Positions 1-64,000 of a stretch of 64,000 nt of DNA are shown one piece after another (position 1 is the stretch's first letter; every line of letters begins with the position of its first letter). The notes beneath the pieces were generated by a model that saw only the letters and a list, made by a program, of their open reading frames with translations, made no database searches and was not told the DNA's origin. Source of the stretch: Candidatus Uhrbacteria bacterium RIFCSPHIGHO2_02_FULL_46_47 (GTDB lineage: Bacteria > Patescibacteriota > Patescibacteriia > GWA2-47-26); contig MGDU01000020.1 in the NCBI GenBank assembly GCA_001790815.1, positions 14,277 through 78,276 on the forward strand. The letters run 5' to 3'. A program made the position numbers and the translations under genes.

Positions 1-347
1 ATGAGTTGTCTGGGTGATGCCGATGCTACAGAAAGTTTCAATCCCTTATCTTGGCAATAAGTAATCGCCTGTTCAAGACCGGGGTTTGGTTTAAGTTTTT
101 TGTGAAAAATAGTTTTAAGAAGTTTAACGCGTTCCTTGATAATCTCTTCCACAGATTGGGGAAGATTAAATTCTTTTTTATAAAAAACGGCAACCTGCGG
201 CTGCGTTTTACCCATTACATATTGTTTAAACTGATCATGATATTCTATTCCATGCCGCGAAAAAAATTCCTGTTCAATTTCTCCCCAAAGCACCTCCGAG
301 TCAACCATTACCCCATCCATGTCCCAGATAACAGCACTAATAGACAT
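1..347 (-). CDS. HAD-IA family hydrolase (phosphatase/beta-phosphoglucomutase-like), 3'-partial at window edge
   Basis: Reverse-strand translation from the ATG at 347-345 gives MSISAVIWDMDGVMVDSEVLW..., with the HAD motif I (DxDGV). The gene runs off the start of the window. The +strand ORF 51..395 is its antisense artefact. Confidence 0.5.
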   Translation of the reverse strand, partial: MSISAVIWDMDGVMVDSEVLWGEIEQEFFSRHGIEYHDQFKQYVMGKTQPQVAVFYKKEFNLPQSVEEIIKERVKLLKTIFHKKLKPNPGLEQAITYCQDKGLKLSVASASPRQL

Positions 348-364
348 ATCTCGCCCTTCGATTT

Positions 365-1372
365 TTATTTTGATGCTAAAATACTGCGCTTATAGGAATC
401 AAGATTTTCAAGCGCCACTCCGGTGCCTTTGGCAACGCAAAGAGCCGGATCATCAGCCATCATGCAAGGCACACCAGTTGCCTCCGAGAAAAGTTCGGGC
501 AAATTGCGCAGCTGGGAAGTTCCGCCGGAAACTACCATCCCTTTTTCCATAACATCCGCGGAAAGCTCTGGAGGAGTACTGTGCAAAACTTCTTTAATGG
601 TGGCCACCATTTGTTCAAGCGCATTTTGGATTGCGTCCGTTACGTCATGTGAGGTTACCGTAATAGTTTTGGGAAGGCCGACAATCATATCGCGTCCAGT
701 AACATCCAGCGTGAGCTTCTCATTCAAATATAAGGCAGAACCAATTTGAATTTTTATTGCTTCTGATGTGCGCTCCCCTACCGCGACATTGTAACGCCGG
801 CGCACATACTCCGCGATAGCGGAATCCAGTTTGTTTCCGCCCACGCGCACGGAGGCGGACGAAACGATTCCGCCCAGTGAAAGCACCGCGGCTTCCATAG
901 TTCCTCCCCCCATTTCAATAATCATGTGTCCTGAAGGAGAACCGATCGGGATGTCCGCGCCAATCGCGGCCACAATCGGTTCTTTGATAATATAAGCGGC
1001 TTTTGCTCCGGCGGCAATTGTTGCGTCAATGACCGCGCGCCGCTCAGTTGAAGTAATGCCGCCCGGAACGGCAACCATGACTTCCGGACGAAACAATTTT
1101 ACCCCGCCAAGCGCCTTATTAATAAAATAACGGAGCATTGCTTCGGTAGTCCGGTACTCGGCAATGACCCCATCCTTCATCGGACGCAAGGCCACAATAG
1201 TGTCTGGCGTGCGGCCAAGCATGTCTTTTGCCTCGCGGCCGACCGCCAGAATTTTTTTATCAATAGTGGAGACTGCCACCACTGATGGTTCATTGATAAT
1301 AATGCCGCGCTTTGGAACATATACGCGGACATTTGTGGTTCCAAGATCAATGCCGATTTTTTTGATAAACAT
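365..1372 (-). CDS. mreB: Rod shape-determining protein MreB (actin-like ATPase)
   Basis: MFIKKIGIDLGTTNVRVYV... The actin-fold phosphate-1 motif and full-length similarity to MreB are clear by eye. Confidence 0.92.
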   Translation of the reverse strand: MFIKKIGIDLGTTNVRVYVPKRGIIINEPSVVAVSTIDKKILAVGREAKDMLGRTPDTIVALRPMKDGVIAEYRTTEAMLRYFINKALGGVKLFRPEVMVAVPGGITSTERRAVIDATIAAGAKAAYIIKEPIVAAIGADIPIGSPSGHMIIEMGGGTMEAAVLSLGGIVSSASVRVGGNKLDSAIAEYVRRRYNVAVGERTSEAIKIQIGSALYLNEKLTLDVTGRDMIVGLPKTITVTSHDVTDAIQNALEQMVATIKEVLHSTPPELSADVMEKGMVVSGGTSQLRNLPELFSEATGVPCMMADDPALCVAKGTGVALENLDSYKRSILASK

Positions 1373-1410
1373 GCCTTGAAAATTTCTAATTCACCTAATT
1401 CCTAATTAAC

Positions 1411-3345
1411 CTAAAACTCCACATAGAATGCCTGATCTTGTCGCAGGTTCGTTTGCCAAGTCAAACGATTTTCTTGGCGAGAGGCGTTCAAACCAGTAGG
1501 ACTCCAGAGCTTTGGTACCTTACCAAAATCAGTTATGACTGTCAAACTGTGCCCGAGCGTTCCCGGCTGTTTTTGTACAGTAAGTTCATAAGCTCCAAGT
1601 GCCACCGCCTCTTCAATATATTCCGGCAAGCGATATATAAACTTCAAACGCTTTACTTCGCCGGCCTGCACTGCCAAAAACGCCCCGAATACGGTTTTAT
1701 CAAACTCTTGCGTAATTACAACTCCGCCCCTCTGCCGCGACTCTTCGTCGCGCATGGGACCCAGTGCGCTTTGAAGAATACTTCCTTTGGGCACATACAC
1801 TCGCGTCCAGCTACGGTATCCTTTTGTTTTCCAGGCCGGTCCTTCCTTGGGGTAAGAATATACGATTTCCACCTCGCCCATAAGACCGTGCTCGCTTCCA
1901 AACGCGTGATAGAAAATACTGCGCGTCACATACGGATCAGTTTTGAGAGAAAATAAATTCGCATCAAATACACCGAGATAATCAACTGAAGATTGCGCTA
2001 GGGTCCCGCTCCAACTATTCATTGTTAAAAGCGATTGCAAATCTTGGTCGGTTGAATATATTAGTATTTGTTTTTCATCAAGCGCATCGCGGATGGCGGC
2101 AAGCGCATCCGGCCATAGTTTGATCGGAAGATCCATCACTTTTGTAATGAGAGCATGTCCAAGCTCTGAGATAATTTCTTTTCGCTGAGGCCGCGGGATT
2201 CCTTTTTGAGCAAATCCAATTTCTACTTCGTACTCTAAAACATCCGTAAGATTTTCAGGAGTAAAGGTTTGATTTCTAACTGTAATAGGTCCGGTAAGTT
2301 TAAGCAATGAACGAATCGCCTCAGGCATTACGGCAATGACACCATGAATAGGAGTTGCGCTTTTGGCGGCGTATGCAAGCGCGGGATTTTTACGAGCGGC
2401 AAAAGGAAGCTCCTCACTGAAAAATTGCATGATCGTCTTTGCAGACTCAGAAAAATCAGGAGACCAATTTGCATCGCGCAGATAAAATTTCGGCTGCTCC
2501 AAATAATAGCGAATCGGATCCGGTGAGGACGGCCGGCTGTAGGAGGGTGCAAACCGATCAATATTATATACATCGTCAGTATAAAACTGCGTGATATGAC
2601 CAGCATCAAATGTCAAAAGCCCCGAGGTACCAATAAATCCGCCAGAGGGGCGCATCTCATCGCTATTTTGCAGGACAAATAAATAATTCTTAATCTCAGG
2701 AAATCCGAAAAGGCGTGGCGCTACTTCAAGAAGCGGAATACCATCGTAAGACAACGCTACGGCAAGATTAACTTGATCTTTAAGCTTTGTAATATCTTCC
2801 TGAAGCGCGTGAGTAAGACCGTCGCGCGGAATTTTCTCCAGTAGATTTTTTGCCTGCTCAAGCTCGCGCTTAGCCTCTTGCAATTTTGGTAGAGATGTTT
2901 GGATGATTTGAAGCGCGCTTTCCCGTTTACCCTTGGGAATTTCACCGATTGTCAATTCGCGCGCGCCTCGAAATGGCTCATACACCTCTCCCGCCACCTT
3001 AAGAGCTATTATAAGCGCGCGTAAGCCATGCTGCGCGGCTAGGGAGGCGGCGCGCGCGGATTTAATGTGAATAGAAACCCATGGAATAACACGCAGAAAA
3101 CTCAGCATCCTCAAATCTTTAGAGGCTGCGTTGAAAATCGATTCTGCCGCCTCCAAATTCTCTCGCGCAAGACTAAAATTCTTTTGCGTAACTAATGCGT
3201 ATTCCGCTTCTGAGATCTTTACGCGCGCGTAATTTATGCCGCGCACCGCGCGTAGGCCAATCGGCAATGAAATTACTCCTAAAATTACAATAATTACCGC
3301 GACGGCGGCGCTTAATTTGACAAGCATGGTAAGCGGACGTGACAT
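1411..3345 (-). CDS. DUF4012 domain-containing protein (N-terminal transmembrane anchor; CPR-typical cell-envelope protein)
   Basis: N-terminal TM helix and the MRPSGGFIG signature typical of DUF4012. Sits next to a GT2 glycosyltransferase, as is common in CPR genomes. Confidence 0.7.
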   Translation of the reverse strand: MSRPLTMLVKLSAAVAVIIVILGVISLPIGLRAVRGINYARVKISEAEYALVTQKNFSLARENLEAAESIFNAASKDLRMLSFLRVIPWVSIHIKSARAASLAAQHGLRALIIALKVAGEVYEPFRGARELTIGEIPKGKRESALQIIQTSLPKLQEAKRELEQAKNLLEKIPRDGLTHALQEDITKLKDQVNLAVALSYDGIPLLEVAPRLFGFPEIKNYLFVLQNSDEMRPSGGFIGTSGLLTFDAGHITQFYTDDVYNIDRFAPSYSRPSSPDPIRYYLEQPKFYLRDANWSPDFSESAKTIMQFFSEELPFAARKNPALAYAAKSATPIHGVIAVMPEAIRSLLKLTGPITVRNQTFTPENLTDVLEYEVEIGFAQKGIPRPQRKEIISELGHALITKVMDLPIKLWPDALAAIRDALDEKQILIYSTDQDLQSLLTMNSWSGTLAQSSVDYLGVFDANLFSLKTDPYVTRSIFYHAFGSEHGLMGEVEIVYSYPKEGPAWKTKGYRSWTRVYVPKGSILQSALGPMRDEESRQRGGVVITQEFDKTVFGAFLAVQAGEVKRLKFIYRLPEYIEEAVALGAYELTVQKQPGTLGHSLTVITDFGKVPKLWSPTGLNASRQENRLTWQTNLRQDQAFYVEF

Positions 3346-3347
3346 AG

Positions 3348-4883
3348 CTAGTTTGCGGCAACTATTTCTTGAATTCCCTCTGGCGTTTGATGCCGCTTGC
3401 GCTTTTTTTCCGTGACATTAAACCCAAGATATTTTCCAAACAGGAGTCGTGTCTGCGCATCAAATGCGGGAAGTGACCCGAAAATAATCAAAGTGACTGG
3501 CAAAAGGAGCCACTGCCAGAAGATGTGCCAGGCGCGATAGAACGCGACCCCTGGCGGGCGCGGCGGAAGCAAGCGTGAGGTTAAAATTGCAGACACAATC
3601 ATACCGACCATTGCCACGCGCATCAGCCATTGAAGCATAAATGGCGTGCTTTGAAAAAATACTGTATCAACAAAATGTCCTCCTCCCAAAAGAAATGGGA
3701 GTTTTCCAAGAAGAAAAATTAAAAGCGGCGCGGTTGCCCATGAATACATGCCTTCGCCAAGATTCCAAAGAAATTTGATTTTTCGCCGCAGAGGAATTTG
3801 TTTGTGCTTGAGAAAATTCCATGCCATGTACGGAAAGTGTTCAATTCCCCAAGCCCAGCGCCTCTGCTGATAATAAAGCGCCTTGAGACTATTCCAGTAA
3901 TTGCCGCTTGTTACAGTATCCATGGATACTGGAAGATACAGCGGTATGACACGATAATCGCCATTATAATGCAAAAAACACTGTAGAAAGATGCGCGAAT
4001 CCTCCGTCACAATATCTTTTTGCCAAAATCCTACGTCCAAAAGTGCTTTAAATGGCATGCTATGAGATGAAAAGGTAAAGAGACGTTCAGTACGCGGGAG
4101 TTCAGTCATCAGCCAAAATGTTGTACCAAGCGCGGCAATACGAATAAGCGCGGGCGAATCCCAAATATTATTATTGTAGAGCGCAATTGGCTGGTATGAG
4201 GCGCGCAAAGGATTAGGAACAGTCAAATACTGATATGAAAGATAGGCAAAATATTGCGGATGTACGATTGTATCAATATCAAGCGATGAGACTATGACAT
4301 CTTCATAAGGAATCTTAAGCTCGTCTATAAACTCCCGCGCGCGATGCCCGGCCCAGTTCAAGTTTGAACCCTTGCCAGGAATTTCATCAGGCAAATTTGC
4401 AGGATGTATAGTTTTAATAAAATGCCCAAATACATTTTTGAATTTTTCCTCAATGAGCGCGGCATTTTGCAAAAAATTCTCGCGGTCGCGCTCCTCTCCC
4501 GCAAATACTATAATTAATTTCTCTTTTGGATATGTTGAGTCAGCTAAGCTTTGGAGGGTCGTGGTTAAAATCTCAATCCCTTCTTTATAAGTAGGCAAAA
4601 ATATCAGATGATATAATTTCTCCCATTGCGGCCTCTCCGCTTTAAGTTTAGAAGTCCAATCACTGCTTGTATCGCGGCGAAACCGCCGCCAAGATATGCT
4701 CAGATAAAACACAAAGTAGACTACGCGAAATAGCCAGTACAAATCAAAGAGCACAATAAAATAAAGCACCCAAAGCGGACGGATAAACGATAAAATGATC
4801 GCCACGGCAAGCGTTATCCAAATAAGGGAACCGGGAATCATTTCAAAAAAACGATACAATTTTGGTTTTGACTTCATCATCAT
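3348..4883 (-). CDS. Processive family-2 glycosyltransferase (cellulose/chitin synthase-like, membrane-embedded)
   Basis: QQRRWAWG (the QxxRW motif) is present with multiple TM helices at both ends. The GT2 catalytic-domain layout is recognisable. Confidence 0.8.
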   Translation of the reverse strand: MMMKSKPKLYRFFEMIPGSLIWITLAVAIILSFIRPLWVLYFIVLFDLYWLFRVVYFVFYLSISWRRFRRDTSSDWTSKLKAERPQWEKLYHLIFLPTYKEGIEILTTTLQSLADSTYPKEKLIIVFAGEERDRENFLQNAALIEEKFKNVFGHFIKTIHPANLPDEIPGKGSNLNWAGHRAREFIDELKIPYEDVIVSSLDIDTIVHPQYFAYLSYQYLTVPNPLRASYQPIALYNNNIWDSPALIRIAALGTTFWLMTELPRTERLFTFSSHSMPFKALLDVGFWQKDIVTEDSRIFLQCFLHYNGDYRVIPLYLPVSMDTVTSGNYWNSLKALYYQQRRWAWGIEHFPYMAWNFLKHKQIPLRRKIKFLWNLGEGMYSWATAPLLIFLLGKLPFLLGGGHFVDTVFFQSTPFMLQWLMRVAMVGMIVSAILTSRLLPPRPPGVAFYRAWHIFWQWLLLPVTLIIFGSLPAFDAQTRLLFGKYLGFNVTEKKRKRHQTPEGIQEIVAAN

Positions 4884-5203
4884 AAAGTAATATTCGGCTC
4901 GCCGCTGTATTTCGCAGACATTTGCCGCTTATCATTCACTTTTATTCCAAGCCCCCAGGCCAGCGCATTTACGGTGGCGATTACTTGCCGCACTCCACTG
5001 AAGGTTGCCTCACGCATATTGACACTTATGCTTTGTATCGCGCGCCTCTTTAGAGCAACCTTAGATATTGCCCACAAAAGCGGTATTTTGTCAAGCCGTA
5101 CTCGCTTTGTGCGCTTACCAAACCGCACCTCCGCTTCTTTTCCAATCACTTCCACGCACAATTCATTCTGCATTCTGCATTTTACATTCTGCATTCTTTT
5201 CAT
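4880..5203 (-). CDS. Hypothetical small basic protein
   Basis: ORF of 107 aa. Its N-terminus is encoded by a CATTCTG tandem repeat at 5151-5183, and the start codon is uncertain. Confidence 0.3.
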   Translation of the reverse strand: MKRMQNVKCRMQNELCVEVIGKEAEVRFGKRTKRVRLDKIPLLWAISKVALKRRAIQSISVNMREATFSGVRQVIATVNALAWGLGIKVNDKRQMSAKYSGEPNITL

Positions 5204-5823
5204 ATTCCCATTCGCGCCGGTTGAGGCAATGTGTCAATGAGTACAATCTTCTTATTTTCGAAAAAATTATAAAGAAATCTATCCATCATCTCTTTGCGCT
5301 CTGTAAATTCTTTTAAAGGCAAGATCGTGTAATTAATTGTTCGCCCGAATTCTTCTTCAAATTCGCGAAATACTTTTGCTGATTTTTCTTTGTTCACGCG
5401 CCCAACAATCATAAGGTCAGTAGGAAATCCTGGAAGATCAACGAAAAAACCGGTAAGCGCTAAATAACGAATTGATCCGATCCCTTTAAGCTGACGCGCA
5501 AGCTCTTCCTGAAGTAGAAGCTGGCCTTTATTCAAAAGAATTCGAAGTTCATTAAAAATGACGCAAGCGGGATTTGCTTCGTAGAATTTTCGACGCAGAC
5601 CGCTTGCGCGATGGGTCTCCGCTTGGTTTTCTTCATGTATCTGAATAAGCCCGATCTTACTGAGATTCGAAAGTTCGCGGCGAACCGAATGAATATGCGA
5701 TCGAGTTAATCGCGTAATTTCCCGAACATAAAATGTTTGATCCGGGTGCTCCAAAAAAAGCTTTAAAAGCCGTACGCGTATTCTTGAACCAAAAATTTGT
5801 TCAAGGGAAGCTTGTTTTTTCAT
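5200..5823 (-). CDS. Winged-helix (ArsR/MarR-like) transcriptional regulator with an uncharacterised C-terminal domain
   Basis: N-terminal ...RLLKLFLEHPDQTFYVREITRLTRSHIHSVRRELSNLSKIGLI... is a typical wHTH. The start overlaps the upstream ORF by 4 nt. Confidence 0.6.
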   Translation of the reverse strand: MKKQASLEQIFGSRIRVRLLKLFLEHPDQTFYVREITRLTRSHIHSVRRELSNLSKIGLIQIHEENQAETHRASGLRRKFYEANPACVIFNELRILLNKGQLLLQEELARQLKGIGSIRYLALTGFFVDLPGFPTDLMIVGRVNKEKSAKVFREFEEEFGRTINYTILPLKEFTERKEMMDRFLYNFFENKKIVLIDTLPQPARMGI

Positions 5824-5913
5824 ACTATGTCTTGGAGTGCTGGGAGTGCTTTACAGTTGATATGATTATAGTATATACTAGCATAATGAATAGCGTCAAA
5901 GGTAACCACGCCC

Positions 5914-7983
5914 ATGCATCAAAAGTTTATTGTGCGAATCGAAATTAATTTTTCCGGTAAAGCATCTCTTCCTTGGGTTGCCATGAGCCGTCGTGGGCGC
6001 CAATTGGTGGAATCCCAATGCTTTGCCTTGCTTGGTTATCCCGAGACAGAGCTCTCAAAGCTTCAGGGTGCTGATTTGGAAAGTGCGCGCGATACTCTTG
6101 AATCCGCACTGCGCTTACTAAGCGCATTTGAATACATTCCAAAGGATGACACTCAAACTGATAGTTTTTTTGAAAAAAAAATTGTGGCTTTTGAAGAGCG
6201 GATCGCGCAATCCAGCACATTGCTTCCACTCCATGCGGCAATCGGAGTGATCCTTGGAACCCGCGTACTTTTTGCAACATCAGGCGACATTCTTGTGCTG
6301 CAAGTCACCCCCTCAAGTATCGTAAACCTTGCAGATTCTGGAAAAGGTGTATCCCTGCACTTTGAAACGTTTCGATCAGGGTTGCTTACACCTCAATCCA
6401 TGCTTCTTTTTATTCCTAAAAATACGGGTACGCTTCTTAAATCTGACGAACTGAAAAGTCTACATACCGCGCGAAGTTCTGAACATAAATTGAAATATCT
6501 TGAGCATCTTTTGGAAAAACGGTCTGCGCTTTCTGGAGCGCTGTGCGCCGTACTTTTGGAAACCAAGTCAAAAGTGGTAAAAACTTTTGAAACGACCGCG
6601 GTTTCTATCGCAAACTTGCTAAATACCGAGGCAAAAACCGAGGAATTGCTCTCCCCTCCACTGCTTAAACCGCTTATTGAACGGGTAAAAATTCTGGTGA
6701 TAAAAAGCTATGAACGTATTGCGGCAATCGTTAAAATTTATACAACTAAAAGCATGCCGGTGCGCACTACAAGATCAAAGCAAGCGCCTCAGGTGGCATC
6801 AAAAACTGAAGTAAATCGCCCGCGAAGCGTAAACCCGTCTCAGGTTGCGGAAAATGCAGCGCGTACTCCTACCCCTATATTTCTTTCTTCCTACTTTATG
6901 CATCTATCGGCATGGAACAAAACCAATCTCAACTGGTTTAATAGAAAATTAGCTTGGGGAGAGAGGCGCGCCCGTATTTTATCGCATTTGAATAGCACTA
7001 CTATTATTTCTCGCTTTAACGCATTACCCCTTAGAAGCAAAATACTCTTTATATTCGTCGCTACCTTTCTTTTTATCTTTGTTGAAAGCGTTTTTCTTAC
7101 CATGCAAAATGCAAAGGTAGTAAAAGCCGATACCGCGCTGCGTGATGAAATTACTGGGATACGAACTTTGATAGACAGCGCCGCCTCCTCGCTGATTTAC
7201 AATGATGAAGAAAAAGCGCGTAAGGAAGCAGACGAAGCAAAACTGCGTATTGCCGGATTGCCACAATTTCAAAAAACAACCGCGCAGAGTCTGCGCTTGA
7301 GATCGCTCCGAGGACTTAGAACTTCAGTCAGTAGAAAAATGATCTCTGAACTTGAAACAGCACTTACACCTGTTGTTGAAAAACTCCGGCATGCGGTTGT
7401 GATTGAAAATCCCACCGTAATTGAAAATCCTCTGCCAAATACAATTCCTAATCTCACCGGAGAAATTCCTACCAAAGTGGTGTACCACAAACGCATGTAT
7501 TCGCTTGAGCCGAGCGCGAATCAAATTTTCAAACACGAACCGGTAAAGGACGGATTTTCCGCCCAAGGCGGATCCGCCTTGGGCGGAGACGCCGGCACGC
7601 CCTGGATTAAAGACGGCACTGATGTGCGCAATGCCATAATGCTCACTGTTGATGGATCGTTTTACGTCACTGACGGAAGTGGCACAGTGATTGAACTTTT
7701 AAAAGGCAAAAAAACTGATTTTGCGCTTAAGTCCATTGATCCGGCGCTTACGCAAATTAAAAAACTTTGGACTAATGAAGGATCTGATTATCTTTACATA
7801 CTTGACCAGACGGAAAAAAGACTTGCTGTATTTACAAAAAAAGACGGGCTTCTCAAAGCGCAGTACACAAGTCCCAAATTCACTGACCTCAAAGACTTCG
7901 CCGTGGACGAAGGCAAAAAACTCGCCTATCTTTTAGACGGTACTTCCGTCATTTCTATCACTCTTTCCCATTTTGGGAAATAA
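5914..7983 (+). CDS. Hypothetical protein with a central TM helix and a Gly-rich C-terminal domain
   Basis: Long ORF with coding-like composition and a TM segment ILFIFVATFLFIFVESVFL. No recognisable family, and the true start is unclear. Confidence 0.5.
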   Translation: MHQKFIVRIEINFSGKASLPWVAMSRRGRQLVESQCFALLGYPETELSKLQGADLESARDTLESALRLLSAFEYIPKDDTQTDSFFEKKIVAFEERIAQSSTLLPLHAAIGVILGTRVLFATSGDILVLQVTPSSIVNLADSGKGVSLHFETFRSGLLTPQSMLLFIPKNTGTLLKSDELKSLHTARSSEHKLKYLEHLLEKRSALSGALCAVLLETKSKVVKTFETTAVSIANLLNTEAKTEELLSPPLLKPLIERVKILVIKSYERIAAIVKIYTTKSMPVRTTRSKQAPQVASKTEVNRPRSVNPSQVAENAARTPTPIFLSSYFMHLSAWNKTNLNWFNRKLAWGERRARILSHLNSTTIISRFNALPLRSKILFIFVATFLFIFVESVFLTMQNAKVVKADTALRDEITGIRTLIDSAASSLIYNDEEKARKEADEAKLRIAGLPQFQKTTAQSLRLRSLRGLRTSVSRKMISELETALTPVVEKLRHAVVIENPTVIENPLPNTIPNLTGEIPTKVVYHKRMYSLEPSANQIFKHEPVKDGFSAQGGSALGGDAGTPWIKDGTDVRNAIMLTVDGSFYVTDGSGTVIELLKGKKTDFALKSIDPALTQIKKLWTNEGSDYLYILDQTEKRLAVFTKKDGLLKAQYTSPKFTDLKDFAVDEGKKLAYLLDGTSVISITLSHFGK

Positions 7984-7987
7984 CTTT

Positions 7988-9517
7988 CTATTCCCATTCC
8001 ATCGTGGCGGGAGGTTTATTCGTAATATCATAGACTACACGGTTTACCTCACGCACTTCATTGGTAATTCGTGTTGAAATTTTTTCCAGGATTTCAAAAG
8101 GTATTTTTGCAAAGTTTGCTGTCATTGCATCTTTTGACTCTAAAATACGCACGACAACAGGATACTTATAACTGCGCGCGTCGCCCTGAATCCCCACACT
8201 TCGAATAGGAAGTAATACTGCAAAACTCATCCATAATTTTTTCCATAATAGTGTCTTTTTCAATTCCTCCTCAATAATCGCACTCGCCTGACGTACAATT
8301 TGAACACGCGTCGGCACTACCTCTCCAATAATACGCACCGCAAGTCCAGGTCCTGGAAATACCTGACGCGTCAGCATTACTTTCGGAAGCTTCAATGCTC
8401 GCGCCAATGTCCTCACTTCATCTTTATAAAGCTCCCGAAGCGGCTCGTATACTTCTAGTTTCAAATTCTTTGGCAATCCGCCAACGTTATGATGAGATTT
8501 AATCGTTGCTGAATGCGCCGTAAGACCGCTTTCGATGCGGTCCGAATAAATGGTTCCTTGCACAAGTACCTGGGATTTTTCCTTCTTTGCGATGGCAGAA
8601 AAAATATCAACAAATAATTTACCGATGATCTTCCGCTTCTTCTCCGGATCTTCAACACCCTTGAGCGCTCTAAAAAACTGCTTCTTGGCATCAATGATTC
8701 TAAGCGCAAGCGGCATTGTTTGAAATACCTTCCGGACATAGGCAGTATCATCCACCCTCATCAATCCTGTATCAACATATACCGCGATCAATTTATTACT
8801 TATGGCTTTTGAAAGAAGCACTGCGGCCACTGAAGAATCAATGCCGCCGGAAAGTCCAATTAAGGCCTTACGATCACCAATTACCTCTTTTGCTTCCTGT
8901 ACAATATCATCTTTCATGCGCGAAGTTGTCCAAGACTTTTTTGCATGGCATATCTGAAATACAAAATTCTTAAAAATTTGCATGCCATATTGCGTATGGG
9001 TAACTTCCGGGTGAAATTGCACGCCAAAAATCTTGCGATCCGGATTTGCAAATGCGGCGATTGGCGAATGCGCGGTATGTGCAAGAGATACAAAACCTGC
9101 AGAAAGCCGCACAACTATATCTCGATGATTCATCCATACCTTTTGATGCGCTGGCAAACTATGTAAAAGGAGCGGATCAGATTTCTGTACGAAGAGATCC
9201 GTAATCCCGTACTCCCCTGCTTTGCCAGAGTTCACTTTACCTCCGAACATATGCGCAATGAGCTGATGCCCATAGCAAATACCAAGAATCGGAAGCGAAC
9301 AATCAAAAAATGCGCGACTAAGCTTCGGCGCATTTTTCTCATATACAGACCGGGCACCACCTGAGAGAATAACTCCTTTTATTGAATCATCATTTTGTAT
9401 CTTTTGGGCAGCCGCCTCTGGAGATATAATCTCTGTCCACACCTGCACATCACGAATCCTGCGTGCAATAAGATGACAATATTGTCCCCCAAAATCTACA
9501 ATGAGGATTTTATCCAT
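7988..9517 (-). CDS. guaA: GMP synthase (glutamine-hydrolysing)
   Basis: MDKILIVDFGGQYCHLIARRIR... is the class-I glutamine amidotransferase start. The ATP-PPase SGGIDSSV motif and the C-terminal dimerisation domain are present. Confidence 0.93.
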   Translation of the reverse strand: MDKILIVDFGGQYCHLIARRIRDVQVWTEIISPEAAAQKIQNDDSIKGVILSGGARSVYEKNAPKLSRAFFDCSLPILGICYGHQLIAHMFGGKVNSGKAGEYGITDLFVQKSDPLLLHSLPAHQKVWMNHRDIVVRLSAGFVSLAHTAHSPIAAFANPDRKIFGVQFHPEVTHTQYGMQIFKNFVFQICHAKKSWTTSRMKDDIVQEAKEVIGDRKALIGLSGGIDSSVAAVLLSKAISNKLIAVYVDTGLMRVDDTAYVRKVFQTMPLALRIIDAKKQFFRALKGVEDPEKKRKIIGKLFVDIFSAIAKKEKSQVLVQGTIYSDRIESGLTAHSATIKSHHNVGGLPKNLKLEVYEPLRELYKDEVRTLARALKLPKVMLTRQVFPGPGLAVRIIGEVVPTRVQIVRQASAIIEEELKKTLLWKKLWMSFAVLLPIRSVGIQGDARSYKYPVVVRILESKDAMTANFAKIPFEILEKISTRITNEVREVNRVVYDITNKPPATMEWE

Positions 9518-9663
9518 AAATTAAATGAGTCCACAATTGTATCATACAATTGGCATCCCCTCCATCCCATTTCTCATTTCTGTAAAATAAGAGACCCTCG
9601 ACCAGCTTGCGCCAATCGAGAGCCATTAGGAACTTTTTGCGTTTCAGGCAATAAAGCGCGGTT

Positions 9664-9852
9664 CTAGTCGCCACTTCCGCAGTCACCGCCACCGTCCGGC
9701 GAGAAATGGAACTCCATTTCGCCGGAGAGAAAGTCGCTCGCGACATGCCCGTCAAGCAAAGCGGTGAACATGGGGCCGCTACGACTCGGCATCGTCTCTG
9801 CCTCTGCCTTGCCTACCCCTTCTTTTACCATTTTTGGAGCGCCGTCAACCAA
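9664..9852 (-). pseudogene. Remnant copy of the rplL 3' end (L7/L12 C-terminal ~20 codons) fused to GC-rich sequence
   Basis: Translation begins [21 protein letters not shown], matching the C-terminus of rplL at 10661..11071. Nucleotides 9791-9850 are an imperfect copy of 10707-10767. Confidence 0.5.
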
Positions 9853-9857
9853 GTCCC

Positions 9858-10196
9858 TTAAGGGTATACACGCCGCGCATCTTTATAAATACGGCGCAAA
9901 TTCGGAGATTCACTTTTTTTAAGATCGGCAAATTCCTTGGCAGTCAGTCCGATAATATCCATTGGCACTTGCAACGCCGAACCGCGGCGCATGCTATTAA
10001 GAAGCTGAAGCCGTTCCATAAGCGGCATACGCGCGAAATCCGGAGAAAGCACAATAAGATCAATATCACTGTCGTAGCGCATCTGACCCCGCGCACTACT
10101 GCCAAACAATACTACCTCCTCTACTTGTACCGCAGAAGCAATACTCTTAGCGTAATCGCGAGCTATTTTTTTTGCATTAATGCGTTCTCTATCCAT
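9858..10196 (-). CDS. Minimal nucleotidyltransferase (MNT) antitoxin of a HEPN/MNT module
   Basis: GSSARGQMRYDSDIDLIV is the nucleotidyltransferase GS...DxD motif. It overlaps the HEPN gene by 34 nt, a typical TA operon arrangement. Confidence 0.8.
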   Translation of the reverse strand: MDRERINAKKIARDYAKSIASAVQVEEVVLFGSSARGQMRYDSDIDLIVLSPDFARMPLMERLQLLNSMRRGSALQVPMDIIGLTAKEFADLKKSESPNLRRIYKDARRVYP

Positions 10197-10573
10197 ATAA
10201 ACAGTTCCTTAGTTTTATTAAGAATATCCTCAGCATTCTTACGGTTATAGGTGAATGAAAATTTTGGCGCAAATGGCAAATCTGGGTACCGTGGGATCAG
10301 ATAATGTGGCTGTAATTCGTCAATAAACTGTACAAATTTTTCTGGAATTTCAAGTTTAGTCGCAGTACGCAGAGCAGTAAGATCATGAATCTTTTTGACT
10401 TCTAAATCCTGCTCCACCAGGTGTGCCTTAAGAATTTTTTCAATCGATTGATGGCAATGGAATACCACTACCTGATACGCGCTCCCCCGCTTTGCTCCAT
10501 ATTGCATCTGCACTTCAGCCGCATCCAAATCAGCTCGCGCAAATTCAACCCACTTTTTGGTAATATCCTTCAT
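10163..10573 (-). CDS. HEPN-domain toxin of a HEPN/MNT module
   Basis: All-alpha protein with the YLIPRYPD (Rx4-6H-type RYP) motif characteristic of HEPN partners of MNT. Confidence 0.75.
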   Translation of the reverse strand: MKDITKKWVEFARADLDAAEVQMQYGAKRGSAYQVVVFHCHQSIEKILKAHLVEQDLEVKKIHDLTALRTATKLEIPEKFVQFIDELQPHYLIPRYPDLPFAPKFSFTYNRKNAEDILNKTKELFIWIENALMQKK

Positions 10574-10660
10574 ATTCGCAGTCTATAAGTATACCACCAC
10601 AAATTTCTATGTCAAATTCAAAAACCCTCCAATCGGAGGGCTTTTTATGAGTTGTGCTGT

Positions 10661-11071
10661 TTACTTCAGGGTCGCCTTCGCTCCCGCCTCTTCCAATTTT
10701 TTCTTCATCGTCTCTGCTTCGGCTTTGCCAACCCCTTCTTTTACCATTTTTGGAGCGCCGTCAACCATGTCTTTGGCATCTTTCAAGCCAAGCTGGGTAA
10801 TCTCGCGTAGCACTTTAATCACGCCGATTTTATTTGAGCCAGATTCAGTAAGCTCCACATTAAACGTGGTTTGCTCTTCAACGGGCGCAGTGGCCGCGGA
10901 GGGAGCGCCAGCGACCGGAGCCCCGACGAATGTCTGGGCGGCTGAAACACCGAACTTGCCTTCCAATACTTTTACAAGCTCCGCAAGATCGGAAACTGTG
11001 AGTTTCTCAATCTGCTCTACAAGGCCCTTGAATTTCTCCGGGACTTCAACATTTTTTTGTTCATCTGCCAT
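10661..11071 (-). CDS. rplL: 50S ribosomal protein L7/L12
   Basis: [10 protein letters not shown]... with the [16 protein letters not shown] dimerisation region and a conserved C-terminal domain ending ...[10 protein letters not shown]. Confidence 0.95.
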
Positions 11072-11169
11072 ATTGATTATGATACGAATCTACAAATGAT
11101 TGGCGAATCTTCGAATATGCGAATTCGTATATTGGTAGATTCGTCATTAATTCGCTGATTCGTATCGTA

Positions 11170-11697
11170 TTACGATTTAGACTCTTTAATTGCATTTAAT
11201 ACCTGCACCAATCCGCGCAAATTTCCAGCCAGTACATTTACAAAACCAGAGATTGGTGCTTTTACCGTGCCAACAAGTTTTGCCAAAAGCTCGACCCGAC
11301 TTGGCAAACTTGCCAGCGCTTTAATTTGGTTTGTATCTACAAACTTTCCTTCAAAAAGGCCGCCCAAAATCTTGAACGCCTCAAATTCTTTAGCTGTGGT
11401 GGCTGCAAATTTCGCCGTAGTCACCTCATCGCTATATCCGGTTACAAGTCCAATATTGCCTTCAAGCTTTTTAGGATCAACAGTGCTTTCCAAGCCGGCA
11501 TTTTTCAACGCGAGTTTCAGAAGTGACTTTTTGATCACTTCATAATCCACCGCTTCAGCCCAAGATTTTTCCCGAATCTTTTGCGCATCCTTAACTTTGA
11601 GTCCCTTGTAATCAACAAGAACCGCTCCTTTCATTTTTTTGAACTTATCAGTCAAGTCCGCAACACTTTGTTCTTTTTGTGTACGTGTCTTTGGCAT
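11170..11697 (-). CDS. rplJ: 50S ribosomal protein L10
   Basis: MPKTRTQKEQSVADLTDKFKKMKGAVLVDYKGLKV... is a typical L10. It lies immediately upstream of rplL. Confidence 0.93.
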   Translation of the reverse strand: MPKTRTQKEQSVADLTDKFKKMKGAVLVDYKGLKVKDAQKIREKSWAEAVDYEVIKKSLLKLALKNAGLESTVDPKKLEGNIGLVTGYSDEVTTAKFAATTAKEFEAFKILGGLFEGKFVDTNQIKALASLPSRVELLAKLVGTVKAPISGFVNVLAGNLRGLVQVLNAIKESKS

Positions 11698-11875
11698 ACC
11701 CGCTCTAAATTTTTCCGCATTATGTGCGGATTATACGATGAATAATTATAGTCAACGGTTCTGTAATTCTATTGTCCCCAACCTATTTACTCCACACTCC
11801 GCTTTGCGGAGTGAAGCGGAAAAATTTAGGCGGGCATAAAATAAATCTGTGGTTATGCCACAGACGCTTTAGGTT

Positions 11876-11946
11876 CCCCTCCCCTTAAGGTAAGGCCCGC
11901 TTCGCCCGCAAAGCGAGGCGAGGGAGAAGGAGGGGTTATGAACCCT
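11876..11946. repeat. Family-C GC-rich palindromic element (CTCCCCTTAAGGTAAGG...GGAGGGGTTATG), intergenic copy
   Basis: Nearly identical to 26144-26215. Related copies occur at 18905-18950, 46190-46245 and 63940-63990. Confidence 0.8.
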
Positions 11947-12194
11947 TGCCTCGGCAGGTCTTAGTCTCTCGAGCTTGTCGAGAGGCGCCTACTGTCTGTG
12001 GCGATTTAATTGTATTTATACACTACAATACTCCTTTATTTGTGTCAAGAGGCCGTGAAAATCTAAACACCTCCCTTGCGGGAGGCGTCCATTCAGGTCC
12101 GATGACCTGGATTCCAGATACCCCTCATCACTATTACTGTATCACAGACCACATTATATGTCAAGTAAATATGTGGACAACTCAAAACCCGAGC

Positions 12195-12275
12195 ATGACA
12201 GGTAAGGGAATCGAACCCTTCTGGATACCTTGATGAGGGGTATCTGGTCCCAGACCACCTGCCATTGCGCGGGTT
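12195..12275 (-). ncRNA. tRNA-like structure (good acceptor stem and T-arm, aberrant D and anticodon arms); possible tRNA pseudogene or att-site remnant
   Basis: The minus strand reads GGCAGGU...AAGGGUUCGAUUCCCUU ACCUGUC A, giving a 7-bp acceptor and a canonical T-loop. The anticodon arm has a 6-bp stem and a 9-nt loop. It overlaps a 17-bp inverted repeat (12113-12129 / 12229-12245). Confidence 0.3.
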
Positions 12276-12291
12276 TAACATTGTAACACAA

Positions 12292-12561
12292 TTATTTGAT
12301 TTTGAAATCTCTTAAAAGTTTGTCTGATTCTTCCCACTCCACATCCACTTTTTCAACCTTTGCCCATTTTGGCCCTTGTTTGCACCAATTTAAAAATTCC
12401 TGCAGTTGCGTTTCTTCTCCTTGCGCTACAATTTCCACTCCACCATTCGCATTTCTTGCCCAGCCAGTCAGTCCCAACTCCTTTGCGCGCTTTTGCGCTG
12501 AAGCCCTAAAAAACACCCCCACCACATCTCCTTTTATTTTTATATGCAGTTGTTTTTGCAT
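12292..12561 (-). CDS. acyP: Acylphosphatase
   Basis: 89 aa. VxGxVQGVxFR-like KGDVVGVFFRASAQ... and the GWARNANGGVEIVAQG motif are present. Confidence 0.85.
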   Translation of the reverse strand: MQKQLHIKIKGDVVGVFFRASAQKRAKELGLTGWARNANGGVEIVAQGEETQLQEFLNWCKQGPKWAKVEKVDVEWEESDKLLRDFKIK

Positions 12562-12585
12562 ACTTTATAATATATCAAATTGCGC

Positions 12586-12640
12586 AAAAAATTAAAGACC
12601 GTCCGGATGGTCGTGGGCTTTTGGCCTACACCCGGACGGT
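12586..12640 (-). terminator. Rho-independent terminator (stem ACCGTCCGG/CCGGACGGT followed by a T-run on the minus strand)
   Basis: Perfect 9-bp GC-rich stem followed, on the minus strand, by TTTAATTTTTT. Confidence 0.6.
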
Positions 12641-12805
12641 GAACTCCTCACTAACGATCTGTGCCACAGATGGGTTGAGCTACGGGGCTGTCCCGTGCCA
12701 TTGCCGGATCTGTGTCAAGACCCATCTTCTGAGCTTGCGCTCTTTACATGCGATTTTCACGCATGCGGCCTGAGAGGTAGGCCTGGTGCCGGCGTCGTCG
12801 TCGGG

Positions 12806-12943
12806 CTACTTGCCGCCGTCGAGGTAGTCGAAAAACTCGGTGGCGAGCGCCTTCGGCGGACCCGTGGCCCCCATGATGAACGCGGTCATGTTGTCCTTTC
12901 TGCCCGTGTGGGCTGCTTCGAGGCGACCACCGTGGCCACCCAT
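12806..12943 (-). CDS. Small GC-rich ORF (45 aa, MGGHGGRLEAAHTGRKDNMTAFIMGATGPPKALATEFFDYLDGGK) with its own promoter and terminator
   Basis: Promoter on the minus strand: TTGACA (12982-12977), 17-nt spacer, TAGAGT (12959-12954), then GAAGGTG 5 nt before the ATG. Rho-independent terminator hairpin at 12640-12599 plus a T-run. It is below the 60-aa cutoff of the supplied ORF track. Confidence 0.45.
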   Translation of the reverse strand: MGGHGGRLEAAHTGRKDNMTAFIMGATGPPKALATEFFDYLDGGK

Positions 12944-13229
12944 TTGCACCTTCACTCTACTCCTTTTTCACCTCTTTGTCAAGCCCAAAAAAAGCCGCCA
13001 GCTGAAGACCGCCGCACCAGAACAAGTTCGGTGCAGGACAGGCCGGCGACTACTTCTTACCTCTCTAGGCTGGCGCGCGGTGGCGGCTTGCAGCAAAAAT
13101 GTTGCGCAGGCCGAACAGGCACGGTGCCGAACGAAGTGAGGCGAGTGAGGCCGAGCACAAAGAGCGGGGTGCACGCTGGGCACCCCGACTCTGGTTTTTG
13201 CGCAAGTTGCCGACGCGCGACAGCCGCCC

Positions 13230-13814
13230 CTATCCCCCCAAACTAAACCGTACAAATCTGCGGACTTGGATATTTTCGCCAAGTTTGGAAATTTTACTTT
13301 TGACTACTTCTTCAATAGTGAGGTCTTCATCTTTGATAAATGACTGGCGCATGAGGCAAACATCCGAATACCATTTGTCCAGTTTGCCTTGCACAATTTT
13401 CTCCACAATATTTGCTGGCTTACCTGTCGTTTCTTCACCGTAGATTGATTTTTCTTTTTCAACCACTTCTTGCGGCACATCTTCCGGCTTTACATACAAA
13501 GGATTGGTGGCCGCAATTTGAAGCGCCAGATCATGGGCCAACTCTTCAAATTCCGGATTGCGCGCCACAAAATCAGTTTCACAAAGAAGCTCAACAAGTA
13601 CGCCAACTTTTCCGCCGCCGTGCACATAAGCGTGCACAACCCCTTCGTTGGTTGCGCGCTCGGCTTTTTTGGCGGCCTTAAGCACACCGCTTTTGCGCAA
13701 ATTCGTAGTGGCTTTTTCAATATCGCCTTGAGTTTCCTCCAGCGCTTTTTTCGCGTCAAGCACACCAGCGCCGGTTTGCTCGCGAAGTTGCATGACAAGT
13801 TTTGGATCGATCAT
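13230..13814 (-). CDS. tsf: Elongation factor Ts
   Basis: MIDPKLVMQLREQTGAGVLDAKKALEE... is the UBA-like N-terminus. It lies downstream of rpsB, as is conserved. Confidence 0.92.
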   Translation of the reverse strand: MIDPKLVMQLREQTGAGVLDAKKALEETQGDIEKATTNLRKSGVLKAAKKAERATNEGVVHAYVHGGGKVGVLVELLCETDFVARNPEFEELAHDLALQIAATNPLYVKPEDVPQEVVEKEKSIYGEETTGKPANIVEKIVQGKLDKWYSDVCLMRQSFIKDEDLTIEEVVKSKISKLGENIQVRRFVRFSLGG

Positions 13815-13856
13815 AATTGTTTGAGTAAATTAAGTAAATCAAGCAAGGCAAGTAAA

Positions 13857-14606
13857 TTAAGCAACCGATACCACTTGATTTACCTGATTTACTTGCGCAC
13901 TTGATTCACTCGTCTTCCCCTCTTCCTTCCCCTCCTGATACGCCTGCGCAATACATTTTACCACAAGTTCAATTGATTTTACAGCATCGTCATTGCCCGG
14001 AATTGGATATTGTACGCGCTCCGGGTTTGCATTGGTATCGCAAAGCGCGATTATCGGAATTTTTTTTTGATTGGCTTCGGCAAGCGCGGTTTCCTCATGC
14101 TTGATATCCACGATAAATAACGCATCCGGCAGTTTGGTCAAGGTGGAAATACCGTGCACAAGCTGGCTCATCCGTTCAATATCTTTTGAAAAATCAAGTT
14201 GTTCTTTTTTGGTATATTTTCCAAGCTCGCCGCGCTCCTGCTTGCCCTTAAGATCAAGATATTTTCTGATGAGCTTGTAAAGTTCGGCCCAATTAGTAAT
14301 TGTTCCGCCCAGCCAGCGATTTTCAACATAGGGCGCTCCGACTTCAGTTGCGTATTTTTTAATAAGCGGCGCGGCCTGCTTTTTGGTGCCCACAAACAAG
14401 AGCACCTTCCCCTCGCGACCCAGCGCCCTGACAAACTCGCAGGCGCGCGCAAGCTCCTCGCGCGTTTTTTCCAAATTAATAAGATGCACCCCGCCGCGCG
14501 CGCCAAAAATAAAAGGCGCCATTTTAGGGTGCCAACGTGATGTCTTATGGCCAAAGTGAACTCCGGCCTTAAGCAAATCCAATAATTCTGGGGTAGTGTT
14601 TGACAT
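13857..14606 (-). CDS. rpsB: 30S ribosomal protein S2
   Basis: ...LLKAGVHFGHKTSRWHPKMAPFIFGARGGVHLINLEKT... is the S2 signature. Confidence 0.95.
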   Translation of the reverse strand: MSNTTPELLDLLKAGVHFGHKTSRWHPKMAPFIFGARGGVHLINLEKTREELARACEFVRALGREGKVLLFVGTKKQAAPLIKKYATEVGAPYVENRWLGGTITNWAELYKLIRKYLDLKGKQERGELGKYTKKEQLDFSKDIERMSQLVHGISTLTKLPDALFIVDIKHEETALAEANQKKIPIIALCDTNANPERVQYPIPGNDDAVKSIELVVKCIAQAYQEGKEEGKTSESSAQVNQVNQVVSVA

Positions 14607-14788
14607 AGTTTGGTCCTTAATTCTTCCGCATGGCCCATCTTTGATTTCCGCTAAAGCGGAAAGCAGGACACGAAAGCCAGACGTGTATTTATTAATTGTT
14701 CCTTAGTCTACCAAACCACCCCAGGCTTGTCAAGCTTTTCAGTTCACAGGGCAGGGGCACGGGCTGCATCTACAAATCCTGGCTCGGT

Positions 14789-14826
14789 GTGTAAATTTTG
14801 AGTCTAAATTTGACTAAAACTTACAC
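14789..14826. repeat. Partial (terminal 37 nt) copy of the 147-bp foldback repeat unit
   Basis: Identical to 15976-16012 (TGTAAATTTTGAGTCTAAATTTGACTAAAACTTACAC). Confidence 0.85.
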
Positions 14827-14902
14827 TGGGAAGTTCTTTGCCAAAATGAAAAAGACCGGCGTCCCGTAGAGAGCCGGCGAGGAAGGAGCGTGGTTGCTGT
14901 GG

Positions 14903-15406
14903 TCAGCGTTGCTGGCGGCCTGCCCGTCGAAGCATGGCGAGAACGTCACGCCGTGCGGTGGCGCCAAGATAATGCTCAGCGTAGAGGTGTTCAATCGCCC
15001 TCTCTGCCTCCTGCATCGTGAGGAGGCTCACTTCAAAGGCGGTGATCAAGACCTTGCCGGTCCGAATCCATGGAAGCCCGAGCTGCTTCGCTGCCGCGAG
15101 TGCCTTGGCATCGTCGATGATCAGAACCGCATCCTCTTCGCGGCCGGCAAGCACAAGGCAAGCTGCTTCGCCCATGTCCAGATCGTAGGTCTGCTCGATC
15201 CCATTGCGCGCCCCAGAGTCTACGGTCATCACCTGGACACAGGTCAGCGAGGCGATCTCAAAGCCGGGACGGGTTTCTCCAGCCCGCGCCACTTCGTTAC
15301 GCACATCTTCCGGAACGATGATAGTTTCAAACAGAACCGGAAGGAGGTCGAGAAGGCCAACCTTGGAAAGCGCGATGATGGGACCGGAATCGACGATGGC
15401 TCTCAT
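14903..15406 (-). CDS. PIN-domain protein (COG2405/DUF3368-type), putative toxin
   Basis: The N-terminal IVDSGPIIALSKVGLLDLL pattern is typical of COG2405 PIN proteins. It overlaps the upstream UPF0175 gene by 4 nt. The locus is GC-rich. Confidence 0.65.
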   Translation of the reverse strand: MRAIVDSGPIIALSKVGLLDLLPVLFETIIVPEDVRNEVARAGETRPGFEIASLTCVQVMTVDSGARNGIEQTYDLDMGEAACLVLAGREEDAVLIIDDAKALAAAKQLGLPWIRTGKVLITAFEVSLLTMQEAERAIEHLYAEHYLGATARRDVLAMLRRAGRQQR

Positions 15407-15777
15407 GCAACTCTGGATCTGCGCTTGGCATGCGCCTTCATTGCACGCACTATACGCCGATCAGACACCGCTGCCGCCTCCGAATCATCCGCGTAGTACA
15501 AGCCCTCGGCTTTGAGGAGTTCCAGAAACTCCGCAAGTCGCATGCCCAGCGTCTTGGCCGCGACCCCAGCGGAGCAGGAACCTCTCTTGAAGAGGGCGAG
15601 TACAAGCTGACGACGACCCTCGCGAGCTGCCTCCGCCTTGAGCTTCGCGCTCACATGCGTGGGCAACTCGAAATCCACATGTACGCGTGTGGCCACAGTA
15701 GAACCTCCTGTTGTGTGTTGCATAGAGTGAACGGCAGCGTGGGCTGCCAGAAATTGAGAACCGACCTTTATCTTCAC
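15403..15777 (-). CDS. UPF0175 (COG2886) family antitoxin
   Basis: LVLALFKRGSCSAGVAAKTLGMRLAEFLELLKAEGL matches the UPF0175 HTH-like core. It is paired with a COG2405 PIN protein. Confidence 0.6.
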   Translation of the reverse strand: MKIKVGSQFLAAHAAVHSMQHTTGGSTVATRVHVDFELPTHVSAKLKAEAAREGRRQLVLALFKRGSCSAGVAAKTLGMRLAEFLELLKAEGLYYADDSEAAAVSDRRIVRAMKAHAKRRSRVA

Positions 15778-15865
15778 AATACACCTTGGTGCGGAACTCC
15801 GTCAATGCCTCGCGTCTCCGTCGTCTCCCTCTTCGTCTCCACCTGAGCATCGTGTTCCCGCCGAT

Positions 15866-16012
15866 TGTAAGTTTTAGTCAAAAATGTATGCATTTTTTAC
15901 AAAAAAATAGAATCGCTCATTGGCGAATATTCGCTAGAATAAGCAATCTTTGACAAGTTTGATATTCTATTTTTTTGTAAATTTTGAGTCTAAATTTGAC
16001 TAAAACTTACAC
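15866..16012. repeat. 147-bp quasi-palindromic foldback repeat unit (copy 1)
   Basis: Near-perfect reverse complement of 16639-16787. Termini are GTAAGTTTTAGTC...GACTAAAACTTAC, with the internal palindrome GCGAATATTCGC. Confidence 0.9.
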
Positions 16013-16022
16013 CTTTCGCTAT

Positions 16023-16613
16023 TCAGCATCGCAGCGCTTCCGTGTAGCGCGCATTCAAGAGGAGCGCGTCAATTTGCGAATCAATCAGTGGAATGAAACG
16101 GCGGTCAATGCGTACGAATTTACGGCAAGGAACCTCGAGAAAGTAAAGCTCGCCCGGCATCTCATCAGGAACCCTGAATCCGGAAAGTCCGCGTTCTGAT
16201 GTGAAGGGATTTCGGTAATCACGAAAGAGAACGTATTGGTTCTGCTCAATCCAGGCGTCCAGACTGCCGAACGGTTCATATGTAGCGGGCTCATGAAAGA
16301 AGAGAAGACTCAAATAGGTGTCGCTGTCTTTCATGGGTGATGGCGCGAGTACAATGAGAGAAATGCGTGTCTGATCTTGTGGGCGCGCGATTAGCCAGCC
16401 GGATGGTACGTCAAAGGCAATTGGACCTAGTTCGATCGACATTGCATCGATGGGGGTGACAGTCGGAGTCGGTCTATGACGGTGGCTTCCGAGTGCCCAC
16501 GCAGTGGGAAGCCCAATGAGGCTGACAAGCGCCAAAAAGGCTGCAACCACCCAGGGTCGCCCGCAAGTGTGTAAGCTGCTACTTGGCACCATATATTTCC
16601 AATTTACTCCCAT
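16023..16613 (-). CDS. Hypothetical secreted protein (signal peptide), GC-rich cassette
   Basis: N-terminal ...VVAAFLALVSLIGLPTAWA. Flanked on both sides by the 147-bp repeat units. Confidence 0.55.
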   Translation of the reverse strand: MGVNWKYMVPSSSLHTCGRPWVVAAFLALVSLIGLPTAWALGSHRHRPTPTVTPIDAMSIELGPIAFDVPSGWLIARPQDQTRISLIVLAPSPMKDSDTYLSLLFFHEPATYEPFGSLDAWIEQNQYVLFRDYRNPFTSERGLSGFRVPDEMPGELYFLEVPCRKFVRIDRRFIPLIDSQIDALLLNARYTEALRC

Positions 16614-16638
16614 GTCGCACGTTGAGTCAAGAGTCTGG

Positions 16639-16787
16639 TCTGTAAGTTTTAGTCAAATTTAGACTCAAAATTTACAAAAAAATAGAATATCAAACTTGTC
16701 AAAGATTGCTTATTCTAGCGAATATTCGCCAATGAGCGATTCTATTTTTTTGTAAAAAATGCATACATTTTCGACTCAAACTTACAG
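16639..16787. repeat. 147-bp foldback repeat unit (copy 2, inverted relative to copy 1)
   Basis: Reverse complement of 15866-16012 with only a few mismatches. Confidence 0.9.
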
Positions 16788-16880
16788 TATAGGGTAAAAG
16801 ATAAAATAAATAAAACTGAATAATTGTTTGGCTGTGGGCTTGCCAAATTTCAGCCCTTTTGCTATACTATTCCCACGAAT

Positions 16881-17165
16881 ATGAAGACCGACCTTCACCC
16901 ACAATATTACCCTCAAGCCAAGATTACATGCGTGTGCGGGGCAATCTATACCACAGGATCAACAGTTCCGGAGATCCGTGTGGAAATTTGCAGTGCCTGC
17001 CATCCATTTTTTACCGGAAAACAAAAGCTTGTTGACACTGCCCGTCGTGTTGAAAAATTCACGCAGCGCGTCGCAAAAAAAGCTACGACCGGAGCACGCA
17101 CAAGCAAAACCGTAAAACGCGCGACCAAGCAAGCCGCGAGAAAATTGAAATTGGAAGAAAAATAA
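16881..17165 (+). CDS. rpmE: 50S ribosomal protein L31
   Basis: [49 protein letters not shown]... contains the CxxC...CxxC zinc ribbon of L31. The track ORF 16824.. is trimmed to the internal Met. Confidence 0.88.
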
Positions 17166-17244
17166 GGGCCCGCTGATTTTGAATACGCGGATATCGCTGA
17201 TATAATAGGTATCAGCGCAATCAGCGCCAAAAGATCAGCGGACT

Positions 17245-18156
17245 TTGTATTTTATGAACCCGGAACTAAAACCATATCAATCCCGCCTTAAAGAACTGGA
17301 AGAGCTTTTCACTTCTCCGGAAGTGCTTTCTGATCCTCAAAAACTTGCGCAGTTAAGCCGTGAATATTCCCAGATCAAAGCTACATTTGCGCGTACTGCA
17401 AAAGCGGGAGATTTAGGCGAGCGTAATGTCATTATGGAAATACGCGCTGGCACGGGTGGGGACGAAGCCGCGCTTTTTGCCGCGCAGCTGTATCGCATGT
17501 ACGCGCGCTTTGCCGAACGGCAAAAATGGGCGGTGCGTGTGGCCTCTTCCAGCCGCACGGATATCGGCGGATTTAAAGAAATCATTTTTTCAATTGAAGG
17601 TAAAGGAGCGTATCGCGCGCTGAAATATGAATCTGGCGTGCACCGCGTCCAGCGCGTTCCGGAAACTGAAAAATCCGGCCGCGTCCATACTTCAACCGCG
17701 ACTGTGGCAGTGCTTCCTGAAGCAGAAGAAGTTGATATTAAAATTGATCCAAAAGATTTGCGCATTGATACCATGACTGCTGGAGGACATGGCGGGCAAT
17801 CAGTCAATACAACCTACTCCGCAGTGCGCATTACGCACATTGCCACCAACCTGGTGGTCATTTGTCAGGATGAACGGTCGCAGCAGCAAAATAAATCCAA
17901 AGCCATGCAAGTTTTGCGCGCGCGGCTTTTTGCTTTGGAGCAGGAAAAAAAGCGGGCAGAAAGAGAGGCGCAGCGGCGCGGACAAATCGGCACTGGCGAG
18001 CGCAGCGAAAAAATCCGCACCTACAATTTTCCCCAAGACCGTGTTACGGATCATCGCGTTAAAGAAAATTTTCACAATTTGCCAAAAATTATGGATGGCG
18101 AAATCAATCCTATCATTGAAACTTTACAAAAAGAAGGAATTGACACACAAAAGTAA
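17245..18156 (+). CDS. prfA: Peptide chain release factor 1
   Basis: GGQ motif ([21 protein letters not shown]) and PxT-region-like sequence. Short CPR-type RF1. Confidence 0.9.
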
Positions 18157-18227
18157 GAGGAGTATTCTCAGGCCAGTCACCGCGGCTCCACTTTGGGGAC
18201 GCGCGGACAAAGATGAGGAGGAGTCCC

Positions 18228-18641
18228 ATGAAGCGAGGGCGATCGAAGACAGAAGCGCTCCGAATCCTGCGGGAACGATTCAAGCGCGGCCAGAAGAACC
18301 GGCACATCCCGAAGGGCGCGAAGTTCCTCTACGGTGTGCGCGGCGGCCATAGCCTGAGGATGCCCTTAGTAGTCTTTCTCATGGCGGATGCGCACGGCAA
18401 GCTCTTCCCTGGAGCCTACGGAGACGTGCCCTTCACGCCCCGTGGCTACAAGCCACCCCCGCGCGAGCGCACGACGCGCGCAACGCCCGCCGCGATACCG
18501 CCCCCGGTCGTGGAAGACCACTCGGGTGATCCCACCACCGCCGACGGTCACGGCTCCGACATGCGCACCGACCGCGACGACACGCGTCAGTCGCCTCTGC
18601 GCCAAACCGGCCCCACCGCCACCGATCCTGCCATCGACTGA
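18228..18641 (+). CDS. Hypothetical basic protein in a GC-rich island
   Basis: Strong SD GAGGAGG 6 nt before ATG 18228. Arg/Pro-rich with no recognisable domain. Confidence 0.4.
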   Translation: MKRGRSKTEALRILRERFKRGQKNRHIPKGAKFLYGVRGGHSLRMPLVVFLMADAHGKLFPGAYGDVPFTPRGYKPPPRERTTRATPAAIPPPVVEDHSGDPTTADGHGSDMRTDRDDTRQSPLRQTGPTATDPAID

Positions 18642-18714
18642 TCTTCCAGTCCACCTGCACAACCAACGAGGAGACCCCGCCCTGCGATCGCACACGCGTG
18701 CTTCGCAGGGCATT

Positions 18715-19806
18715 CTATATTTTGATAATTGCCACACGATCCAATCTTGCCAGATCTTTTACTATTTTTACGCTGGCGCGCGGGAAAAATGTCCGCGCTA
18801 AAATTTTTATGTCGTCGGATTGATGAGGGTCAATTTCGCAAATTACAGACACTCGTAACTCCCCCTCACCCCCTCTTACCCTAAGAGGGGGAATGCCTTT
18901 TGACCCATCTCCTCCCCTTAAGATAAGGGGAGGTTGGGAGGGGTTATGTATTTTTTTCAATTGTTCAAACAATTTTCTATAATAATCCAACCCGGTTTTC
19001 CCTCCATCCAACGCGCCCCTAGGCTCAAAATTGCGCACTTCTGGCATAGCGCCCCGCCATTCACGGGTGGGCAGATACGGAAGATTGGCAGTGATTAGGA
19101 GATGAGTAGGTAGTATGTAGTATGTAGGAGGTAGAAATGGTTTGAGTAGGTTGCCATGGAAAAATTTAATTTTCTCTTCCACACCGTGCTGCTTGGCATT
19201 TTGTTTGGCCACGCGCAATGCCGCACGCGAGATATCAGTGGCAAAAAATGTAATCGCGTCTCCTCGTGGCCAGGCCACGGGTCGCGCCTGCGGCAGTGAC
19301 CTGGCCACTTCCACCGCGATTGCCACCACAATCGCCCCACTGCCAGTTCCAATATCAACAACCGTGTAACGTGTAGCGCGTAACTTGTAACGTGTCATTT
19401 CCTTGAGTGCCTCATCTACCAATATTTCCGTTTCCGGCCGCGGGATAAGCACATTTCTGTTCACTAAAAAATCCAATCCGTAAAATTCTTTGTGCCCGAT
19501 AATATACGCCACCGGCTCATGATTTATCCGTCGCGTGATAAATTGTTTAAAAATTTTGAGCTGCGCAGAGGTCAGTTTTTGCTCCGGATAGCCGTACAGC
19601 CATGCACGCCCCCTCACCTCATTCCTCTCCCTCAGGGAGAGGATGTCCAGTAGGACAGGTGAGGGTGAAACGGCATGCGTCAAAAGCACCTCCGCATCAA
19701 GCGCGGGTGAATCCGTCACTGAGTGATGGGCACCCTTATCACTCAGTGACGACCCGGTTTTTTTCAATTGCGCTATCCCCCACTTTAGCGCTTCGGCAAT
19801 TATCAT
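18715..19806 (-). CDS. prmC: Release-factor glutamine N5-methyltransferase PrmC/HemK
   Basis: VDIGTGSGAIVVAIA (SAM motif I) and the NLPYLP (NPPY) motif. Two in-frame repeat insertions (19611-19674 and 19093-19135). The 3' end reads through family-C elements at 18841-18950, so the native stop is probably near 18960. Confidence 0.8.
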   Translation of the reverse strand: MIIAEALKWGIAQLKKTGSSLSDKGAHHSVTDSPALDAEVLLTHAVSPSPVLLDILSLRERNEVRGRAWLYGYPEQKLTSAQLKIFKQFITRRINHEPVAYIIGHKEFYGLDFLVNRNVLIPRPETEILVDEALKEMTRYKLRATRYTVVDIGTGSGAIVVAIAVEVARSLPQARPVAWPRGDAITFFATDISRAALRVAKQNAKQHGVEEKIKFFHGNLLKPFLPPTYYILPTHLLITANLPYLPTREWRGAMPEVRNFEPRGALDGGKTGLDYYRKLFEQLKKIHNPSQPPLILRGGDGSKGIPPLRVRGGEGELRVSVICEIDPHQSDDIKILARTFFPRASVKIVKDLARLDRVAIIKI

Positions 19807-19812
19807 ATATCT

Positions 19813-21009
19813 CTAATATGACACATTGTATCCGGTTGGCACAATTTCAATCCAAGTTGTGCCGCCGTTAAATTCTATTTCATTGCCTTGCGCGTCATAA
19901 AAGCGCATACGCTCCCGCGCACTTGGCTTTTTCCAAGTGCCAACTGACACGCGCCCGTCTTGGAATACCAATCCTTTGCCTTCGCCAATTGTAGTAAATT
20001 GTTTGCGCCCCAGATCGTCCAGCACTTTCATCTCTTCAAACGCCACCGCGATATTTTTTGTCACAATTTCCCGACCTTGCGCGTCTTTGTGTACCCCACC
20101 CCATTGCATGCGCGTGTATGAATTTCGCGCCTTGTCATAAAGCCACTCCACATTGTATGGCGCGGCATATCCTATCTTAATATCACTTACATTACCGCGT
20201 ACATCCGGCGAGGCATCGCCTTTGAATTTCCATGGATCAATATTTGGAAGCTCAGCTTCCGCAGCTGCGGAAGCTGAGCTTCCAAATATATCATCATATG
20301 CTTTTCTCAAAAGTTCAGAAGAAGTTAATACATTATGCGGCGCAGGACGGCTGGTCACGCGCCGAAAATACTCGCTCTTGTACCATTGATCAAGATCGTG
20401 CACGCCTTCTACTCCCTGTTTTCGAAGCATATCGTATGCCACAGGGCTTGAACCCACATGACCATAAAGCGTATCAAACTCGGAAGCCCAGTCCAGATAA
20501 TATGGTCGTGCTGAGCGTACTGGCCCGATTTCAATGTCCCCCCCTCCCCTAGCCCCTCCCACGGGTGGGGGGGGATTTCCATCTACTTCCTCCACCTTGA
20601 TGGGGGAGGATTGAGGTGGGGGTGGGGGCAATACAAAATATGCTAAAAATCGTGTAATGTTTGCTTCCGTCAGTGCTTCAAAAACAAGATTTGCGTCTGC
20701 AAGACCGGAAATCGGTTGTGCCTCAACCATATTCTCAACCATCACTCCTGCAAACGGCGATTTTTCCTTTCCTGGCTCAACCAGCACTCCGTCAAGCCCT
20801 CTACGCACGGCTGCAACCTCTGCCACTTTTGCCACTTCTGTCACCTTCGGCTTGCGCCAGGGAGCTAATTTCAACATCACCACAAGTACTAAAAAAACAA
20901 GAACCGCAACAAGTACGGTTTCTTTTCGCGCATGATGAAATTTTTTTTTGTTTTTCATTTCTTTATTTTTCTCGTAAAAAGGAGGCGCGGATGCGCGGCG
21001 TTCCCGCAC
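19813..21009 (-). CDS. DUF3048 (YerB-like) domain protein, membrane-anchored
   Basis: N-terminal TM, ...ANITRFLAYF...IGPVRSARPYYLDWA... Contains the in-frame element 20541-20630 and a 48-nt perfect palindrome at 20241-20288. Confidence 0.55.
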   Translation of the reverse strand: MRERRASAPPFYEKNKEMKNKKKFHHARKETVLVAVLVFLVLVVMLKLAPWRKPKVTEVAKVAEVAAVRRGLDGVLVEPGKEKSPFAGVMVENMVEAQPISGLADANLVFEALTEANITRFLAYFVLPPPPPQSSPIKVEEVDGNPPPPVGGARGGGDIEIGPVRSARPYYLDWASEFDTLYGHVGSSPVAYDMLRKQGVEGVHDLDQWYKSEYFRRVTSRPAPHNVLTSSELLRKAYDDIFGSSASAAAEAELPNIDPWKFKGDASPDVRGNVSDIKIGYAAPYNVEWLYDKARNSYTRMQWGGVHKDAQGREIVTKNIAVAFEEMKVLDDLGRKQFTTIGEGKGLVFQDGRVSVGTWKKPSARERMRFYDAQGNEIEFNGGTTWIEIVPTGYNVSY

Positions 21010-21198
21010 GAGGACCCTCGCGCAGCCCCGCCATTGTATTGAGTTCTTTTAAGAGGGGCGCGTTGGCGGGGCGAGCGGGAGCGCAGCGGGGTAAGTTTGA
21101 TTTCACGCATACCGTGCGCTGACGCGTGTCCGAGAAGGGAATGCCGCACGGCTACGCCGACGCGAGTTTTCGTGCGGGCTGGCCGAGGCAGTCGAACA

Positions 21199-21885
21199 CT
21201 ATTTCTTTTCCTTCTCTTCCTCCTCCTTTTCTTTCGCCTTTTTCGCGCGCTCTTCCTCAGCCACTACTTTAATGCCTTCAATGGCTTCTTTTTCAGAGGC
21301 CGGCACCGCCACAACTTCTTCCTCCACGCGCGGCGCTTGCGCGAGAATAATCACCTCTTCCAGCTTGTTCAAAATCACAATGCCGGGCGGCGGCGTAATA
21401 TTTCCAACCGTAATGTTGTTTCCAAATTCTTTAAGCACGACAAGCGGCACTTCAATTTCGTGTACCAAATCCTGCGGCAAACATTGCACTTTCAATTCTT
21501 GCAAATTTTTTACCAAAACCGCGCCCAGTTCTTTGACTGCCGGAGCTTCGCCCGTAAACTTCAAAGGAATATCCGCGGTAAGCTTCTCAGTCATGGACAC
21601 CTTATAAAAATCAGCATGAATGGGTTTGAGTGTCAAGTAATGCTTCGCCACATCTTGAATAAGCACCTTGACCGGCGCTCCCTCGCCAACTTGAAGATCA
21701 ACAAGGGTTGACTCCCCGGCTTGTTTATATATTTTTTCAAAGATTTTGGCATCCATCTCCAGATTCTGCGATTCCACATTATGACCATAAAGCACAGCCG
21801 GAATTACTCCGCTTTTACGAAGGGTTTTGACTTGTTTACCAGCTTTTAAGCGAGGTTGTACCTGAAGCGTAATAGTTTGCTGCAT
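21199..21885 (-). CDS. rplY: 50S ribosomal protein L25 / general stress protein Ctc
   Basis: MQQTITLQVQPRLKAGKQVKTLRKSGVIPAVLYG... is the L25 signature. The track ORF extends 107 aa further upstream in-frame, overlapping the next gene, so the start was set at the MQQ codon. The acidic/Lys-rich C-terminal tail is typical of the Ctc form. Confidence 0.85.
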   Translation of the reverse strand: MQQTITLQVQPRLKAGKQVKTLRKSGVIPAVLYGHNVESQNLEMDAKIFEKIYKQAGESTLVDLQVGEGAPVKVLIQDVAKHYLTLKPIHADFYKVSMTEKLTADIPLKFTGEAPAVKELGAVLVKNLQELKVQCLPQDLVHEIEVPLVVLKEFGNNITVGNITPPPGIVILNKLEEVIILAQAPRVEEEVVAVPASEKEAIEGIKVVAEEERAKKAKEKEEEEKEKK

Positions 21886-21977
21886 ATATGACTGTGACCG
21901 TGCCTTATTGTGAACGATAGGATACCATATGCCTTTATATCGTGTCAATAATAATCCATTGGTGTAAAAGGAACCCA

Positions 21978-23063
21978 TCACACCCGCGCGCGAATTGATT
22001 GCACAATGCCAAGCAATAAAAAATTGGAAAGCATGGCTGAACCGCCTAAAGATACAAATGGCAAAGGCAAGCCCACAATTGGCAAAAGACCAACATTCAT
22101 TCCAATATTCAAAATCATTTGCATGGCCACCAAAATGGCAAATCCAGCGATGCAAAAAAGCGCGAATCCGTCGGTTGTTTTCCTGGAAAGAATCAAAAGC
22201 CGCCACATCATGACTGCGTAGCAGGCCAAAATCAACACCACAATAAAAAATCCCAATTGCTCGGCAAGCACGGCAAAAATAAAATCTGTTTGCGCTTCTG
22301 GCAAAAATCTAAGCTGTGATTGCGATCCCTCCCCCAGTCCGCGTCCCAAAATCCCGCCAGCGCCAACTGCAATTACGGATTGGCGGATATTGTAGCCGCG
22401 ACCGAATGGATCTGAAGCGGGATTAACAAAGCTTGAAACGCGCGCTTTTTGATAATCGTGCAGGAAAAAATTCCACCCAAGCACCAAAGTGACGGCCAGA
22501 AGCATTAATCCAAAAAAAACATAACGGCGCGGCACATTTGTTAAAAGCAGCATCCCGAGCGTTATGCCAAAAAGCGTAAGCGCTGATCCAAAATCCGGCT
22601 GCAAAAGCGTAGGCGCCACATACAATCCCGAAATAATTCCGAGATTTAATATAACCTTAAAATCAATTATGTGCGCTTTGAGCGACAGATATTTTGCCAG
22701 CACAACAATCAAAATTACTTTTGCAAGCTCAACCGGCTGAACGGTAAATGTACCGATTTGAAACCATCCGCGCGTGCCGCGAATAGTGGTTCCAAAAATT
22801 ACCACCGCCAGCAAAATTAGCGCTCCCGCAACATACAAAGTCTTCGAAAGTGAACGAAAGGCGCGATAATCAAAGTAACTTATAAAAAGCACCAGGACAA
22901 TTCCGCCTCCTACAAATGCAATCTGTTTTTGAAAATTGGCAAGCGTCCCGGGTGCTTGCGCCAAATCAACGCTCCAAATTCCAAGAATGCCAAGACCTGA
23001 AAGTATGAGCGTGCACAAAAAAAGGATCCAATCGATCCTCCTAAATATCATCATTAACCGCAT
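21978..23063 (-). CDS. FtsW/RodA/SpoVE (SEDS) family peptidoglycan glycosyltransferase
   Basis: ~10 TM helices and the conserved ...SDPFGRGYNIRQSVIAVGAGGILGRGLGEGSQ...LPEAQTDFIFAVLAEQLGF block. Confidence 0.88.
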   Translation of the reverse strand: MRLMMIFRRIDWILFLCTLILSGLGILGIWSVDLAQAPGTLANFQKQIAFVGGGIVLVLFISYFDYRAFRSLSKTLYVAGALILLAVVIFGTTIRGTRGWFQIGTFTVQPVELAKVILIVVLAKYLSLKAHIIDFKVILNLGIISGLYVAPTLLQPDFGSALTLFGITLGMLLLTNVPRRYVFFGLMLLAVTLVLGWNFFLHDYQKARVSSFVNPASDPFGRGYNIRQSVIAVGAGGILGRGLGEGSQSQLRFLPEAQTDFIFAVLAEQLGFFIVVLILACYAVMMWRLLILSRKTTDGFALFCIAGFAILVAMQMILNIGMNVGLLPIVGLPLPFVSLGGSAMLSNFLLLGIVQSIRARV

Positions 23064-23163
23064 AGCTGTGATGCAAATCTACAAATCTTATGCACATTTA
23101 CGAATTGCGAATAAATTCATTTGTATTTGTAGATTGGCATGAAATTCGTATATTGGCATCATA

Positions 23164-26094
<2,931 letters not shown>

Positions 26095-26097
26095 TTT

Positions 26098-26246
26098 CGT
26101 AACTCCCCCAACCCCCTCTTACCCTAAGAGGGGGTTTTTGTTTGTGCTCCACCCCTTAGGATAAGGCCCGCTTCGCCCGCAAAGCGAGGCGAGGGAGGTA
26201 GGAGGGGTTACGAAATTTGATGTAGCCGCAGGTCTTTAGCCTGCGC
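26098..26246. repeat. Composite of repeat families C and D immediately after the gyrB stop (GTAACTCCCCC...CCCTAAGAGGGGG, ...CCTTAGGATAAGG...GGAGGGGTTACG, then GTAGCCGCAGGTCTTTAGCCTGCGC)
   Basis: Subunits recur at 18841-18950, 11876-11946, 52259-52300, 41722-41746 and 61060-61111. Confidence 0.8.
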
Positions 26247-26327
26247 AAAATTACAACACACAATGCGCGGGGGCTTGCCTGCCCCGCACCGAGCTTTGCT
26301 CTGGTGCGTTGGGTCCCCCGTTAAAAA

Positions 26328-26365
26328 TTATGTCAACTGTGAGCGATCGTTTATATTTGACATAA
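26328..26365. promoter_or_regulatory. Conserved 38-nt palindromic motif TTATGTCAA-N20-TTGACATAA (copy 1 of 4)
   Basis: Identical core at 53858-53895 and 63147-63184, and a diverged copy at 41245-41288. All copies lie next to GC-rich islands. Confidence 0.6.
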
Positions 26366-26366
26366 T

Positions 26367-26882
26367 TTATTTTCCGTGTCGTAATACATATAAGGCCACA
26401 CCGGCGGCGACGGAAACATTGAGAGATTCTTTTTGGCCAAGCATGGGGATTTCAACTACAGCATCTACGCGTTTGAGCACGCCGTCTGATACGCCATTGA
26501 CTTCATTGCCAACCACAAGAGCAAGTGGAAATTTGGGATGCCAACTATCAATTGTAGCCGCAGGCTTTAGCCTGCGTTCTTGTCTTGGTGCGCCGGCTAA
26601 AGACCGGCGACTACGATCGAGCATATTATTTTCCAATGCCACCACATATATGCCTTGCGCTTTTAACTCTTCCACAACTTTCCAAGTCTGTCCCCTTTTT
26701 TCCCATGGCACTGTTTTTTCCGCACCTAACGCAACTTTACTAATTTCTTTTCGCGGCGGCGCTCCTGTATAGCCGCAAAGATAGATTTTTTTTACGCCAA
26801 ACGCGTCCGCAGTACGAAAAAGTGACCCAACATTATAAAGACTGCGAACACGATCTACAATAAGATATACTTCCCTGTGCAT
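26367..26882 (-). CDS. SpoU/TrmH-family RNA 2'-O-methyltransferase
   Basis: ...LIVDRVRSLYNVGSLFRTADAFGVKKIYLCGYTG... is the SPOUT fold. It contains an in-frame family-D hairpin pair (26554-26614). Confidence 0.8.
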   Translation of the reverse strand: MHREVYLIVDRVRSLYNVGSLFRTADAFGVKKIYLCGYTGAPPRKEISKVALGAEKTVPWEKRGQTWKVVEELKAQGIYVVALENNMLDRSRRSLAGAPRQERRLKPAATIDSWHPKFPLALVVGNEVNGVSDGVLKRVDAVVEIPMLGQKESLNVSVAAGVALYVLRHGK

Positions 26883-27051
26883 AGTACCCTAGCTTGACAC
26901 AAAAGTGACTATATTGTAAAGTAATTAACTGGCCCTGGGACGGGGCTTTTTTAGGACAACACGATGCCAATATACGAATTTCATGCCAATCTACAAATAC
27001 GAATTCGCAATTCGTAGATTAGCATAAGATTTGTAGATTTGCATCACAATT

Positions 27052-27237
27052 ATGCCGAAATTGCTGAATTACTTCAAAGAATCAAAGCAGGAAATGAAAA
27101 AAGTGGTCTGGCCTTCCAAAAAGGAAACCACCAATTATACCTTGGCCGTTATCTTTATCAGCTTGGGTCTGGCCGCGTTTTTCGCCATTGTGGATTACTT
27201 CCTCAATCTTGGTTTGGAAAAACTTATTAATAAGTAG
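27052..27237 (+). CDS. secE: Preprotein translocase subunit SecE
   Basis: 61 aa with a single C-terminal TM. It lies directly upstream of nusG, the conserved secE-nusG-rplKA order. Confidence 0.8.
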   Translation: MPKLLNYFKESKQEMKKVVWPSKKETTNYTLAVIFISLGLAAFFAIVDYFLNLGLEKLINK

Positions 27238-27338
27238 CAATGCGGATGATACGGATGACCATGCGGATCTACAGATGATACGAACGAATTATCCGCAGAT
27301 CCGAATGAATCCGTAGATCAGCATTACCAATCTGTAGT

Positions 27339-27884
27339 ATGCCTAAACAAACCTTAGAACTCGGACGGCGCTGGTACGCGCTTCATACTTATTCCGGATA
27401 CGAAGAGAACGTCACCCACAATTTGAAACAACGCATTGAATCCATGGGCATGGAGGATAAAATTTTCAATGTACTGGTTCCGACTGAAAAAAAAATAAAA
27501 ATCAAAAGCGGCAAGCGCAAAATTATTGAGGAAAAAATATTTCCCGGCTATGTCTTGGTGGAAATGGTGGTAACTGACGATTCTTGGTATGTGGTTCGCA
27601 ATACGCCAAATGTGACCGGTTTCGTGGGATCTGGAACCACTCCTACCCCCATTGCCGATGAGGAAGTTAAGTCGCTCATGAAGCGCATGCAAATTGAAGA
27701 GCCAAAGTACACTATTGACGTAACAGTCGGTTCTCCTGTACAAATAACCGACGGTCCGTTCAAAAACTTTGAAGGCAAGGTATCGGCAGTAGATGAAGCC
27801 CGCGGCAAAATTAAAGTTATGGTAACCATGTTCGGCCGCGAAACTCCGGTTGAATTAGACTTCTTACAGATTAAAAAGATATAA
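27339..27884 (+). CDS. nusG: Transcription termination/antitermination factor NusG
   Basis: ...[14 protein letters not shown]... is the NGN domain, with a C-terminal KOW domain (...[20 protein letters not shown]). Confidence 0.92.
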
Positions 27885-27978
27885 GCCCGCTGATCGGAAG
27901 ACACTGATAACGCTGATAGTAAAGCGTAGTCAGTGTAATCAAGATCAGCGATATCAGCGACTAAATAATCAGCGGACT

Positions 27979-28401
27979 ATGGCAAAGAAAGTAAAGACAG
28001 TCATTAAACTCCAAATTCCCGCAGGCAAGGCAAACCCCGCGCCTCCGGTTGGTCCAGCACTTGGTCAACATGGTCTTAACATTTCCGAGTTTTGCCAAAA
28101 ATTCAACGCCGCGACATCAAAGCTGGGCGATGATATTATTCCGGTTGAAATTACGGTTTTTGAAGACCGCACCTATACTTTCAAAACCAAAACTCCACCG
28201 GCATCTGAACTTTTGAAAAAAGCCGCCGGCATTACAAAAGGTTCTGGCAAGGCGCTTGTTGAAAAAGTCGGCAAAGTAACACGCGCGCAAATTCGCGAGA
28301 TTGCGGAGCGTAAACTTCCGGACTTAAATACTAAAGATGTTGAAGCCGCGATGCGCACCATTGAAGGCACCGCGAAACAGATGGGACTGGAAGTAGTATG
28401 A
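27979..28401 (+). CDS. rplK: 50S ribosomal protein L11
   Basis: [35 protein letters not shown]... is the L11 signature. Confidence 0.95.
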
Positions 28402-28504
28402 TACGAATCACCGAATATCTGACGAATCTGCGAATATACGAATTCGTTGATTCGCATATTTGTTGATTCGCCTAAAATTTGTAGATTCGTATCACATATA
28501 TTAT

Positions 28505-29182
28505 ATGCCAGGAAAAAAATATCAGGAAGCAGTAAAGTTAGTGGATGCCAAAAAATTATATTCGCCGAGCGAGGCGCTTGAGCTTGCCAAAAAAACTTCA
28601 ACTGTAAAATTTGACGCCTCAATTGAGGTGCATTGCCATCTTGGAATTGATCCGGCAAAAAGCGACCAAGCTGTGCGCGCAACACTGACTTTTCCGCATG
28701 GAACCGGGAAAAGTAAGCGCATTGCCGCGTTTGTAGATGCGGCAAACGAAAAAGCAGCAGAAGAAGCCGGCGCGGATATTGTGGGAGGCGATCGGCTTAT
28801 CGATGAGATCGCGTCCTCTGGGAAAATTGATTTTGACGTGGCAATCGCAACACCGCCTATAATGGCGAAACTTGCAAAGGTTGCAAAAGTGCTTGGGCCT
28901 AAGGGACTGATGCCAAACCCAAAATCAGAAACCGTTACTACAGATGTGAAAAAAACTATTGCGGAGCTTAAACGCGGCAAAGTAACTTTCAAAAATGACG
29001 ATACTGGAAATGTGCACCAAGTTCTTGGCAAAGTTTCTTTTGATACCCAAAAACTTCTTGAAAATTTCCAGACACTTCTGGAAGCTTTGCGAAAAGCAAA
29101 ACCATCTTCTTCAAAAGGAATATATCTTCAATCTTGCACAATAAGCGCATCCATGGGCCCGGCGATTAAAGTTTCCATTTAA
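28505..29182 (+). CDS. rplA: 50S ribosomal protein L1
   Basis: MPGKKYQEAVKLVD...GKSKRIAAF... The start was trimmed to the ATG at 28505, in frame with track ORF 28460. Confidence 0.92.
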   Translation: MPGKKYQEAVKLVDAKKLYSPSEALELAKKTSTVKFDASIEVHCHLGIDPAKSDQAVRATLTFPHGTGKSKRIAAFVDAANEKAAEEAGADIVGGDRLIDEIASSGKIDFDVAIATPPIMAKLAKVAKVLGPKGLMPNPKSETVTTDVKKTIAELKRGKVTFKNDDTGNVHQVLGKVSFDTQKLLENFQTLLEALRKAKPSSSKGIYLQSCTISASMGPAIKVSI

Positions 29183-29189
29183 ATTAAAC

Positions 29190-29666
29190 ATGGGAAAAAG
29201 GATGAATTATTTATCTTGGGATGAGGCGTTCATGCAAATTGCGCGCCTTATTGCCATGCGATCCAAAGACCCGAATACGCAAGCCGGAGCGGTTATTGTT
29301 GATGAAAATAATGTTATAGTCGGACTTGGCTATAATGGCTTTCCGCGCGGATGCTCGGATGACACGCTCCCGTGGGAAAGAACCGGCGACTTTTGCGACG
29401 CAAAATACGCTTATGTGGTTCATGCCGAAGCCAACGCGGTTTTCAACTCCAATAAACCAACTCGCGGGTGCAAAGCATATTGTACGCTTTTCCCCTGCAA
29501 CGAATGCGCGAAAATCATCATCCAAAACGGCATCACCGAGGTAATTTACGCGGAGGATAAATACCACGACGAAAAAATCTGGCAGGCCTCGCGGAAAATG
29601 CTTGAGATGGCCGGCATTAAATACACGCAATTTACGCCAAAATTCAAACTAAATCTGACCGTTTAA
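29190..29666 (+). CDS. dCMP deaminase (ComEB/cytidine-deoxycytidylate deaminase family)
   Basis: HAEANAV...CTLFPCNECAKIIIQ is the zinc-binding H(A)E...PCxxC motif. Confidence 0.88.
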   Translation: MGKRMNYLSWDEAFMQIARLIAMRSKDPNTQAGAVIVDENNVIVGLGYNGFPRGCSDDTLPWERTGDFCDAKYAYVVHAEANAVFNSNKPTRGCKAYCTLFPCNECAKIIIQNGITEVIYAEDKYHDEKIWQASRKMLEMAGIKYTQFTPKFKLNLTV

Positions 29667-29681
29667 GACATTTTTTACGCT

Positions 29682-30227
29682 ATGGTTATTGGCATTACCG
29701 GTACCACTGGCGCGGGCAAAGATACAATCGCGGATTATTTAAAAACTCTGGGTTTTGCGTATCATTCTCTTTCGGATATCATTCGCGATGAATGCGCCAA
29801 GAAAAACATTCCGCTTGACCGCGACAATCTCATCGCGATGGGTAATGAATTGCGAGGGAAACTCGGTCCGGGCGTATTGGGAAAACTCACTGCGGAAAAA
29901 ATACAAAACCTTGGCGAAACAAAAGCTATCGCGGTAAGCATACGAAATCCGGCAGAAGTCGCGGAACTTAAAAAAATGCCCGGCTTTTTTTTAATTTCCG
30001 TTGATGCGCCAATTGATATCCGCTATAACAGAATAAAAACTCGCGGACGAATTGAAGACTCCGTAACATTTGAAAAATTCAAGGCGCAGGAAGAGACTGA
30101 ACTGGCCGGTTCGGCAAATCAACAACAATTGAACAATGTAATGACTCTGGCGGATTTCCGGATAAAAAATGACGAGACATTTGAAAATCTTCACCGCCGC
30201 GTTGATGAAATTTTGAAAAAAACTTAA
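29682..30227 (+). CDS. P-loop nucleotide/nucleoside kinase (dephospho-CoA-kinase-like/dNMP kinase family)
   Basis: MVIGITGTTGAGKDT is a Walker A motif. The protein is small and sits between the dCMP deaminase and dut. Confidence 0.45.
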   Translation: MVIGITGTTGAGKDTIADYLKTLGFAYHSLSDIIRDECAKKNIPLDRDNLIAMGNELRGKLGPGVLGKLTAEKIQNLGETKAIAVSIRNPAEVAELKKMPGFFLISVDAPIDIRYNRIKTRGRIEDSVTFEKFKAQEETELAGSANQQQLNNVMTLADFRIKNDETFENLHRRVDEILKKT

Positions 30228-30232
30228 GGAAT

Positions 30233-30661
30233 ATGAGAGTGAAAATATTCCGCAAAGATCCGTCGGTTATTTTGCCCGCCTACCACACTTCGGGTTCAGT
30301 GGCGTTTGATTTGGCCGCAAACGAGGATATGGTTATTCCACCCCGCGAAATACGGCTAATTCCGACCGGACTGGTCATTTGTACTCCGGAAAATCACATG
30401 CTTCTTGTGGCCGCGCGCTCATCAACCCCGATGAAAAAAGGTTTAATGCTGGCAAACGGCATTGGCATAGTGGATCAGGATTTTTGCGGACCGGATGATG
30501 AAATCAAAATTCAAGTCTACAATTTCACCGACAAACCGGTGGAAGTTAAAAAAGGCGACCGCCTTGCCCAAGGACTATTTCTCCACCTTGAACGCGTGGA
30601 ATGGGAGGAGATTACTTCACTTCCTGAAAAATCTCGCGGAGGATTTGGAAGTACCGGATAG
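30233..30661 (+). CDS. dut: dUTP diphosphatase
   Basis: ...AYHTSGSVAFDL...GIGIVDQDFCG... are the dUTPase motifs. Confidence 0.9.
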   Translation: MRVKIFRKDPSVILPAYHTSGSVAFDLAANEDMVIPPREIRLIPTGLVICTPENHMLLVAARSSTPMKKGLMLANGIGIVDQDFCGPDDEIKIQVYNFTDKPVEVKKGDRLAQGLFLHLERVEWEEITSLPEKSRGGFGSTG

Positions 30662-30674
30662 AATAAAAAGAAAC

Positions 30675-31001
30675 CTATTCCGTCGGTTTACTCTTCTTTT
30701 TTAATTGCTCTTCTCTTATTTTTTCTCTCAACTCCCCTGTTGCCATCTGCCCTAAAAGCGTCTTAGGTCTTGCTGGAGCCTCGCCTTTTTTATAAACACC
30801 ATGATTGCGCAAATCTTCTTCCGTTAACCCACCTTGCTTGCTTAACAACTTTCTCAACTCTAGCAAACCAAACATGGAGGATTTAGGCCTGCCCCATTCA
30901 TAGTCACCCTCTTCTGCTCCAATTTTACTTAGTTGTTCCTCACTTATAATTACAAAATCAGGTTGATGTTCTCTCATTTCGCTCATAGAAAAATTTTTCA
31001 A
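30675..31001 (-). CDS. Hypothetical small protein, paralogous promoter class A
   Basis: 108 aa. Its upstream region shares a DnaA-box/TTGCAAT/SSR promoter module with the gene at 54058..54423. Confidence 0.45.
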   Translation of the reverse strand: MKNFSMSEMREHQPDFVIISEEQLSKIGAEEGDYEWGRPKSSMFGLLELRKLLSKQGGLTEEDLRNHGVYKKGEAPARPKTLLGQMATGELREKIREEQLKKKSKPTE

Positions 31002-31171
31002 AAATTAATCCTACTAAAATCCTACTATATATATATATATGGATTGCAAGGGGGGGTGTGGATAACATAATAAACAGGGCGCAAACAAACCGCACGTACT
31101 TTGCGTTTGCGTCTTTAAACAAAAATCAAGCCCAGCCGGGCTTGCCTTTACAAAAAGCTTGCTAACTACTT

Positions 31172-31471
31172 TTAGAGAAACAATTGCGGGAATGGCTCTA
31201 GAGAAAGAATGCGTTTTATATCCGGATCGGTTAGCACTTTCTTTTCGCGCAAAATTTCAACCAGTGTCCGCAATTTTACATCTTCTTTGCGCACAGTCAA
31301 AATAATATCTCCTTTTGTATTAAATAGTTTTTTATCCATATCATCTTGGGTTGGTATGGTAGTTAAAGTAGCATTAATCTTTACAAACTGCTGGTCTACT
31401 TTGGTTGCAAACTCATTCATGGCTTCAAGAATCTCAGCATTCGTTGGTTCTCCATTTATATTAGCAGACAT
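31172..31471 (-). CDS. Hypothetical protein
   Basis: 99 aa. Followed by a terminator hairpin (31105-31125, CAAGCCCGGCTGGGCTTG on the minus strand) and a T-run. Confidence 0.45.
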   Translation of the reverse strand: MSANINGEPTNAEILEAMNEFATKVDQQFVKINATLTTIPTQDDMDKKLFNTKGDIILTVRKEDVKLRTLVEILREKKVLTDPDIKRILSLEPFPQLFL

Positions 31472-31476
31472 ACGGA

Positions 31477-31674
31477 TTATTCTTCAGATTTTTCCAATTT
31501 AAAATACCTTTTAGTGTATTGCGCTAATCTTGTTCCACATTTATCACACAAATCAAAATAAAGATTCAGTCCTTGTCCGCGAATACTGCCACCTATCCAA
31601 GGCGCCCCCTTTTCAAATCCCCATGTGTTTTGAGGCTTATCCTTTTTACATTTATTACATTTCGTAATATTCAT
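31477..31674 (-). CDS. Small Cys-rich zinc-ribbon protein
   Basis: CNKC...CDKC pairs (65 aa). Confidence 0.4.
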   Translation of the reverse strand: MNITKCNKCKKDKPQNTWGFEKGAPWIGGSIRGQGLNLYFDLCDKCGTRLAQYTKRYFKLEKSEE

Positions 31675-31727
31675 ACATTCGTCATTATATCAACTGTAAA
31701 CACCGTGTCAAATTATTGTAAACAGCA

Positions 31728-32606
31728 TCATTTTGGTTCTAGATAAAAATCAATCTCTCGCTTACCGGCCATGTCCGCAGTAAATGGCTGGTTCAAAATT
31801 TGATACTGATTAGCAAGAGAAGGTGGCGGAGCAATCCAAAAGAAATCTATTTGCGATTGTGTAATTGTTCTGTGTGCTGAATTTGAAGCAACAAACTGAT
31901 AAAACCCGCCTGCATTCGCATCTGCTCTAATATTGCCAATTTTATTTTTTAAATAAACATATACCATAGGATCTGGAATTGGCGCTCCGGAGGCGGCATC
32001 TGTAACGTGCCCATAAAAAATCGCATCCGGCATTGGTTCAGTCATGGTCGTGTTGAAAATCAAAATATCAAATTGTTGCGTTTTTGAAGCATCAATAACA
32101 ACTCCTTCTGCGCTATAAGTTTGATAATTGACTCGTTCCAGTTCTAATTCATTCGGTGGGGCTGCCCAAATTGTGTATCGTCCGGATGGATAAGGAAATG
32201 GGTCATTTGAAGGCAATTGCTTTAATTCGTAGCGTCCACTTGCGTCAGTGCGCAATGGAACACTAATTCTACTCAGATATTCTTCTTCAAAATACAGATT
32301 CACAAACGCATTGGCAAAAGGTTGATTCGTCTTTGAATCGCGCACATAACCAAAAAGAATCACATCATTTGCGCGTGACCTTTGAATAATGGGCTGAGGC
32401 GATGAAAAATTTGTTGCGTTAGTAGGTTGTGGTTCAGCAACAGAAGGCACAGGCAATGTCTCTATATCTGCCACAGGGGCAGATATATCCTCGGGGGAGG
32501 ATATATTATCAGAAGGCGCGGATATTTCTGAAACGGGTGCGCTTGCACACTGAGCGCCAAAAAGCAAAAGTGCGGCAAAAAAGATAAAAAAATATAGCAA
32601 CCTCAT
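31728..32606 (-). CDS. Secreted protein with carboxypeptidase-regulatory-like beta-sandwich repeats
   Basis: Signal peptide MRLLYFFIFFAALLLFGAQCASA; ...NAFVNLYFEEEY...DASGRYELKQL... resembles a CarbopepD_reg-like fold. Confidence 0.45.
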   Translation of the reverse strand: MRLLYFFIFFAALLLFGAQCASAPVSEISAPSDNISSPEDISAPVADIETLPVPSVAEPQPTNATNFSSPQPIIQRSRANDVILFGYVRDSKTNQPFANAFVNLYFEEEYLSRISVPLRTDASGRYELKQLPSNDPFPYPSGRYTIWAAPPNELELERVNYQTYSAEGVVIDASKTQQFDILIFNTTMTEPMPDAIFYGHVTDAASGAPIPDPMVYVYLKNKIGNIRADANAGGFYQFVASNSAHRTITQSQIDFFWIAPPPSLANQYQILNQPFTADMAGKREIDFYLEPK

Positions 32607-32645
32607 ATCTTTTTATATATCATATAAAATCACGACTGTCAATAT

Positions 32646-33347
32646 CTAGAGCTTTTGTAATTTATATACAACATCCTTTCTTTCCACCACAATTTCCCAT
32701 CCTTTTTTCTTGGCCACTTGGTACAAGCCGCTTGAAGGATTAAAAGCAATTGGCCGATCAACTATTTCAAACATTGAAATATCGCTTTCTGTATCCCCGA
32801 CCGCGATTGACCCGCGCAAGGTAACATTGTATTTTTCCAGCACATGCTTGATAAGCAAATGTTTGTTCCGCACGGAATAGATGTATTTCATATTTCCTGT
32901 ATAGCGGCCGCTTTTGTCAGTTTCAAGAACCCAGCCGTAGGTCTTATCAAATCGCAGGAAACGATTGTACCAACGCACAATTTCAAATGGCGATCCGGAT
33001 ATGGCCACAATAAAGTAATTCTTTTTCTTTAGCTCTAAAATAAGATCGCGCGTAAAGCGATACACATGCGACTTTTCACTGGATACAATTTTACGACTAA
33101 TGCGCCGTATATCGCTTTGCTTTTTCCCTCTGATATGCGCGATAAATACTTTTACTAATTTTTCAAGATACACATCATATGATCCTTTGCGATTAAGCCA
33201 GGCGCGCAAATACGGATCCACTTCTTCCCGTGCGCCTTTTGAAAAAATTCCTTCATTCACTAAATAGGAAAAAAGCCGGCGGGTTAAACTGCTTCTAAAA
33301 ATCGTTCCATCCACATCAAACACCGCTAATTTCCGCAATTTCTGCAT
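32646..33347 (-). CDS. HAD-superfamily hydrolase (HAD-IB-like)
   Basis: LAVFDVDGTI is HAD motif I. C-terminal ...GDTESDISMF is motif IV. Confidence 0.6.
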   Translation of the reverse strand: MQKLRKLAVFDVDGTIFRSSLTRRLFSYLVNEGIFSKGAREEVDPYLRAWLNRKGSYDVYLEKLVKVFIAHIRGKKQSDIRRISRKIVSSEKSHVYRFTRDLILELKKKNYFIVAISGSPFEIVRWYNRFLRFDKTYGWVLETDKSGRYTGNMKYIYSVRNKHLLIKHVLEKYNVTLRGSIAVGDTESDISMFEIVDRPIAFNPSSGLYQVAKKKGWEIVVERKDVVYKLQKL

Positions 33348-33465
33348 AGATGTGATGCAAATCTACAAATCTTATGCTAATTTACAAATTGCGAATTTGT
33401 ATTTGTAGATTTGAATGACATTTGTATATTGGCATTGTAGCACAGTTATGATATAGTCCCCTAAT

Positions 33466-34338
33466 ATGCAAGCTTATTTAGATATTGTCCGTCATATTTT
33501 AGAGCATGGAGAAATGAAGGAAAACCGTACTGGCGTGCGTGCGCTCACAGTTGCGGGCGCGATGTTTGAGCATGACATGGCGCAGGGCTTCCCCCTGCTC
33601 ACTACCAAAAAAATGCCGTTTAAAGTCATGGCCACGGAATTGGAATTTTTTATTAAAGGCGTGACAGACAAACAGTGGCTTAAAGATCGCAATTGCCATA
33701 TTTGGGATGAATGGGCTTCTCCTAAAAAAGCTCCGTATGGCCATGATGAGCAGTCAAAAAAACGCATGGCGCAGGAGCGAGATTTAGGGCCAGTATACGG
33801 TTTTCAATGGCGGCATTTTGGCGCGCCTTATCATAGCCATGATACAAACTATGATGGACAAGGCGTAGATCAACTGGCAAATCTTGTACAAAAACTCAAA
33901 ACCAATCCAGACGATCGTCGTATGATTGTCTGCGCTTGGAATCCAGTGGCTTTGCCGGAAATGGGTTTGCCGCCTTGCCATTACGCCTTTCAAGTAACAG
34001 TTATCAATGGCAAACTTAATCTGCTGTGGAATCAGCGTTCAGTAGATACTATGCTTGGTCTGCCCTTTAACATTTCCAGCTACGCGCTTCTTTTACACTT
34101 GCTTGCTAAAGAAGCAGGGCTGAAAGAAGGAAAACTGGTTGGATTTTTAGGCGATGTGCATATTTATGAAAATCATCTGGACGGCGCGAGAGAACAACTT
34201 ATCCGGGATCCGATGACATATGCGCTTCCCACAATCCAAACTGATCCATGGACTGGTATTTTCAACTGGGAAGCCACCCACACCAAACTCCTTGGCTACG
34301 AAAGTTATCCTAAGATTGAATTCCAAATTGCGGTATAG
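33466..34338 (+). CDS. thyA: Thymidylate synthase (ThyA)
   Basis: ...GPVYGFQWRHFGA...RRMIVCAWNPVALPEMGLPPCHYAFQ... contains the catalytic Cys motif. Confidence 0.95.
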   Translation: MQAYLDIVRHILEHGEMKENRTGVRALTVAGAMFEHDMAQGFPLLTTKKMPFKVMATELEFFIKGVTDKQWLKDRNCHIWDEWASPKKAPYGHDEQSKKRMAQERDLGPVYGFQWRHFGAPYHSHDTNYDGQGVDQLANLVQKLKTNPDDRRMIVCAWNPVALPEMGLPPCHYAFQVTVINGKLNLLWNQRSVDTMLGLPFNISSYALLLHLLAKEAGLKEGKLVGFLGDVHIYENHLDGAREQLIRDPMTYALPTIQTDPWTGIFNWEATHTKLLGYESYPKIEFQIAV

Positions 34339-34357
34339 TACAAGCAACGCACACTCA

Positions 34358-34403
34358 ATTAAAATAAAAAGAACTCCCGCACCAGGATGAACCCAGTGCG
34401 GGA
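34358..34403 (-). terminator. Rho-independent terminator (stem CTCCCGCAC/GTGCGGGAG) for the GC-rich gene
   Basis: 9-bp perfect stem with a T-run on the minus strand (A-run 34355-34370 on plus). It also sits after the thyA stop. Confidence 0.65.
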
Positions 34404-34428
34404 GAGTGCAACATGACCGAAACCGATG

Positions 34429-34890
34429 TTACTCGCTGACCGCGACGAGCCAGTGCCAGCCGCCGCTGAAGGCGCTGCCGACCCAGTCGAAGCCCGAGCG
34501 GCCGTAGCCGTGCACGCACGGGAAGGCGGCGTTGCCGTCCGGATCCGACCACGAGGAGTCGGCCACACCGATCTGACCTTTGCCGTCGGGCTTCCGGTAG
34601 CTGGCCTTGAACGCCTGACGCCACTGGCCCTCGGGGATCTTGCCGTGCGGCGCGAGCTTGCGCTTGACCTCCTCAAAGTCTCGGCAGTAACCGATCGCAA
34701 CGAGCTTGAAGCGGCAGGTCTGCGCGCCCTTGACCACACGGCCGTTGTGCTTCCACTTGCCGGTGTAGCCGTCGGTGTGCACCATCGCAAGCGGCTGGTT
34801 GTCGGACGCGTCGCCGTTGAGGGTGAGCTTGAAGACTTCGCCATCAGCCGGGTAGGCGAAGAACGGCTTCACCTCCGCCTCGCCGCGCAC
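34429..34890 (-). CDS. Hypothetical protein in a GC-rich island (possibly the 3' part of a frameshifted gene that continues at 34869..35057)
   Basis: Diverse, Trp/Lys-containing composition, unlike the overlapping Ala/Arg-rich alternative frames. The upstream 62-aa ORF 34869..35057 is in a different frame but contiguous. Confidence 0.45.
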   Translation of the reverse strand: MRGEAEVKPFFAYPADGEVFKLTLNGDASDNQPLAMVHTDGYTGKWKHNGRVVKGAQTCRFKLVAIGYCRDFEEVKRKLAPHGKIPEGQWRQAFKASYRKPDGKGQIGVADSSWSDPDGNAAFPCVHGYGRSGFDWVGSAFSGGWHWLVAVSE

Positions 34891-35545
34891 GACCGGCAGA
34901 GCCCCGCCGCCGTGTTGCCTTCCGAAAGTTTCTCGACGTCGGCGTTGGTCCAGCCGTTGCGACCAAACGCCAACGCCAGCTCGTGTGCCTGTCCTGTTGA
35001 CATCTGGAACGTGTCACCACTCATGACCTGTTCTCCCTTCTCATGCAACTGGTTCATCGCGAACTGTGTTGCAGTTCATGGCCAGAACCCATTTGTCCCA
35101 GCCTTATTTTGAAGGCAATAAAGCCGCCAAAACAAGGCCAGGAATCCTATTCAAAGAACACATTTTATACTACCATATTTTGGACAAAATGTCAAGAGTG
35201 GTGTAAAATGATGAGTGCAGTATGCAAAAACCACTCATCAATTACGCTTTTATTGGTGATTTTTATTGTCTTGTAAAATATTTTCTTAAGCAAAACAAGT
35301 TTGAACGCCTTATTGTACCAAATCGTTATAAATACTCGGTACTCCTGCACCGAGTCTTCTCCGGTTTGCCACAAATCACATTCATGAACGATTTAAAAAA
35401 TATTCTGGAATATAAAAAGAGCAACACCGGGTCTCCCCGGTGAAGCTCATATCGGGGGGTCTATGCAGAGACGGAACCCTGCACATGCCCTACCCGTAGT
35501 AATTCTAAACATAGTATACCATACCCATAAAAACTGTCAAGAGCT

Positions 35546-36157
35546 ATGATATCTATTATTGCCGCGGTTGCAAAAAATGGAGTAATCGGTGCGAAAAATG
35601 ATTTGCCCTGGTATTTGCCCGAAGACTTGAAGCATTTTAAAGAGCTCACTACAGGTAAAACAGTGCTGATGGGGCGCAAAACTTTTGAATCAATTCTGAA
35701 ACGTTTAGGCAAACCCTTGCCCAATCGCAAAAATGTGGTGGTCACGCGGGATCGAAATTATACCCTCTCACCCCCTCCTCAATCCTCCCCCATCAAGGGG
35801 GAGGAAGAAAAAGGAAAAAATCCTCTCCCACAAGGGGAGAGGAAGAACCAAAAAATTCCCTCTCCCTTAATGGGAGAGGGTGCTCCGACCGCAGTCGGAG
35901 CGGGTGAGGGTGTATGTGTACACCACTCGGTTGACGAAGCGCTTGAGCACCACAGTGCCGAAGAAATTATGGTTGCCGGCGGAGGCGAGATATTTAGGCA
36001 AACAATGGACAAAGCAGATACGCTTTATGTTACTGAAGTCGACAAAATTGTAGAAGGCGATGTTTATTTTCCAACGATTGATCCAAAGATCTGGAAAGAA
36101 GTTACCCGCGAACCACATGATGGTTTTTCATTTGTCACCTATATTCGCAATTCGTAG
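35546..36157 (+). CDS. folA: Dihydrofolate reductase carrying a ~55-aa in-frame repeat-element insertion
   Basis: MISIIAAVAKNGVIGAKNDLPWYLPEDLKHFKELTTGKTVLMGRKTFESI is canonical DHFR. The insertion TLSPPPQSSPIKGEEEKGKNPLPQGERKNQKIPSPLMGEGAPTAVGAGEGV is encoded by 35762-35928. Confidence 0.88.
   Translation: MISIIAAVAKNGVIGAKNDLPWYLPEDLKHFKELTTGKTVLMGRKTFESILKRLGKPLPNRKNVVVTRDRNYTLSPPPQSSPIKGEEEKGKNPLPQGERKNQKIPSPLMGEGAPTAVGAGEGVCVHHSVDEALEHHSAEEIMVAGGGEIFRQTMDKADTLYVTEVDKIVEGDVYFPTIDPKIWKEVTREPHDGFSFVTYIRNS
35762..35928. repeat. Composite nested palindromic element (outer CCCTCACCC...GGGTGAGGG; inner family-B core CCCCCTCCTCAATCCTCCCCCATCAAGGGGGAGG; CCCTCTCCC..GGGAGAGGG; GCTCCGACCGCAGTCGGAGC)
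   Basis: Four nested hairpins, GC-rich relative to the flanking folA sequence. Confidence 0.85.
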
Positions 36158-36177
36158 ATTGGCATGAAATTTGTAGA

Positions 36178-36879
36178 TTGGCATCACATATGAAAGGAAC
36201 TTTCATCGTTATTGAAGGCACAGACGGCTCTGGAAAAACAACCCATCTTGAACTGGCTGTAAAAAAACTCACTGCCGACAGCCGTGCAGTTGAAGTTGTG
36301 GATTTTCCACAATACGGCAAAAAAAGTGCTGGCCCGGTTGAAGAATACTTAAATGGGAAATATGGCAGCGCTCAAGAAGTGTCCCCTTATGTGGCTTCAC
36401 TTTTCTATGCAGTTGATCGTTTTGATGCCTCCTTCAAAATCAATAAAGCGCTTACTGATGGAAAAATCGTGCTGGCCAATCGCTATGTTCCGTCTAACAT
36501 CGCGCATCAAGGCGCAAAAATTACGGACATTGCTGAGCGGCAAAAATTCATGCATTGGGTAGAGGAGATAGAGTACGGCATTATGAAACTCCCCAGACCA
36601 GATCGCGTGATTTTCCTGCATGTACCAGCTCATATAAGCTTCGAGCTTGTCGAGAAGAAAAACGAACGCGCCTATTTGCAAGAAGGGAAAAAACGTGATA
36701 TCCATGAATCAGATCTTTTATACCAAAAAGCAGTGGAGCAAAGCTATCTTGAGCTTGCCGCGCATGATACTACTGTAAAGACGATAGAGTGCGCGCCGGA
36801 AGGAAAACTCCTTTACATTGAAGAAATTCATCCTTTAGTCATGAAACAAATTTATGATCTCTTTCAGCAATCTGCTTAA
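36178..36879 (+). CDS. tmk: Thymidylate kinase
   Basis: GTFIVIEGTDGSGKTT is the dTMP kinase P-loop, and the LID region is present. Confidence 0.9.
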   Translation: MASHMKGTFIVIEGTDGSGKTTHLELAVKKLTADSRAVEVVDFPQYGKKSAGPVEEYLNGKYGSAQEVSPYVASLFYAVDRFDASFKINKALTDGKIVLANRYVPSNIAHQGAKITDIAERQKFMHWVEEIEYGIMKLPRPDRVIFLHVPAHISFELVEKKNERAYLQEGKKRDIHESDLLYQKAVEQSYLELAAHDTTVKTIECAPEGKLLYIEEIHPLVMKQIYDLFQQSA

Positions 36880-37555
36880 AAAAACACTGGCTGCTTATTT
36901 TGCGAACTTCAAGGCCATCATGCCATTGCTCGCCGTGTTTGTAATTTGGCAAATCATAATCAATTTATTTTCGGCAGATATCAAAACGGCAATAAGCATA
37001 CTCCCGTATGTCGCGGCTTTCTCGCTTATCGTCGCGGCATTTACCCAACTTTTGCTTTGTCAGACCTTTGGCGATATCTTTAACGGGAAAACTCTGAGTG
37101 CAAGCACGGCGTATAAAGAATCCCTAAAACGTTTTCCGCTTTTTGTGATATTGCTTATATTGCTCGCGGTCATGGTTATCGGCGGACTTTTTTTAGCGCT
37201 TGTGCCCGGCATTATTTTCGCCACTTGGTTTATTTTTTTAGCGCCTGTACTGATGATTGAAAATACCAATATTAGTTCAACCTTCAAGCGCAGCAAATAT
37301 TTGGTCAGCGGAAATTTTTTCCAAGTTCTTTGGCAAACCGCGCTTGTCAGCGTTCTGATAATATTTATTGTAAATATGGCAACTCAAGGGTTGGCGGCAG
37401 TTGCAAAATTGATTACCCCCGGAGTTGCCTTGCCTTATGTATTGACTTTGTCTAACATAGTCGGAGCGTTTTTGGGGGCATTTACCAGCCCTATTATGGT
37501 CGGCTTTCTTGTTGCGCTTTACTTTGAACTGCGGAAATTAAAAAAAGAAATCTAG
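36854..37555 (+). CDS. Hypothetical polytopic membrane protein
   Basis: ~6 predicted TM helices. Overlaps the tmk 3' end by 26 nt. Confidence 0.5.
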   Translation: MISFSNLLKKTLAAYFANFKAIMPLLAVFVIWQIIINLFSADIKTAISILPYVAAFSLIVAAFTQLLLCQTFGDIFNGKTLSASTAYKESLKRFPLFVILLILLAVMVIGGLFLALVPGIIFATWFIFLAPVLMIENTNISSTFKRSKYLVSGNFFQVLWQTALVSVLIIFIVNMATQGLAAVAKLITPGVALPYVLTLSNIVGAFLGAFTSPIMVGFLVALYFELRKLKKEI

Positions 37556-37562
37556 CTTATCT

Positions 37563-39194
37563 ATGAAATATGAACCTATAATCGGGTTGGAAATCCATGT
37601 TCAACTCAAAACTAAAAGCAAGCTTTTCTGCGGTTGCGACAATCGCGGAGAAGACGCGCCGCCAAATACTACCGTGTGCCCTATTTGCATGGGACATCCC
37701 GGGACGCTTCCGGTATTGAATAAACAAGCGCTGGAATTTGGACTGATGGAAGCGCTGGCTTTGAATTGCAAAATTCCGGAAAAAGCAAAATTTGACCGGA
37801 AGAATTATTTTTATCCTGATTTGCCCAAGGGTTATCAAATTTCCATGTTTGATGAGCCAATTTGCGTGGACGGGCTTGTGCCGATTGATATTCAAGCCAC
37901 CGGAGGCGCGCGCAAGTACGCGGAAATCCGCATTACTCGCATTCATCTTGAAGATGATGCGGCAAAGAGTATGCATGCTCCCCCCTCACCCGACCCTCGG
38001 TCTCCATCTCCCGAAGGGGTCGAAGACGGGCCGAGCGAGCGCAGGCCCCGGGGAGGGCAGGGTGAGGGTAAAAATTCCACCTACGTCGATTTCAACCGCG
38101 CTGGGACGCCTTTGACTGAAATAGTGACTGAGCCGGATTTTCGCTCCCCACTTGAAGCCAAAACTTTTTTACACGAATTGCGCCGCATTATGCGCTATCT
38201 TGGAGTATCTGACGCGGATATGGAAAAAGGGCATATGCGTTGCGATGCCAATATCTCGTTACGCCCCCTTTCTTCACAATCTCCCTCTCCCCGTATGGGA
38301 GAGGGCGGGGGTGAGGGGTTATACCCAAAAACCGAAATCAAAAATATCAACTCCTTCCGCGCGGTTGAGCGGGCTTTACAGTATGAAATCCAACGTCAAA
38401 CAAAACTTTGGGAAGCAGGAACGCCACCGACCATTACTACTACCCGCGGCTGGAATGATGCTGAAGGAGTAACTGAGGAACAACGCGTGAAAGAGGAATC
38501 AGCCGATTATCACTATTTTCCTGAACCGGATTTGCCGCCCCTGCTTCTCCATGAAATTGCGGAGCAAGTCCGTCCGCGCATGCCAGAACTTCCCCGCGCA
38601 AAACGCACGCGTTTTCAAGAAGAGTACGGATTTCCGTCCGGGGATGCAATAATTTTAACGGAGGAAAAACAGCTGGCGGATTATGTGGAAAAAGTCATGT
38701 CAGAACTCCAAGCCTGGGTACGCACTCTTGAAACCGAAGGAACAGAAGAGGAAAAATGGGAAACGAATAAAAAGAAACTTACAAAACTATTTTCCGGCTG
38801 GTTTATTTCCAAACTTTTTGGACTTATGGAAAAACATGCAGTTGATATCCGCCGCCTCAAAATTACTCCGGAAAACTTTGCCGAATTTTTAACGCTTCTT
38901 CACGAAAATAAAATTTCGTCTGCGTCAGGACTTAAGCTTCTTGAAGATATGCTTTTGACCGGTGGCCACCCGCGCCTGATGGTTAAAGAGAAAAAACTGG
39001 AGCAAGTAACCAATGAGGAAGAAATTGCCTCTGTGGTGCAAGAAATTATTGATGCCAACCCTGAACCAGTAGCGGATTTTAAAGCTGGCAAGCAAAATGC
39101 ATTACAATTTTTAGTTGGCCAAGTTATGAAAGCGACCAAAGGCCGCGCCAACCCTCCCCTTGCCCAAAAACTACTAAAAAAAATGTTAAAATAG
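37563..39194 (+). CDS. gatB: Asp/Glu-tRNA(Asn/Gln) amidotransferase subunit B with two in-frame repeat insertions
   Basis: MKYEPIIGLEIHVQLKTKSKLFCGCDN... with a C-terminal YqeY-like domain. Insertions at 37987-38069 (PPSPDPRSPSPEGVEDGPSERRPRGGQGEGK) and 38263-38320 (SSQSPSPRMGEGGGEGL). Confidence 0.93.
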   Translation: MKYEPIIGLEIHVQLKTKSKLFCGCDNRGEDAPPNTTVCPICMGHPGTLPVLNKQALEFGLMEALALNCKIPEKAKFDRKNYFYPDLPKGYQISMFDEPICVDGLVPIDIQATGGARKYAEIRITRIHLEDDAAKSMHAPPSPDPRSPSPEGVEDGPSERRPRGGQGEGKNSTYVDFNRAGTPLTEIVTEPDFRSPLEAKTFLHELRRIMRYLGVSDADMEKGHMRCDANISLRPLSSQSPSPRMGEGGGEGLYPKTEIKNINSFRAVERALQYEIQRQTKLWEAGTPPTITTTRGWNDAEGVTEEQRVKEESADYHYFPEPDLPPLLLHEIAEQVRPRMPELPRAKRTRFQEEYGFPSGDAIILTEEKQLADYVEKVMSELQAWVRTLETEGTEEEKWETNKKKLTKLFSGWFISKLFGLMEKHAVDIRRLKITPENFAEFLTLLHENKISSASGLKLLEDMLLTGGHPRLMVKEKKLEQVTNEEEIASVVQEIIDANPEPVADFKAGKQNALQFLVGQVMKATKGRANPPLAQKLLKKMLK

Positions 39195-39225
39195 ATAGCG
39201 GCACTTCATGTGCCGCTATCTATTT
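39188..39225. terminator. Bidirectional rho-independent terminator (perfect palindrome AAATAGATAGCGGCAC-TTCA-TGTGCCGCTATCTATTT)
   Basis: Lies between the convergent gatB and 39206..39970 genes, with A/T runs on both sides. Confidence 0.7.
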
Positions 39226-39970
39226 CTTTGATCTCATCCGGCCACTTTCCTTGATGTTCCTCAAGCCATTGCTTCAATTGACCAAGCCGCAAAGCGTTGT
39301 GCGGGACTGGTATTTCCCCTCCCTCAACCATCTTTTGCAATGCACTCAGATACCAACGATAGGTACGCGGATCAAAAAATACAAGCGTAAAAGCATGGAC
39401 CTGTTTTCCCAATCTTTCTTCCTCCACTGCACCAGGACTCTTTATAACCCAACACTCATTGCTTTGATGCTGTCCCCCGATTGATTCTCCAGCCCACCAT
39501 CCACCCTGACCTCCAGCTTCCTCACTCTCAAAAAATCCAAAATCTCCACGAGTAAAGCCTTCACGAAGAATACCCTTCCCGAAATGCGTTTGGATTCGCG
39601 CTGCCGACCCAAAAAGGCTTGACACATCGGTCTTATGAGCTCCCACTGATCCTAAGTGGGCTTCCTCTCGCACAGGTACTACCGTGCTACGATACCATGA
39701 CAAAAAATCGCGCACTTCACGATCTAACCACTCATATTTAGCGAGATGATCCCTATGCGCCGCTTCCCATTGCGGATCAGGCCCCACTGACGTGCGTTTC
39801 GCTGCCAATTGTACCATCGCCCTTTCCCACTCCTGGACAAACTCATCAGCATCTTTTATGCGTCTGGCGATCTCATTTTGCCACCATCGGCGGCTATATC
39901 GTTCTGCACTTTCACTCTCCATTATTATACGTCCTTCTGCCGACGGTAACGGTGTTCTCGATTCTGGCAT
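39206..39970 (-). CDS. Hypothetical protein
   Basis: 254 aa with coding-like composition. Convergent with gatB. Confidence 0.5.
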   Translation of the reverse strand: MPESRTPLPSAEGRIIMESESAERYSRRWWQNEIARRIKDADEFVQEWERAMVQLAAKRTSVGPDPQWEAAHRDHLAKYEWLDREVRDFLSWYRSTVVPVREEAHLGSVGAHKTDVSSLFGSAARIQTHFGKGILREGFTRGDFGFFESEEAGGQGGWWAGESIGGQHQSNECWVIKSPGAVEEERLGKQVHAFTLVFFDPRTYRWYLSALQKMVEGGEIPVPHNALRLGQLKQWLEEHQGKWPDEIKEIDSGT

Positions 39971-40222
39971 ATTCCACTACATTATCACACAGTACAACAA
40001 AAAGAAAGCCCCTTGCAGGGCTTCCTCTGGGATTCGTGATCCCAAGAAACAGAATCGTCTCATCAGCATTATTAGAATATCACAGGTACAACATACTGTC
40101 AAGCGCGAGCTTATCCACAAACCGGAGATGGATCGTAGAGGATTTTAACCCCTCTGGAATCGCTGATGAAACGTTTCTGGTCCCTAGACCACGACCCCCA
40201 AACCTCCGGCTTCGCCAGTATA

Positions 40223-41206
40223 TCACAAACGAAAATTTCGCACGAGCCGTGCGGCTTCTTTTTTATTTTTCACCCACACAATTCTCTTATCCCTTTTAAA
40301 CCACGTCATCTGTCGGCGGGAATAATCTTTTATCGCGCGAGAAAGCTCTTTTTGCATCGTTCCGAGATTGGCGCGATCGCGAGAATCTCGGAATCCTGTT
40401 TTGGCACGGTAATTTTGCAAATAACGACTTATATGTCGATATTCTAAACCAAAGGATTCTAGGCGCTTCCAGGACACGCCTTGCGCGTGCAAACGCTCAA
40501 CTTCCTTAATCATCCCCTGCTTTAACCGCTCTTTAAGGCGTTTATCAATTCGGGGATCAAGCACATGTTTTGGAAAAGTAAGGCCTAGCATCAGCATCTC
40601 ATAAGGCGGCGGATGTTTTACGCGCTGTTTGGAAAGTGGAATGCCGGTCACCACACAAATCTCAATTGCCCGCTCCAGACGGCGGCGATTATTTTTATCA
40701 ATAGTGCGATATGTTTCCGGATCTAACTTTTTAAGTTTGGCACGCAACTCACGCAATGACATCGTGGCTAATTTTTTTCGTAACTTCAGATCAGGCGATG
40801 CCTCTGGCAAAACATAGCCATCAACCACAGCTTGCACATAAAGTCCAGTGCCACCAACCAGAATTGGCACTTTGCCGCGGCGCAAAATATCATCAATTGC
40901 TCTATATGCGAGCTTTTGATACTGCGCAAGCGTAAAATTCGTCCTTGGACTGACGATGTCAATAAGATGATACGGAATCCCCTCACCCCCGTCCCTCTCC
41001 CCGCGGGAGAGGGTGGCCGCAGGCCGGGTGAGGGCGGGGTGATGGCCATATTCGCTTAAATCTTTCCCCGTTCCAATATCCATGCCCTTATATACCTGCC
41101 GCGAATCCGCGCTTACAATCTCGCCATTAAACTTTCGTGCCAACTCAACCGCGAGTTTTGTTTTACCAGTGGCAGTTGGTCCAACGATTACAATTAATTT
41201 TTGCAT
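40223..41206 (-). CDS. miaA: tRNA dimethylallyltransferase with an in-frame repeat insertion
   Basis: MQKLIVIVGPTATGKTKLAVELA...ADSRQVYKGMDIGTGK... Insertion 40974-41052 encodes LTRPAATLSRGERDGGEG. Confidence 0.9.
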   Translation of the reverse strand: MQKLIVIVGPTATGKTKLAVELARKFNGEIVSADSRQVYKGMDIGTGKDLSEYGHHPALTRPAATLSRGERDGGEGIPYHLIDIVSPRTNFTLAQYQKLAYRAIDDILRRGKVPILVGGTGLYVQAVVDGYVLPEASPDLKLRKKLATMSLRELRAKLKKLDPETYRTIDKNNRRRLERAIEICVVTGIPLSKQRVKHPPPYEMLMLGLTFPKHVLDPRIDKRLKERLKQGMIKEVERLHAQGVSWKRLESFGLEYRHISRYLQNYRAKTGFRDSRDRANLGTMQKELSRAIKDYSRRQMTWFKRDKRIVWVKNKKEAARLVRNFRL

Positions 41207-41244
41207 ATATTCTATCCTACCATATTAAGCATCTACCAAAAAGC

Positions 41245-41288
41245 ATGTTGTCAAAATAGCACGATCGTGTCAATTTGACAACAATTTA
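41245..41288. promoter_or_regulatory. Diverged copy of the 38-nt palindromic motif (ATGTTGTCAA..CGATCG..TTGACAACAATT)
   Basis: Shares the ATGT(T)GTCAA / CGATCG / TTGACA-AATT architecture and abuts the GC-rich island 41290-41650. Confidence 0.45.
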
Positions 41289-41353
41289 AAAAAAGAAAAA
41301 CTGGCGGCCGCAAGCACCACGTAAGTGATGCAAGCGGCGCGCCAGCGTGCAAC

Positions 41354-41590
41354 TCAGCATGAGGATCGATGAGGAGCTTCTTTGCGGAAGCGCCACCAGA
41401 TAATCGGCCATGCGAACAGCACGATCGTGACTCGAGAACTCGTCTGAAACAGAATTCCCTTGTCCTCCGAACCAGTGCGGCGCATCTCCTCCCACGTCAT
41501 TCCTGTGAGCCGCATCTCAAGGCGCACCATGACCACGATGCCGACGACGAGATACATTGCGAACACGAGCGCGATTTGCCAATCCATCAT
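41354..41590 (-). CDS. Small two-TM membrane protein in a GC-rich island
   Basis: MMDWQIALVFAMYLVVGIVVMV...IVLFAWPIIWW. The start was set at the internal MM of track ORF 41354..41617. Confidence 0.4.
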   Translation of the reverse strand: MMDWQIALVFAMYLVVGIVVMVRLEMRLTGMTWEEMRRTGSEDKGILFQTSSRVTIVLFAWPIIWWRFRKEAPHRSSC

Positions 41591-41755
41591 GTACACCTCC
41601 TGCGCGAAGGGTACCACATTTTTGGACTTTTGTCAAGGCCGGGGGGTGTGGTAGAATGAAAAAATGTAGCGCGGGGCTTTATGCCCCGCTTAAGCGGCAC
41701 ACAAGGTGCCGCGCTACCATTGCGCCGGCTAAAGACCGGCGGCTACAATAATCTT

Positions 41756-42649
41756 ATGTCCTCAGCCCATACCACCCATTCCACCACCCGCACACTTTGG
41801 ATTGCGATTGCGCTTGGAATCATTACACTGGTGATTGAAATTATAGGCGGTATTAAAGCCGGAAGTTTGGCCTTGCTTTCAGACGCCAGCCATGTGTTTT
41901 CTGATTTGCTTGCGCTCGGCATTACTCTTTTTGCTTTGCGGCTTGCCGCAAAACCATCAACTTCCCAGCGCACTTTTGGCTATCATCGCGCAGAGATTTT
42001 TGGCGCCCTTATCAATGGCCTGCTTTTGTTAATTATGGCCGCAAGCATTAGCGTTGAGGCATGGCAAAGACTTTCTGTCCCGCATGAAATTAAAGGCGGC
42101 CTTGTCTCGCTTATTGGTTTTATTGGCATAATGCCCAATGTCTGGACTGTACTGCAATTGCGCAAATCAGAAAATCTCAACATAAAAAGCGCGTTTTTGC
42201 ACGCGCTTGGCGACACGTTTTCCTCTGTAGCTGTAGTGGCAAGCGGTATTGCCATTGCCATTACCGGAATTTCTGCGTTTGATGGAGTGGCGAGCTTTTT
42301 TGTAGTATTACTCTTAATTGTTGGCGCCGTGCGGCTTTTGCGGCAGGTTGTTGTGATTTTTCTTGAAGGCACTCCGCCTGGCATTGATAGAGAAAAAATT
42401 TCCAAACTGGTCTGTGCACTCCAGGGCGTGCGCTCAACCCATGATGTGCATCTTTGGACGCTGTGCTCGGACGTGGTTTATTTTACCGGACACCTCGTGC
42501 TTGATGCGCCGGATTTAAAAAACGCGCAGGCAGTAGTTTCTCGCGCGACAGATGCGCTTGATAAAGAAGGCGTGCATCATGTGACACTACAGACAGAAAC
42601 TCCAGACCATGCCTGCACACGAAAGGAGGTCTGCGAGATAATACACTAG
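41756..42649 (+). CDS. Cation diffusion facilitator (CzcD-like) metal efflux transporter
   Basis: HxxxD motifs (HVFSDLLALG, HALGDTFSSV), 6 TM helices and a C-terminal cytoplasmic domain. The start was trimmed to the ATG at 41756. Confidence 0.85.
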   Translation: MSSAHTTHSTTRTLWIAIALGIITLVIEIIGGIKAGSLALLSDASHVFSDLLALGITLFALRLAAKPSTSQRTFGYHRAEIFGALINGLLLLIMAASISVEAWQRLSVPHEIKGGLVSLIGFIGIMPNVWTVLQLRKSENLNIKSAFLHALGDTFSSVAVVASGIAIAITGISAFDGVASFFVVLLLIVGAVRLLRQVVVIFLEGTPPGIDREKISKLVCALQGVRSTHDVHLWTLCSDVVYFTGHLVLDAPDLKNAQAVVSRATDALDKEGVHHVTLQTETPDHACTRKEVCEIIH

Positions 42650-42652
42650 GGG

Positions 42653-42680
42653 TTGACACCATCATCTGTAGGCGTACAAT
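42653..42680 (+). promoter_or_regulatory. Strong sigma70-like promoter (TTGACA-16-TACAAT)
   Basis: Near-consensus hexamers. Drives a ~140-nt unit that ends at the terminator 42806-42837. Confidence 0.55.
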
Positions 42681-42805
42681 GAAAATGAGGACAGGTGAAC
42701 GAGGGGGAGTTCTGTGGATAACACGTATTGTGAAAAGTACATGTTTATTCGGAGAAGCTGACCCTCTGTATCACACCCCCTCTCCTGCCCGACCAAATGC
42801 ATAAT

Positions 42806-42837
42806 AAAAACCCGCCTTTTGGGCGGGATTTTCTATT
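42806..42837. terminator. Bidirectional rho-independent terminator (CCCGCC-TTTT-GGGCGGG plus a T-run)
   Basis: Also lies just 3' of the minus-strand gene 42843..44720. Confidence 0.65.
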
Positions 42838-42842
42838 CAAAT

Positions 42843-44720
42843 CTACGGACACTCGGTCGCGTACTTGGCGTTGAGACAACCCGAATTGCATTTTGACACC
42901 GCGCCGGTGCATTTAGAGAGCGTCCCGATACAAGTATTTATACAATTTGATTTAGTCAGAAGATTGCCTGTCCCCTCGCAACCCGGGGTGCAGGCACTAT
43001 ATTCGGTATAACAATCTTGCGATTCGCCACACCCAGCGACGCAGGTATTATAAGTGGACTCTCTCACTTGCGAACAAGTTGGGCTTGGCTTCGGAACTAG
43101 TTTTGGCGTTGGTGGTGATGGCAAGGGCGTAATAGGCGTTGGTGAAATTGGTTTGGGCGAGGGTGGGATTGGGGCGGGCTTGGGCGGCGGAGCTGGGGTT
43201 GGTTTAATCTCATCATAGCCGCCATTGGCTAGGCCAGTGCCGTCAAACTCCGCGTAGCTGCTATTTTGCGGCAACAGCGCCACATCTACAAACGGCTTAA
43301 ACAGTCCTTCAACCATCTCGTTTGCCAAGAACATAAAATTTTCCGGATTTTTCCAAAGGTCCGCGATTATTTGGCCGGTTTGGAGGATTATGGAGCGTGA
43401 GTCCATACAGCCGCTCGTGGGTAAGGACGCACATGCAAAATCATAAATATCCACGGCCAGCATTAAATCTGCCCAAAAGGCCTTGCCCCCTAGGCGCACC
43501 AGCCGCGAGTCCCTCATTTCGGCGGCAATGGAAGCAACCAGTGTCAGATAAATATTTTTATCAATGCTTTTACCGGAGAGCGCGTTGTCAATTTCAATAG
43601 ACAAAAATGTTGAGAGAAGGATTTGCGATGGCTTGCTCCACTCGGAGGTAAAATATGGGAGAGAAGAAGCGAAAAACGGAATCTCGGCCAGATACTCCCA
43701 TTTAAACCATTTATCATCGGTCTTTTGGCCGACATCAGTACTAGGCTCAAAGATATAACAAATTGTCTTCGCAATCTCAAGCAGATATGTATTATAACCC
43801 TGCTCGTACAAAAGCGCGCTGGTGCAAGCGTCTTCGGTAGCGGCCCGCGCGGCCGGGATAAGCGTCAGCGGTTTTGGTTTAGAAGACTCGATTTGTTTTT
43901 CCACTGTTCCTAAAAAGCTTTTATAGTAAGCATCTATCCAGGCAACGTCTTTTGCGCTGATGTAATCCGTGCTTCCGCTGCCGGTTTTAACCTGGGCAAT
44001 TGCGCCCGGATTTTTAATAATTTTATCCACGGCCGCGAGGAGCTCTTGCATTGCCGTCTGGCCCTTGGCTGTTGCCGCTACTAGCTCTGGCGTCGAAGTC
44101 GCGATTTTTACAGAAAATGCTTTTAGACGTTCTACTGCGAGCGCCACAAACATCCGCGTCACGGCGCCCGTTGGCAAATTTGCCGCTCCTGTATTAGCAT
44201 AGACGCTGGGCAATGGCGGAATTGTAATTACTTTGTCGCGCACCTCGTTAGAAGTTTTGGCAATCAACTTTTTGCCAACTTTCTTCGCCTGAATAATTTT
44301 AACGGAAACTGTGTCCGAGAAAAACGCGCCGCGCGCGTCGCTATATCCAACCAGCGGCACCGGTGCCTCAATGGCATTGCTCGTAACTTTAAGCGCGGGC
44401 ATGAATAACGCTTCGCCTGCGCGGGTAGTGTAGACAATCGAGGTCGCGGCCTCCGGGTCAAACCCCTGACCTTTAATAGTCAAAGTACTAAAAGGCACAA
44501 ACCCAGGCTCGGGGATGGTGATTGCAATCTGCCCGGCCGGAGTAGCCGGAATGGGCTTGGCTGTTTCTGCCAATTCTTGCCCGCCTTTGCGGATTTGCCC
44601 CAACACAACGAACATTAGCGCCGTACCGAGGACAATGGCTCCGGCCAAAATAATCTTGGTAGTTGGTTTAAGTGTCATACTCCTTAATAAAAATCGCCTA
44701 ACGGGCGAGCTTAATGACAT
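42843..44720 (-). CDS. Large secreted/surface protein with a Pro-rich linker and a Cys-rich C-terminal domain
   Basis: N-terminal TM/signal, PTPAPPPKPAPIPPSPKPISPTPITPLPSPPTPK linker and a 14-Cys C-terminal module. Confidence 0.55.
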   Translation of the reverse strand: MSLSSPVRRFLLRSMTLKPTTKIILAGAIVLGTALMFVVLGQIRKGGQELAETAKPIPATPAGQIAITIPEPGFVPFSTLTIKGQGFDPEAATSIVYTTRAGEALFMPALKVTSNAIEAPVPLVGYSDARGAFFSDTVSVKIIQAKKVGKKLIAKTSNEVRDKVITIPPLPSVYANTGAANLPTGAVTRMFVALAVERLKAFSVKIATSTPELVAATAKGQTAMQELLAAVDKIIKNPGAIAQVKTGSGSTDYISAKDVAWIDAYYKSFLGTVEKQIESSKPKPLTLIPAARAATEDACTSALLYEQGYNTYLLEIAKTICYIFEPSTDVGQKTDDKWFKWEYLAEIPFFASSLPYFTSEWSKPSQILLSTFLSIEIDNALSGKSIDKNIYLTLVASIAAEMRDSRLVRLGGKAFWADLMLAVDIYDFACASLPTSGCMDSRSIILQTGQIIADLWKNPENFMFLANEMVEGLFKPFVDVALLPQNSSYAEFDGTGLANGGYDEIKPTPAPPPKPAPIPPSPKPISPTPITPLPSPPTPKLVPKPSPTCSQVRESTYNTCVAGCGESQDCYTEYSACTPGCEGTGNLLTKSNCINTCIGTLSKCTGAVSKCNSGCLNAKYATECP

Positions 44721-44729
44721 TTATCCACA

Positions 44730-46583
44730 CTAAGTCTTATTTTCAATTTCTTTTTTCACACGTTTGATAAACGCACTAACAGCCATTTGCGGCTGTTTTT
44801 GCTGTCCGCGAATGCGCACAGTTAATTTACGAAGTGACTTCTCTTTATCACCTATTACCAGCATATACGGAATCTTTTGCTTTTCTGCTTTGCGAATTTT
44901 ATAACCAACCGTATCGTTGCCATCATCTGTTTCCACCCGCAGCCCTTCGGCGCTGAGCATTTTCCCAAGCTTGCGTACAGCAGTGCTATGTCCTTTGCCA
45001 ACTGAACCCACATATACTTGCACCGGAGCAAGCCATACCGGAAACGCCCCGCCGTAGTGTTCAATAAGAATTGAAAGATAGCGTTCAATAGATCCCATAA
45101 TAGCCGCGTGGATCATGACAATACGCTCTTTTTCGCCTTTTTCATTCACACAAGTAAGATCAAACCGCTCTGGCTGATTCATATCCAGCTGAATAGTAGC
45201 AACTTGCCACTGCCGCCCGAGCGAATCTTTAGCCAAAAAATCAATTTTAGGGCCATAAAATGCCGCCTCCCCTTTTGCCTCTATTGCCTTTTCTCTTTTT
45301 TCTTTTATCACAGCACGTAATTGCCCTTCTGCATTCTGCCATTGCGCTTCTTCTCCAAGATATTTGTCCATCTGTGCGGGATCATGCAGTGAAAGACGCA
45401 CAGTAAGAGAAAATCCGGCAGCTTTATAAAATTTCTTAATAATTTCCCAGATATTGCTTATTTCCTTTCCAATCTGGGATGTTCGGCAAAACACATGCGC
45501 GTCATCTTGAGTAAAGGCGCGCACGCGAGAAAGGCCGTGCAACTCTCCGGTTTGCTCATCACGGTAGCATGTCGTTGTATTAGCATATCTCTGTGGGAGT
45601 TCGCGATAACTAAACTGCCGACGCGCATACAATTGAGTGTGGTGCGGACAATTCATCGGCTTCATCGCAAACTCATGCCCCTCACGCGTGGTAATCTTAA
45701 ATAATTCATCTTTAAACTTTTGCCAATGCCCGCTTTTTTCGTACAAATCTTTTTTGGTAATATGAGGGATTTCCACTTTTTGATAGCCATATGGCGCGCG
45801 CAATTCCCACACAAAATTATCAAGTGTGTTGCGCAAAAATGTACCCTTGGGCGTCCAAAGCGGAAGACCTGGGCCGACTAAATCTGAAAAAGTAAAAAGA
45901 TCTAGTTGTTCGCCAAGTTTGCGGTGATCTCTCTTTTCTGCCTCAGCCATCATTTCCAAATGCTTTTTTAATTCATCTTCAGTATAAAATGCAAGGCCGT
46001 AAATGCGCTGAAGTTGCTTGTTCTTTTCGCTTCCTCGCCAATATGCGCCGGCAATGCTGGTAAGTTTAAATACGCCAATTTGTCCAGAATGTTCCACATG
46101 CGGCCCGCGACAAAGATCAATAAACTTCCCAGTTTCATAAACTGAAACCTTCATAACCCCCTTGTCCCCCCTTATCTTAAGGGGGGTACTTATTTTTTCT
46201 CCCTCCCTTAAGGTAAGGGAGGGTTGGGGAGGGTTATGCAGAATCTCATCCATCTTCGTCGTACCATGCTTCTTGATATCCTCAAGGAGTTCTACCTTAA
46301 AATCCTGCCCGCGCCCCTTAAAATATGCAATCGCTTCCTCAAGCGGCATTTCACGGCGCACAAACTTTTCCTTGCGCTTCTGAATCTCCTTTATCCGCTT
46401 TTCAATTTTAAGCAAGTCCACTGGTGTAAATTTGTGCTCCAAATCAAAATCATAAAAAAAGCCGTTTTCAATCACCGGCCCTACTCCCAATTTTGTGTCG
46501 GGGAATAATTCAAGAACCGCGCCAGCAAGAATGTGGGCGGTTGAGTGGCGTACTGTTTCTATGGGAAAATGCTCGTCGGCCAT
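44730..46583 (-). CDS. thrS: Threonyl-tRNA synthetase with an in-frame repeat insertion
   Basis: Class II motifs (...CRGPHVEHSGQIGVFKL..., ...MIHAAIMGSIERY...). Insertion 46145-46245 encodes PPQPSLTLREGEKISTPLKIRGDKG. Confidence 0.92.
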   Translation of the reverse strand: MADEHFPIETVRHSTAHILAGAVLELFPDTKLGVGPVIENGFFYDFDLEHKFTPVDLLKIEKRIKEIQKRKEKFVRREMPLEEAIAYFKGRGQDFKVELLEDIKKHGTTKMDEILHNPPQPSLTLREGEKISTPLKIRGDKGVMKVSVYETGKFIDLCRGPHVEHSGQIGVFKLTSIAGAYWRGSEKNKQLQRIYGLAFYTEDELKKHLEMMAEAEKRDHRKLGEQLDLFTFSDLVGPGLPLWTPKGTFLRNTLDNFVWELRAPYGYQKVEIPHITKKDLYEKSGHWQKFKDELFKITTREGHEFAMKPMNCPHHTQLYARRQFSYRELPQRYANTTTCYRDEQTGELHGLSRVRAFTQDDAHVFCRTSQIGKEISNIWEIIKKFYKAAGFSLTVRLSLHDPAQMDKYLGEEAQWQNAEGQLRAVIKEKREKAIEAKGEAAFYGPKIDFLAKDSLGRQWQVATIQLDMNQPERFDLTCVNEKGEKERIVMIHAAIMGSIERYLSILIEHYGGAFPVWLAPVQVYVGSVGKGHSTAVRKLGKMLSAEGLRVETDDGNDTVGYKIRKAEKQKIPYMLVIGDKEKSLRKLTVRIRGQQKQPQMAVSAFIKRVKKEIENKT

Positions 46584-47735
46584 TTATTTCTTTATCACAA
46601 TCTTAATACGATCAGGAATCGTAGGAATTCGCTTTTGCCATGAGGGAAATAGTCGAATCTCAACTGCCTCAATCGCATCAAAACTTTGTAAATATTGCTT
46701 CGCCTCATCCGGCAACATTCCTGCGATTTTTACCGGATCCAAAATCGGACTCGCCGCGTTCAGACGCACCTCGCCGTCCGCGTATACCGCAAGCTGGGCC
46801 TCGCCGGTTTGGCTATTCACATTTTTAATGCGGGCAATAATGGCATCTTTATTAAATTTAACCAGTTCGCGATCAGAGGGTATATTGGCGCTAATTTTTT
46901 CCAGCGCAATTTTTTCCAGCGCGGCTTTATCATAGGACAAAAGCTCGGCTTTGATTTTGGCCTTGCCGCTAAAAGTCTGCTTCTCGTCGCCTTTTTTTGC
47001 ATCAAAAATTACCTCTTGCACTTCGGTTGTGGCAACCACTCCGCCAAGCGCCGCCGCCGGGGTTTTTGCAAAATCCTCTTTTACCTTGGCCAATGCTTTT
47101 TCAATAATCGCGCCTTTGGCTTTTTCCAAATCGTCTGCCGTAACAACCCGTACTTGCACTGAAGTATCCCCCGAAAGGCGCTCCGTATTTTCACCATAAA
47201 TCAATTTTTGCTTTGCGACATTAAGGCCTGGAAAAGTAAATTGCGTACCAATATCAAAGCCCCAATCCGGATCAGTTCCATCTTGGTACACATTCACTTC
47301 AACTTTCCCATTTGCCGGAACAGTTGCGCCGGATTTCATGCGCAACAAAACACGTGAGTCGGGTGAAAATAAACGCGTGGTTGCCACCAATGGTTGCGCG
47401 GCAGTCGTGGTATTTACGAGCGTGAGCTTCCCTTCCCAACGCCCGGCACTCTTTGCCACTGTGCCGGTTGCTTCAAACTGCCCTTCATCCTCAACTACCT
47501 TTTCTTCATAATGCCCATTTAAAGTCCCGGGGATTGGTGCAGTTCCATCTTTGACCGTTACTAAAAATTCAGCACTACGTAACTCCTTTTTAGGGGTTAT
47601 TGCCACAGTGGCTTTGGACATTGAGAAAAACGCAATTACCCCGACCAAAAGCACGGTTAAAACCACAAAACTTATGGCAATTTTACGATAAATTATGGAA
47701 AGCGGCGGTAGCGTTGGTTTTTTTTGTTTAGCCAT
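46584..47735 (-). CDS. Hypothetical membrane-anchored protein
   Basis: N-terminal TM (ISFVVLTVLLVGVIAFF), 383 aa, no recognisable family. Confidence 0.5.
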   Translation of the reverse strand: MAKQKKPTLPPLSIIYRKIAISFVVLTVLLVGVIAFFSMSKATVAITPKKELRSAEFLVTVKDGTAPIPGTLNGHYEEKVVEDEGQFEATGTVAKSAGRWEGKLTLVNTTTAAQPLVATTRLFSPDSRVLLRMKSGATVPANGKVEVNVYQDGTDPDWGFDIGTQFTFPGLNVAKQKLIYGENTERLSGDTSVQVRVVTADDLEKAKGAIIEKALAKVKEDFAKTPAAALGGVVATTEVQEVIFDAKKGDEKQTFSGKAKIKAELLSYDKAALEKIALEKISANIPSDRELVKFNKDAIIARIKNVNSQTGEAQLAVYADGEVRLNAASPILDPVKIAGMLPDEAKQYLQSFDAIEAVEIRLFPSWQKRIPTIPDRIKIVIKK

Positions 47736-47802
47736 ATCCCCCTATTTTAGTTATGTTTTATTAAAATCAGTATAACATATTATCCCCTGAAAGCAAACTG
47801 CA

Positions 47803-48228
47803 CTATGCGGCTTTTTTCCAGCGCCGGCACTTTGTGTATAACGGGGATACCTTATTTGCTAAAAACGCGTAAAAAAGATTCTGGGGAGTATCCGCTTGCT
47901 TAGGCGATGATATATCTCTTGCATACTCCAAATCCTGTACCAAGCTCTCTATGCCTTGCGCAAGATCATCATTTATAGTTCGCGCCTGATTCTCCCATTG
48001 CTCCGTGAGTTGCAAATATCTTGTAAAAAGAGTTAAATCTGCATCTGATATATCCTCAAACGCTCCCCGCATGCCATCAAAATGAGCGCCGGCTTGCGCC
48101 TTGAGTTTTGCTAAAAGATGTTCTCGCGGAAACGGTTCACTGTCCTCTTCACCACGTGCACTCTTGGGTTGATGCAATTCTCGCATAATATCCAAAACCC
48201 CCTTTCGGGGGCATAATATTAATTTCAA
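47803..48228 (-). CDS. Hypothetical protein
   Basis: 141 aa. It forms a gene pair with 48231..48725, with the CCCCCGAAAGGGGG hairpin at their junction. Confidence 0.4.
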   Translation of the reverse strand: MKLILCPRKGVLDIMRELHQPKSARGEEDSEPFPREHLLAKLKAQAGAHFDGMRGAFEDISDADLTLFTRYLQLTEQWENQARTINDDLAQGIESLVQDLEYARDISSPKQADTPQNLFYAFLANKVSPLYTKCRRWKKAA

Positions 48229-48230
48229 AA

Positions 48231-48725
48231 TTAACTAACCATTGGCTGATCTGCTTCGTGTCGCGGTCCACGACGCGCGACATATTCATCCATTGTTTCC
48301 TTTAAGGATGGCGAAATAATTTTATCCACTGAATATCTAATCTCTCCGGCAGTTTGCGCTGCTTCGCCATATATCCGTTTCGCTTGTTTCAATGCATTAT
48401 CAAATCCTGGACCTCGTTCACCTAATCCTGCAAACATCTGCTGCAATGCTGCTCTGAATCCCGGTTCAAGACGTTGTTGCTGTCGCCTAATCCATGCTTC
48501 TTTTTCCGCAGTTGTTCTGGGCGCAGTATCTAACATTAACTCCCCTTCGACTTCTGGCCCAAACTCCCTTAATGCCTCAAGCGCCGCATGACCTTCTGCA
48601 ACCCTTGTTTGCGCGGCTTGAGCATCAGAAGATAGTGTTCTCTTATGGCGGGTAACCTCAGATTGAGGTCTTCCTGTATTTTGCATAGCATTTTCTGATA
48701 TAAAATGTTCACTTTGCATATTCAT
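48231..48725 (-). CDS. Hypothetical protein
   Basis: 164 aa with coding-like composition. Confidence 0.4.
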   Translation of the reverse strand: MNMQSEHFISENAMQNTGRPQSEVTRHKRTLSSDAQAAQTRVAEGHAALEALREFGPEVEGELMLDTAPRTTAEKEAWIRRQQQRLEPGFRAALQQMFAGLGERGPGFDNALKQAKRIYGEAAQTAGEIRYSVDKIISPSLKETMDEYVARRGPRHEADQPMVS

Positions 48726-48844
48726 TATGAAATAAGCATACTTTATTTACATAAAAATGTCAAATACTCCAATCTGATGATGATGAGTTCAAAAGCTTGA
48801 CAAGGTAATCAAACTGTGGTAAATCTAACAAGAGGGAGGGACGC

Positions 48845-49225
48845 ATGGCCCAAACACATCGCCCGATAATTGATCGGGCCGTGTTGATTCGGCCCGGTCA
48901 TCTGACCTTTGACATCCTTATGACGAACGAGTGCGCCACTGAGATTCCCTCGGAAATTCAGCACGTGGAGATCTCCTATGCGCTAGACGGCACCACACGG
49001 TCTGAACGATTTGCCGTCATACGAGTGAAAGTGGGGCCACGGCGTAGGTGGCTTTCGCTCACCCTTGTGCCTAGCAGGCCTCGAAACTCCTGCGTACTGG
49101 CCCTGTTTCGGCAGAAGTCTCACCGGATCGCAATGCAATGCATCACAGCTGTAGAGATCAGCTGCCGAAGCGGAACTACGCTTCCCCTGAAGAAACGAGG
49201 CACTTTGCTCTTCCCTAGCACCTAG
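48845..49225 (+). CDS. Hypothetical protein in a GC-rich island
   Basis: Promoter-like TTGACA-17-TAAATC at ~48812-48840 and an SD AGGGAGGG before the ATG. Confidence 0.4.
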   Translation: MAQTHRPIIDRAVLIRPGHLTFDILMTNECATEIPSEIQHVEISYALDGTTRSERFAVIRVKVGPRRRWLSLTLVPSRPRNSCVLALFRQKSHRIAMQCITAVEISCRSGTTLPLKKRGTLLFPST

Positions 49226-49318
49226 CACCGCCTTCCACGGCGTACATCAAAAACGGCGGCCCCTACCAAGAGATCGCCGTTTTTCCAATTTTAACTGGTT
49301 TGATTAACCTGTATTTAT

Positions 49319-49585
49319 TTAACTAAGATCAACATCTATTTCTCCTGTTTCAAAAGCACTAATTTTCGCTTCAAGCGTATCGATCTGTTGTCTTAAGTCA
49401 ATTATTTGATCTGCAAATGCTGACTGCGTTGCCTCATCATCCTCTGGAACTTTCTCCAACTTCGCTTGTGCCTCCGCAAGTTTGCGTTCCACCTCCATTT
49501 TTTTAAGCTCTAGCACGCTTTGCTGTGTCTCAAGACTTGGCCCTGTTCCGCGTGCCACAGGCGGGGGTAATGTTTCTCCGCGCAT
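49319..49585 (-). CDS. Hypothetical coiled-coil protein
   Basis: 88 aa, predicted coiled coil. Confidence 0.35.
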   Translation of the reverse strand: MRGETLPPPVARGTGPSLETQQSVLELKKMEVERKLAEAQAKLEKVPEDDEATQSAFADQIIDLRQQIDTLEAKISAFETGEIDVDLS

Positions 49586-49719
49586 AGTATTTATGGTATT
49601 TAAGATTTATTAAGTATTTTAGTATATCATATATTTCTCTTCTTGTCAAGTTTTTGGGGGTGCTTTGAATAATTTCGTAGCAATGGCGGGTTTGGGCGTT
49701 GTTCTTTGCTCATAGTTTA

Positions 49720-52700
49720 TTATCCTACTATACTTACGGCATCTTTGCCAACTATGGATTTCAAGGATTGCAAAATAGCCGGCAAAGGATCAATGCAAAA
49801 ACTGGTCTCAATAGTGCGTTTTTGTCCATTTTGTTCAAGCACAATAAAGACCGGAAGCGCGCCATGGGTTGATGAAAGGAAAGTGCGCAATGTATCAAGA
49901 ATATTTTTATCTTGAGTGGCAAGGCTAATAAAGATACGCTGACCAGATGACAGAGGACGGATGACAGAGGACGGATCTGTCTTCTGTTTTCTGTCTTCTG
50001 TTTTACGCAAAGGCGCACCCTGAAGACCGGCGGCTACATTGTCATGCGTAAGCGGCATGGCGCGATCGCACACTACTCGTTTTTCCTCTCCTCCGCCTTT
50101 GCCCCACACACAAAGTAATGTGCCATCGGTAAATAATTCCGGACTGACTTTATAGGCCTTGGGAAATACGATAAGTTCGCATGATCCCGCAAGATCTTGC
50201 AGACGCGCGGTTAGCATGGCCTCGCCATTTTTAGTAAAACGTTTTTTGCAATCCACAAGCACCCCAGCCAACATTAGCGGCGTATTGTCTTTCAACTCGG
50301 TTAGGGCACCGGTAGCCACAACTTTGCCTTTGAGTACTTCTTCAAATTCATAAAGCGGATGCGAGGTAACATACAAACCCAGCAATTCTTTTTCCCACTG
50401 CAATTTTTCCTCCTTACTTGCCGGCGGAACATTGTCTTTAAGCGTCAGTTTGCGCACTTGCGGCAAAGCCCCAAACAGCGAACTCTGTTTAGTTGGCATC
50501 TCCGCCGCGCCCCGATTAAACGTGAGCATCACTTCCATGCTTTCCATCATGAAAGCGCGGTCGCCAAAGCGATCCATCGCGCCGGATTTTACCAAACTTT
50601 CCAGCGATTTCTTGTTCAAATTCTTGTGCTGAACGCGTTTTAGACAGTCTTCCAAATCCACAAACAAACCGTTACTTTCACGCTCGGCAATTATTGCCCC
50701 CACTACATCAGTCCCTAAATTTTTAATCGCGAGCAACCCAAAACGAATATGTGTATCATCCACATATGTAAAATCCTTTCCGCTTTCATTAACATCCGGC
50801 GGAAGAACAGTAATTCCGGCTTCACGCGCGCCGGCAATTACTTCCGCAACTTTATCACTATTTCCAGCTTCAGCAGTCAAAATCGCGGTGATAAATTCCG
50901 CCGGAAAATGCGCTTTCATGTAGGCGGTTTGATAAGCTACCATGCCATAGGAGGCGGCATGCGCTTTGTTAAAGCCGTAAGCCGCAAATGGCTCAATAAG
51001 GGCCCAAAGCTCTTCTGCCTTTGTTCGCGGAAGGCCGCCTTTCACACAGCCGGTTAAAAATTTCTCGCGCTGGGCAATCATTTCGCGCGGAATCTTTTTT
51101 CCCATTGCTTTGCGCAGTTTATCTGCCTCTTCCCAACTGTAACCGGCAAGCTCAATAGCAATCAAAAGCACGTCGTCTTGATAAACCAAAATTCCATAAG
51201 TGCGCTCCAAAATTGTCGCCAGGCGCGGATCCAAATATGATACAAGGCGCGGATTATGTTTGCGGCGAATATACTCCGGGATTGATTCCATCGGACCGGG
51301 GCGAAACAGCGCAACCATGGCCATAATATCATGAATTGAAGAGGGCTTGAGTTCTTTTAAATAGCGCGTCATGCCAGATCCGGCAAGCTGGAATACACCC
51401 ATGGTATCCCCGCGCGAAAGCATTTCAAAAGTTTTAGCATCGTGGGACGGAAGTTTTCCAATATCAATCTCCATTCCTTTTGTTTTCTTCACGATTGAAA
51501 CGGCATCTCCAAGAATGGAGAGATTGCGAATGCCAAGCATATCCATTTTAACCAGCCCTGCCGCCTCGGCAGCGTGCATGTCATATTGAGTGATGATATT
51601 GTCGCCATTGGCTTCACGCGCAAGCGGAGTAAAATCCGTAAGTTTGGTAGGCGCGATAACCATACCGGCGGCATGCACTGAAGCATGGCGCGCGCATCCC
51701 TCAACTTTGCGCGCCAGATCAAGCACGCGCTTAACATTTGCATCTTCGTTGTAAAGTTTTCCAAGATCCGGATTTTCCTCAAGCGCGCGATCAACAGTCA
51801 TGTGAAATCCTTGCGCGCCTGGCGGAATCATTTTAGAAATTTTATCACCAAAAGAATAGGGCAGGCCAAGTACGCGCGTTACATCACGCACAGCCGCGCG
51901 TGGTAGCATGGTTCCAAACGTGCAAATCTGCGCCACTTTATCCGCGCCGTACTTTTGACGCACATAATCAATCACCTCATCACGGCGATTATCCGCGAAA
52001 TCCACATCAATATCCGGCGGGGTTGGACGGGTGACAGTTAAAAATCGCTCAAATGGCAGTTTAAAATCCAAAGGATTTATCGTAGTTATATCAATAAGAT
52101 ATGAAACCAGCGATCCTGCGGCTGAACCGCGAGTAGTTACCACAATGCCTTGCTCGCGCGCCCATTTTACATAATCTGACACAATCAAAAAATAAGTAGA
52201 GAAACCAGTTTTCTTAATTACATCAAGCTCGTAATCAATACGCTTTTTAATCTCATCTGTAACTCCCCCTCCCCTCACCCCTCCCACAGGTGGAGGGGAA
52301 TTTATTTTTTCTTCCTCCCCCTTTATGGGGGAGGATTGAGGTGGGGGTGCACCAAATTTTTCCTGCGCCCCCTGCCAGGTAAGCTCCTGCAAATACTCAT
52401 CATGAGTTTTGCCTTGGGTTGGAAATTGCGGAAAAGCCCATTTATTAAGCGTGAGTTCCAGATTGCAAAGCTCGGCCACTTTCAAAGTATTTGCCACCGC
52501 CTCTGGCATGTCAGCCCATTGTTCTTCCACCCGTTTGGGCGAGGCAAACGAAAGATCCGCGCCAGTCATGTTCAGACGGCCTTTGTCAGTGATAAATTTT
52601 CCAGTTTGCACGCAAACCAGTACATCCTGGGCTTCGGCGTCGTCAGCGTGCAAATAATGGCTGTCTACAGTGGCAACCGGAAGCAGGCCCAGTTCTTTAC

Positions 52701-53280
52701 ATAGACGAAACATTCCTTCATTTACGACTTCCTGCTCCGGTAGTTCTGGGTGTTTTTGCACCTCAGCAAAAAAGTTTTCTTTTCCGAAAATTTCTTGAAA
52801 CTCTTGCGCAACACGCTTGGCCTCTTCATATTTGCCGGCCATAAGCGCGCGCGAAATTTCTCCGCGCAAACAGCCTGACAGGGCTATAAGCCCTTTGCCA
52901 TGCACTCTAAGTAAATTTTTGTCTATCCGTGGTTTGTAGTAAAAACCTTCCAGATGCGCAATGGTCGTGAGCATCATGAGGTTGCGATAGCCCTCTTCAT
53001 TGCGCGCCAAAAGCGTTAAATGGTGATAATCCTTGTCCACCCCAGCGCGCTTTTCTTCTTTTTCTCCAAGCGCCATATACGCCTCCATTCCAATAATCGG
53101 TTTCACTCCTGCTTTTTTGCATGCTTGATAAAACTCCAGCGCGCCATACATTACTCCATGATCTGTGAGTGCCAGCGCCGGACATCCAAACTCTTTTGCT
53201 TTTGCCACTAGGTCGTGAATTTTAGGAAGACCATCAAGAAGAGAATAATGGGAGTGGGTATGGAGATGGACAAAAGACAT
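49720..53280 (-). CDS. dnaE: DNA polymerase III alpha subunit with in-frame repeat insertions
   Basis: N-terminal PHP domain (MSFVHLHTHSHYSLLDG), polymerase core, OB fold. Insertions at 52259-52348 (PPPQSSPIKGEEEKINSPPPVGGVRGGGV) and 49948-50040. Confidence 0.95.
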   Translation of the reverse strand: MSFVHLHTHSHYSLLDGLPKIHDLVAKAKEFGCPALALTDHGVMYGALEFYQACKKAGVKPIIGMEAYMALGEKEEKRAGVDKDYHHLTLLARNEEGYRNLMMLTTIAHLEGFYYKPRIDKNLLRVHGKGLIALSGCLRGEISRALMAGKYEEAKRVAQEFQEIFGKENFFAEVQKHPELPEQEVVNEGMFRLCKELGLLPVATVDSHYLHADDAEAQDVLVCVQTGKFITDKGRLNMTGADLSFASPKRVEEQWADMPEAVANTLKVAELCNLELTLNKWAFPQFPTQGKTHDEYLQELTWQGAQEKFGAPPPQSSPIKGEEEKINSPPPVGGVRGGGVTDEIKKRIDYELDVIKKTGFSTYFLIVSDYVKWAREQGIVVTTRGSAAGSLVSYLIDITTINPLDFKLPFERFLTVTRPTPPDIDVDFADNRRDEVIDYVRQKYGADKVAQICTFGTMLPRAAVRDVTRVLGLPYSFGDKISKMIPPGAQGFHMTVDRALEENPDLGKLYNEDANVKRVLDLARKVEGCARHASVHAAGMVIAPTKLTDFTPLAREANGDNIITQYDMHAAEAAGLVKMDMLGIRNLSILGDAVSIVKKTKGMEIDIGKLPSHDAKTFEMLSRGDTMGVFQLAGSGMTRYLKELKPSSIHDIMAMVALFRPGPMESIPEYIRRKHNPRLVSYLDPRLATILERTYGILVYQDDVLLIAIELAGYSWEEADKLRKAMGKKIPREMIAQREKFLTGCVKGGLPRTKAEELWALIEPFAAYGFNKAHAASYGMVAYQTAYMKAHFPAEFITAILTAEAGNSDKVAEVIAGAREAGITVLPPDVNESGKDFTYVDDTHIRFGLLAIKNLGTDVVGAIIAERESNGLFVDLEDCLKRVQHKNLNKKSLESLVKSGAMDRFGDRAFMMESMEVMLTFNRGAAEMPTKQSSLFGALPQVRKLTLKDNVPPASKEEKLQWEKELLGLYVTSHPLYEFEEVLKGKVVATGALTELKDNTPLMLAGVLVDCKKRFTKNGEAMLTARLQDLAGSCELIVFPKAYKVSPELFTDGTLLCVWGKGGGEEKRVVCDRAMPLTHDNVAAGLQGAPLRKTEDRKQKTDPSSVIRPLSSGQRIFISLATQDKNILDTLRTFLSSTHGALPVFIVLEQNGQKRTIETSFCIDPLPAILQSLKSIVGKDAVSIVG

Positions 53281-53396
53281 ATTGATGAGTACGTAGTATG
53301 TAGTAGGTAGTGCGTAGTCATTGAATTCGAGCGTAACACCTACGTACTACTTACTACCTTCTACCTACTGACATGATGCATCCTATCACAGCACTC

Positions 53397-53425
53397 TTGA
53401 CAGGGCAAGAAAAAGTTGGTAGTGT
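53397..53425 (+). promoter_or_regulatory. Sigma70-like promoter (TTGACA-17-TAGTGT) for the small ORF 53446..53598
   Basis: Followed by the SD AAGGAGGA 6 nt before the ATG. Confidence 0.5.
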
Positions 53426-53445
53426 AACGATCAAGGAGGAACCAC

Positions 53446-53598
53446 ATGCGAAAAGTACTCGATCTTGCCAGTCTCATCTTCTTTTTCGGCTTCGGGCTCT
53501 TCGCGGCCTTACACGCGGACATGACCGCGGCACGGCAGGCCGCACAGGCCAACTTCACCGCGCCGGCCGGTTCACCCGACTGCGACTGCATGCCATAG
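53446..53598 (+). CDS. Small hydrophobic peptide (50 aa, MRKVLDLASLIFFFGFGLFAALHADMTAARQAAQANFTAPAGSPDCDCMP) in a GC-rich island
   Basis: Perfect SD, promoter and a downstream terminator (53705-53734). Below the ORF-track cutoff. Confidence 0.5.
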   Translation: MRKVLDLASLIFFFGFGLFAALHADMTAARQAAQANFTAPAGSPDCDCMP

Positions 53599-53704
53599 CG
53601 CCATGCCATGGGCACCCATCCTGACCGCTCCTTCTATTCATTCTGCGATTCCGCGGAATTGCAGAACGCCTCGGCGGACACTCTGCACCTCGTCCGCCAA
53701 ATTC

Positions 53705-53734
53705 AAAAAACCATCTCCTGCGAGGTGGTTTTTT
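53705..53734. terminator. Bidirectional rho-independent terminator (AAAAAACCATCTC-CTGC-GAGGTGGTTTTTT)
   Basis: Stem flanked by an A-run and a T-run. Confidence 0.6.
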
Positions 53735-53857
53735 AATTCTCAAATTTCCTCCGGCCGCTACAAATCTGACACGAAACATAGTGCGCAGATTTTCTGCGCC
53801 CGCAGAATTTTGACTCACTAATTTTCTTACATATCAGGCGAGATACGTCTTTTAAAA

Positions 53858-53895
53858 TTATGTCAACTGTGAGCGATCGTTTATATTTGACATAA
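53858..53895. promoter_or_regulatory. Conserved 38-nt palindromic motif (copy 2)
   Basis: Identical to 26328-26365 over the full 38 nt. Confidence 0.6.
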
Positions 53896-54057
53896 TTCCA
53901 TTTTGCCGTGTACTACTGATCCTGCGGCAGATTCATTACGATCGTGGTATTCTTACCGCAAAATAACAGCACGATGAGATGTAAAAAATACAAAAGATCG
54001 CGGAGACTTTGCCCCGCGACCTAATTTTTCGAAAGTTAGGTTCACTCTAGAAAAAAG

Positions 54058-54423
54058 CTAATGCATTCCTTCAATAATATCAATTTCTGGTTTCTCTTTC
54101 ACATTTTTTTGGCTCATGTTTTTATATGCGGCCGCTTCTGCCATCTGTCTTGCTACATTGCTCTCCTTAATGCGCTTTGAGCCGATTCCCATTGCGGCCA
54201 AAAATTCTAACAATGGTTCTTGTGCCTCTGGCTTATTTGCTAAATCAAGATTAAGCAATTTATCAACAGTTTCTGTGCCAAGTTGTCCAAGAAAGTAATC
54301 AGCCTTTTCAGGTGATTTACCAGTATCTAAACCACTTACTCTCAGTCGAGATTCCTGTGCTTTTTCTGGAGCTTTCCCTGTTTCTGCGCCCGGTGGTCGA
54401 TATTTCCCTTCACCTTCTGGCAT
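54058..54423 (-). CDS. Hypothetical small protein, paralogous promoter class A
   Basis: 121 aa. Its upstream module is homologous to that of 30675..31001 but is interrupted by a MITE. Confidence 0.45.
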   Translation of the reverse strand: MPEGEGKYRPPGAETGKAPEKAQESRLRVSGLDTGKSPEKADYFLGQLGTETVDKLLNLDLANKPEAQEPLLEFLAAMGIGSKRIKESNVARQMAEAAAYKNMSQKNVKEKPEIDIIEGMH

Positions 54424-54483
54424 AAAATGTTTTCCTAAAAATTATTTCCTTACTAAAATCCTACTCTCTCTCTGGATTGCAAG

Positions 54484-54621
54484 CCCAGTAGTAGAAGTTC
54501 AACTTTGTGCGCGTCAAGCGCGCATTATGAAAATCATTTGTTTGACACCACTTTCCCTTTAAAATAAGGCATTTTAGGGCATGCGAATATAGTTATTTGC
54601 CTGTTGAACTTTCACTACTGG
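54484..54621. mobile_element. 138-bp MITE-like insertion with ~19-bp terminal inverted repeats and a 5-bp target-site duplication (GCAAG)
   Basis: TIRs are CCCAGTAGTAGAAGTTCAAC ... GTTGAACTTTCACTACTGG. The uninterrupted paralogous site at 31041-31060 (GGATTGCAAG|GGGGGGTG) shows the empty target. Confidence 0.7.
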
Positions 54622-54900
54622 GCAAGGGGGGATGTGGATAACTTGGATGCCATTGCTTGACAAAAATGCGTAATATGGTATGCTGAATATGGTTATCAAT
54701 CCATGAGCCACACTCCTATCCGGAGTCAAAAAACAGTCCCGCATTTGCGGGATTGTTTTTCATATTCACAATTTTTGCTATACTTAAGAGTGCACGGAGT
54801 GGCTAGGAGGGTATTGCTATACAGTTTTATAGCCATGGATTGATAACCCATTGACCCCGAAAGGGGTGTGGTGCAACTCCACTGCCCTCCGTGTAAAAAT

Positions 54901-54938
54901 CCCCCCGATGTCCATCGGGGGGATTTTTATTTTCCAAA
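54901..54938. terminator. Bidirectional rho-independent terminator (TCCCCCCGATG-TC-CATCGGGGGGA)
   Basis: 11-bp GC-rich stem flanked by A5 and T-rich runs. Lies 3' of gene 54944..55300. Confidence 0.7.
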
Positions 54939-54943
54939 CTTTT

Positions 54944-55300
54944 TTATTCCTTCTCTTCTTCACCTTCAGTCTCCGCTTCTTCCTTTTTCTCGTGCTTTTT
55001 CTTTTTTGTCGTTTTGCGCTCGCCTCTGCGATCCATTAAGTAACTCCCTACGTATTTAACTCCTTCGGCAATTCCGGCAAAAACATTAAGCGAGCGCTCA
55101 AATTTTTCTTTCAAACTCTCAAAAATACCCAGGGCCTTATTTATTTTTTCCCGCACGTCTTTGGTCATCCCCCGCGCCTCACGCATGATGGAAATAAAAT
55201 AATACAAAAGCCAGCACACAAAAATGGTAAACCAGAGCACGGAAAACGCGAGGACTAGGTAAAAAATATCTTTTGCGTCGGAAATCATATGTTTTGTCAT
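54944..55300 (-). CDS. Hypothetical small membrane protein with an acidic/Lys-rich tail
   Basis: Two TM helices near the N-terminus. Confidence 0.45.
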   Translation of the reverse strand: MTKHMISDAKDIFYLVLAFSVLWFTIFVCWLLYYFISIMREARGMTKDVREKINKALGIFESLKEKFERSLNVFAGIAEGVKYVGSYLMDRRGERKTTKKKKHEKKEEAETEGEEEKE

Positions 55301-55377
55301 CCACTAAAATTGGACACGAATAGCACTAAAATATTTCGTGTTTTTTGTGATTTATTTTCGTGGATGTCAATTATTTT

Positions 55378-57963
55378 TTAATTTCTAATCTTTGCCCCAA
55401 ACTTATCCTTTAACATCTTGACCAGTTTCTCGTGCACGCGCTCAGCTTCTTGCGCTGTAAGTGTCCGCTCAGGGCTCACATAACTTAAATGAAAAGCCAC
55501 ACTGCGGCTTCCCTCCGGCACGCCTTTGCCTTCATATAAATCAAATAGCTCGACTTTGTGCAGAAGAGGATCAATTTGCTGTATTGCGGCAACCAGTGTT
55601 GCGTATTCCACAGTCTTTGGTGCCACAAATGCAATATCGCGCTTTACTGGCGGATAAGACAATGGCGCACGATATACCCTCCCGCTTCCAATAAGCGGCA
55701 GAAGCACTTTTGCTTCCCATTCCAAAAATGCTACGCGTTGCTCTATGCCATATGCTTTAAGGAGCGATGGGTGTAATTCCCCTACCACACCTAGTATATC
55801 ACGCCCAGCCTTGCATAACAAAACCCGGCCGGGATGATAGCGGCTGGCCCAGGGTGTCTTTTCTGATTTGGCAATTTTTTCAAATGAAAAATCAGAAAGT
55901 CCAAGCACATATGCTAAATGTTCTGCTATACCCTTGAGTCCAAAAAAGTGCTGACCGTCGCGCTCTTCGCGACCGGCACAGGATACGATAAGTTTTTGTC
56001 GTTCCTCTGGCAACTCACCCATGCGCGGATGGTATTCGCTTGAGAGTTCAAAAAATTTCAACATCTTTCCGGCTTCTTCATTTTTTTTGATTGACAAAAG
56101 CATGGAAATTCCCAGCCATGGCCGCATATGCGTAATTTCAGAGCTTAATGGATTTTGCAAAGCTACTGCATTCTCAACTTTAAGCCCAGCGCGCAATATT
56201 TCATCTGCCGAAATAAATGAGTAAGTATACAATTCAGTAAGACCTGCACCGCGCAAAATTTCCTTTATCATGCGCTCTTGCGCAAATTGTATATTTGGTG
56301 GTTCATCTGGCGGTGCGCCGGCCGGCAATACACTTGGTAGATTATGGTATCCATACATGCGTGCTACTTCCTCCGCAATATCTGCAAGCCCGCCAGCTTC
56401 TATTTCGCGCCAGTATGGAAAGGTCACGCTCCACTTGTTTGCACTGCCAGCAACCTTAAATCCTAATCCAGTTAAATACTTTTTCATCTGTGTTGCCGGT
56501 ATTTCCACGCCGATCATGCGCGAAATATCCTGTGGAGAAACTTTAACCTTGTTCCCCTCACCCTGCCCTCTCCCTAGGGGAGAGGATGGCCGAAGGCCAA
56601 GTGAGGGTTTCCGATCCACAACCTGCACCACTTCCCCGCCAGCCACTTGTTTTGTAAGCTCGGCCAATCGCGCAGCAGCAAATTCCGGCAACTGTGTTGG
56701 CAAACCTTTGTTAAAGCGTGCAGATGAATCGCTGGAAAGGCCAAGCTGATGCTCGCCGCGTCGCACTGTAACCGGATCAAAATTAGCAATTTCATATACA
56801 ATACGCATGGTATCTGCATGCACGCCGGTTTCTTCTCCTCCCATAATTCCAGCAATGGCAACTGGCCGTCCTGCCCCGTAGTGTTGCTTTGCACTACTAC
56901 TGGGGTTGGCATCCGCAATCACTAAAATATTTTCATCAAGATCATAAGTATTTCCATCCAGTGCCAAAATTTTCTCACCCTTCTTCCCCATCCGCACCAC
57001 AATCTCCGTTCGTGTCTGTTCGTCTCCGTTTCGTGTATTGTTCGTGTGTTGCAGCTTTGCTGCATCGAAGGCATGACATGGTTGTCCCCATTCCAAAAGC
57101 ACATAATTTGTAATATCCACGATATTGTTGATCGGCCGCACACCAGAGGCGATCAGTCGTCTTTTCAGCCACCAGGGCGATGGACCAACTTTTACACCCT
57201 CCATCACCACGGCCATATATCGGGGACAAAGTTTCGGCACTTCCACTTTTACCTCTAATGATTTTTGGATTTGGGATTTGGGATTTGTTTGAAATTTGGT
57301 GCTTGGGATTTGGAATTTTACACCCAATATCGCCCCCACTTCCCTTGCCAATCCAATCATTCCCATAGCATCCGGCCGATTGGTAGTGATTTCAATTTCC
57401 ATTACTGTGTCATCAAGACCAAGCGCCTTTGCCAGAGGTGTGCCGGGCTTGGCCTTGGTCCAAGTTAAATCCAAAATCTCGCGTTTCCCACCACCCTCTC
57501 CCTCTCCCCGGGGGAGAGGGTGCAGGGTGAGGGCTTCAAGTCCAATTTCATTTGCCGCGCAAATCATGCCTTCACTTTTTACTCCGCGAATTTCAGTTAT
57601 TTTCATTTCAACCTGTTCTCCTTCTCCATGCCAGCGCACCTTCGCGCCTGGAAGAGCAACAGCCACCAATTGTCCTTCAAACAAATTTGTTCCGCCGCAC
57701 ACAATAGGGACGTTCCCCTTTTTGGTCGCAAAAAGGGGAACGTCCCCTACTTCGACCATCACTACACGCAACTTGTCCGCATTCGGATGTTTTTCAATCT
57801 TCACGATTTTTCCTATCACGATATTTTCCAAACCCTCATCCGTTCTCCACCATCTTTCAACTGAAAAAGCATGCAAAGATAATTTCTGCGCCACTTCTTC
57901 CGGAGACGCTTTTAATCCAGGCAAATATTCACGCAACCAATTGTATGAAACCATTAAATTCAT
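55378..57963 (-). CDS. pheT: Phenylalanyl-tRNA synthetase beta subunit with two in-frame repeat insertions
   Basis: tRNA-binding, B3/4 and B5 domains and the C-terminal FDX-ACB. Insertions at 56546-56612 and 57487-57535. Confidence 0.93.
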   Translation of the reverse strand: MNLMVSYNWLREYLPGLKASPEEVAQKLSLHAFSVERWWRTDEGLENIVIGKIVKIEKHPNADKLRVVMVEVGDVPLFATKKGNVPIVCGGTNLFEGQLVAVALPGAKVRWHGEGEQVEMKITEIRGVKSEGMICAANEIGLEALTLHPLPRGEGEGGGKREILDLTWTKAKPGTPLAKALGLDDTVMEIEITTNRPDAMGMIGLAREVGAILGVKFQIPSTKFQTNPKSQIQKSLEVKVEVPKLCPRYMAVVMEGVKVGPSPWWLKRRLIASGVRPINNIVDITNYVLLEWGQPCHAFDAAKLQHTNNTRNGDEQTRTEIVVRMGKKGEKILALDGNTYDLDENILVIADANPSSSAKQHYGAGRPVAIAGIMGGEETGVHADTMRIVYEIANFDPVTVRRGEHQLGLSSDSSARFNKGLPTQLPEFAAARLAELTKQVAGGEVVQVVDRKPSLGLRPSSPLGRGQGEGNKVKVSPQDISRMIGVEIPATQMKKYLTGLGFKVAGSANKWSVTFPYWREIEAGGLADIAEEVARMYGYHNLPSVLPAGAPPDEPPNIQFAQERMIKEILRGAGLTELYTYSFISADEILRAGLKVENAVALQNPLSSEITHMRPWLGISMLLSIKKNEEAGKMLKFFELSSEYHPRMGELPEERQKLIVSCAGREERDGQHFFGLKGIAEHLAYVLGLSDFSFEKIAKSEKTPWASRYHPGRVLLCKAGRDILGVVGELHPSLLKAYGIEQRVAFLEWEAKVLLPLIGSGRVYRAPLSYPPVKRDIAFVAPKTVEYATLVAAIQQIDPLLHKVELFDLYEGKGVPEGSRSVAFHLSYVSPERTLTAQEAERVHEKLVKMLKDKFGAKIRN

Positions 57964-57965
57964 AT

Positions 57966-59111
57966 TTAAAATTGCTCTAGAAAATTCAGATCCGCAATAT
58001 AAAATGCCCGAATATCGCTGAGTTTCAACTTCATCATAAGCATGCGTTCAATTCCCCAACCGCAGGCAAACCCGCTATATTCCTTTGGATCAATTCCGCC
58101 GGCTTTTAAAACATTGGGGTGTACCATGCCAGCTCCGCCCAGTTCATGCCACCCGCTTTTGCATACTTTGCACCGCTCGCCATGTATTTCTCCAGTGCCA
58201 CCACAAATGCCGCAGGAAATATCAATTTCAAAACTCGGTTCAGTAAACCGAAAATGAAATGGCCGCAAACGCGTGCGCCGATCTTTTCCATAATAAGCGC
58301 GCGCAAAATAATCAAGCGTGCCTTTCAAATGTGTAACCGATACATTGCGATCAATCAACAACCCTTCAAATTGATGAAACATCGGCGCGTGCGTAACATC
58401 AGATTGCCGGCGATAGCATTTTGCAATATTGATCATGCGAATGGGTGGCCGCCGGCGCTCCATCTCGCGCACCTGGCCATTGGAAGTGTGCGGGGTAAGT
58501 ACCATCCTGCCTAACTTTGGATGTTCTGCGGCCCTCACCCTCCCCTCTCTCTCGGGGAGAGGGTGTCCGTTAGGACGGGTGAGGGTCTGCTGCGAGCCAG
58601 CAATGAAGAACGTTTCCCATTCATCGCGCGCTGGATGGCCCTTGGGCATGTTTAAACTTTCAAACGCGTAATAATCCCAATCTATTTCCGGATAACGCAT
58701 ACGCTGAAATCCCAGTTGCGCGAAAATCCGGCTGATTTCTTCAATCGCCTGCGTGGTGATATGCAAATGTCCGTACGGCAGGCGCGCGCCCGGAAGCGTT
58801 ACATCCAGCGCCTCGGCTTCAGCCAGTTTTTCCAAAGCAAGTGTTTGCATTGCATTTTCCCGTTGTTCTAGTGCTCTAGTGATTTCATGCTTTAATGCGT
58901 TAAGCTCCTGCCCTTGCCTTGCCCGCTCATCACCTTTTAATTTTGTAAGCTGCGCAAAAAACTCGGCCACAATCCCCTTGCGGCCCAGATATTTCACCCG
59001 CAATTCCTCCAGCACACTTTGTGATTGTGCTTGCTCAATAGCCTGCTTGGCCTCCTGTAAAATATTATTGGATTTCATATTATTCGTAATGTCGTAGTTT
59101 CGTAGCGACAT
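57966..59111 (-). CDS. pheS: Phenylalanyl-tRNA synthetase alpha subunit with an in-frame repeat insertion
   Basis: Class II core (...FRFTEPSFEIDI..., GWGIERMLM). Insertion 58522-58590. The true start may be the internal Met at ~59078. Confidence 0.93.
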   Translation of the reverse strand: MSLRNYDITNNMKSNNILQEAKQAIEQAQSQSVLEELRVKYLGRKGIVAEFFAQLTKLKGDERARQGQELNALKHEITRALEQRENAMQTLALEKLAEAEALDVTLPGARLPYGHLHITTQAIEEISRIFAQLGFQRMRYPEIDWDYYAFESLNMPKGHPARDEWETFFIAGSQQTLTRPNGHPLPEREGRVRAAEHPKLGRMVLTPHTSNGQVREMERRRPPIRMINIAKCYRRQSDVTHAPMFHQFEGLLIDRNVSVTHLKGTLDYFARAYYGKDRRTRLRPFHFRFTEPSFEIDISCGICGGTGEIHGERCKVCKSGWHELGGAGMVHPNVLKAGGIDPKEYSGFACGWGIERMLMMKLKLSDIRAFYIADLNFLEQF

Positions 59112-59127
59112 TCGTAGATTCGTGACA

Positions 59128-60237
59128 TCATTGTACTATGCCTTTGAAAAACTCCACAATCCTCCCTCCATATCTCCCAAGATCTTTGTACGTAACAAAA
59201 AGCACAAGAAGAATTAAAAGCGCAAAACCAATACTATGAATCCATCCTTCAACTTTTCGCGAAACTGGACGGCGCAGTATTTTTTCTATACCAATAAAAA
59301 GAATGCGTCCGCCGTCAAGCGCAGGAAATGGAAGAATATTAAGAATCGCGAGATTCAGCGATAAAACAGAAACAAACTGCAATAAAAATATAAATCCTTG
59401 CCGAGCGGCCTGGCCAGTTAAAACCGCGATGCCCACTGGTCCGGCCAAATCAGCAGTTACAGGACGGCCAAGTATGGCATCGCGAATCAACTCAAAAATA
59501 GAAAGTACAATTGCTTTCAAAAGCACTCCGGTTAGTACAATTGCCTTTGGCATAGCCAACCAAAAAGGATATTTCACTATTGCCGCGTCGCTAAGCGCTA
59601 CCCCTATTCCCGGCTTATTGGTTTGTTCAAGCAGTTTGGGCGTAACCTCCACTTCACGACGTGCACTATCGCGCTCCAAAGTTAAGCGAATCGGCTTTTC
59701 TAGAAATTCTGTTACAAAGGAACGAAACTCTTCCGCGCTTTGAAATTCTTTGCCATTGCCGGAAATAACACGATCAGTCGGTTTGATTTGAGCGACCTCA
59801 GCCGGAGACCCCGGAAGCACTCCCATAATCTCAATACGCCGATCTTTTATTGTTGCGTATTTTGAAATTCCATTATCAATTGGCTGTGGAAATCCAATCA
59901 TATATCCGCCGGCAATCAGTACTGCCGCAAGCGCCACATTCATAATCACTCCAGCGGCAATAATGCCAATGCGCACTCCTGCGCCGCGATTGGCAAAACT
60001 ATCATGATCTTCTGCTCCTTCACCCGATTCACCTTTAATTTTCACAAATCCGCCAAAAGGCAGGGCATTAATTGAATATAAAGTATCTCCCTTGCGCACC
60101 CCAAAAATGCGCGGCGGAAATCCAAAACCAAATTCATCCACCCGTATTCCGGCTTTTTTTGCAGTAATAAAATGTCCGAACTCGTGGACAAAAACTAGAA
60201 CAGAGAGAACGAGGAGAAAAATAAGGAGAGTAATCAT
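59128..60237 (-). CDS. Site-2 (RIP) zinc metalloprotease RseP-like
   Basis: HEFGH motif, PDZ domain and a C-terminal LDGG motif. Confidence 0.88.
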   Translation of the reverse strand: MITLLIFLLVLSVLVFVHEFGHFITAKKAGIRVDEFGFGFPPRIFGVRKGDTLYSINALPFGGFVKIKGESGEGAEDHDSFANRGAGVRIGIIAAGVIMNVALAAVLIAGGYMIGFPQPIDNGISKYATIKDRRIEIMGVLPGSPAEVAQIKPTDRVISGNGKEFQSAEEFRSFVTEFLEKPIRLTLERDSARREVEVTPKLLEQTNKPGIGVALSDAAIVKYPFWLAMPKAIVLTGVLLKAIVLSIFELIRDAILGRPVTADLAGPVGIAVLTGQAARQGFIFLLQFVSVLSLNLAILNILPFPALDGGRILFIGIEKILRRPVSRKVEGWIHSIGFALLILLVLFVTYKDLGRYGGRIVEFFKGIVQ

Positions 60238-60285
60238 GGTTGAGAGGATTAAGGATTAAGCGAGATAAGCAAGGTAAGCAATTAC

Positions 60286-61053
60286 TTAATCCTTATCTTG
60301 CTTAGTCCTTATCTCGCGCAATTCAATCTTGTGGCCAAGCCAGTTTTGCGCAATTTCTTGAAACTTCGGCGTTTTCTTGCTGACATAGAATTCATGCTTT
60401 GGTAATTTTACATTTTGCATTTTAAATTTTACATTTGCAATTTCCCTTGCCACCGTTTCCGCCGAATCAACAAGCTGTACAGTATTTCCCATAATACTCT
60501 TAATCAATGGTTTAAGTAAGGGATAATGGGTACACCCAAGAATCAGGGTATCAATCCCCGCACGCTTGAGTGGTTCAAGATAGTGCCGCGCAATTTCATG
60601 TGTTGTGGGATGATTAAGATGCCCGGCTTCCACAAGCGGCACAAAAAGCGGACACTCACGCGTATGCATTTTACACCATTTTTGATATGCCCCGCTCCCA
60701 ATTGTAGTGCGCGTGCCAATTACGCCGATCTTCCCATTGCGGGTAACCCGCAAGGCCTCGCGCACGGCCGGAGTAATCACTTCAAAAATCGGCACCTTTG
60801 GAAATTCCTTGCGCAGTTTAAGTCCAGCCACTGCTGAGGCGGTATTACATCCCACTACAATCGCCTTTGCTTTTTTGCGCAAAAGAAATTTGGTATTTTC
60901 AATGGCGTATTGCGCAACAACTTCCGGCGATTTATTGCCGTAAGGAGTGCGCGCGGTATCTCCAAAATACAAAATTTTCTGCCCGGGAAGCGCGCGCATA
61001 ATTTCTTTTGCCACAGTAAGTCCTCCAAGACCTGAATCAAAAATGCCAATCAT
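60286..61053 (-). CDS. murI: Glutamate racemase
   Basis: MIGIFDSGLGGLTVAKEI...VVGCNTAS...GCTHYPLL... are the catalytic Cys motifs. Confidence 0.92.
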   Translation of the reverse strand: MIGIFDSGLGGLTVAKEIMRALPGQKILYFGDTARTPYGNKSPEVVAQYAIENTKFLLRKKAKAIVVGCNTASAVAGLKLRKEFPKVPIFEVITPAVREALRVTRNGKIGVIGTRTTIGSGAYQKWCKMHTRECPLFVPLVEAGHLNHPTTHEIARHYLEPLKRAGIDTLILGCTHYPLLKPLIKSIMGNTVQLVDSAETVAREIANVKFKMQNVKLPKHEFYVSKKTPKFQEIAQNWLGHKIELREIRTKQDKD

Positions 61054-61059
61054 AGTCGT

Positions 61060-61111
61060 GTAGTCGCAGCTCTTTAGGCTGCGCAGTCGCCGGCTAAAGA
61101 CCGGCGGCTAC
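61060..61111. repeat. Family-D hairpin pair (GTAGTCGCAGCTCTTTAGGCTGCGC / GCCGGCTAAAGACCGGCGGCTAC)
   Basis: Same pair architecture as 26554-26614. Single units at 26219-26246 and 41722-41746. Confidence 0.8.
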
Positions 61112-61123
61112 CGTGATAATGTT

Positions 61124-61963
61124 TCATAACACATTGAGCCAAGAGCGAATTAACTGCTTGGTCTCTTCTGGCCCTGTTACTGCTATGCATTCCACACCTG
61201 TCCGCTTGGTAGCATAATCATTGCCACCTTCATATAAAGCATCGCCGACAAACAGCATCTGCGCGCGCGATATTCCCAAAAGTTTTTCAATCTGGTGAAT
61301 CCCATAGGCCTTATCAATTCCTTTGCGCGTTACATCAATGGAAGTGTGGCCTGCCAAACGCACTTCAAACTCAGGCAAGCGGGAAGCTACGGCCGCAGTC
61401 AATTCCTTCAGTTTTTGTTCATGCTTGACACGAAACTCCTTTTTCTGGCGCACGCCTTCTTCGCCCAACACATCAGCAATATCCTGCCCTAACGCCGAAA
61501 AAGTCACTTGCGTGCCGCGATCTTCAACTATTTCTCCATAAACTTTCTCCGGATGTTGATACCCAATATCCTCAAAGGCGCGCTCAAACGCTTCTTTAAT
61601 TTTCCGCCGTTCTTCCACTGTCATCAAATCCGCGTATACTTCAACTAAATCATCACCTTGATATTTATAAAAACGCGTAGCAGAAGTTGGGAAAAGAAAA
61701 AGATTAGCGCATGATTCAGGAGAACACTGTAAAGCCGCAAGCAATTGTTTTTTAAATTGTCCAAAACCGCCACCGGAAATAACCGCCACGCGCTTCTTTT
61801 CCAGCAACTGTCGGAACAGACCAGTCATCTCGCCGTCCATTGGTGATTTGGTTTCGGTCAATGTTCCGTCCAGATCAAAGATAACAATCTTCTTTTGTGT
61901 AATATCCATAGGTGCTTGCATATAATGGTTTCCTATTGTACAATAGTTAAAGCATTTTGCCAA
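61124..61963 (-). CDS. HAD-IIB family hydrolase (phosphomannomutase-like)
   Basis: IVIFDLDGTLTE is HAD motif I, with a cap domain and C-terminal ...FVGDALYEGGND. The start is ambiguous (Met 1, 15 or 19). Confidence 0.55.
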   Translation of the reverse strand: MAKCFNYCTIGNHYMQAPMDITQKKIVIFDLDGTLTETKSPMDGEMTGLFRQLLEKKRVAVISGGGFGQFKKQLLAALQCSPESCANLFLFPTSATRFYKYQGDDLVEVYADLMTVEERRKIKEAFERAFEDIGYQHPEKVYGEIVEDRGTQVTFSALGQDIADVLGEEGVRQKKEFRVKHEQKLKELTAAVASRLPEFEVRLAGHTSIDVTRKGIDKAYGIHQIEKLLGISRAQMLFVGDALYEGGNDYATKRTGVECIAVTGPEETKQLIRSWLNVL

Positions 61964-62007
61964 TAATAATCATAATTCATACTTCATAATTCATAATTCT
62001 CTCAAAT

Positions 62008-62565
62008 ATGCCTACTTATCTTTGGGTCATTATCGCAGTCGCCGCAGTTATAATTCTTTGGCTAATTAGCACCTACAATGGCCTGGTTACGCGCCGAAAC
62101 CGCGTGCAAGAGTCATGGTCTGATATTGATGTGCAACTCAAGCGCCGGTATGATCTGATTCCCAATTTGATGGAGTCCGTCAAGGGCTATATGACCCATG
62201 AACGTGAGACGCTCCAAAAAGTTACGGAAGCGCGTACCGCGGCCATGGGGGCCAAAACTATGACGGAACACGCTAAGAGCGAAAACATGCTTACCGAAGC
62301 ATTAAAATCTATTTTTGCAGTAGCGGAAAATTATCCTGATCTTAAGGCCTCGCAAAACTTTCTGCAACTGCAGGATGAACTGTCGGATACAGAAAACAAA
62401 ATCCAAGCCGCCCGCCGCTTCTACAACCAAAATGTCATGGACTACAATACTCGCTTGCAAAGCTTCCCCGTAAACACAATTGCCAATATGTTCAAATTTA
62501 CCACCCGCGAATTTTTTGAACTCACTGAACCCGCGGCACGCGAGGCGGTAAAGGTCAAGTTTTGA
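62008..62565 (+). CDS. lemA: LemA family protein
   Basis: N-terminal TM plus ...YNGLVTRRNRVQESWSDIDVQLKRRYDLIPNL... is the LemA signature. Confidence 0.85.
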   Translation: MPTYLWVIIAVAAVIILWLISTYNGLVTRRNRVQESWSDIDVQLKRRYDLIPNLMESVKGYMTHERETLQKVTEARTAAMGAKTMTEHAKSENMLTEALKSIFAVAENYPDLKASQNFLQLQDELSDTENKIQAARRFYNQNVMDYNTRLQSFPVNTIANMFKFTTREFFELTEPAAREAVKVKF

Positions 62566-62612
62566 GGGTATGCGCTTGACAGTCAACATCAGGTACAGTA
62601 AACTCAAAATGT

Positions 62613-62927
62613 ATGGCAGAGAGTAATAACGAAATCCTAGAAGCAATCCAAACGCTTTCTACGCATGTGGATGGGCAGATTGGCGAGGTGAGAAAAGAGA
62701 GTGGCGAGGTGAGAAAAGACCTGACCGGTCAAATCGGCAAATTACGCAGCGACCTTATTGATCATGTTACCAAAACCGTAAATAACGCTAAGGGAGATAT
62801 TGTACAAAGTATCAAGACCGACCGCGAGCGACACAAATTGTTTCATGAAAAAGTGCTTAACATTTTTGAGCGCAGCAAAATTGCCGAACCAGAAGAAGTT
62901 GCGGTATTAAGGGAGTTAGTTGTGTAA
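62613..62927 (+). CDS. Hypothetical coiled-coil protein with an internal 21-nt tandem repeat
   Basis: GGCGAGGTGAGAAAAGA occurs twice at 62682-62720, encoding GEVRKESGEVRKD. Confidence 0.4.
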   Translation: MAESNNEILEAIQTLSTHVDGQIGEVRKESGEVRKDLTGQIGKLRSDLIDHVTKTVNNAKGDIVQSIKTDRERHKLFHEKVLNIFERSKIAEPEEVAVLRELVV

Positions 62928-63146
62928 TCAACGCCTTGCCTTAGGGGCCTGTTGTAGAAAATCAAAAACCGCCTAGAAGGGCGGATTTTTCTTTTGACAA
63001 AATTCAGTGCGGCCGCATCGTATTTTGTCATTTGATTTTGGGTCAGATTTCTCACGCCTGCCCGCCGAGTATGCTGGTGTCACAGAGCCGAATGGCCGCA
63101 CGGTGAAATGAGAGGCGGGATCGTGAGGTTTTTGACCCACTAACAT

Positions 63147-63184
63147 TTATGTCAACTGTGAGCGATCGTTTATAATTGACATAA
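63147..63184. promoter_or_regulatory. Conserved 38-nt palindromic motif (copy 3)
   Basis: TTATGTCAACTGTGAGCGATCGTTTATAATTGACATAA; one mismatch to copies 1 and 2. Confidence 0.6.
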
Positions 63185-63221
63185 TTTATTTTTCTGTTTT
63201 TTTACGATTTGGGCATCTGAA

Positions 63222-63283
63222 ATTGAAAAAATGCCCGGGGCGAGTTGCCTGCCTGCGGTAGGCAGGCGCGCTCGCCACCGGGC
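63222..63283 (-). terminator. Rho-independent terminator (nested hairpin CCCGGGGCGAG..GCCTGCC-TGCGGTA-GGCAGGC..CTCGCCACCGGG) followed by a T-run on the minus strand
   Basis: Lies 3' of gene 63298..63756. Confidence 0.55.
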
Positions 63284-63297
63284 TCGGGACTACTTGC

Positions 63298-63756
63298 TCA
63301 CCTCGCGCCGACGAGCTCGTCTGCGGTACGGGCATCAAGCTCGGCTTTGAGCAGATCCCACATTCGCGCGACAAGCGTGGTCGCGGCGAGCATTTCCAAC
63401 CACTTTCGTCCGCTCATGAGCGAATGATGGTGCCACCCACGCGTTCCACCCTCATGCACCATGTGGAGAGTGGTGTGGTCGTTTTCTCTTTCGAAAAAGT
63501 GTCCAGACCCGGTGGCTACGATCTGTCCCAAGGTCCTGGACCTGAGCCGCTTTATCTTGGCTATGACGACATCCCACACCATCTCACGCAGATCCTGCAC
63601 GCTGGCCGTGACGTTGCGCTCTCTCGGCAGCGGATCCGTGCCATCCGAGACGATCCGGATGTACTTGAACTCATCCAGCACGAGGCGGATCTTCTGTCGT
63701 GCGATGATATCTCGGGCGATCTTGTCCACCAGATCCAAGTCACGATGCTTCCCCAT
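63298..63756 (-). CDS. Hypothetical protein in a GC-rich island
   Basis: 152 aa with a balanced composition. The SD AGGAGG lies 7 nt upstream of the ATG. Confidence 0.5.
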   Translation of the reverse strand: MGKHRDLDLVDKIARDIIARQKIRLVLDEFKYIRIVSDGTDPLPRERNVTASVQDLREMVWDVVIAKIKRLRSRTLGQIVATGSGHFFERENDHTTLHMVHEGGTRGWHHHSLMSGRKWLEMLAATTLVARMWDLLKAELDARTADELVGAR

Positions 63757-64000
63757 GGTTGTTCCTCCTGTTGTGTTTTCCGCCGCAAGTACGTGCCCTG
63801 GGAAAAAGGCGCGTGGGGAGGCGCATGCCTCCTGGCGGAGTTATGGCCTTTGGGCCATGACTTATTAAGAATGCGCCAAAATTGCGATTTTGTCAAGATT
63901 GGGGTATTATTGATAGACAATACAGATGGTACAAACGGATTCCCTCCCTTAAGGTAAGGGAGGGTTAGGGTGGGTTATGAACCATGCATATCTCGTAACC

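What the first reader, a model, noticed from the sequence alone, without database searches (positions are those of the whole stretch)
52259..52348. One repeat sub-family inserted in the same frame in three unrelated genes, giving the shared peptide PPPQSSPIKGEE(E)K
The core CCTCCCCCTT(T/G)ATGGGGGAGGATTGAGGTGGGGG (or its reverse complement) occurs in dnaE (52259-52348, GAPPPQSSPIKGEEEKINSPPPVGGVRGGGV), in the DUF3048 gene (20541-20630, PPPPQSSPIKVEEVDGNPPPPVGGARGGG) and in folA (35770-35803, SPPPQSSPIKGEEEKGK). The orientation relative to the coding strand and the reading frame are the same every time. This indicates either a strong insertion bias or selection against copies that would introduce stop codons, the same pattern seen with RPEs.
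Basis: seen in the sequence. Interest (0 to 1): 0.85.

Follow-up and report, generated by a model that had tools for sequence, protein, structure and literature searches.

The report
Triplex-type repeats inserted in-frame in genes
A small G/C-rich hairpin repeat, of the kind that sits between genes in E. coli (BoxC or "triplex motif" repeats), has here been inserted inside essential genes of an uncultured groundwater bacterium, where it appears to be read through as extra floppy protein loops, much like the palindromic elements of Rickettsia.

Summary
The 21-nt core occurs at the three reported sites (0 expected by chance). Each copy lies in a long ORF (dnaE, DUF3048/YerB-like, folA) and is read as PPPQSSPIK. 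Orthologues or solved structures show each is an insertion in a variable surface loop.

The source is Candidatus Uhrbacteria (CPR), contig MGEO01000006.1.

The element belongs to the known BoxC/PIT/"intrastrand triplex motif" (TM) class: pyrimidine arm, loop, purine arm, loop, mirror purine arm. Its 38-nt core recurs almost unchanged in at least 12 phyla, where no convincing mid-gene copy was seen.

In this window 16 TM modules occupy 14 sites, 11 of them inside housekeeping genes (PrmC, GatB, MiaA, ThrRS, PheS, PheT and others). That is no depletion from coding DNA.

Each copy has 2-5 stop-free frames, not one. Yet 12 of 13 independent in-gene insertions use the same frame (p about 6e-6). Stop codons therefore explain much of the orientation bias, but not the frame.

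Best reading: selfish, RPE-like repeats filtered for an open frame and a benign, disordered, hydrophilic peptide. This is a new variant of a known kind. The spreading mechanism is unknown.

The parts
52267..52347 (-). 81-nt (27-codon) insertion in dnaE. It is a composite of a B module (C-tail CCCCCACCT, CAA, TCCTCCCCC, ATAAA, GGGGGAGGA), an A-rich linker, and an A module (CCCCTCC, ACCTGTG, GGAGGGG, TGA, GGGGAGGGGG). It encodes PPPQSSPIKGEEEKINSPPPVGGVRGG.
   Evidence: Absent, codon for codon, from orthologues of 70-79% identity. The two tails pair and enclose two hairpins: RNA fold -54.2 kcal/mol, z = -4.4. It lies in a length-variable segment when aligned with E. coli and Thermus aquaticus (Taq) Pol III alpha structures.
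52312..52347 (+). B module written as a purine-motif triplex motif on the + (template) strand: TTCCTCCCCC / TTTAT / GGGGGAGGAT / T / GAGGTGGGGG.
   Evidence: Found by the triplex-pattern finder and by the core motif search.
20540..20624 (-). Composite B+A insertion in the DUF3048/YerB-like gene, encoding PPPPQSSPIKVEEVDGNPPPPVGGARGG.
   Evidence: 86% identical to the dnaE copy over 85 nt (D7). In the alignment to YerB (PDB 2psb), query aa 129-160 replace YerB residues 75-78. Translation.
35765..35905 (+). 47-aa insertion (aa 74-120) in folA. It holds the B module (35769-35806) followed by three further hairpin modules (35821-35843, 35858-35880, 35882-35901) and a closing G-tail GGGTGAGGG.
   Evidence: Lies between residues 70 and 72 of Coxiella DHFR 3tq8. 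99 of the 120 closest homologues have no insert there. RNA fold -95.3 kcal/mol, z = -10. AlphaFold2 gives pLDDT above 90 for the DHFR core, and 44-59 with no secondary structure for the insert.
49720..53280 (-). dnaE (DNA polymerase III alpha), host gene.
   Evidence: Pfam PHP, DNA_pol3_alpha, finger and HHH_6 domains. 100% identical to the protein of Candidatus Uhrbacteria RIFCSPLOWO2_01_FULL_47_24, which is seen on 17 contigs.
19813..21009 (-). DUF3048 (YerB-like) gene, host gene.
   Evidence: Pfam DUF3048 and DUF3048_C; PDB 2psb.
35546..36157 (+). folA (dihydrofolate reductase), host gene.
   Evidence: Pfam DHFR_1 matched in two stretches; PDB matches.
18857..18945 (-). Second sub-family composite (ends CATAACCCC...GGGGTTATG; hairpins CCCCCTCTTA-nnn-TAAGAGGGGG) in prmC, encoding HNPSQPPLILRGGDGSKGIPPLRVRGGEG.
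   Evidence: (D8, D10).
19611..19643 (-). Single TM module in prmC (ILSLRERNEVRG).
38282..38317 (+). TM module in gatB. It matches the published TMECO (E. coli triplex motif) consensus strictly: CCCTCTCCC CGTAT GGGAGAGGG CGG GGGTGAGGG.
40980..41037 (-). TM module with C-tail in miaA (HPALTRPAATLSRGERDGGEG). Absent from the L136 orthologue.
46155..46235 (-). Second sub-family composite in thrS (HNPPQPSLTLREGEKISTPLKIRGDKG). Absent from the L136 orthologue.
56555..56586 (-). TM module in pheT (SSPLGRGQGEG). The site is empty in L118. In L136 the same site holds a different TM (NPSSPPLTLRG).
57489..57534 (-). TM module in pheT (LTLHPLPRGEGEGGG). Empty in L118 and L136. It is 82-86% identical over about 50 nt to sequences without annotated features in 3880 of 5426 E. 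coli genomes; the one copy inspected is intergenic.
   Evidence: Sub-threshold Rfam match to Whalefall-1.
58532..58572 (-). TM module within a 22-codon insertion in pheS (TLTRPNGHPLPEREGRVRA). Absent in L118.
26101..26134 (.). Intergenic TM module just downstream of gyrB.
63941..63976 (.). Intergenic TM module of the second sub-family.
   Evidence: (D10).

Best explanation
The three copies are members of one sub-family (here called the B module: TCCTCCCCC / TTGAT / GGGGGAGGA / TTG / AGGTGGGGG, often paired in inverted arrangement with a second module). This sub-family belongs to the widespread BoxC/PIT/intrastrand-triplex-motif (TM) class of G/C-rich dispersed repeats.

In this Candidatus Uhrbacteria (CPR) lineage, such repeats are gained and lost at many places, including inside essential genes.

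Inferred filter: the copies that persist in genes are those that (i) add a multiple of three bases, (ii) lie with the pyrimidine-rich strand as sense, so that no stop codon is introduced, (iii) land in surface loops that tolerate extra length, and (iv) are read in the frame giving a Pro/Ser/Gly/Glu/Lys-rich, disordered, roughly neutral peptide (PPPQSSPIKGEEEK...SPPLVGGVRGGG).

The inserts are most simply translated as extra loops. They behave as selfish or neutral DNA, like Rickettsia palindromic elements, and are not functional protein modules.

Shown: the insertions, their module architecture, their presence/absence among orthologues, their loop location, and the frame bias.

Inferred: that selection on the peptide causes the frame bias, and that the inserts are translated.

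Unknown: how the repeats are copied to new sites. No transposase and no target-site duplication was found.
For: 1. Real, lineage-specific insertions.
- dnaE: 27 codons are absent from orthologues of 70-79% identity.
- folA: 47 aa lie between two strands, and 99 of 120 homologues lack any insert there.
- DUF3048: about 28 extra aa relative to YerB 2psb.

2. Class membership.
- A Y-arm/loop/R-arm/loop/mirror-R-arm search finds 16 modules in the window and 0 in 20 shuffles.
- Three modules match the published TMECO consensus (PMC4666352).
- The pheT module is 82-86% identical to sequences without annotated features in 3880 E. coli genomes. The copy inspected, between flgG and flgH, is an inverted BoxC pair of the same architecture.

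3. The 38-nt B core is nearly invariant across at least 12 phyla.

4. Turnover. Every pheS, pheT, dnaE and miaA site tested is empty in at least one syntenic relative (L118, L136). The relatives carry their own TMs at other sites or at the same sites. One relative (L135) has only the A module at the dnaE site. One DHFR relative (P0126) has all modules except B.

5. No avoidance of coding DNA. 11 of 14 sites are in ORFs against a coding fraction of 0.87. Two further TMs in 16.7 kb of flanking genome are also both in ORFs.

6. Frame bias. 12 of 13 independent in-gene B-module insertions use frame F1 although each copy has 2-5 open frames. These include HtrA, MetRS, TsaD, UvrD-like and surface proteins from other Uhrbacteria and metagenomes.

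7. F1 is the only open frame without clustered hydrophobic or aromatic residues or strong charge.

8. Simple CCCTCTCCC hairpins, which cannot make stops, are used in all three frames (4:3:3). This argues that integration itself is frame-blind.

9. The second sub-family is always read PPLxxRGG, which is explained by TAA in its stem.

10. AlphaFold2 keeps the DHFR fold at pLDDT above 90 and predicts the insert as a disordered loop.

11. The same HtrA insertion is retained, still open, in two species (L086 and L126).
Against: - No direct evidence that the inserts are translated. No proteomic or transcript data were available.
- No mobility machinery was identified: no transposase Pfam domain among the about 40 window ORFs scanned individually, nor in the precomputed Pfam lists of the called genes of L133/L134, which cover both ends of the window. 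No target-site duplication was visible at five filled-versus-empty comparisons.
- 'Selfish mobile element' is therefore an inference from distribution.
- The frame-bias statistic assumes that the open frames of today's copies reflect those at insertion, and that 'long spanning ORF' identifies real genes.
- For single-module copies alone the split is only 3 F1 to 1 F2.
- One clear F2 insertion exists (TsaD, HPLLNPPPSRGRKGEG), so other frames are viable.
- Peptide-level selection is not directly tested.
- Near-identity of the core across phyla could reflect a strong structural or functional constraint that this explanation does not name.
Confidence: 0.7

Rival explanations
1. Stop-codon filter alone. 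Integration is random, and the shared orientation and frame arise only because every other reading contains a stop.
For: The consensus B module including its terminal TGA is closed in all three antisense frames. Sense frame F3 of the composite is closed by T(A/G)A in the G-tail, and F2 is closed in about half of the composite copies. For the second sub-family, a TAA in the stem leaves only one frame that is always open, and that is the frame seen.
Against: Individual copies retain 2-5 open frames. Choosing at random among them predicts about 4.1 of 13 in F1, but 12 are observed (p about 6e-6). The folA, L034, L076 and TsaD single modules are open in all three sense frames.
Confidence: 0.12
2. 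Insertion bias. The element is copied preferentially next to or into existing TM copies, or at G-run/C-run microhomologies (Gly or Pro codons). Phase and site are then set by the integration chemistry, not by selection.
For: Sites are reused. The pheT site near aa 461 carries different TMs in the window and in L136. The DHFR CD loop carries varied TM-like inserts in 21 of 120 homologues. The dnaE site holds an A module alone in L135. A DHFR relative (P0126) has every module except B, which suggests that B joined an existing insert.
Against: Site reuse is equally expected if only a few loops are permissive. Simple TMs are found in all three frames. No conserved target sequence or duplication was seen at five empty sites. 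G-runs of five or more can align in several registers, so they would not fix the phase.
Confidence: 0.15
3. Adaptive peptide module. The PPPQSSPIKGEE...VGGVRGGG segment is a functional linker or binding motif recruited repeatedly by different proteins.
For: One frame is used almost always. The HtrA insertion is retained in two species. In the loop between purine arm and tail, the variants TGA, TTA, TGC, CTA and CGA all read (V/A)R in F1.
Against: The same DNA is mostly intergenic in other phyla. The hosts are functionally unrelated. The inserts are absent from close orthologues. The peptide is low in complexity and predicted to be disordered. DNA-level palindromy, not the peptide, is what is conserved.
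Confidence: 0.05
4. Not translated. The hairpin cluster is excised from the mRNA or bypassed by the ribosome, like the bypass elements of Magnusiomyces mitochondria (from my own knowledge).
For: Very stable RNA structures (-54 to -95 kcal/mol) sit inside coding regions.
Against: All inserts compared with empty sites are multiples of three (81, 66, 30 and 18 nt) and free of stops in the host frame, which excision or bypass would not require. No interrupted gene was seen in the window.
Confidence: 0.03
5. Assembly or binning artefact, or chance resemblance.
For: The source is a metagenome-assembled genome, and repeats can mis-assemble.
Against: The identical DnaE protein is on 17 contigs, and the neighbouring MreB gene is listed in 41 blocks of the collection. 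Equivalent in-frame inserts occur in independent assemblies from other sites. Zero motif matches are expected by chance.
Confidence: 0.01

Closest known systems
BoxC / PIT elements / TMECO 'intrastrand triplex motif' repeats of E. coli and other bacteria (Holder et al. 2015, PMC4666352; earlier Bachellier et al. and Hoyne/Maher et al., as cited there)
   Same: - The three-block design is the same: 8-10 nt pyrimidine arm, 3-7 nt loop, complementary purine arm, short loop, mirror-repeat purine arm.
- Both are G/C-rich, multi-copy and extremely conserved in sequence.
- Both often occur as two modules in inverted arrangement, as between E. coli flgG and flgH.
- Both show local gain and loss between relatives.
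- Three window elements fit the published consensus. One is 82-86% identical to E. coli copies.
   Different: - In E. coli K-12 all 23 copies are intergenic (PMC4666352). Here 11 of 14 sites are inside genes and in frame.
- The sub-family in question has different arms (TCCTCCCCC / GGGGGAGGA / AGGTGGGGG) and does not fit the TMECO consensus.
- TMECO itself was reported from 262 proteobacterial genomes only, and the CPR is not mentioned in the sections of that paper that I read.
- Density is about 1 site per 4.6 kb here, against about 1 per 200 kb in E. coli K-12.
Rickettsia palindromic elements (RPE; Ogata et al. 2000/2002, as summarised in PMC10969869)
   Same: - Both are palindromic dispersed repeats inserted in frame into unrelated housekeeping genes.
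- One conserved peptide is encoded per family.
- Insertion sites are compatible with the protein fold.
- No transposase is associated.
- The host is a small-genome, presumably host-dependent bacterium.
   Different: - No sequence relationship was established.
- RPEs are about 100-150 bp and restricted to Rickettsia. From my own knowledge they are A/T-rich.
- These elements are 35-140 bp, G/C-rich, modular (one to four hairpins) and shared with many phyla.
Bacterial MITEs with intragenic copies (ERIC, Coxiella QMITE, Anabaena MITEs; PMC10969869)
   Same: - Short non-autonomous repeats with terminal inverted repeats (here the C-tail and G-tail pair).
- They can form in-frame fusions.
   Different: - No target-site duplication was seen.
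- No parent insertion sequence was found.
- The termini are part of a triplex-type mirror repeat.
Whalefall-1 RNA motif (Rfam RF01762)
   Same: The consensus is a CUCUCC/GGAGAG hairpin followed by AGGGUGAGG, which is the same hairpin-plus-tail layout.
   Different: The score is 23.2 bits against a gathering score of 37, and the spacer is 3 nt instead of 23. The window element is not a member by Rfam's criterion.

Membership tests
BoxC/PIT/TM (intrastrand triplex motif) repeats | Three consecutive blocks: pyrimidine arm, Watson-Crick complementary purine arm, and a second purine arm that mirrors the first (G*G, A*A or T*A triads), with short loops and at most one mismatch. | tested here: met
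   A custom search finds 16 modules in the window, including the dnaE and folA B modules and both A modules, against 0 in 20 block-shuffled controls. The DUF3048 B module has one mismatch too many in the stem and is missed.
BoxC/PIT/TM (intrastrand triplex motif) repeats | Fit to the published TMECO consensus CCCTCNCCC N3-6 GGGNGAGGG N3 GGGNGAGGG. | tested here: not met
   The PPPQSSPIK sub-family has arms TCCTCCCCC/GGGGGAGGA/AGGTGGGGG and does not fit. Three other in-gene elements do (38283-38317 strictly; 40980-41013 and 57500-57533 with a 4-nt second loop). The sub-family is therefore a variant within the wider G/C-rich TM class, not a TMECO.
BoxC/PIT/TM (intrastrand triplex motif) repeats | Dispersed, multi-copy and highly conserved within and between genomes. 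| tested here: met
   Three copies in the window. 87 hairpin-bearing copies with near-identical 38-nt cores lie among the 117 stretches returned from at least 12 phyla.
BoxC/PIT/TM (intrastrand triplex motif) repeats | Intergenic location (all 23 copies in E. coli K-12). | tested here: not met
   11 of 14 sites in the window are inside ORFs. This is a described property, not a definition, and it is the main point of difference.
BoxC/PIT/TM (intrastrand triplex motif) repeats | The single strand folds into a stable triplex in vitro (CD/NMR). | not testable with these tools
   Only hairpin folding could be computed.
Rickettsia palindromic elements (RPE) | Palindromic repeat inserted in frame in unrelated protein-coding genes, with one conserved peptide per family. 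| tested here: met
Rickettsia palindromic elements (RPE) | Insertions lie at sites compatible with the host protein's fold. | tested here: met
   DHFR CD loop; a length-variable DnaE segment; a YerB loop.
Rickettsia palindromic elements (RPE) | Sequence homology to RPE-1 to RPE-10. | not tested
From my own knowledge, composition and length differ, so homology is not expected.
MITE | Terminal inverted repeats. | tested here: met
   The C-tail CCCCCACCTC pairs with the G-tail GAGGGGAGGGGG in the fold of the dnaE insert. The same holds for folA.
MITE | Target-site duplication. | tested here: inconclusive
   None is visible at five filled-versus-empty comparisons, but the orthologues are only 70-79% identical.
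MITE | A related autonomous element or transposase in the genome. | tested here: inconclusive
   No transposase domain among the about 40 window ORFs scanned individually, nor in the precomputed Pfam lists of the called genes of L133/L134. A few short window ORFs were not covered, and the rest of the genome was not examined.
Whalefall-1 RNA (RF01762) | Score at or above Rfam's gathering threshold. | tested here: not met
   23.2 bits against 37. No Rfam family reaches its threshold anywhere in the window.

The most novel reading that the evidence does not exclude
BoxC/triplex-motif repeats are a pan-bacterial family of self-propagating DNA that spreads without a dedicated transposase, for example by structure-induced template switching or repair at hairpin/triplex sites. 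In CPR bacteria one sub-family has become 'coding-competent': its sequence has evolved so that one frame yields a harmless disordered loop. This lets it colonise essential genes at high density and act as a steady source of loop expansions in the proteins of otherwise streamlined genomes.
Probability: 0.25. Interest if true: 0.75.

Novelty: new variant of a known kind. Interest (0 to 1): 0.6.

Why it matters
BoxC/PIT/TM repeats have been known since the 1990s, but their function and mode of spread remain unknown, and they are described as intergenic. This finding changes three things.

- **A natural record of gain and loss.** Seeing the repeats inside essential genes of a CPR bacterium, with clear presence/absence among close relatives, provides a system in which insertion and loss events can be dated and mapped at codon resolution.
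- **A practical caution.** CPR protein families carry repeat-derived low-complexity loops. These can distort alignments, ortholog length comparisons and structure prediction.

Tried and rejected
**Protein-level census of the peptide.**
- A full HMMER search of 1.84 billion representatives with the 31-aa insert gave only 3 hits. Two look like spurious ORFs through arrays of repeated elements.
A doubled 59-aa query then found 2 candidates.
- Low complexity defeats both tools, so the census was done at the DNA level instead.

**Rfam.**
- Nothing reached the gathering threshold in the window or in 18 loci from other phyla, apart from unrelated tmRNA, tRNA and group II intron hits.
- Only a sub-threshold Whalefall-1 match was found.

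**BLAST of the dnaE element against plasmids.** Two weak partial hits, uninformative.

**A 5'-UTR or Shine-Dalgarno-like role for the GGAGG-containing core.**
- Distances to downstream ORFs in other phyla were irregular.
- This cannot apply to the in-gene copies. Rejected.

**Target-site duplication or conserved target sequence.** None seen.

**Transposase in the window or flanks.** None found.

**Relation between two 196-aa ORFs.** I considered that the 196-aa ORF flanked by 146-nt inverted repeats (16023-16613) might be related to a 196-aa PaaX/Cas2-like ORF in the flank. They are unrelated.

**Intein, or RNA-level or translational bypass of the inserts.** Considered and rejected, because the inserts are 6-47 codons, in frame and stop-free.
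Full report
**1. The observation**

- The 21-nt core GGGGGAGGATTGAGGTGGGGG occurs at 52327-52347(+) and 20602-20622(+) exactly, and at 35771-35791(-) with one mismatch. No match occurred in 100 shuffles.
- The dnaE and DUF3048 copies align over 85 nt at 86% identity. The folA copy aligns with each of them over 49 nt at 90-92%.
- The hosts are a 1186-aa DnaE (49720-53280, -), a 398-aa DUF3048 protein (19813-21009, -) and a 203-aa DHFR (35546-36157, +).
- In each host frame the repeat reads PPPQSSPIK.

**2. They are insertions**

- DnaE is 100% identical to the protein of Candidatus Uhrbacteria bacterium RIFCSPLOWO2_01_FULL_47_24. The contig is MGEO01000006.1, 159 kb.
- *dnaE.* In an alignment of the 40 best homologues, the 27 residues PPPQSSPIKGEEEKINSPPPVGGVRGG are missing from almost all. 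This includes the 76-78% identical P0002-P0005. DNA of the syntenic contig L118 shows an exact 81-nt difference between GGTGC(A/C) and GG(A/G).
- *folA.* Residues 74-120 fall between residues 70 and 72 of Coxiella DHFR 3tq8. 99 of the 120 closest homologues have nothing there.
- *DUF3048.* Residues 129-160 replace residues 75-78 of YerB 2psb.
- *Structural context.* The DnaE site lies in a segment whose length differs between the E. coli and Thermus aquaticus (Taq) enzymes. AlphaFold2 on a 90-sequence alignment keeps the DHFR fold at pLDDT above 90. It gives the insert pLDDT 44-59 and no secondary structure.

**3. Anatomy**

- The dnaE and DUF3048 inserts have the layout [C-tail][hairpin B][A-rich linker][hairpin A][G-tail].
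- The tails pair with each other and enclose the two hairpins. The RNA fold is -54.2 kcal/mol, z = -4.4.
- The folA insert has the same C-tail and hairpin B, then three more hairpins and a closing G-tail. Its fold is -95.3 kcal/mol, z = -10.
- Each hairpin plus its tail forms a pyrimidine arm, a complementary purine arm and a mirror-repeat purine arm.
- A search for exactly that pattern finds 16 modules in the window and none in 20 shuffles.

**4. What class it is**

- A literature search on the arm sequences led to Holder et al. 2015 (PMC4666352). These are BoxC / PIT / 'intrastrand triplex motif' repeats.
- What that paper reports:
  - The E. coli consensus (TMECO) is CCCTCNCCC N3-6 GGGNGAGGG N3 GGGNGAGGG.
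  - It occurs 3610 times in 262 proteobacterial genomes.
  - All 23 copies in E. coli K-12 are intergenic.
  - Copies often occur as inverted pairs.
  - The isolated single strand forms a triplex in vitro. The triplex was not detected in double-stranded DNA or in vivo.
  - The repeats are associated with local sequence instability.
  - No promoter or terminator activity and no link to transposons was found.
- Three window elements fit that consensus.
- The pheT element is 82-86% identical over about 50 nt to sequences without annotated features in 3880 of 5426 E. coli genomes. The copy inspected, between flgG and flgH, is an inverted BoxC pair of the same layout as the CPR composite.
- Rfam has no family for it. 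The only hit is a sub-threshold match to Whalefall-1, whose consensus has the same hairpin-plus-AGGGUGAGG design.
- The PPPQSSPIK sub-family has different arms, so it is a variant within the class.

**5. Distribution of the sub-family**

In these, 87 copies also carry the matching pyrimidine arm.
- Their cores are almost invariant: TCCTCCCCCTTGATGGGGGAGGATTGAGGTGGGGGTGA.
- They come from Chloroflexota, Desulfobacterota/Deltaproteobacteria, Alpha- and Gammaproteobacteria (seven loci in Pantoea sp. C3), Bacteroidota, Acidobacteriota, Actinomycetota, Melainabacteria, Elusimicrobia, Spirochaetota, Desantisbacteria and Uhrbacteria.
- Partner modules and linkers differ by lineage.
- In the other phyla I saw no convincing mid-gene copy. 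The copies lie in short ORFs, at the very edge of ORFs, or in apparently spurious ORFs that run through repeat arrays. L025 is ambiguous.
- The three Uhrbacteria copies and one of the two Desantisbacteria copies lie deep inside long ORFs.

**6. It is not just three genes**

- In the window, 14 TM sites hold the 16 modules. Eleven are in ORFs: PrmC (two sites), DUF3048, DHFR, GatB, MiaA, ThrRS, DnaE, PheT (two sites) and PheS.
- The coding fraction is 0.87, so coding DNA is not avoided (P of 11 or fewer = 0.27).
- Two more TMs in 16.7 kb of flanking genome are both in genes, Peptidase_M17 and an amino-acid kinase.
- Comparison with syntenic relatives L118 and L136 (70-82% protein identity) shows turnover:
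  - The pheS, pheT, dnaE and miaA sites tested are each empty in at least one relative.
  - L118 and L136 share a PPL(T/N)LRGG insert in PheT that the window lacks.
  - L136 has its own insert in PheS.
  - One PheT site carries different TMs in the window and in L136.
  - L135 has only the A module at the dnaE site.
- DHFR relative P0126 has every module except B. 21 of the 120 DHFR homologues have inserts in the same loop, many of them TM-like.
- Modules are thus gained or lost singly, and a few loops are used again and again.

**7. Orientation and frame**

  - The consensus core is open in all three sense frames and closed in all three antisense frames when the terminal TGA is included.
  - Individual copies have 2-5 open frames of six.
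- Frame-blind DNA searches in genomes and metagenomes gave 13 independent in-gene insertions of the B module:
  - dnaE, DUF3048 and folA in the window;
  - a 685-aa Desantisbacteria protein (L034);
  - a large surface protein (L076);
  - HtrA, where L086 and L126/127/131 share one site and count as one event;
  - MetRS (L092);
  - a dehydrogenase-like protein (L122);
  - TsaD, twice (L124);
  - a UvrD-like helicase (L123/125);
  - a lipoprotein (L128, the same as P0123);
  - a TSP3-repeat protein (L129).
- Twelve use F1 (PPPQSSPIK...). One uses F2 (TsaD, HPLLNPPPSRGRKGEG). None is antisense.
- If each had landed at random in one of its open frames, 4.1 would be in F1. The Poisson-binomial tail for 12 or more is about 6e-6 (computed).
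- Caveats. Stops in unused frames may have arisen after insertion, which makes the test conservative. Among single-module copies alone the split is 3:1.
- Two controls point to selection after frame-blind integration:
  - Simple CCCTCTCCC hairpins, which cannot encode stops, are used in all three frames (4:3:3).
  - The second sub-family is always read PPLxxRGG because its stem contains TAA.
- F1 gives the only open reading without clustered hydrophobic or aromatic residues or strong net charge. F2 gives ...RGRKKKEVPLPLWEGLGEG, and the antisense frame gives FLPLDGGGLRW.

**8. Mechanism**

- *Shown:* a TM-class repeat is present in frame in many essential genes; it is polymorphic among relatives; it sits in loops; it is strongly biased in orientation and frame.
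- *Inferred:* the inserts are translated as disordered loops. The bias arises from selection for an open frame and a benign peptide, possibly reinforced because gene-resident copies act as sources for new copies.
- *Unknown:* the copying mechanism.
  - No transposase domain among the about 40 window ORFs scanned individually, nor in the precomputed Pfam lists of the called genes of L133/L134, which cover both ends of the window.
  - No target-site duplication was seen.
  - This matches the literature's failure to link BoxC to mobile elements.
- In all 13 cases the sense strand carries the pyrimidine-rich version, so the purine-motif strand is the template strand. Because genes on both DNA strands follow this rule, the bias tracks translation and not replication.

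**9. Novelty and verdict**

- In-frame palindromic repeats in genes are known (RPEs and some MITEs; PMC10969869), and BoxC/TM repeats are known.
- I did not find the combination in the searchable literature: TM repeats colonising essential genes of a CPR bacterium at about one site per 4.6 kb, with a frame preference beyond stop avoidance.
- I rate it a new variant of a known kind, of moderate to good interest.

Noticed in passing
window 11055-11173, 23044-23163, 26961-27068, 28393-28519, 33328-33439, 36142-36189: A second, A/T-rich repeat family (units like ATTCGTAGATTGGCATGAAATTTGTAGATT, in direct and inverted copies up to 108 nt at 89%). It is confined to intergenic gaps next to ribosomal-protein, nusG, thyA and tmk genes (D1, D4, D12, I2-I5, I8-I10). 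These could be promoter or operator repeats.
   Followed up: no
window 15866-16011 and 16641-16786 (also 14778-14825): 146-nt inverted repeats, 99% complementary, flank a 196-aa ORF (16023-16613, -) that has no Pfam match. Each arm is itself built of 48-nt sub-repeats (I1, I11, I12, D3, D6). This could be an invertible or mobile cassette.
   Followed up: partly
window 9790-9855 and 10706-10771: A 66-nt direct repeat (92% identity) brackets a HEPN / nucleotidyltransferase toxin-antitoxin-like pair (9858-10573). One copy lies inside the 3' part of the L7/L12 gene (10661-11071). This looks like the footprint of cassette insertion (D11, 65, 76).
   Followed up: no
window 26317-26373, 53847-53903, 63136-63192: Three copies (88-91% identity) of a 57-nt palindromic repeat, TTATGTCAACTGTGAGCGATCGTTTATATTTGACATAA (D5, I16, I19, I20).
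   Followed up: no
window 26589-26617, 41721-41749, 50012-50040, 61086-61114: A small hairpin repeat, TGCGCCGGCTAAAGACCGGCG(A/G)CTAC, in four copies (D9). By coordinates at least two lie inside ORFs: the start of the cation-efflux gene, and a weak copy in dnaE. This may be another repeat family tolerated in genes.
   Followed up: no
window 54806-54891: ARAGORN calls an 86-nt tRNA-Ile(GAT). Rfam finds no tRNA anywhere in the window, even at E up to 1. The sequence is followed by a strong terminator-like hairpin at about 54898-54930. It is either an atypical tRNA or another small structured RNA.
   Followed up: partly
window 37975-38025 (gatB): A further in-frame G/C-rich hairpin insert of a different type (GACCCTCGG...CCGAAGGGGTC, read HAPPSPDPRSPSPEGVED). 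It does not fit the triplex pattern (I24, 12).
   Followed up: no
P0006/L136 10001-14800, P0010/L135 39-4703, P0051, P0053, P0061: DnaE of several related Uhrbacteria is about 400 aa longer and carries intein and LAGLIDADG domains (PF14890, PF14528). The window's DnaE has no intein.
   Followed up: no
L124 (metagenome contig Ga0209343_10212278), TsaD gene: One TsaD gene carries two B-module insertions: a composite in the usual frame and a single module in the alternative frame (HPLLNPPPSRGRKGEG). This is the only non-F1 case found.
   Followed up: yes
L018, L027, L031, L088, L099, L041, L063, L066, L102 (Syntrophaceae, Deltaproteobacteria and Thermodesulfobacteriota MAGs): In these genomes the same B module is embedded in a longer conserved intergenic unit of about 170 nt: a GGTTCGTCACCCACGAACC hairpin, an ATGAAAATTTACAAGTATTA spacer, the B module, then CCCCCTCACCCC + CCCTCTCCC hairpin + AGATAATAGGGTTATTTTCT. 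This shows lineage-specific mosaics built from shared modules.
   Followed up: partly
L040, L048, L056, L062, L064, L069, L072, L081, L090, L097, L107, L113 (MAG 'bacterium Co_bin.149', JAUIGL01): One unclassified MAG supplied at least 14 of the returned loci. The B-module variant is followed by a fixed AGAGGGAGTCTCTGACGACGTCG and often occurs in tandem arrays 100-270 nt apart. This is an extreme expansion of the family.
   Followed up: no

Follow-up and report, generated by a model that had tools for sequence, protein, structure and literature searches.

The interval that adjoins dnaE in the window, that is, the whole 64,000-nt stretch analyzed here from Candidatus Uhrbacteria bacterium RIFCSPHIGHO2_02_FULL_46_47, contains a variable slot bounded on one side by the dnaE promoter and on the other by an ancestral terminator, and the slot is occupied by a short gene. 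Our favored reading, which we regard as probable, is that the locus is a free-standing single-gene unit encoding a genuine 50-residue, single-pass membrane peptide from a tiny, lineage-restricted family. Its features, in order along the window, were the following:

53381-53408, minus strand: inferred dnaE promoter, with -35 TTGCCC (reverse complement of 53403-53408), a 17-nt spacer, and an extended -10 TGaTAGGAT (reverse complement of 53381-53389)
53397-53425, plus strand: putative promoter of the peptide gene, with -35 TTGACA (53397-53402), a 17-nt spacer, and -10 TAGTGT (53420-53425)
53433-53440, plus strand: Shine-Dalgarno (SD) sequence AAGGAGGA, read from the sequence
53446-53598, plus strand: peptide coding sequence (CDS), 50 codons, encoding MRKVLDLASLIFFFGFGLFAALHADMTAARQAAQANFTAPAGSPDCDCMP (predicted tryptic peptides VLDLASLIFFFGFGLFAALHADMTAAR and QAAQANFTAPAGSPDCDCMP)
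53622-53634, plus strand: 3′UTR motif TGACCGCTCCTTC, containing CTCCTT, which is complementary to the SD
53641-53666, plus strand: near-palindrome of 26 nt, TTCTGCGATTCCGCGGAATTGCAGAA, complementary at 12 of 13 positions
53673-53698, plus strand: stem-loop 2, GGCGGAC-N12-GTCCGCC
53705-53734, both strands: intrinsic terminator, predicted to be bidirectional, consisting of an A-run, the stem ACCATCTC/GAGGTGGT, and a T-run

Direct reading of the sequence placed the promoter, SD, ATG, 50-aa ORF, palindrome, and terminator where the preliminary description had put them, and the translation of the CDS was the peptide it had quoted. The ATG at 53446 is 5 nt from AAGGAGGA, or 6 nt if counted from AAGGAGG, and a TG at 53417-53418 gives the promoter an extended -10 (TGgTAGTGT, 53417-53425). 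Taken by themselves, the promoter hexamers are not beyond chance: a scan that required four of six matches in the -10 did not return this site, and it returned three others in 1.5 kb versus 2.3 expected. Their position is nonetheless shared, in that a TTGAC(A/G) box, a 17-18-nt spacer, and a TAnnnT box lay at the same place in five lineages. Specifically, both hexamers and the spacing were identical (TTGACA-17-TAGTGT) at L167, one of the related loci introduced below, and variants were present at L168 (TTGACA-18-TGcTATAGT), L170 (TTGACG-17-TAGTAT), and L175 (TTGACA-17-TGcTATACT). We infer that 53397-53425 on the plus strand acts as the promoter of the peptide gene. Likewise, AGGAGG was located 5-8 nt ahead of the start codon in all four cassettes that bear an ORF (window, L167, L168, and L170).

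With respect to composition, the ORF and its 3′UTR form a GC-rich islet (GC 0.60-0.69 versus 0.46 for the whole window) that was absent from the preliminary description, and GC at third codon positions (GC3) was 0.75 in the peptide gene versus 0.42-0.49 in housekeeping genes. A second GC-rich islet in the window carries a UPF0175 antitoxin-like ORF.

The slot itself became apparent from contigs of relatives whose DnaE proteins are 64-82% identical to that of the window, with seven related dnaE loci being compared. The gene order pheT, ~115-aa membrane protein gene, dnaE was conserved in the relatives, and the 118-aa ORF of the window (54944-55300) is the orthologue of the ~115-aa membrane protein (68-90% identity). 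The neighbors of the peptide gene are dnaE, an orphan 121-aa ORF, and this conserved 118-aa membrane protein, none of which has enzyme domains. The left flank of the slot, ATCCTAyCACA...CTTGACAGGGCAA, carries the TTGACA of the peptide gene on the plus strand and TTGCCC-17-TGnTAGGAT on the minus strand, and would thus comprise two back-to-back promoters, one for the peptide and one for dnaE. The block ATCCTAyCACA...TTGACAGGGCAA was conserved in L167, L168, L170, L171, L172, and L175, and L174, which is without a cassette, had a more diverged version (ATCTTAACAC...TTGGCAA, the reverse complement of which reads TTGCCA-17-TGtTAAGAT). A dnaE promoter at this place would account for the conservation of this flank whatever the slot holds. 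The right flank, ATTCAAAAAACCATCTC...GAGGTGGTTTTTT, is the bidirectional terminator. Between the two flanks, the content differed as follows:

Window and L167: homologous 50-aa peptide
L168 (DnaE 82% identical): unrelated 35-aa hydrophobic peptide
L170 (DnaE 77%): unrelated 81-aa membrane protein
L175 (DnaE 70%): ORF-less leader of ~130 nt ending in a terminator, then another gene
L171 (DnaE 76%) and L174 (DnaE 70%): nothing, the flanks abutting

No cryptic homology among the 50-, 35-, and 81-aa ORFs was exposed in any frame by tblastx. Relatives with DnaE identities of 76-82% lack this peptide, which is therefore dispensable. Moreover, three elements of the window 3′UTR recur in L168 and L170 and not in L167, namely the CCGCTCCTTC core of its CTCCTT-containing motif, the base of hairpin 2, and the terminator, such that the ORF module (shared with L167) and the 3′UTR module (shared with L168 and L170) assort independently and recombination is therefore indicated. 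The gene thus appears to be an accessory cassette that was exchanged or acquired by recombination; its atypical composition and mosaic structure are observed directly, and this origin is what they suggest. An integron-like cassette was considered and set aside, integrase and an attC core both being absent. Among 134 more distant Patescibacteria dnaE loci, we found no convincing divergent, SD-led small transmembrane (TM) ORF, which makes the arrangement particular to this clade. DnaE-based scans of genome and metagenome contigs, in which generic DnaE patterns filled the listing, gave only relatives of ≤60% identity, and none of those listed had anything similar upstream of dnaE.

We next consider whether the ORF encodes a protein. 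The exact peptide was present on six contigs from independent assemblies of Rifle aquifer samples, and the DnaE beside it is 100% identical to that of Candidatus Uhrbacteria bacterium RIFCSPLOWO2_01_FULL_47_24. These six contigs are uninformative on conservation because their DNA is identical over the whole intergenic region. When 5.8 billion proteins were searched through a word index, with the peptide and a two-sequence profile as queries, no members were returned beyond the two themselves. The second of these members came from an exhaustive phmmer search of 1.84 billion cluster representatives, which exposed one real relative, P0122, a 50-aa protein with 52% identity (E=6e-7) that aligns end to end over residues 1-50 and has the same start, stop, and length as the window peptide; a third phmmer match, to a repetitive 1750-aa protein, was not meaningful. 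P0122 is located on L167, a 521-bp Hainich groundwater contig with a coverage of 1, next to a divergent DnaE N-terminus identical to that of the window at 39 of 41 residues, and is hence at the syntenic site. L167 also has an AAGGAGG SD and, past the ORF, a terminator.

Conservation of the ORF is, in consequence, a comparison of two sequences, and within it the signal was frame-specific. When the 49 observed substitutions were placed at random positions and protein similarity was scored by BLOSUM62, the annotated frame had a score of 127 against a null of 81.5±15.9 (p=0.0025). Four of the other frames were not significant, and antisense frame 2, which contains two stops, gave p=0.017. Similarity of the window to L167 was above that of shuffled sequence in the 5′ region (0.75 versus 0.57±0.03) and in the CDS (0.73 versus 0.60±0.02), and was at background in the 3′UTR (0.47 versus 0.48±0.02), so that the likeness of the two ends at the stop codon. 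GC by codon position was 0.61/0.49/0.75 in both genomes (GC3 > GC1 > GC2), which fits the coding frame, and the CDS had no excess of RNA structure in the window (z=+0.3) or in L167 (z=+1.5), such that its GC richness is not due to structured RNA. Counting the other way, the dN/dS between the window and L167 was only 0.43, and the differences by codon position, 12/18/21, were not strongly coding-like.

Other candidates for the product of this DNA were examined and rejected. Two minus-strand ORFs (84 and 87 aa) lacked an SD, had different ends in L167, and exhibited no significant conservation. A structured noncoding RNA over the ORF or the GC-rich island was likewise not retained, the z-scores of the CDS being positive and structure being limited to the 3′UTR, where it is not kept in L167. 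Rfam searches at the gathering threshold gave no match in the window or in four related loci, and in E-value mode produced sub-threshold matches only, driven by hairpins or the terminator. A tblastn match in L050 (34% over 50 aa, upstream of dnaE) fell inside a 281-aa protease gene on the opposite strand and was spurious.

A broader objection would be that no functional protein is made at all, that the divergent transcript is of value, if any, for transcription itself or for its 3′UTR RNA, and that the ORFs are incidental or arose de novo in a GC-rich insert. Several observations point this way. Slot content is unrelated or absent in close relatives, where the promoter and part of the 3′UTR persist; the L175 transcript behind the same promoter has no ORF; the chance of a 50-codon open frame is ~0.28 at this GC content; the antisense frame is open too in both genomes, as expected for GC-rich DNA; and the family amounts to two members among 1.8-5.8 billion proteins. 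Nevertheless, we consider this very unlikely, given the significance of the frame-specific test, the identity of start, stop, and length in two genomes whose similarity stops with the ORF, the consensus SD at optimal spacing ahead of four of four ORFs, and the GC3 periodicity; furthermore, the two genomes with the ORF in common do not have a conserved 3′UTR. The 50-aa ORF is probably a genuine coding gene, as judged from these sequence comparisons, and belongs to the generic class of small bacterial membrane protein genes, its translation being predicted. The proposal of a gene for a small membrane peptide, equipped with a promoter, SD, and terminator of its own, was thus supported by the syntenic homologue of the same length, the frame test, the GC3 periodicity, and the N-terminal helix in the AlphaFold2 (AF2) model described below.

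The peptide has a single hydrophobic stretch, with a maximum Kyte-Doolittle score of 2.14. AF2, run with the two-sequence alignment, predicted one helix over residues 2-38, with pLDDT values of 87-91 for residues 1-20 and a low-confidence C-terminal tail in which the CDC was modeled as disordered. The positive-inside rule gave no clear topology. Positions invariant between the window peptide and P0122 include M1, R2, L5, D6, L7, F16, G17, F19, A20, A21, L22, D25, T27-A29, A35-N36-F37-T38, G42, C46-D47-C48, and P50, so that the tail contains a conserved ANFT motif and a CDCxP cluster at the C-terminus.

In database searches, the sole Pfam hit at E≤1 was NnrU, at 12.8 bits versus a cutoff of 24.7. 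No match to the peptide was found in NCBIfam, PADLOC, PHROGs, IMG/VR, GenBank phages, or PLSDB plasmids, and PDB sequences gave insignificant matches to a TM segment only. Based on these searches the family appears confined to this Uhrbacteria lineage, none having been found outside it.

The N-terminal 24 residues might alternatively be a Sec signal peptide (MRK, a hydrophobic core, and A-L-H-A↓D), in which case a product of ~26 residues, or a shorter C-terminal piece with CDCxP, would work extracellularly, whether in signaling, in binding metal, or as an effector directed at the host of this episymbiont. The n-h-c layout and AxA-like site read from the window peptide are in keeping with such export, as are the placement of the conserved ANFT motif and CDCxP cluster in the putative mature part, expression signals strong enough to suit a secreted product, and the fast-evolving, accessory nature of the gene. 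However, the cleavage site is not kept in P0122, which has A-L-S-V↓D and hence Val at -1; the AF2 helix runs unbroken through the putative cleavage position; and genes for a receptor, processing, or modification are absent nearby, the neighbors being dnaE and orphan ORFs. We therefore regard export as improbable. A RiPP precursor or Phr-like signaling peptide was rejected, since the adjacent genes are without enzyme domains and P0122 does not retain the AxA-like site.

Downstream of the ORF that we read as a membrane peptide gene, the 3′UTR was strongly structured (z=-4.3) and folded into three consecutive predicted stem-loops. The CCGCTCCTTC core upstream of these is common to the L168 and L170 cassettes, the ORFs of which are unrelated, and the full 13-nt TGACCGCTCCTTC is common to L170 only, where it is split by a CCGCTCC duplication. 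Its CTCCTT was also considered as part of a minus-strand SD and dismissed, as only 15-16-codon or empty ORFs follow, and these are not conserved. Stem-loop 1 is the near-palindrome, which begins 43 nt downstream of the stop codon and forms 11 bp, including one G·U pair, with a 4-nt loop. The preliminary description had suggested that this element could bind a regulator. Palindromes this good are expected ~0.04 times per 64 kb at uniform base composition, and the window has 42 hairpin-type inverted repeats, among which the palindrome ranks 12th, two of the eleven ahead of it lying inside pheT. An operator role did not hold up: the element is downstream of the ORF rather than adjoining the promoter, is not repeated elsewhere in the window or in 178 fetched loci, and is not in L167, L168, or L170, even though L168 and L170 have the rest of the 3′UTR; compared with these two, the window carries it as an insertion. 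Its sole imperfect position is the G·U pair on the mRNA strand, which fits an RNA hairpin. The palindrome is best read as a 3′UTR RNA hairpin or an inserted palindromic element.

Stem-loop 2 was absent from the preliminary description. Its base (GGCG...CGCC) aligns with a longer hairpin in L168 and L170, and the differences between the L168 and L170 hairpins break pairs and are not compensatory (in three sequences). The third element, the terminator, is predicted to work both ways because an A-run precedes and a T-run follows its stem, and it is kept at 80-89% in L168, L170, L171, and L174. In L171 and L174, where the slot is empty, it is located directly 3′ of the ~115-aa gene of the pheST operon and is therefore older than the peptide gene. 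The preliminary description was silent on both the bidirectionality and the age of the terminator.

The preliminary description had likened the layout to a type-I toxin locus. Under this explanation, the peptide would be membrane-damaging and would be held in check by fold-back of the 3′UTR on the SD (as in hok and aapA1) and/or by an antisense RNA, the latter supplied by convergent transcription through the terminator, either as pheST read-through or from a weak minus-strand start near 53850. In size and shape the peptide suits such a role, being 50 aa long with one TM helix, and it falls under the small (<60 aa) hydrophobic criterion of type-I toxins, membrane activity being predicted; a single gene makes up the unit, and its 3′UTR is long and structured; and the layout is convergent with a shared terminator. 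Additionally, unrelated small hydrophobic ORFs interchange at one intergenic site, as they do at type-I loci of enterobacteria and Helicobacter, and the CTCCTT-containing motif, a predicted partner of the SD, is kept in the 3′UTRs of three cassettes with unrelated ORFs. A weak sRNA-like Rfam match on the minus strand (53704-53863, E=0.014, 24 bits versus a gathering score of 80) could also be taken in its favor.

SD pairing was assessed in four transcripts. The SD was predicted to be mostly paired, with a probability of being unpaired of 0.06-0.25 against 0.24±0.15 with shuffled tails, and its main predicted partner in minimum-free-energy and ensemble structures was a CUCCUU-type 3′UTR motif that varied between transcripts. 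The fractions of dinucleotide-shuffled tails at or below the observed value were 0.15, 0.06, 0.15, and 0.59 (Fisher-combined p ~0.08), and occlusion was thus not significantly stronger than with shuffled tails. A computational scan, which could miss an RNA with an unusual promoter, placed no minus-strand promoter-like sites inside 53446-53740, the only ones being that of dnaE (53408) and a weak one at 53885, beyond the terminator. The ~14-nt leader is too short for the metastable 5′ structures of such toxins, and the near-consensus promoter and SD would drive strong expression without regulation, an unusual property in a gene for a lethal peptide. A basic tail is typical of many type-I toxins, and the tail here is net acidic or neutral. 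The gene is single-copy, and no type-I toxin family (Hok, Ldr, Fst, TisB, Ibs, and others) was matched in Pfam at E≤1, in NCBIfam, or in PADLOC, nor did PHROGs supply one. For these reasons the toxin proposal was not borne out; the resemblance appears to be one of layout alone, and we rate a type-I toxin-antitoxin-like module as unlikely. A benign accessory membrane or surface peptide is more likely than a toxin.

A more far-reaching version of these ideas would treat the slot as a dedicated expression platform of this Uhrbacteria clade, in which a fixed strong promoter and SD serve swappable small membrane peptides (50, 35, and 81 aa) with a shared anti-SD 3′UTR, the slot then holding post-transcriptionally gated membrane toxins or effectors, or acting as a site where small membrane proteins are born or exchanged. 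We offer this as a speculation of low probability. If gated, swappable toxins did occupy the slot, they would constitute the first description of a type-I-like toxin system from the Candidate Phyla Radiation (CPR); our literature search found no paper linking type-I systems with the CPR, and a search on small membrane proteins in Patescibacteria turned up nothing specific to this kind of locus among the papers listed.

Returning to the reading we prefer, that of an accessory membrane peptide, transcription would start ~7 nt past a strong promoter (perfect -35, extended -10) that lies back-to-back with the dnaE promoter, and the resulting ~14-nt leader with its consensus SD should permit efficient translation. 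The peptide would insert into the membrane via its N-terminal helix, roughly residues 4-22, leaving a tail of ~26 residues, and function probably resides in the surface of this tail, with ANFT and C-D-C-x-P, which could for instance engage in thiol or metal chemistry or bind a partner. The palindrome, the second hairpin, and the terminator would end the mRNA and probably stabilize it, the structures being predicted, and the palindrome may represent the insertion of a type of palindromic element that is frequent in this genome. Our best guess is a strongly expressed accessory peptide of the membrane or surface that works through its conserved ANFT...CDCxP tail.

Annotation of small membrane proteins is incomplete, and in the CPR/Patescibacteria they are almost uncharacterized. 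Given the reduced genomes and episymbiotic lifestyle of the CPR, any accessory surface or membrane peptide that is strongly expressed there is a candidate factor in host interaction or conflict. As a two-member orphan family, the peptide is useful for annotation and is not surprising; the most interesting aspect is the architecture of the variable slot, a clean natural case of unrelated small ORFs replacing each other behind one conserved promoter, which bears on how small genes are gained, exchanged, and born.

Three kinds of known system invite comparison. The first is the general concept of strain-variable islets that lie between conserved flanks and are swapped through homologous recombination. 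The slot resembles these in its conserved flanks, alternative or empty contents, atypical GC, and mosaic of ORF and 3′UTR. It differs from them in being very small (~0.3 kb), in that integrase, an attC-like core, and direct repeats were not seen, and in that its cargo consistently makes use of one and the same resident promoter position.

The second comprises type-I toxin mRNAs controlled by fold-back or antisense RNA, such as hok/sok (Pfam PF01848), aapA1/isoA1 of Helicobacter, and the 3′-overlapping bsrG/SR4 and txpA/ratA of Bacillus. Like Hok, the peptide has 50 aa, an N-terminal TM helix, and a Cys-containing tail, and like these mRNAs generally, the transcript would have a long, structured 3′UTR with SD-complementary sequence and the possibility of convergent transcription at a shared terminator. 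Unlike them, the locus yielded no antisense RNA gene or promoter, SD sequestration is not significantly above background, the leader is very short, and the peptide is single-copy and without a family match.

The third comparison is with small single-pass membrane proteins of bacteria of ~50 aa or fewer, such as AcrZ, MgrB, MgtS, and CydX of E. coli. In contrast to these, the peptide gene is compositionally atypical for its genome and sits in a slot with interchangeable content, and the peptide has no sequence similarity to any described small membrane protein family. In common with them, it is a free-standing intergenic short gene with its own SD, has a corresponding size and a single hydrophobic helix, is narrowly distributed phylogenetically, and is missed by domain databases. 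The peptide is accordingly a new two-member family of a known kind, the small membrane proteins.

Between positions 53740 and 54940, beyond the bidirectional terminator that ends the slot of the peptide gene (a 50-aa ORF divergent from dnaE), the window carries an insertion of ~1.2 kb. It is missing in L168, L170, L171, and L174, the four relatives whose sequence can be compared here; in these, the terminator directly adjoins the conserved membrane-protein gene of ~115 aa. The insertion includes ~250 nt of non-coding DNA and the following two features:
54058-54423, minus strand: orphan ORF of 121 aa
54022-53995: terminator belonging to this ORF

Within the same insertion, ARAGORN called an 86-nt tRNA-Ile(GAU) at 54806-54891 (+), with the anticodon at position 37. 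This stretch had no match to the Rfam tRNA model at the gathering threshold, nor at E≤1, and the call is probably false or a tRNA-like remnant. Three overlapping arms (GCGCAGA, TCTGCGC, and CGCAGAA) at 53783-53807 could pair into either of two hairpins but not both at once; TTTT comes after the second, which would give a toggle of the terminator/antiterminator kind. TTCTGCG/GCAGAA half-sites are common to these arms and the 26-nt near-palindrome downstream of the peptide ORF, and 3 of the 12 copies of TTCTGCG in the window fall within 53641-53807.

Besides the peptide gene, another free-standing small ORF lies behind AGGAGG, at 41354-41590 (-). It is intergenic, encodes 78 aa with two hydrophobic segments, and has palindromes nearby at 41246-41283 and 41666-41717. 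Additional GC-rich islets (GC ≥0.58 over 250 nt; 46% GC in the window overall) were located at 12581-13290, 14811-15780, 18141-18800, 34311-35120, and 63191-63860. An ORF resembling UPF0175 antitoxins (Pfam, E=7e-9) was present in the second, at 15403-15696 (-), while the ORFs at 12695-13246, 34359-35112, and 63424-63957, in three other islets, are open on both strands and had no match in a Pfam scan.

Hairpin-type inverted repeats number 42 across the 64 kb, and long palindromes are abundant, one of them being perfect over 50 nt:
57487-57533 and 57707-57746: long palindromes, both inside pheT
20240-20289: long palindrome
11078-11169: long palindrome

Both pheT palindromes lie in coding sequence and seem to be translated in frame (e.g. 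...PLPRGEGEGGGK...), which, together with the many palindromes in 64 kb, suggests that these are small palindromic elements that inserted into genes.

The dnaE leader (53291-53367, minus strand) is occupied, from the inferred dnaE promoter to the start codon, by a long GTAG-rich hairpin. A long inverted repeat was also found at the equivalent position in four relatives, in these regions:
L168, 2548-3000: unrelated in sequence
L170, 2096-3000: with a GTCATTGCGAG...GGCAATCTC element
L171, 1632-1944: with the same element
L175, 1-445: with the same element

Finally, in L175, whose DnaE is 70% identical to that of the window, the promoter divergent from dnaE is also present (here TTGACA-17-TGcTATACT), and behind it the reverse strand (113-302) has a ~130-nt leader without an ORF, which matched no Rfam family. 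It ends in an intrinsic terminator, followed by a Shine-Dalgarno sequence and an ORF, an order that is riboswitch- or attenuator-like in layout.

What the first reader, a model, noticed from the sequence alone, without database searches (positions are those of the whole stretch)
54484..54621. MITE insertion with a target-site duplication inside a conserved promoter module
The 138-bp element has ~19-bp TIRs (CCCAGTAGTAGAAGTTCAAC / GTTGAACTTTCACTACTGG), a 5-bp duplication GCAAG, and an internal hairpin TGCGCGTCAAGCGCGCA. It splits the TTGCAAG|GGGGG motif, which is uninterrupted at the paralogous locus (31041-31060). This gives a direct empty-site versus filled-site comparison within one window, and it likely inactivates or rewires the promoter of 54058..54423.
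Basis: seen in the sequence. Interest (0 to 1): 0.65.

Follow-up and report, generated by a model that had tools for sequence, protein, structure and literature searches.

The report
Small mobile palindrome splitting a promoter
A 139-bp non-coding mobile element (a MITE) sits inside a promoter of an uncultured groundwater bacterium (Candidatus Uhrbacteria); it belongs to a previously undescribed family found in at least two lineages of these tiny-genome bacteria, so it is a real but fairly ordinary kind of feature.

Summary
The element is 139 bp (54484-54622). It has 20-bp terminal inverted repeats with 2 mismatches and a 4-bp target-site duplication, CAAG, not 5 bp. Removing the element plus one CAAG restores exactly the CCCCCTTGCAATCC junction seen in the empty paralog at 31041-31066.

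The window comes from Candidatus Uhrbacteria RIFCSPLOWO2_01_FULL_47_24, a CPR (Candidate Phyla Radiation) bacterium. I found seven distinct family members:
- two in this Uhrbacteria genome;
- three within 14.7 kb of a Candidatus Nealsonbacteria contig;
- two on other metagenome contigs.

They are 66-139 bp long and share the repeat CCCRGTAG...CTACYGGG around unrelated interiors. Five of the seven have perfect 4-bp duplications (CAAG, TAAA, TCAA).

The second Uhrbacteria copy lies at the same position and in the same orientation in a paralogous promoter. Its orthologous site in a sister species is empty.

No transposase partner was found. The duplication regenerates the TTGCAA hexamer on the gene side, so inactivation of the promoter is not shown. 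What is displaced is only the upstream CCACA/C-run block, by 143 bp.

Three features are unusual: the two arms covary, every copy keeps the same A·C plus G·T mismatch, and one promoter site was hit twice.

Verdict: a new member of a known kind, of moderate interest.

The parts
54484..54622 (+). The whole 139-bp non-coding element (MITE), shown with the 'AG' arm on the left
   Evidence: Every reading frame but one has stop codons, and the one open frame is only 46 codons with no start codon. The copy is 100% identical in the five other assemblies read.
54484..54503 (+). Left terminal inverted repeat, CCCAGTAGTAGAAGTTCAAC ('AG' arm)
   Evidence: The same arm, or covarying variants of it, is present in all 7 family members.
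54603..54622 (+). Right terminal inverted repeat, GTTGAACTTTCACTACTGGG ('GA' arm; reverse complement CCCAGTAGTGAAAGTTCAAC)
   Evidence: It differs from the left arm at positions 10-11 in all 7 copies.
54508..54524 (+). Internal G+C-rich hairpin, TGCGCG-TCAAG-CGCGCA, next to the left arm
   Evidence: Six of the 7 copies have a small G+C-rich hairpin of different sequence beside one arm.
54480..54483 (+). Left copy of the 4-bp target-site duplication, CAAG
54623..54626 (+). Right copy of the 4-bp target-site duplication, CAAG
54424..54483 (-). Gene-proximal half of the promoter module. On the - strand it reads CTTGCAATCCA(GA)4G-TAGGATTTTAGTAAGG..., up to the ATG at 54423. The TTGCAA hexamer (54477-54482) is regenerated by the duplication.
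54627..54642 (-). Displaced upstream half of the module. On the - strand it reads GTTATCCACATCCCCC (a DnaA-box-like TTATCCACA plus a C-run). It now lies 143 bp further from the hexamer.
   Evidence: The same CCACA + C-run block precedes TTGACA in other promoters of this organism.
54058..54423 (-). 121-aa orphan gene downstream of the split promoter
   Evidence: It has no Pfam or NCBIfam family, and the homology search found only the protein itself.
31041..31066 (+). Empty paralogous target site, GGATTGCAAGGGGGGGTGTGGATAAC, upstream of an unrelated 103-aa gene (30675-30986, - strand)

Best explanation
The element is a non-autonomous, cut-or-copy transposable element of the MITE type. Its two 20-bp terminal repeats would be the sites recognised by a transposase supplied from elsewhere. 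Integration through a 4-bp staggered cut duplicated CAAG.

Here it landed between the upstream CCACA/C-run block and the TTGCAA hexamer of a promoter type that this Uhrbacterium uses in front of several small, fast-evolving orphan genes. Because the duplicated CTTG overlaps the hexamer, an intact TTGCAA is rebuilt next to the gene. The core promoter half is therefore kept, and only the upstream block is moved 143 bp away.

Shown:
- the anatomy of the element;
- membership of a family with 7 distinct copies in at least two CPR lineages;
- variable-sequence 4-bp duplications;
- filled versus empty sites, both paralogous and orthologous.

Inferred:
- that a DDE-type transposase did the moving (none was found);
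- that the insertion changes regulation rather than abolishing expression;
- that the double hit on one promoter position reflects target preference.
For: - Repeats 18/20 complementary, with none in shuffles.
- Family members: the second Uhrbacteria locus (L022, also held as L048-L055, 137 bp), L029/L063 (78 bp), L063:2828-2906 (79 bp), L063:14158-14233 (76 bp), L035 (66 bp) and L020 (88 bp).
- L022's neighbouring gene is A3B21_05200 of the same organism as the window. L029 is from Candidatus Nealsonbacteria.
- Flanking 4-mers are CAAG|CAAG, CAAG|CAAG, TAAA|TAAA, TCAA|TCAA, TAAA|TAAA, CAAA|TAAA and TGAA|CAAG, so 5 of 7 are perfect and the sequences differ between sites.
- Excising the element plus one CTTG in silico restores the empty junction.
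- The orthologous promoter in a sister species is empty (L047; the downstream protein is 62% identical). Further empty modules are L048:6763, L043 and L060.
- The element cannot encode a protein. All seven copies are intergenic; one end of L020 and of L063:2828-2906 overlaps the 3' end of the adjacent ORF by up to ~34 bp.
- The two same-genome copies share 39/40 repeat bases but only 61% of the interior (shuffled 49 ± 2.5%). They are therefore distinct family members, not a recent duplication.
Against: - No transposase carrying these repeats was found. There is none in the window, none in about 55 kb of extra DNA from the same genome, none on the Nealsonbacteria contig apart from an IS110-type gene whose family makes neither terminal repeats nor duplications, and no long element among 37 exact repeat hits in two large collections.
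- Only 2 copies were seen in about 120 kb of this genome.
- Two independent hits at exactly the same base and orientation of paralogous promoters are unexpected for an element whose other targets are just A-rich 4-mers.
- The arms covary between copies (6 of 20 pairs changed on both sides), yet an A·C mismatch plus a G·T pair is invariant in 7/7. This could equally mean selection on a folded structure.
- The duplicated 4-mer always reads A-rich on the same strand relative to the AG/GA arm asymmetry (6-7 of 7). That is unusual for DDE transposition.
Confidence: 0.75

Rival explanations
1. The element is a domesticated or selected structural element. Whatever its origin, the 20-bp stem with its fixed mismatch is kept by selection. 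It would act as a cis-acting hairpin or cruciform, for example an insulator or spacer between the upstream CCACA/C-run block and the core promoter, or an RNA stem that stabilises or terminates transcripts. The 'empty' promoters would then simply be versions without this optional part.
For: - Within one genome the arms are 39/40 identical while the interior is near saturation at 61%.
- The arms covary: 6/20 pairs changed on both sides, with 0-1 of 500 shuffles reaching that value. An A·C mismatch and a G·T pair are invariant in 7/7 copies.
- Folding is strong (z -5.7 to -7.5).
- Position and orientation are the same in two promoters.
- Both copies are fixed and identical in every assembly read.
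Against: - Covariation of the two ends is also what a shared transposase-binding site predicts, so it does not discriminate between the two ideas.
- The copies sit in unrelated contexts: between convergent genes, between co-directional genes, 7 bp before a start codon, and inside promoters.
- Variable-sequence 4-bp direct repeats flank 5 of 7 copies. A selected motif does not need them.
- The interior varies from 26 to 99 bp with no conserved sequence.
Confidence: 0.14
2. The element is a substrate of a structure-specific, single-strand DNA recombinase, as with REP/REPIN elements and their RAYT transposase, IS200/IS605 ends, or integron attC sites. It would be recognised as a folded hairpin with its diagnostic mismatch, not as double-stranded repeats.
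For: - Each arm contains GTAG, the conserved head of REP sequences (from my own knowledge of Nunvar 2010 and Bertels & Rainey 2011; not retrieved here).
- The inner arm fits the attC core consensus GTTRRRY / RYYYAAC (GTTGAAC / GTTCAAC, read).
- A fixed mismatch sits inside a covarying stem.
- The target 4-mer has a consistent polarity relative to element orientation.
- The overall length (66-139 bp) and the variable centre resemble attC.
Against: - These systems do not make target-site duplications of variable sequence, yet 5/7 copies have them.
- The arms are not themselves hairpins, as REPs are.
- The GTTRRRY boxes are at the inner end of the stem, not the outer end.
- There is no cassette array, integron integrase or Y1/HUH gene in about 135 kb examined.
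- Only one copy occurs in the 64-kb window.
Confidence: 0.08
3. The second filled promoter arose by gene conversion or recombination between paralogous promoter modules, which copied an element already resident in another module. It would not be a second transposition into the same site.
For: - Both filled sites share the identical 16-nt flank CTTGCAATCCAGAGAG, whereas the ortholog L047 reads TTGACTTTCAGAGAG at that place.
- The insertion point and orientation are identical.
Against: - The two resident copies differ by about 39% in the interior, so neither is the donor of the other. A third, unseen donor would be required.
- This concerns only how the element spread within the genome, not what the element is.
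Confidence: 0.2

Closest known systems
Correia elements (NEMIS/CREE) of Neisseria
   Same: Both are 100-160-bp non-coding elements with about 20-26-bp terminal inverted repeats and a short duplication. Both have repeat subtypes, no known autonomous transposase, and frequent insertion next to or inside promoters, where expression can be altered. They also fold into long hairpins. (The comparison rests on my own knowledge, not on a test here.)
   Different: Correia repeats have a different sequence. They duplicate TA (2 bp) rather than 4 bp, carry an IHF site and outward promoters, and occur in hundreds of copies. Here only 2 copies were seen in about 120 kb. The host is a CPR bacterium, and an invariant A·C/G·T mismatch marks the arms.
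IS-derived bacterial MITEs with a known parent (e.g. RUP / IS630-Spn1, Nezha / ISNpu3-like, IS5- or IS1380-type MITEs)
   Same: They share a small size, repeats copied from a parent IS, and a target-site duplication of fixed length. A 4-bp length is typical of IS5, IS701 and IS1380-type families (from memory).
   Different: No parent IS with these repeats was found in any scan. The duplication consensus (YAAR or TCAA, read on one strand) is not palindromic like the YTAR of IS5.
REPINs (REP doublets) mobilised by RAYT transposases
   Same: Both are inverted doublets that form a long imperfect hairpin, contain a GTAG motif, and lie between genes.
   Different: REP units are themselves hairpins, they leave no duplication, and they come with a RAYT gene. 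Here the arms are not self-complementary, 4-bp duplications are present, and no RAYT was seen.
Integron attC sites
   Same: The length range (57-141 bp versus 66-139 bp) is similar. Both have conserved imperfect inverted ends around a variable centre, conserved unpaired bases, and GTTRRRY/RYYYAAC-like heptamers.
   Different: Here the heptamers are at the inner end of the stem. There are no cassette arrays and no integrase, and flanking direct repeats of variable sequence are present.

Membership tests
MITE (miniature inverted-repeat transposable element; a structural class) | Small (<~600 bp) with no coding capacity | tested here: met
   Copies are 66-139 bp. Five of the six reading frames contain stop codons, and the remaining frame is only 46 codons with no start codon.
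MITE (miniature inverted-repeat transposable element; a structural class) | Terminal inverted repeats | tested here: met
   The arms are 20 bp and 16-18/20 complementary in six of the 7 copies; the seventh, L020, has a 1-base deletion in one arm.
MITE (miniature inverted-repeat transposable element; a structural class) | Target-site duplication of constant length whose sequence varies with the site | tested here: met
   The duplication is 4 bp. CAAG (twice), TAAA (twice) and TCAA are perfect, one copy matches 3/4 and one is degenerate.
MITE (miniature inverted-repeat transposable element; a structural class) | Filled and empty versions of the same site (evidence of insertion or excision) | tested here: met
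   Empty paralogs are at window 31041-31066 and L048:6763. The ortholog L047 and the relatives L043 and L060 are also empty. In-silico excision restores the junction.
MITE (miniature inverted-repeat transposable element; a structural class) | Several dispersed copies per genome | tested here: inconclusive
   I saw 2 copies in about 120 kb of the Uhrbacteria genome and 3 copies in 14.7 kb of a Nealsonbacteria contig. Whole genomes could not be scanned.
MITE (miniature inverted-repeat transposable element; a structural class) | An autonomous IS with the same terminal repeats (usual, but not obligatory) | tested here: not met
   No long element was found among 37 repeat hits in the genome and metagenome collections, and none in viral contigs, plasmids or phages. 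No transposase lies near the copies except an unrelated IS110 type.
REP/REPIN with RAYT | Each repeat unit is itself a short hairpin with a GTAG head, there is no target duplication, and a RAYT (Y1 HUH) gene is associated | tested here: not met
   GTAG is present, but the arms are not self-complementary. Duplications are present, and no HUH gene occurs in the DNA examined.
Integron attC | R''/R' boxes (RYYYAAC / GTTRRRY) at the outer ends, arrays of cassettes, and an IntI integrase nearby | tested here: not met
   The heptamers fit the consensus but lie at the inner end of the stem. There is a single copy in 64 kb and no integrase in the window.
IS200/IS605-derived elements (PATE) | Subterminal hairpins at each end, no terminal inverted repeats, no duplication, and insertion 3' of one fixed tetranucleotide | tested here: not met
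   Terminal inverted repeats are present, the flanking 4-mers vary, and only one internal hairpin is present.
IS110/IS1111-type non-autonomous element | No terminal inverted repeats, a constant short 'core' on both sides, and a DEDD recombinase | tested here: not met
   A DEDD transposase lies 2.2 kb from the L029/L063 copy. However, the element has 20-bp terminal repeats and variable flanking 4-mers.
Any described RNA family (Rfam 15) | A match to a curated covariance model | tested here: not met
   There are no matches at gathering score in the whole window. No E<=1 match falls on the element in 54400-55000; all hits there are terminator-like matches further right.

The most novel reading that the evidence does not exclude
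The family is not a conventional DDE-type MITE. Instead it would be a hairpin-recognised mobile element: the covarying 9+9-bp stem with an invariant A·C/G·T mismatch would be the recognition feature. It would insert directionally and, in Uhrbacteria, home to one position of a specific promoter class, between the CCACA/C-run upstream block and the TTGCAA hexamer. There it would act as a movable insulator or switch for small, fast-evolving orphan genes whose promoters also carry length-variable (GA)n/(TA)n spacers.
Probability: 0.12. Interest if true: 0.7.

Novelty: new member of a known kind. Interest (0 to 1): 0.42.

Why it matters
CPR (Patescibacteria) bacteria have very small genomes, and little is known about their mobile DNA or promoter architecture. 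Two full-text searches found no report of MITEs in them.

This family gives a concrete, datable case of gain or loss of a mobile element at a promoter in such a genome. Its repeats are shared almost unchanged between Uhrbacteria and Nealsonbacteria, which points to exchange between lineages or to strong constraint.

As a by-product the work defines a promoter type: a CCACA/C-run block, a TTGCAA or TTGACA hexamer, and a dinucleotide tract of variable length. That type could be tested against the Rifle aquifer metatranscriptomes.

If the same-site, same-orientation double insertion reflects real targeting, the element would be a natural tool for studying promoter rewiring in organisms that cannot be cultured.

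Tried and rejected
- **Repeat scan of 185,579 species genomes.** It gave 11 single hits. My own estimate of the chance expectation is about 17 (18 fixed bases, 596 Gb, both strands). None shows element-like similarity beyond the repeat. One is a tRNA-Arg of a Paceibacterales genome whose anticodon-stem/variable-loop/T-arm happens to match 19/20. I treated this as chance, because the element cannot form a T-arm.
- **Metagenome repeat scan.** It gave 26 hits, of which 4 are real. About ten near-identical soil contigs share a coding sequence that matches by chance.
- **Other collections.** Viral contigs, plasmids and phages gave nothing.
- **Sigma-54 reading of TTGCA.** Rejected, because there is no GG 10 nt upstream.
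- **TTGCAA as the -35 of a fixed sigma-70 promoter.** This is doubtful. The spacing to the TAGGAT or TACTAT hexamer is 12, 13, 15, 15, 17, 19 and 21 nt in different modules.
- **An outward or internal promoter in the element.** Only one weak 9/12 consensus match was found, and it is not conserved in the second copy.
- **The internal hairpin as a terminator.** There is no clear T-run in the window copy.
- **Synteny or homology between the genes behind the three modules.** None was found.
- **A link between the element and the IS110 transposase in L029/L063.** No shared ends were seen.
- **The motif CTCTCTGGATTG.** It also occurs about 100 bp from the L029 copy, and in degraded form 14 bp from the L035 copy. 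This is unexplained and could be chance.
- **Population-level empty alleles at the window site.** None occurs among the assemblies shown, but most similar places were collapsed by the tool.

Full report
**Observation**

The sequence at 54484-54622 is as described. CCCAGTAGTAGAAGTTCAAC (54484-54503) and its inverted partner (54603-54622) match at 18 of 20 positions, and 100 dinucleotide-preserving shuffles gave no such match. The repeat finder reports the same pair. The internal hairpin TGCGCG-TCAAG-CGCGCA (54508-54524) is present, and the whole element folds far better than shuffles (z -5.7 as DNA, -6.5 as RNA).

The flanks read ...TGGATTGCAAG | element | CAAGGGGGGATGTGGATAAC. The uninterrupted version GGATTGCAAGGGGGGGTGTGGATAAC occurs once, at 31041-31066. 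Two details need correcting. The symmetric element is 139 bp, and the duplication is 4 bp (CAAG at 54480-54483 and 54623-54626).

**Source and setting**

The 121-aa protein encoded at 54058-54423 is 'hypothetical protein A3B21_02025' of Candidatus Uhrbacteria bacterium RIFCSPLOWO2_01_FULL_47_24, a CPR bacterium from the Rifle aquifer study. The window lies on MGEO01000006.1. The surroundings are housekeeping chromosome: dnaE, pheS, pheT, gyrB, ribosomal proteins, thyA and others, with no transposase. The five other assemblies read at this locus all carry the element with 100% identity.

**The element belongs to a family**

Exact scans with CCCAGTAGTNNAAGTTCAAC gave 11 hits in 185,579 species genomes and 26 in metagenome contigs. 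Most are single chance matches. My own estimate of the chance expectation for the genome set is about 17.

Four hits carry both repeats at short distance. Fetching more DNA around one of them revealed two more diverged copies. The seven distinct members are:

| Copy | Location | Length | Flanking 4-mers (AG arm on the left) |
|---|---|---|---|
| Uhr1 | window 54484-54622 | 139 bp | CAAG / CAAG |
| Uhr2 | L022:1314-1450 (also held as L048-L055) | 137 bp | CAAG / CAAG |
| Neal1 | L063:7234-7311 (also L029:956-1033) | 78 bp | CAAA / TAAA |
| Neal2 | L063:2828-2906 | 79 bp | TAAA / TAAA |
| Neal3 | L063:14158-14233 | 76 bp | TCAA / TCAA |
| L035 | L035:591-656 | 66 bp | TAAA / TAAA |
| L020 | L020:2425-2512 | 88 bp | TGAA / CAAG |

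L029/L063 is from Candidatus Nealsonbacteria. The gene next to the L022 copy is A3B21_05200 of the same Uhrbacterium as the window.

The interiors range from 26 to 99 bp and cannot be aligned between lineages. Five of the seven copies have perfect 4-bp direct repeats, and the repeat sequence differs from site to site. That is the signature of a staggered-cut insertion, not of a fixed recombination core.

**Filled versus empty sites**

Removing the element plus one CTTG from both Uhrbacteria copies gives exactly ...CCCCCTTGCAATCC..., the junction of the empty module at 31041-31066. Empty versions of the module exist at several other places:

- The second locus (L048) has a very close empty paralog of its own promoter at L048:6763, in front of a 190-aa gene.
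- The orthologous promoter of the 231-aa gene in a sister species is empty...TTTTCCACCCCCCTTGACTTTCAGAGAGAGAGAGTACTAT... (L047; protein 62% identical).
- Another relative is also empty (L060).
- The sister-species ortholog of the 103-aa gene's module is empty too (L043).

So the element was gained, or precisely lost, on a short evolutionary timescale.

**What the 'module' is**

The same block, TT(A/T)TCCACA followed by a C-run, lies directly upstream of a TTGCAA or TTGACA hexamer. It occurs in front of the 121-aa, 103-aa, 231-aa and 190-aa genes. It also occurs in front of a toxin-antitoxin operon (L048:8668, TTGACA-17-TATAGT) and at window 41651 on the - strand. It is therefore a general upstream promoter element of this organism.

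The proteins behind the modules are unrelated to one another and have no known families.

Between the hexamer and the TAGGAT or TACTAT hexamer lies a (GA)n or (TA)n tract. Its length gives spacers of 12, 13, 15, 15, 17, 19 and 21 nt in different modules. The simple -35/-10 reading therefore fits only some of them.

**Consequence of the insertion**

On the gene strand the filled site reads GTTATCCACATCCCCCCTTG[element]CTTGCAATCCAGAGAGAGAGTAGGAT.... The duplication rebuilds an intact TTGCAA next to the gene-proximal half, and only the CCACA/C-run block is displaced, by 143 bp. The ORF is intact in all five assemblies read at this locus, and a second gene carries the same arrangement. Inactivation is therefore not indicated. 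A change in regulation is possible but untested.

**Unusual features**

1. The two Uhrbacteria copies sit at the same base, in the same orientation, in paralogous promoters. Yet their interiors are only 61% identical (shuffled 49 ± 2.5%, maximum 58%), while the arms are 39/40 identical. They are thus not a recent duplicate of each other. The options are target preference, conversion from an unseen third copy, or selection.
2. Across the seven copies the arms covary. Six of 20 pairs changed on both sides, and 0-1 of 500 shuffles reach the observed values. Position 10 is nevertheless an A·C mismatch and position 11 a G·T pair in all seven. A transposase site shared by both ends predicts the covariation as well as a stem does, so this does not decide between them. 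The fixed asymmetry is unexplained.
3. When copies are oriented by that asymmetry, the duplicated 4-mer always reads A-rich on the same strand.
4. The arms are nearly identical between genomes of 34% and 46% G+C.

**Search for a partner enzyme**

None was found. There is no transposase in the window, in about 55 kb of additional DNA from the same genome, or beside the other copies. The one exception is an IS110-family gene 2.2 kb from Neal1, and its family makes neither terminal repeats nor duplications. No long element is bounded by the repeat among the collection hits. The element has no match in plasmids, phages or viral contigs and no Rfam match.

**Comparison with known systems**

By structure this meets the definition of a MITE. 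It is small and non-coding, has terminal inverted repeats, has a constant-length duplication of variable sequence, and shows filled and empty sites. Copy number per genome could not be established, and a parent IS was not found.

It works most like the Correia elements of Neisseria, which are promoter-proximal, have repeat subtypes and have no known transposase. It differs from them in repeat sequence, duplication length and host.

REPIN/RAYT, attC, IS200/IS605-derived and IS110-type readings each fail at least one defining feature that I tested. Two full-text literature searches returned nothing on MITEs in CPR bacteria.

**Verdict**

It is a new family of a known kind of element in an under-studied group. 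A few odd properties keep a more interesting reading alive at low probability: a same-site double hit, a fixed mismatch in a covarying stem, and directional targets.

Noticed in passing
window 54424-54483 and 30990-31050; L048:6763-6830 and 9944-10000; L047:379-445; L043:1412-1490; L060:195-280: The promoter modules contain a (GA)n or (TA)n tract whose length differs between paralogs and between related species, for example (TA)7 in the window against (TA)5 in L043. The resulting spacers between the TTGCAA-like hexamer and TAGGAT/TACTAT are 12, 13, 15, 15, 17, 19 and 21 nt. This looks like slippage-prone promoter spacing in front of small, fast-evolving orphan genes. No variation was seen among assemblies of the same species.
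   Followed up: partly
window 31057-31066, 54633-54642 and 41651 (- strand); L048:6763, 8668 and 9785: A conserved block, TT(A/T)TCCACA plus a C-run, lies immediately upstream of TTGCAA/TTGACA hexamers in several unrelated promoters. It may be an upstream promoter element or a regulator site of this Uhrbacterium. The perfect DnaA-box-like 9-mer TGTGGATAA occurs 5 times in the window against 0.46 expected.
   Followed up: partly
window 54657-54930 (+ strand): This is a candidate non-coding RNA region right next to the element. It has a strong sigma-70-like promoter (TTGACA-16-TGgTATGCT, 54657-54684), a perfect 15-bp inverted repeat (54691-54705 / 54834-54848), and two terminator-like hairpins (~54737-54760 and 54894-54929). 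The fold has z -7.3. ARAGORN calls an 86-nt 'tRNA-Ile(GAT)' with a long extra arm at 54806-54891, but Rfam's tRNA model does not match even at E<=1.
   Followed up: partly
window 15866-16011 and 16640-16787: Two inverted, roughly 95%-identical (judged by eye from the alignment) copies of a different 146-bp palindromic element (about 48-nt arms, TGTAAGTTTTAGTCAAA...) flank a 196-aa gene with no known family (16023-16613, - strand). This is a second MITE-like family, or a composite structure.
   Followed up: partly
window 26325-26368 and 53856-53897: A 44-bp imperfect palindrome (AAATTATGTCAACTGTGAGCGATCGTTTATATTTGACATAATT) is identical at two places with unrelated flanks. One is downstream of gyrB. 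The other lies between the 121-aa gene and dnaE.
   Followed up: partly
window 11078-11169, 28399-28494 and 33350-33421: Long imperfect palindromes rich in ACGAATC / AATCTACAAAT motifs lie directly upstream of rplJ and rplA, with a shorter one after the HAD hydrolase gene. They may be a shared operator or leader.
   Followed up: no
L029:1043-1075 and 1911-1945; L029:3205-4416 (also L063:9483-10694): In the Nealsonbacteria contig a PIN toxin-antitoxin pair is bracketed by direct repeats (TAACTNATTTCATAATAGCACTTTATTTT). An IS110-family transposase lies 2.2 kb from the element copy.
   Followed up: partly
L063:14158-14233 versus L067:9816-9891: The loop of the internal hairpin of the Neal3 copy is inverted between two strains (ttcgcctttggcgaa versus ttcgccaaaggcgaa). 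This is a small hairpin-loop inversion.
   Followed up: no
L029:1137-1148; L035:~562-575: The motif CTCTCTGGATTG abuts the element in both Uhrbacteria promoters. It also occurs about 100 bp from the L029 copy, and in degraded form 14 bp from the L035 copy. This is unexplained and may be chance.
   Followed up: partly
L011:~1378-1397 (Paceibacterales contig): The 'GA' arm of the repeat matches 19/20 bases of the anticodon-stem/variable-loop/T-arm part of a CPR tRNA-Arg(TCG) gene. I judged this a chance hit of the pattern scan.
   Followed up: partly
L048:13300-17400: The second Uhrbacteria locus contains a 23S rRNA region with an intervening-sequence protein and two LAGLIDADG homing-endonuclease ORFs. 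Such rRNA insertions are known in CPR bacteria.
   Followed up: no
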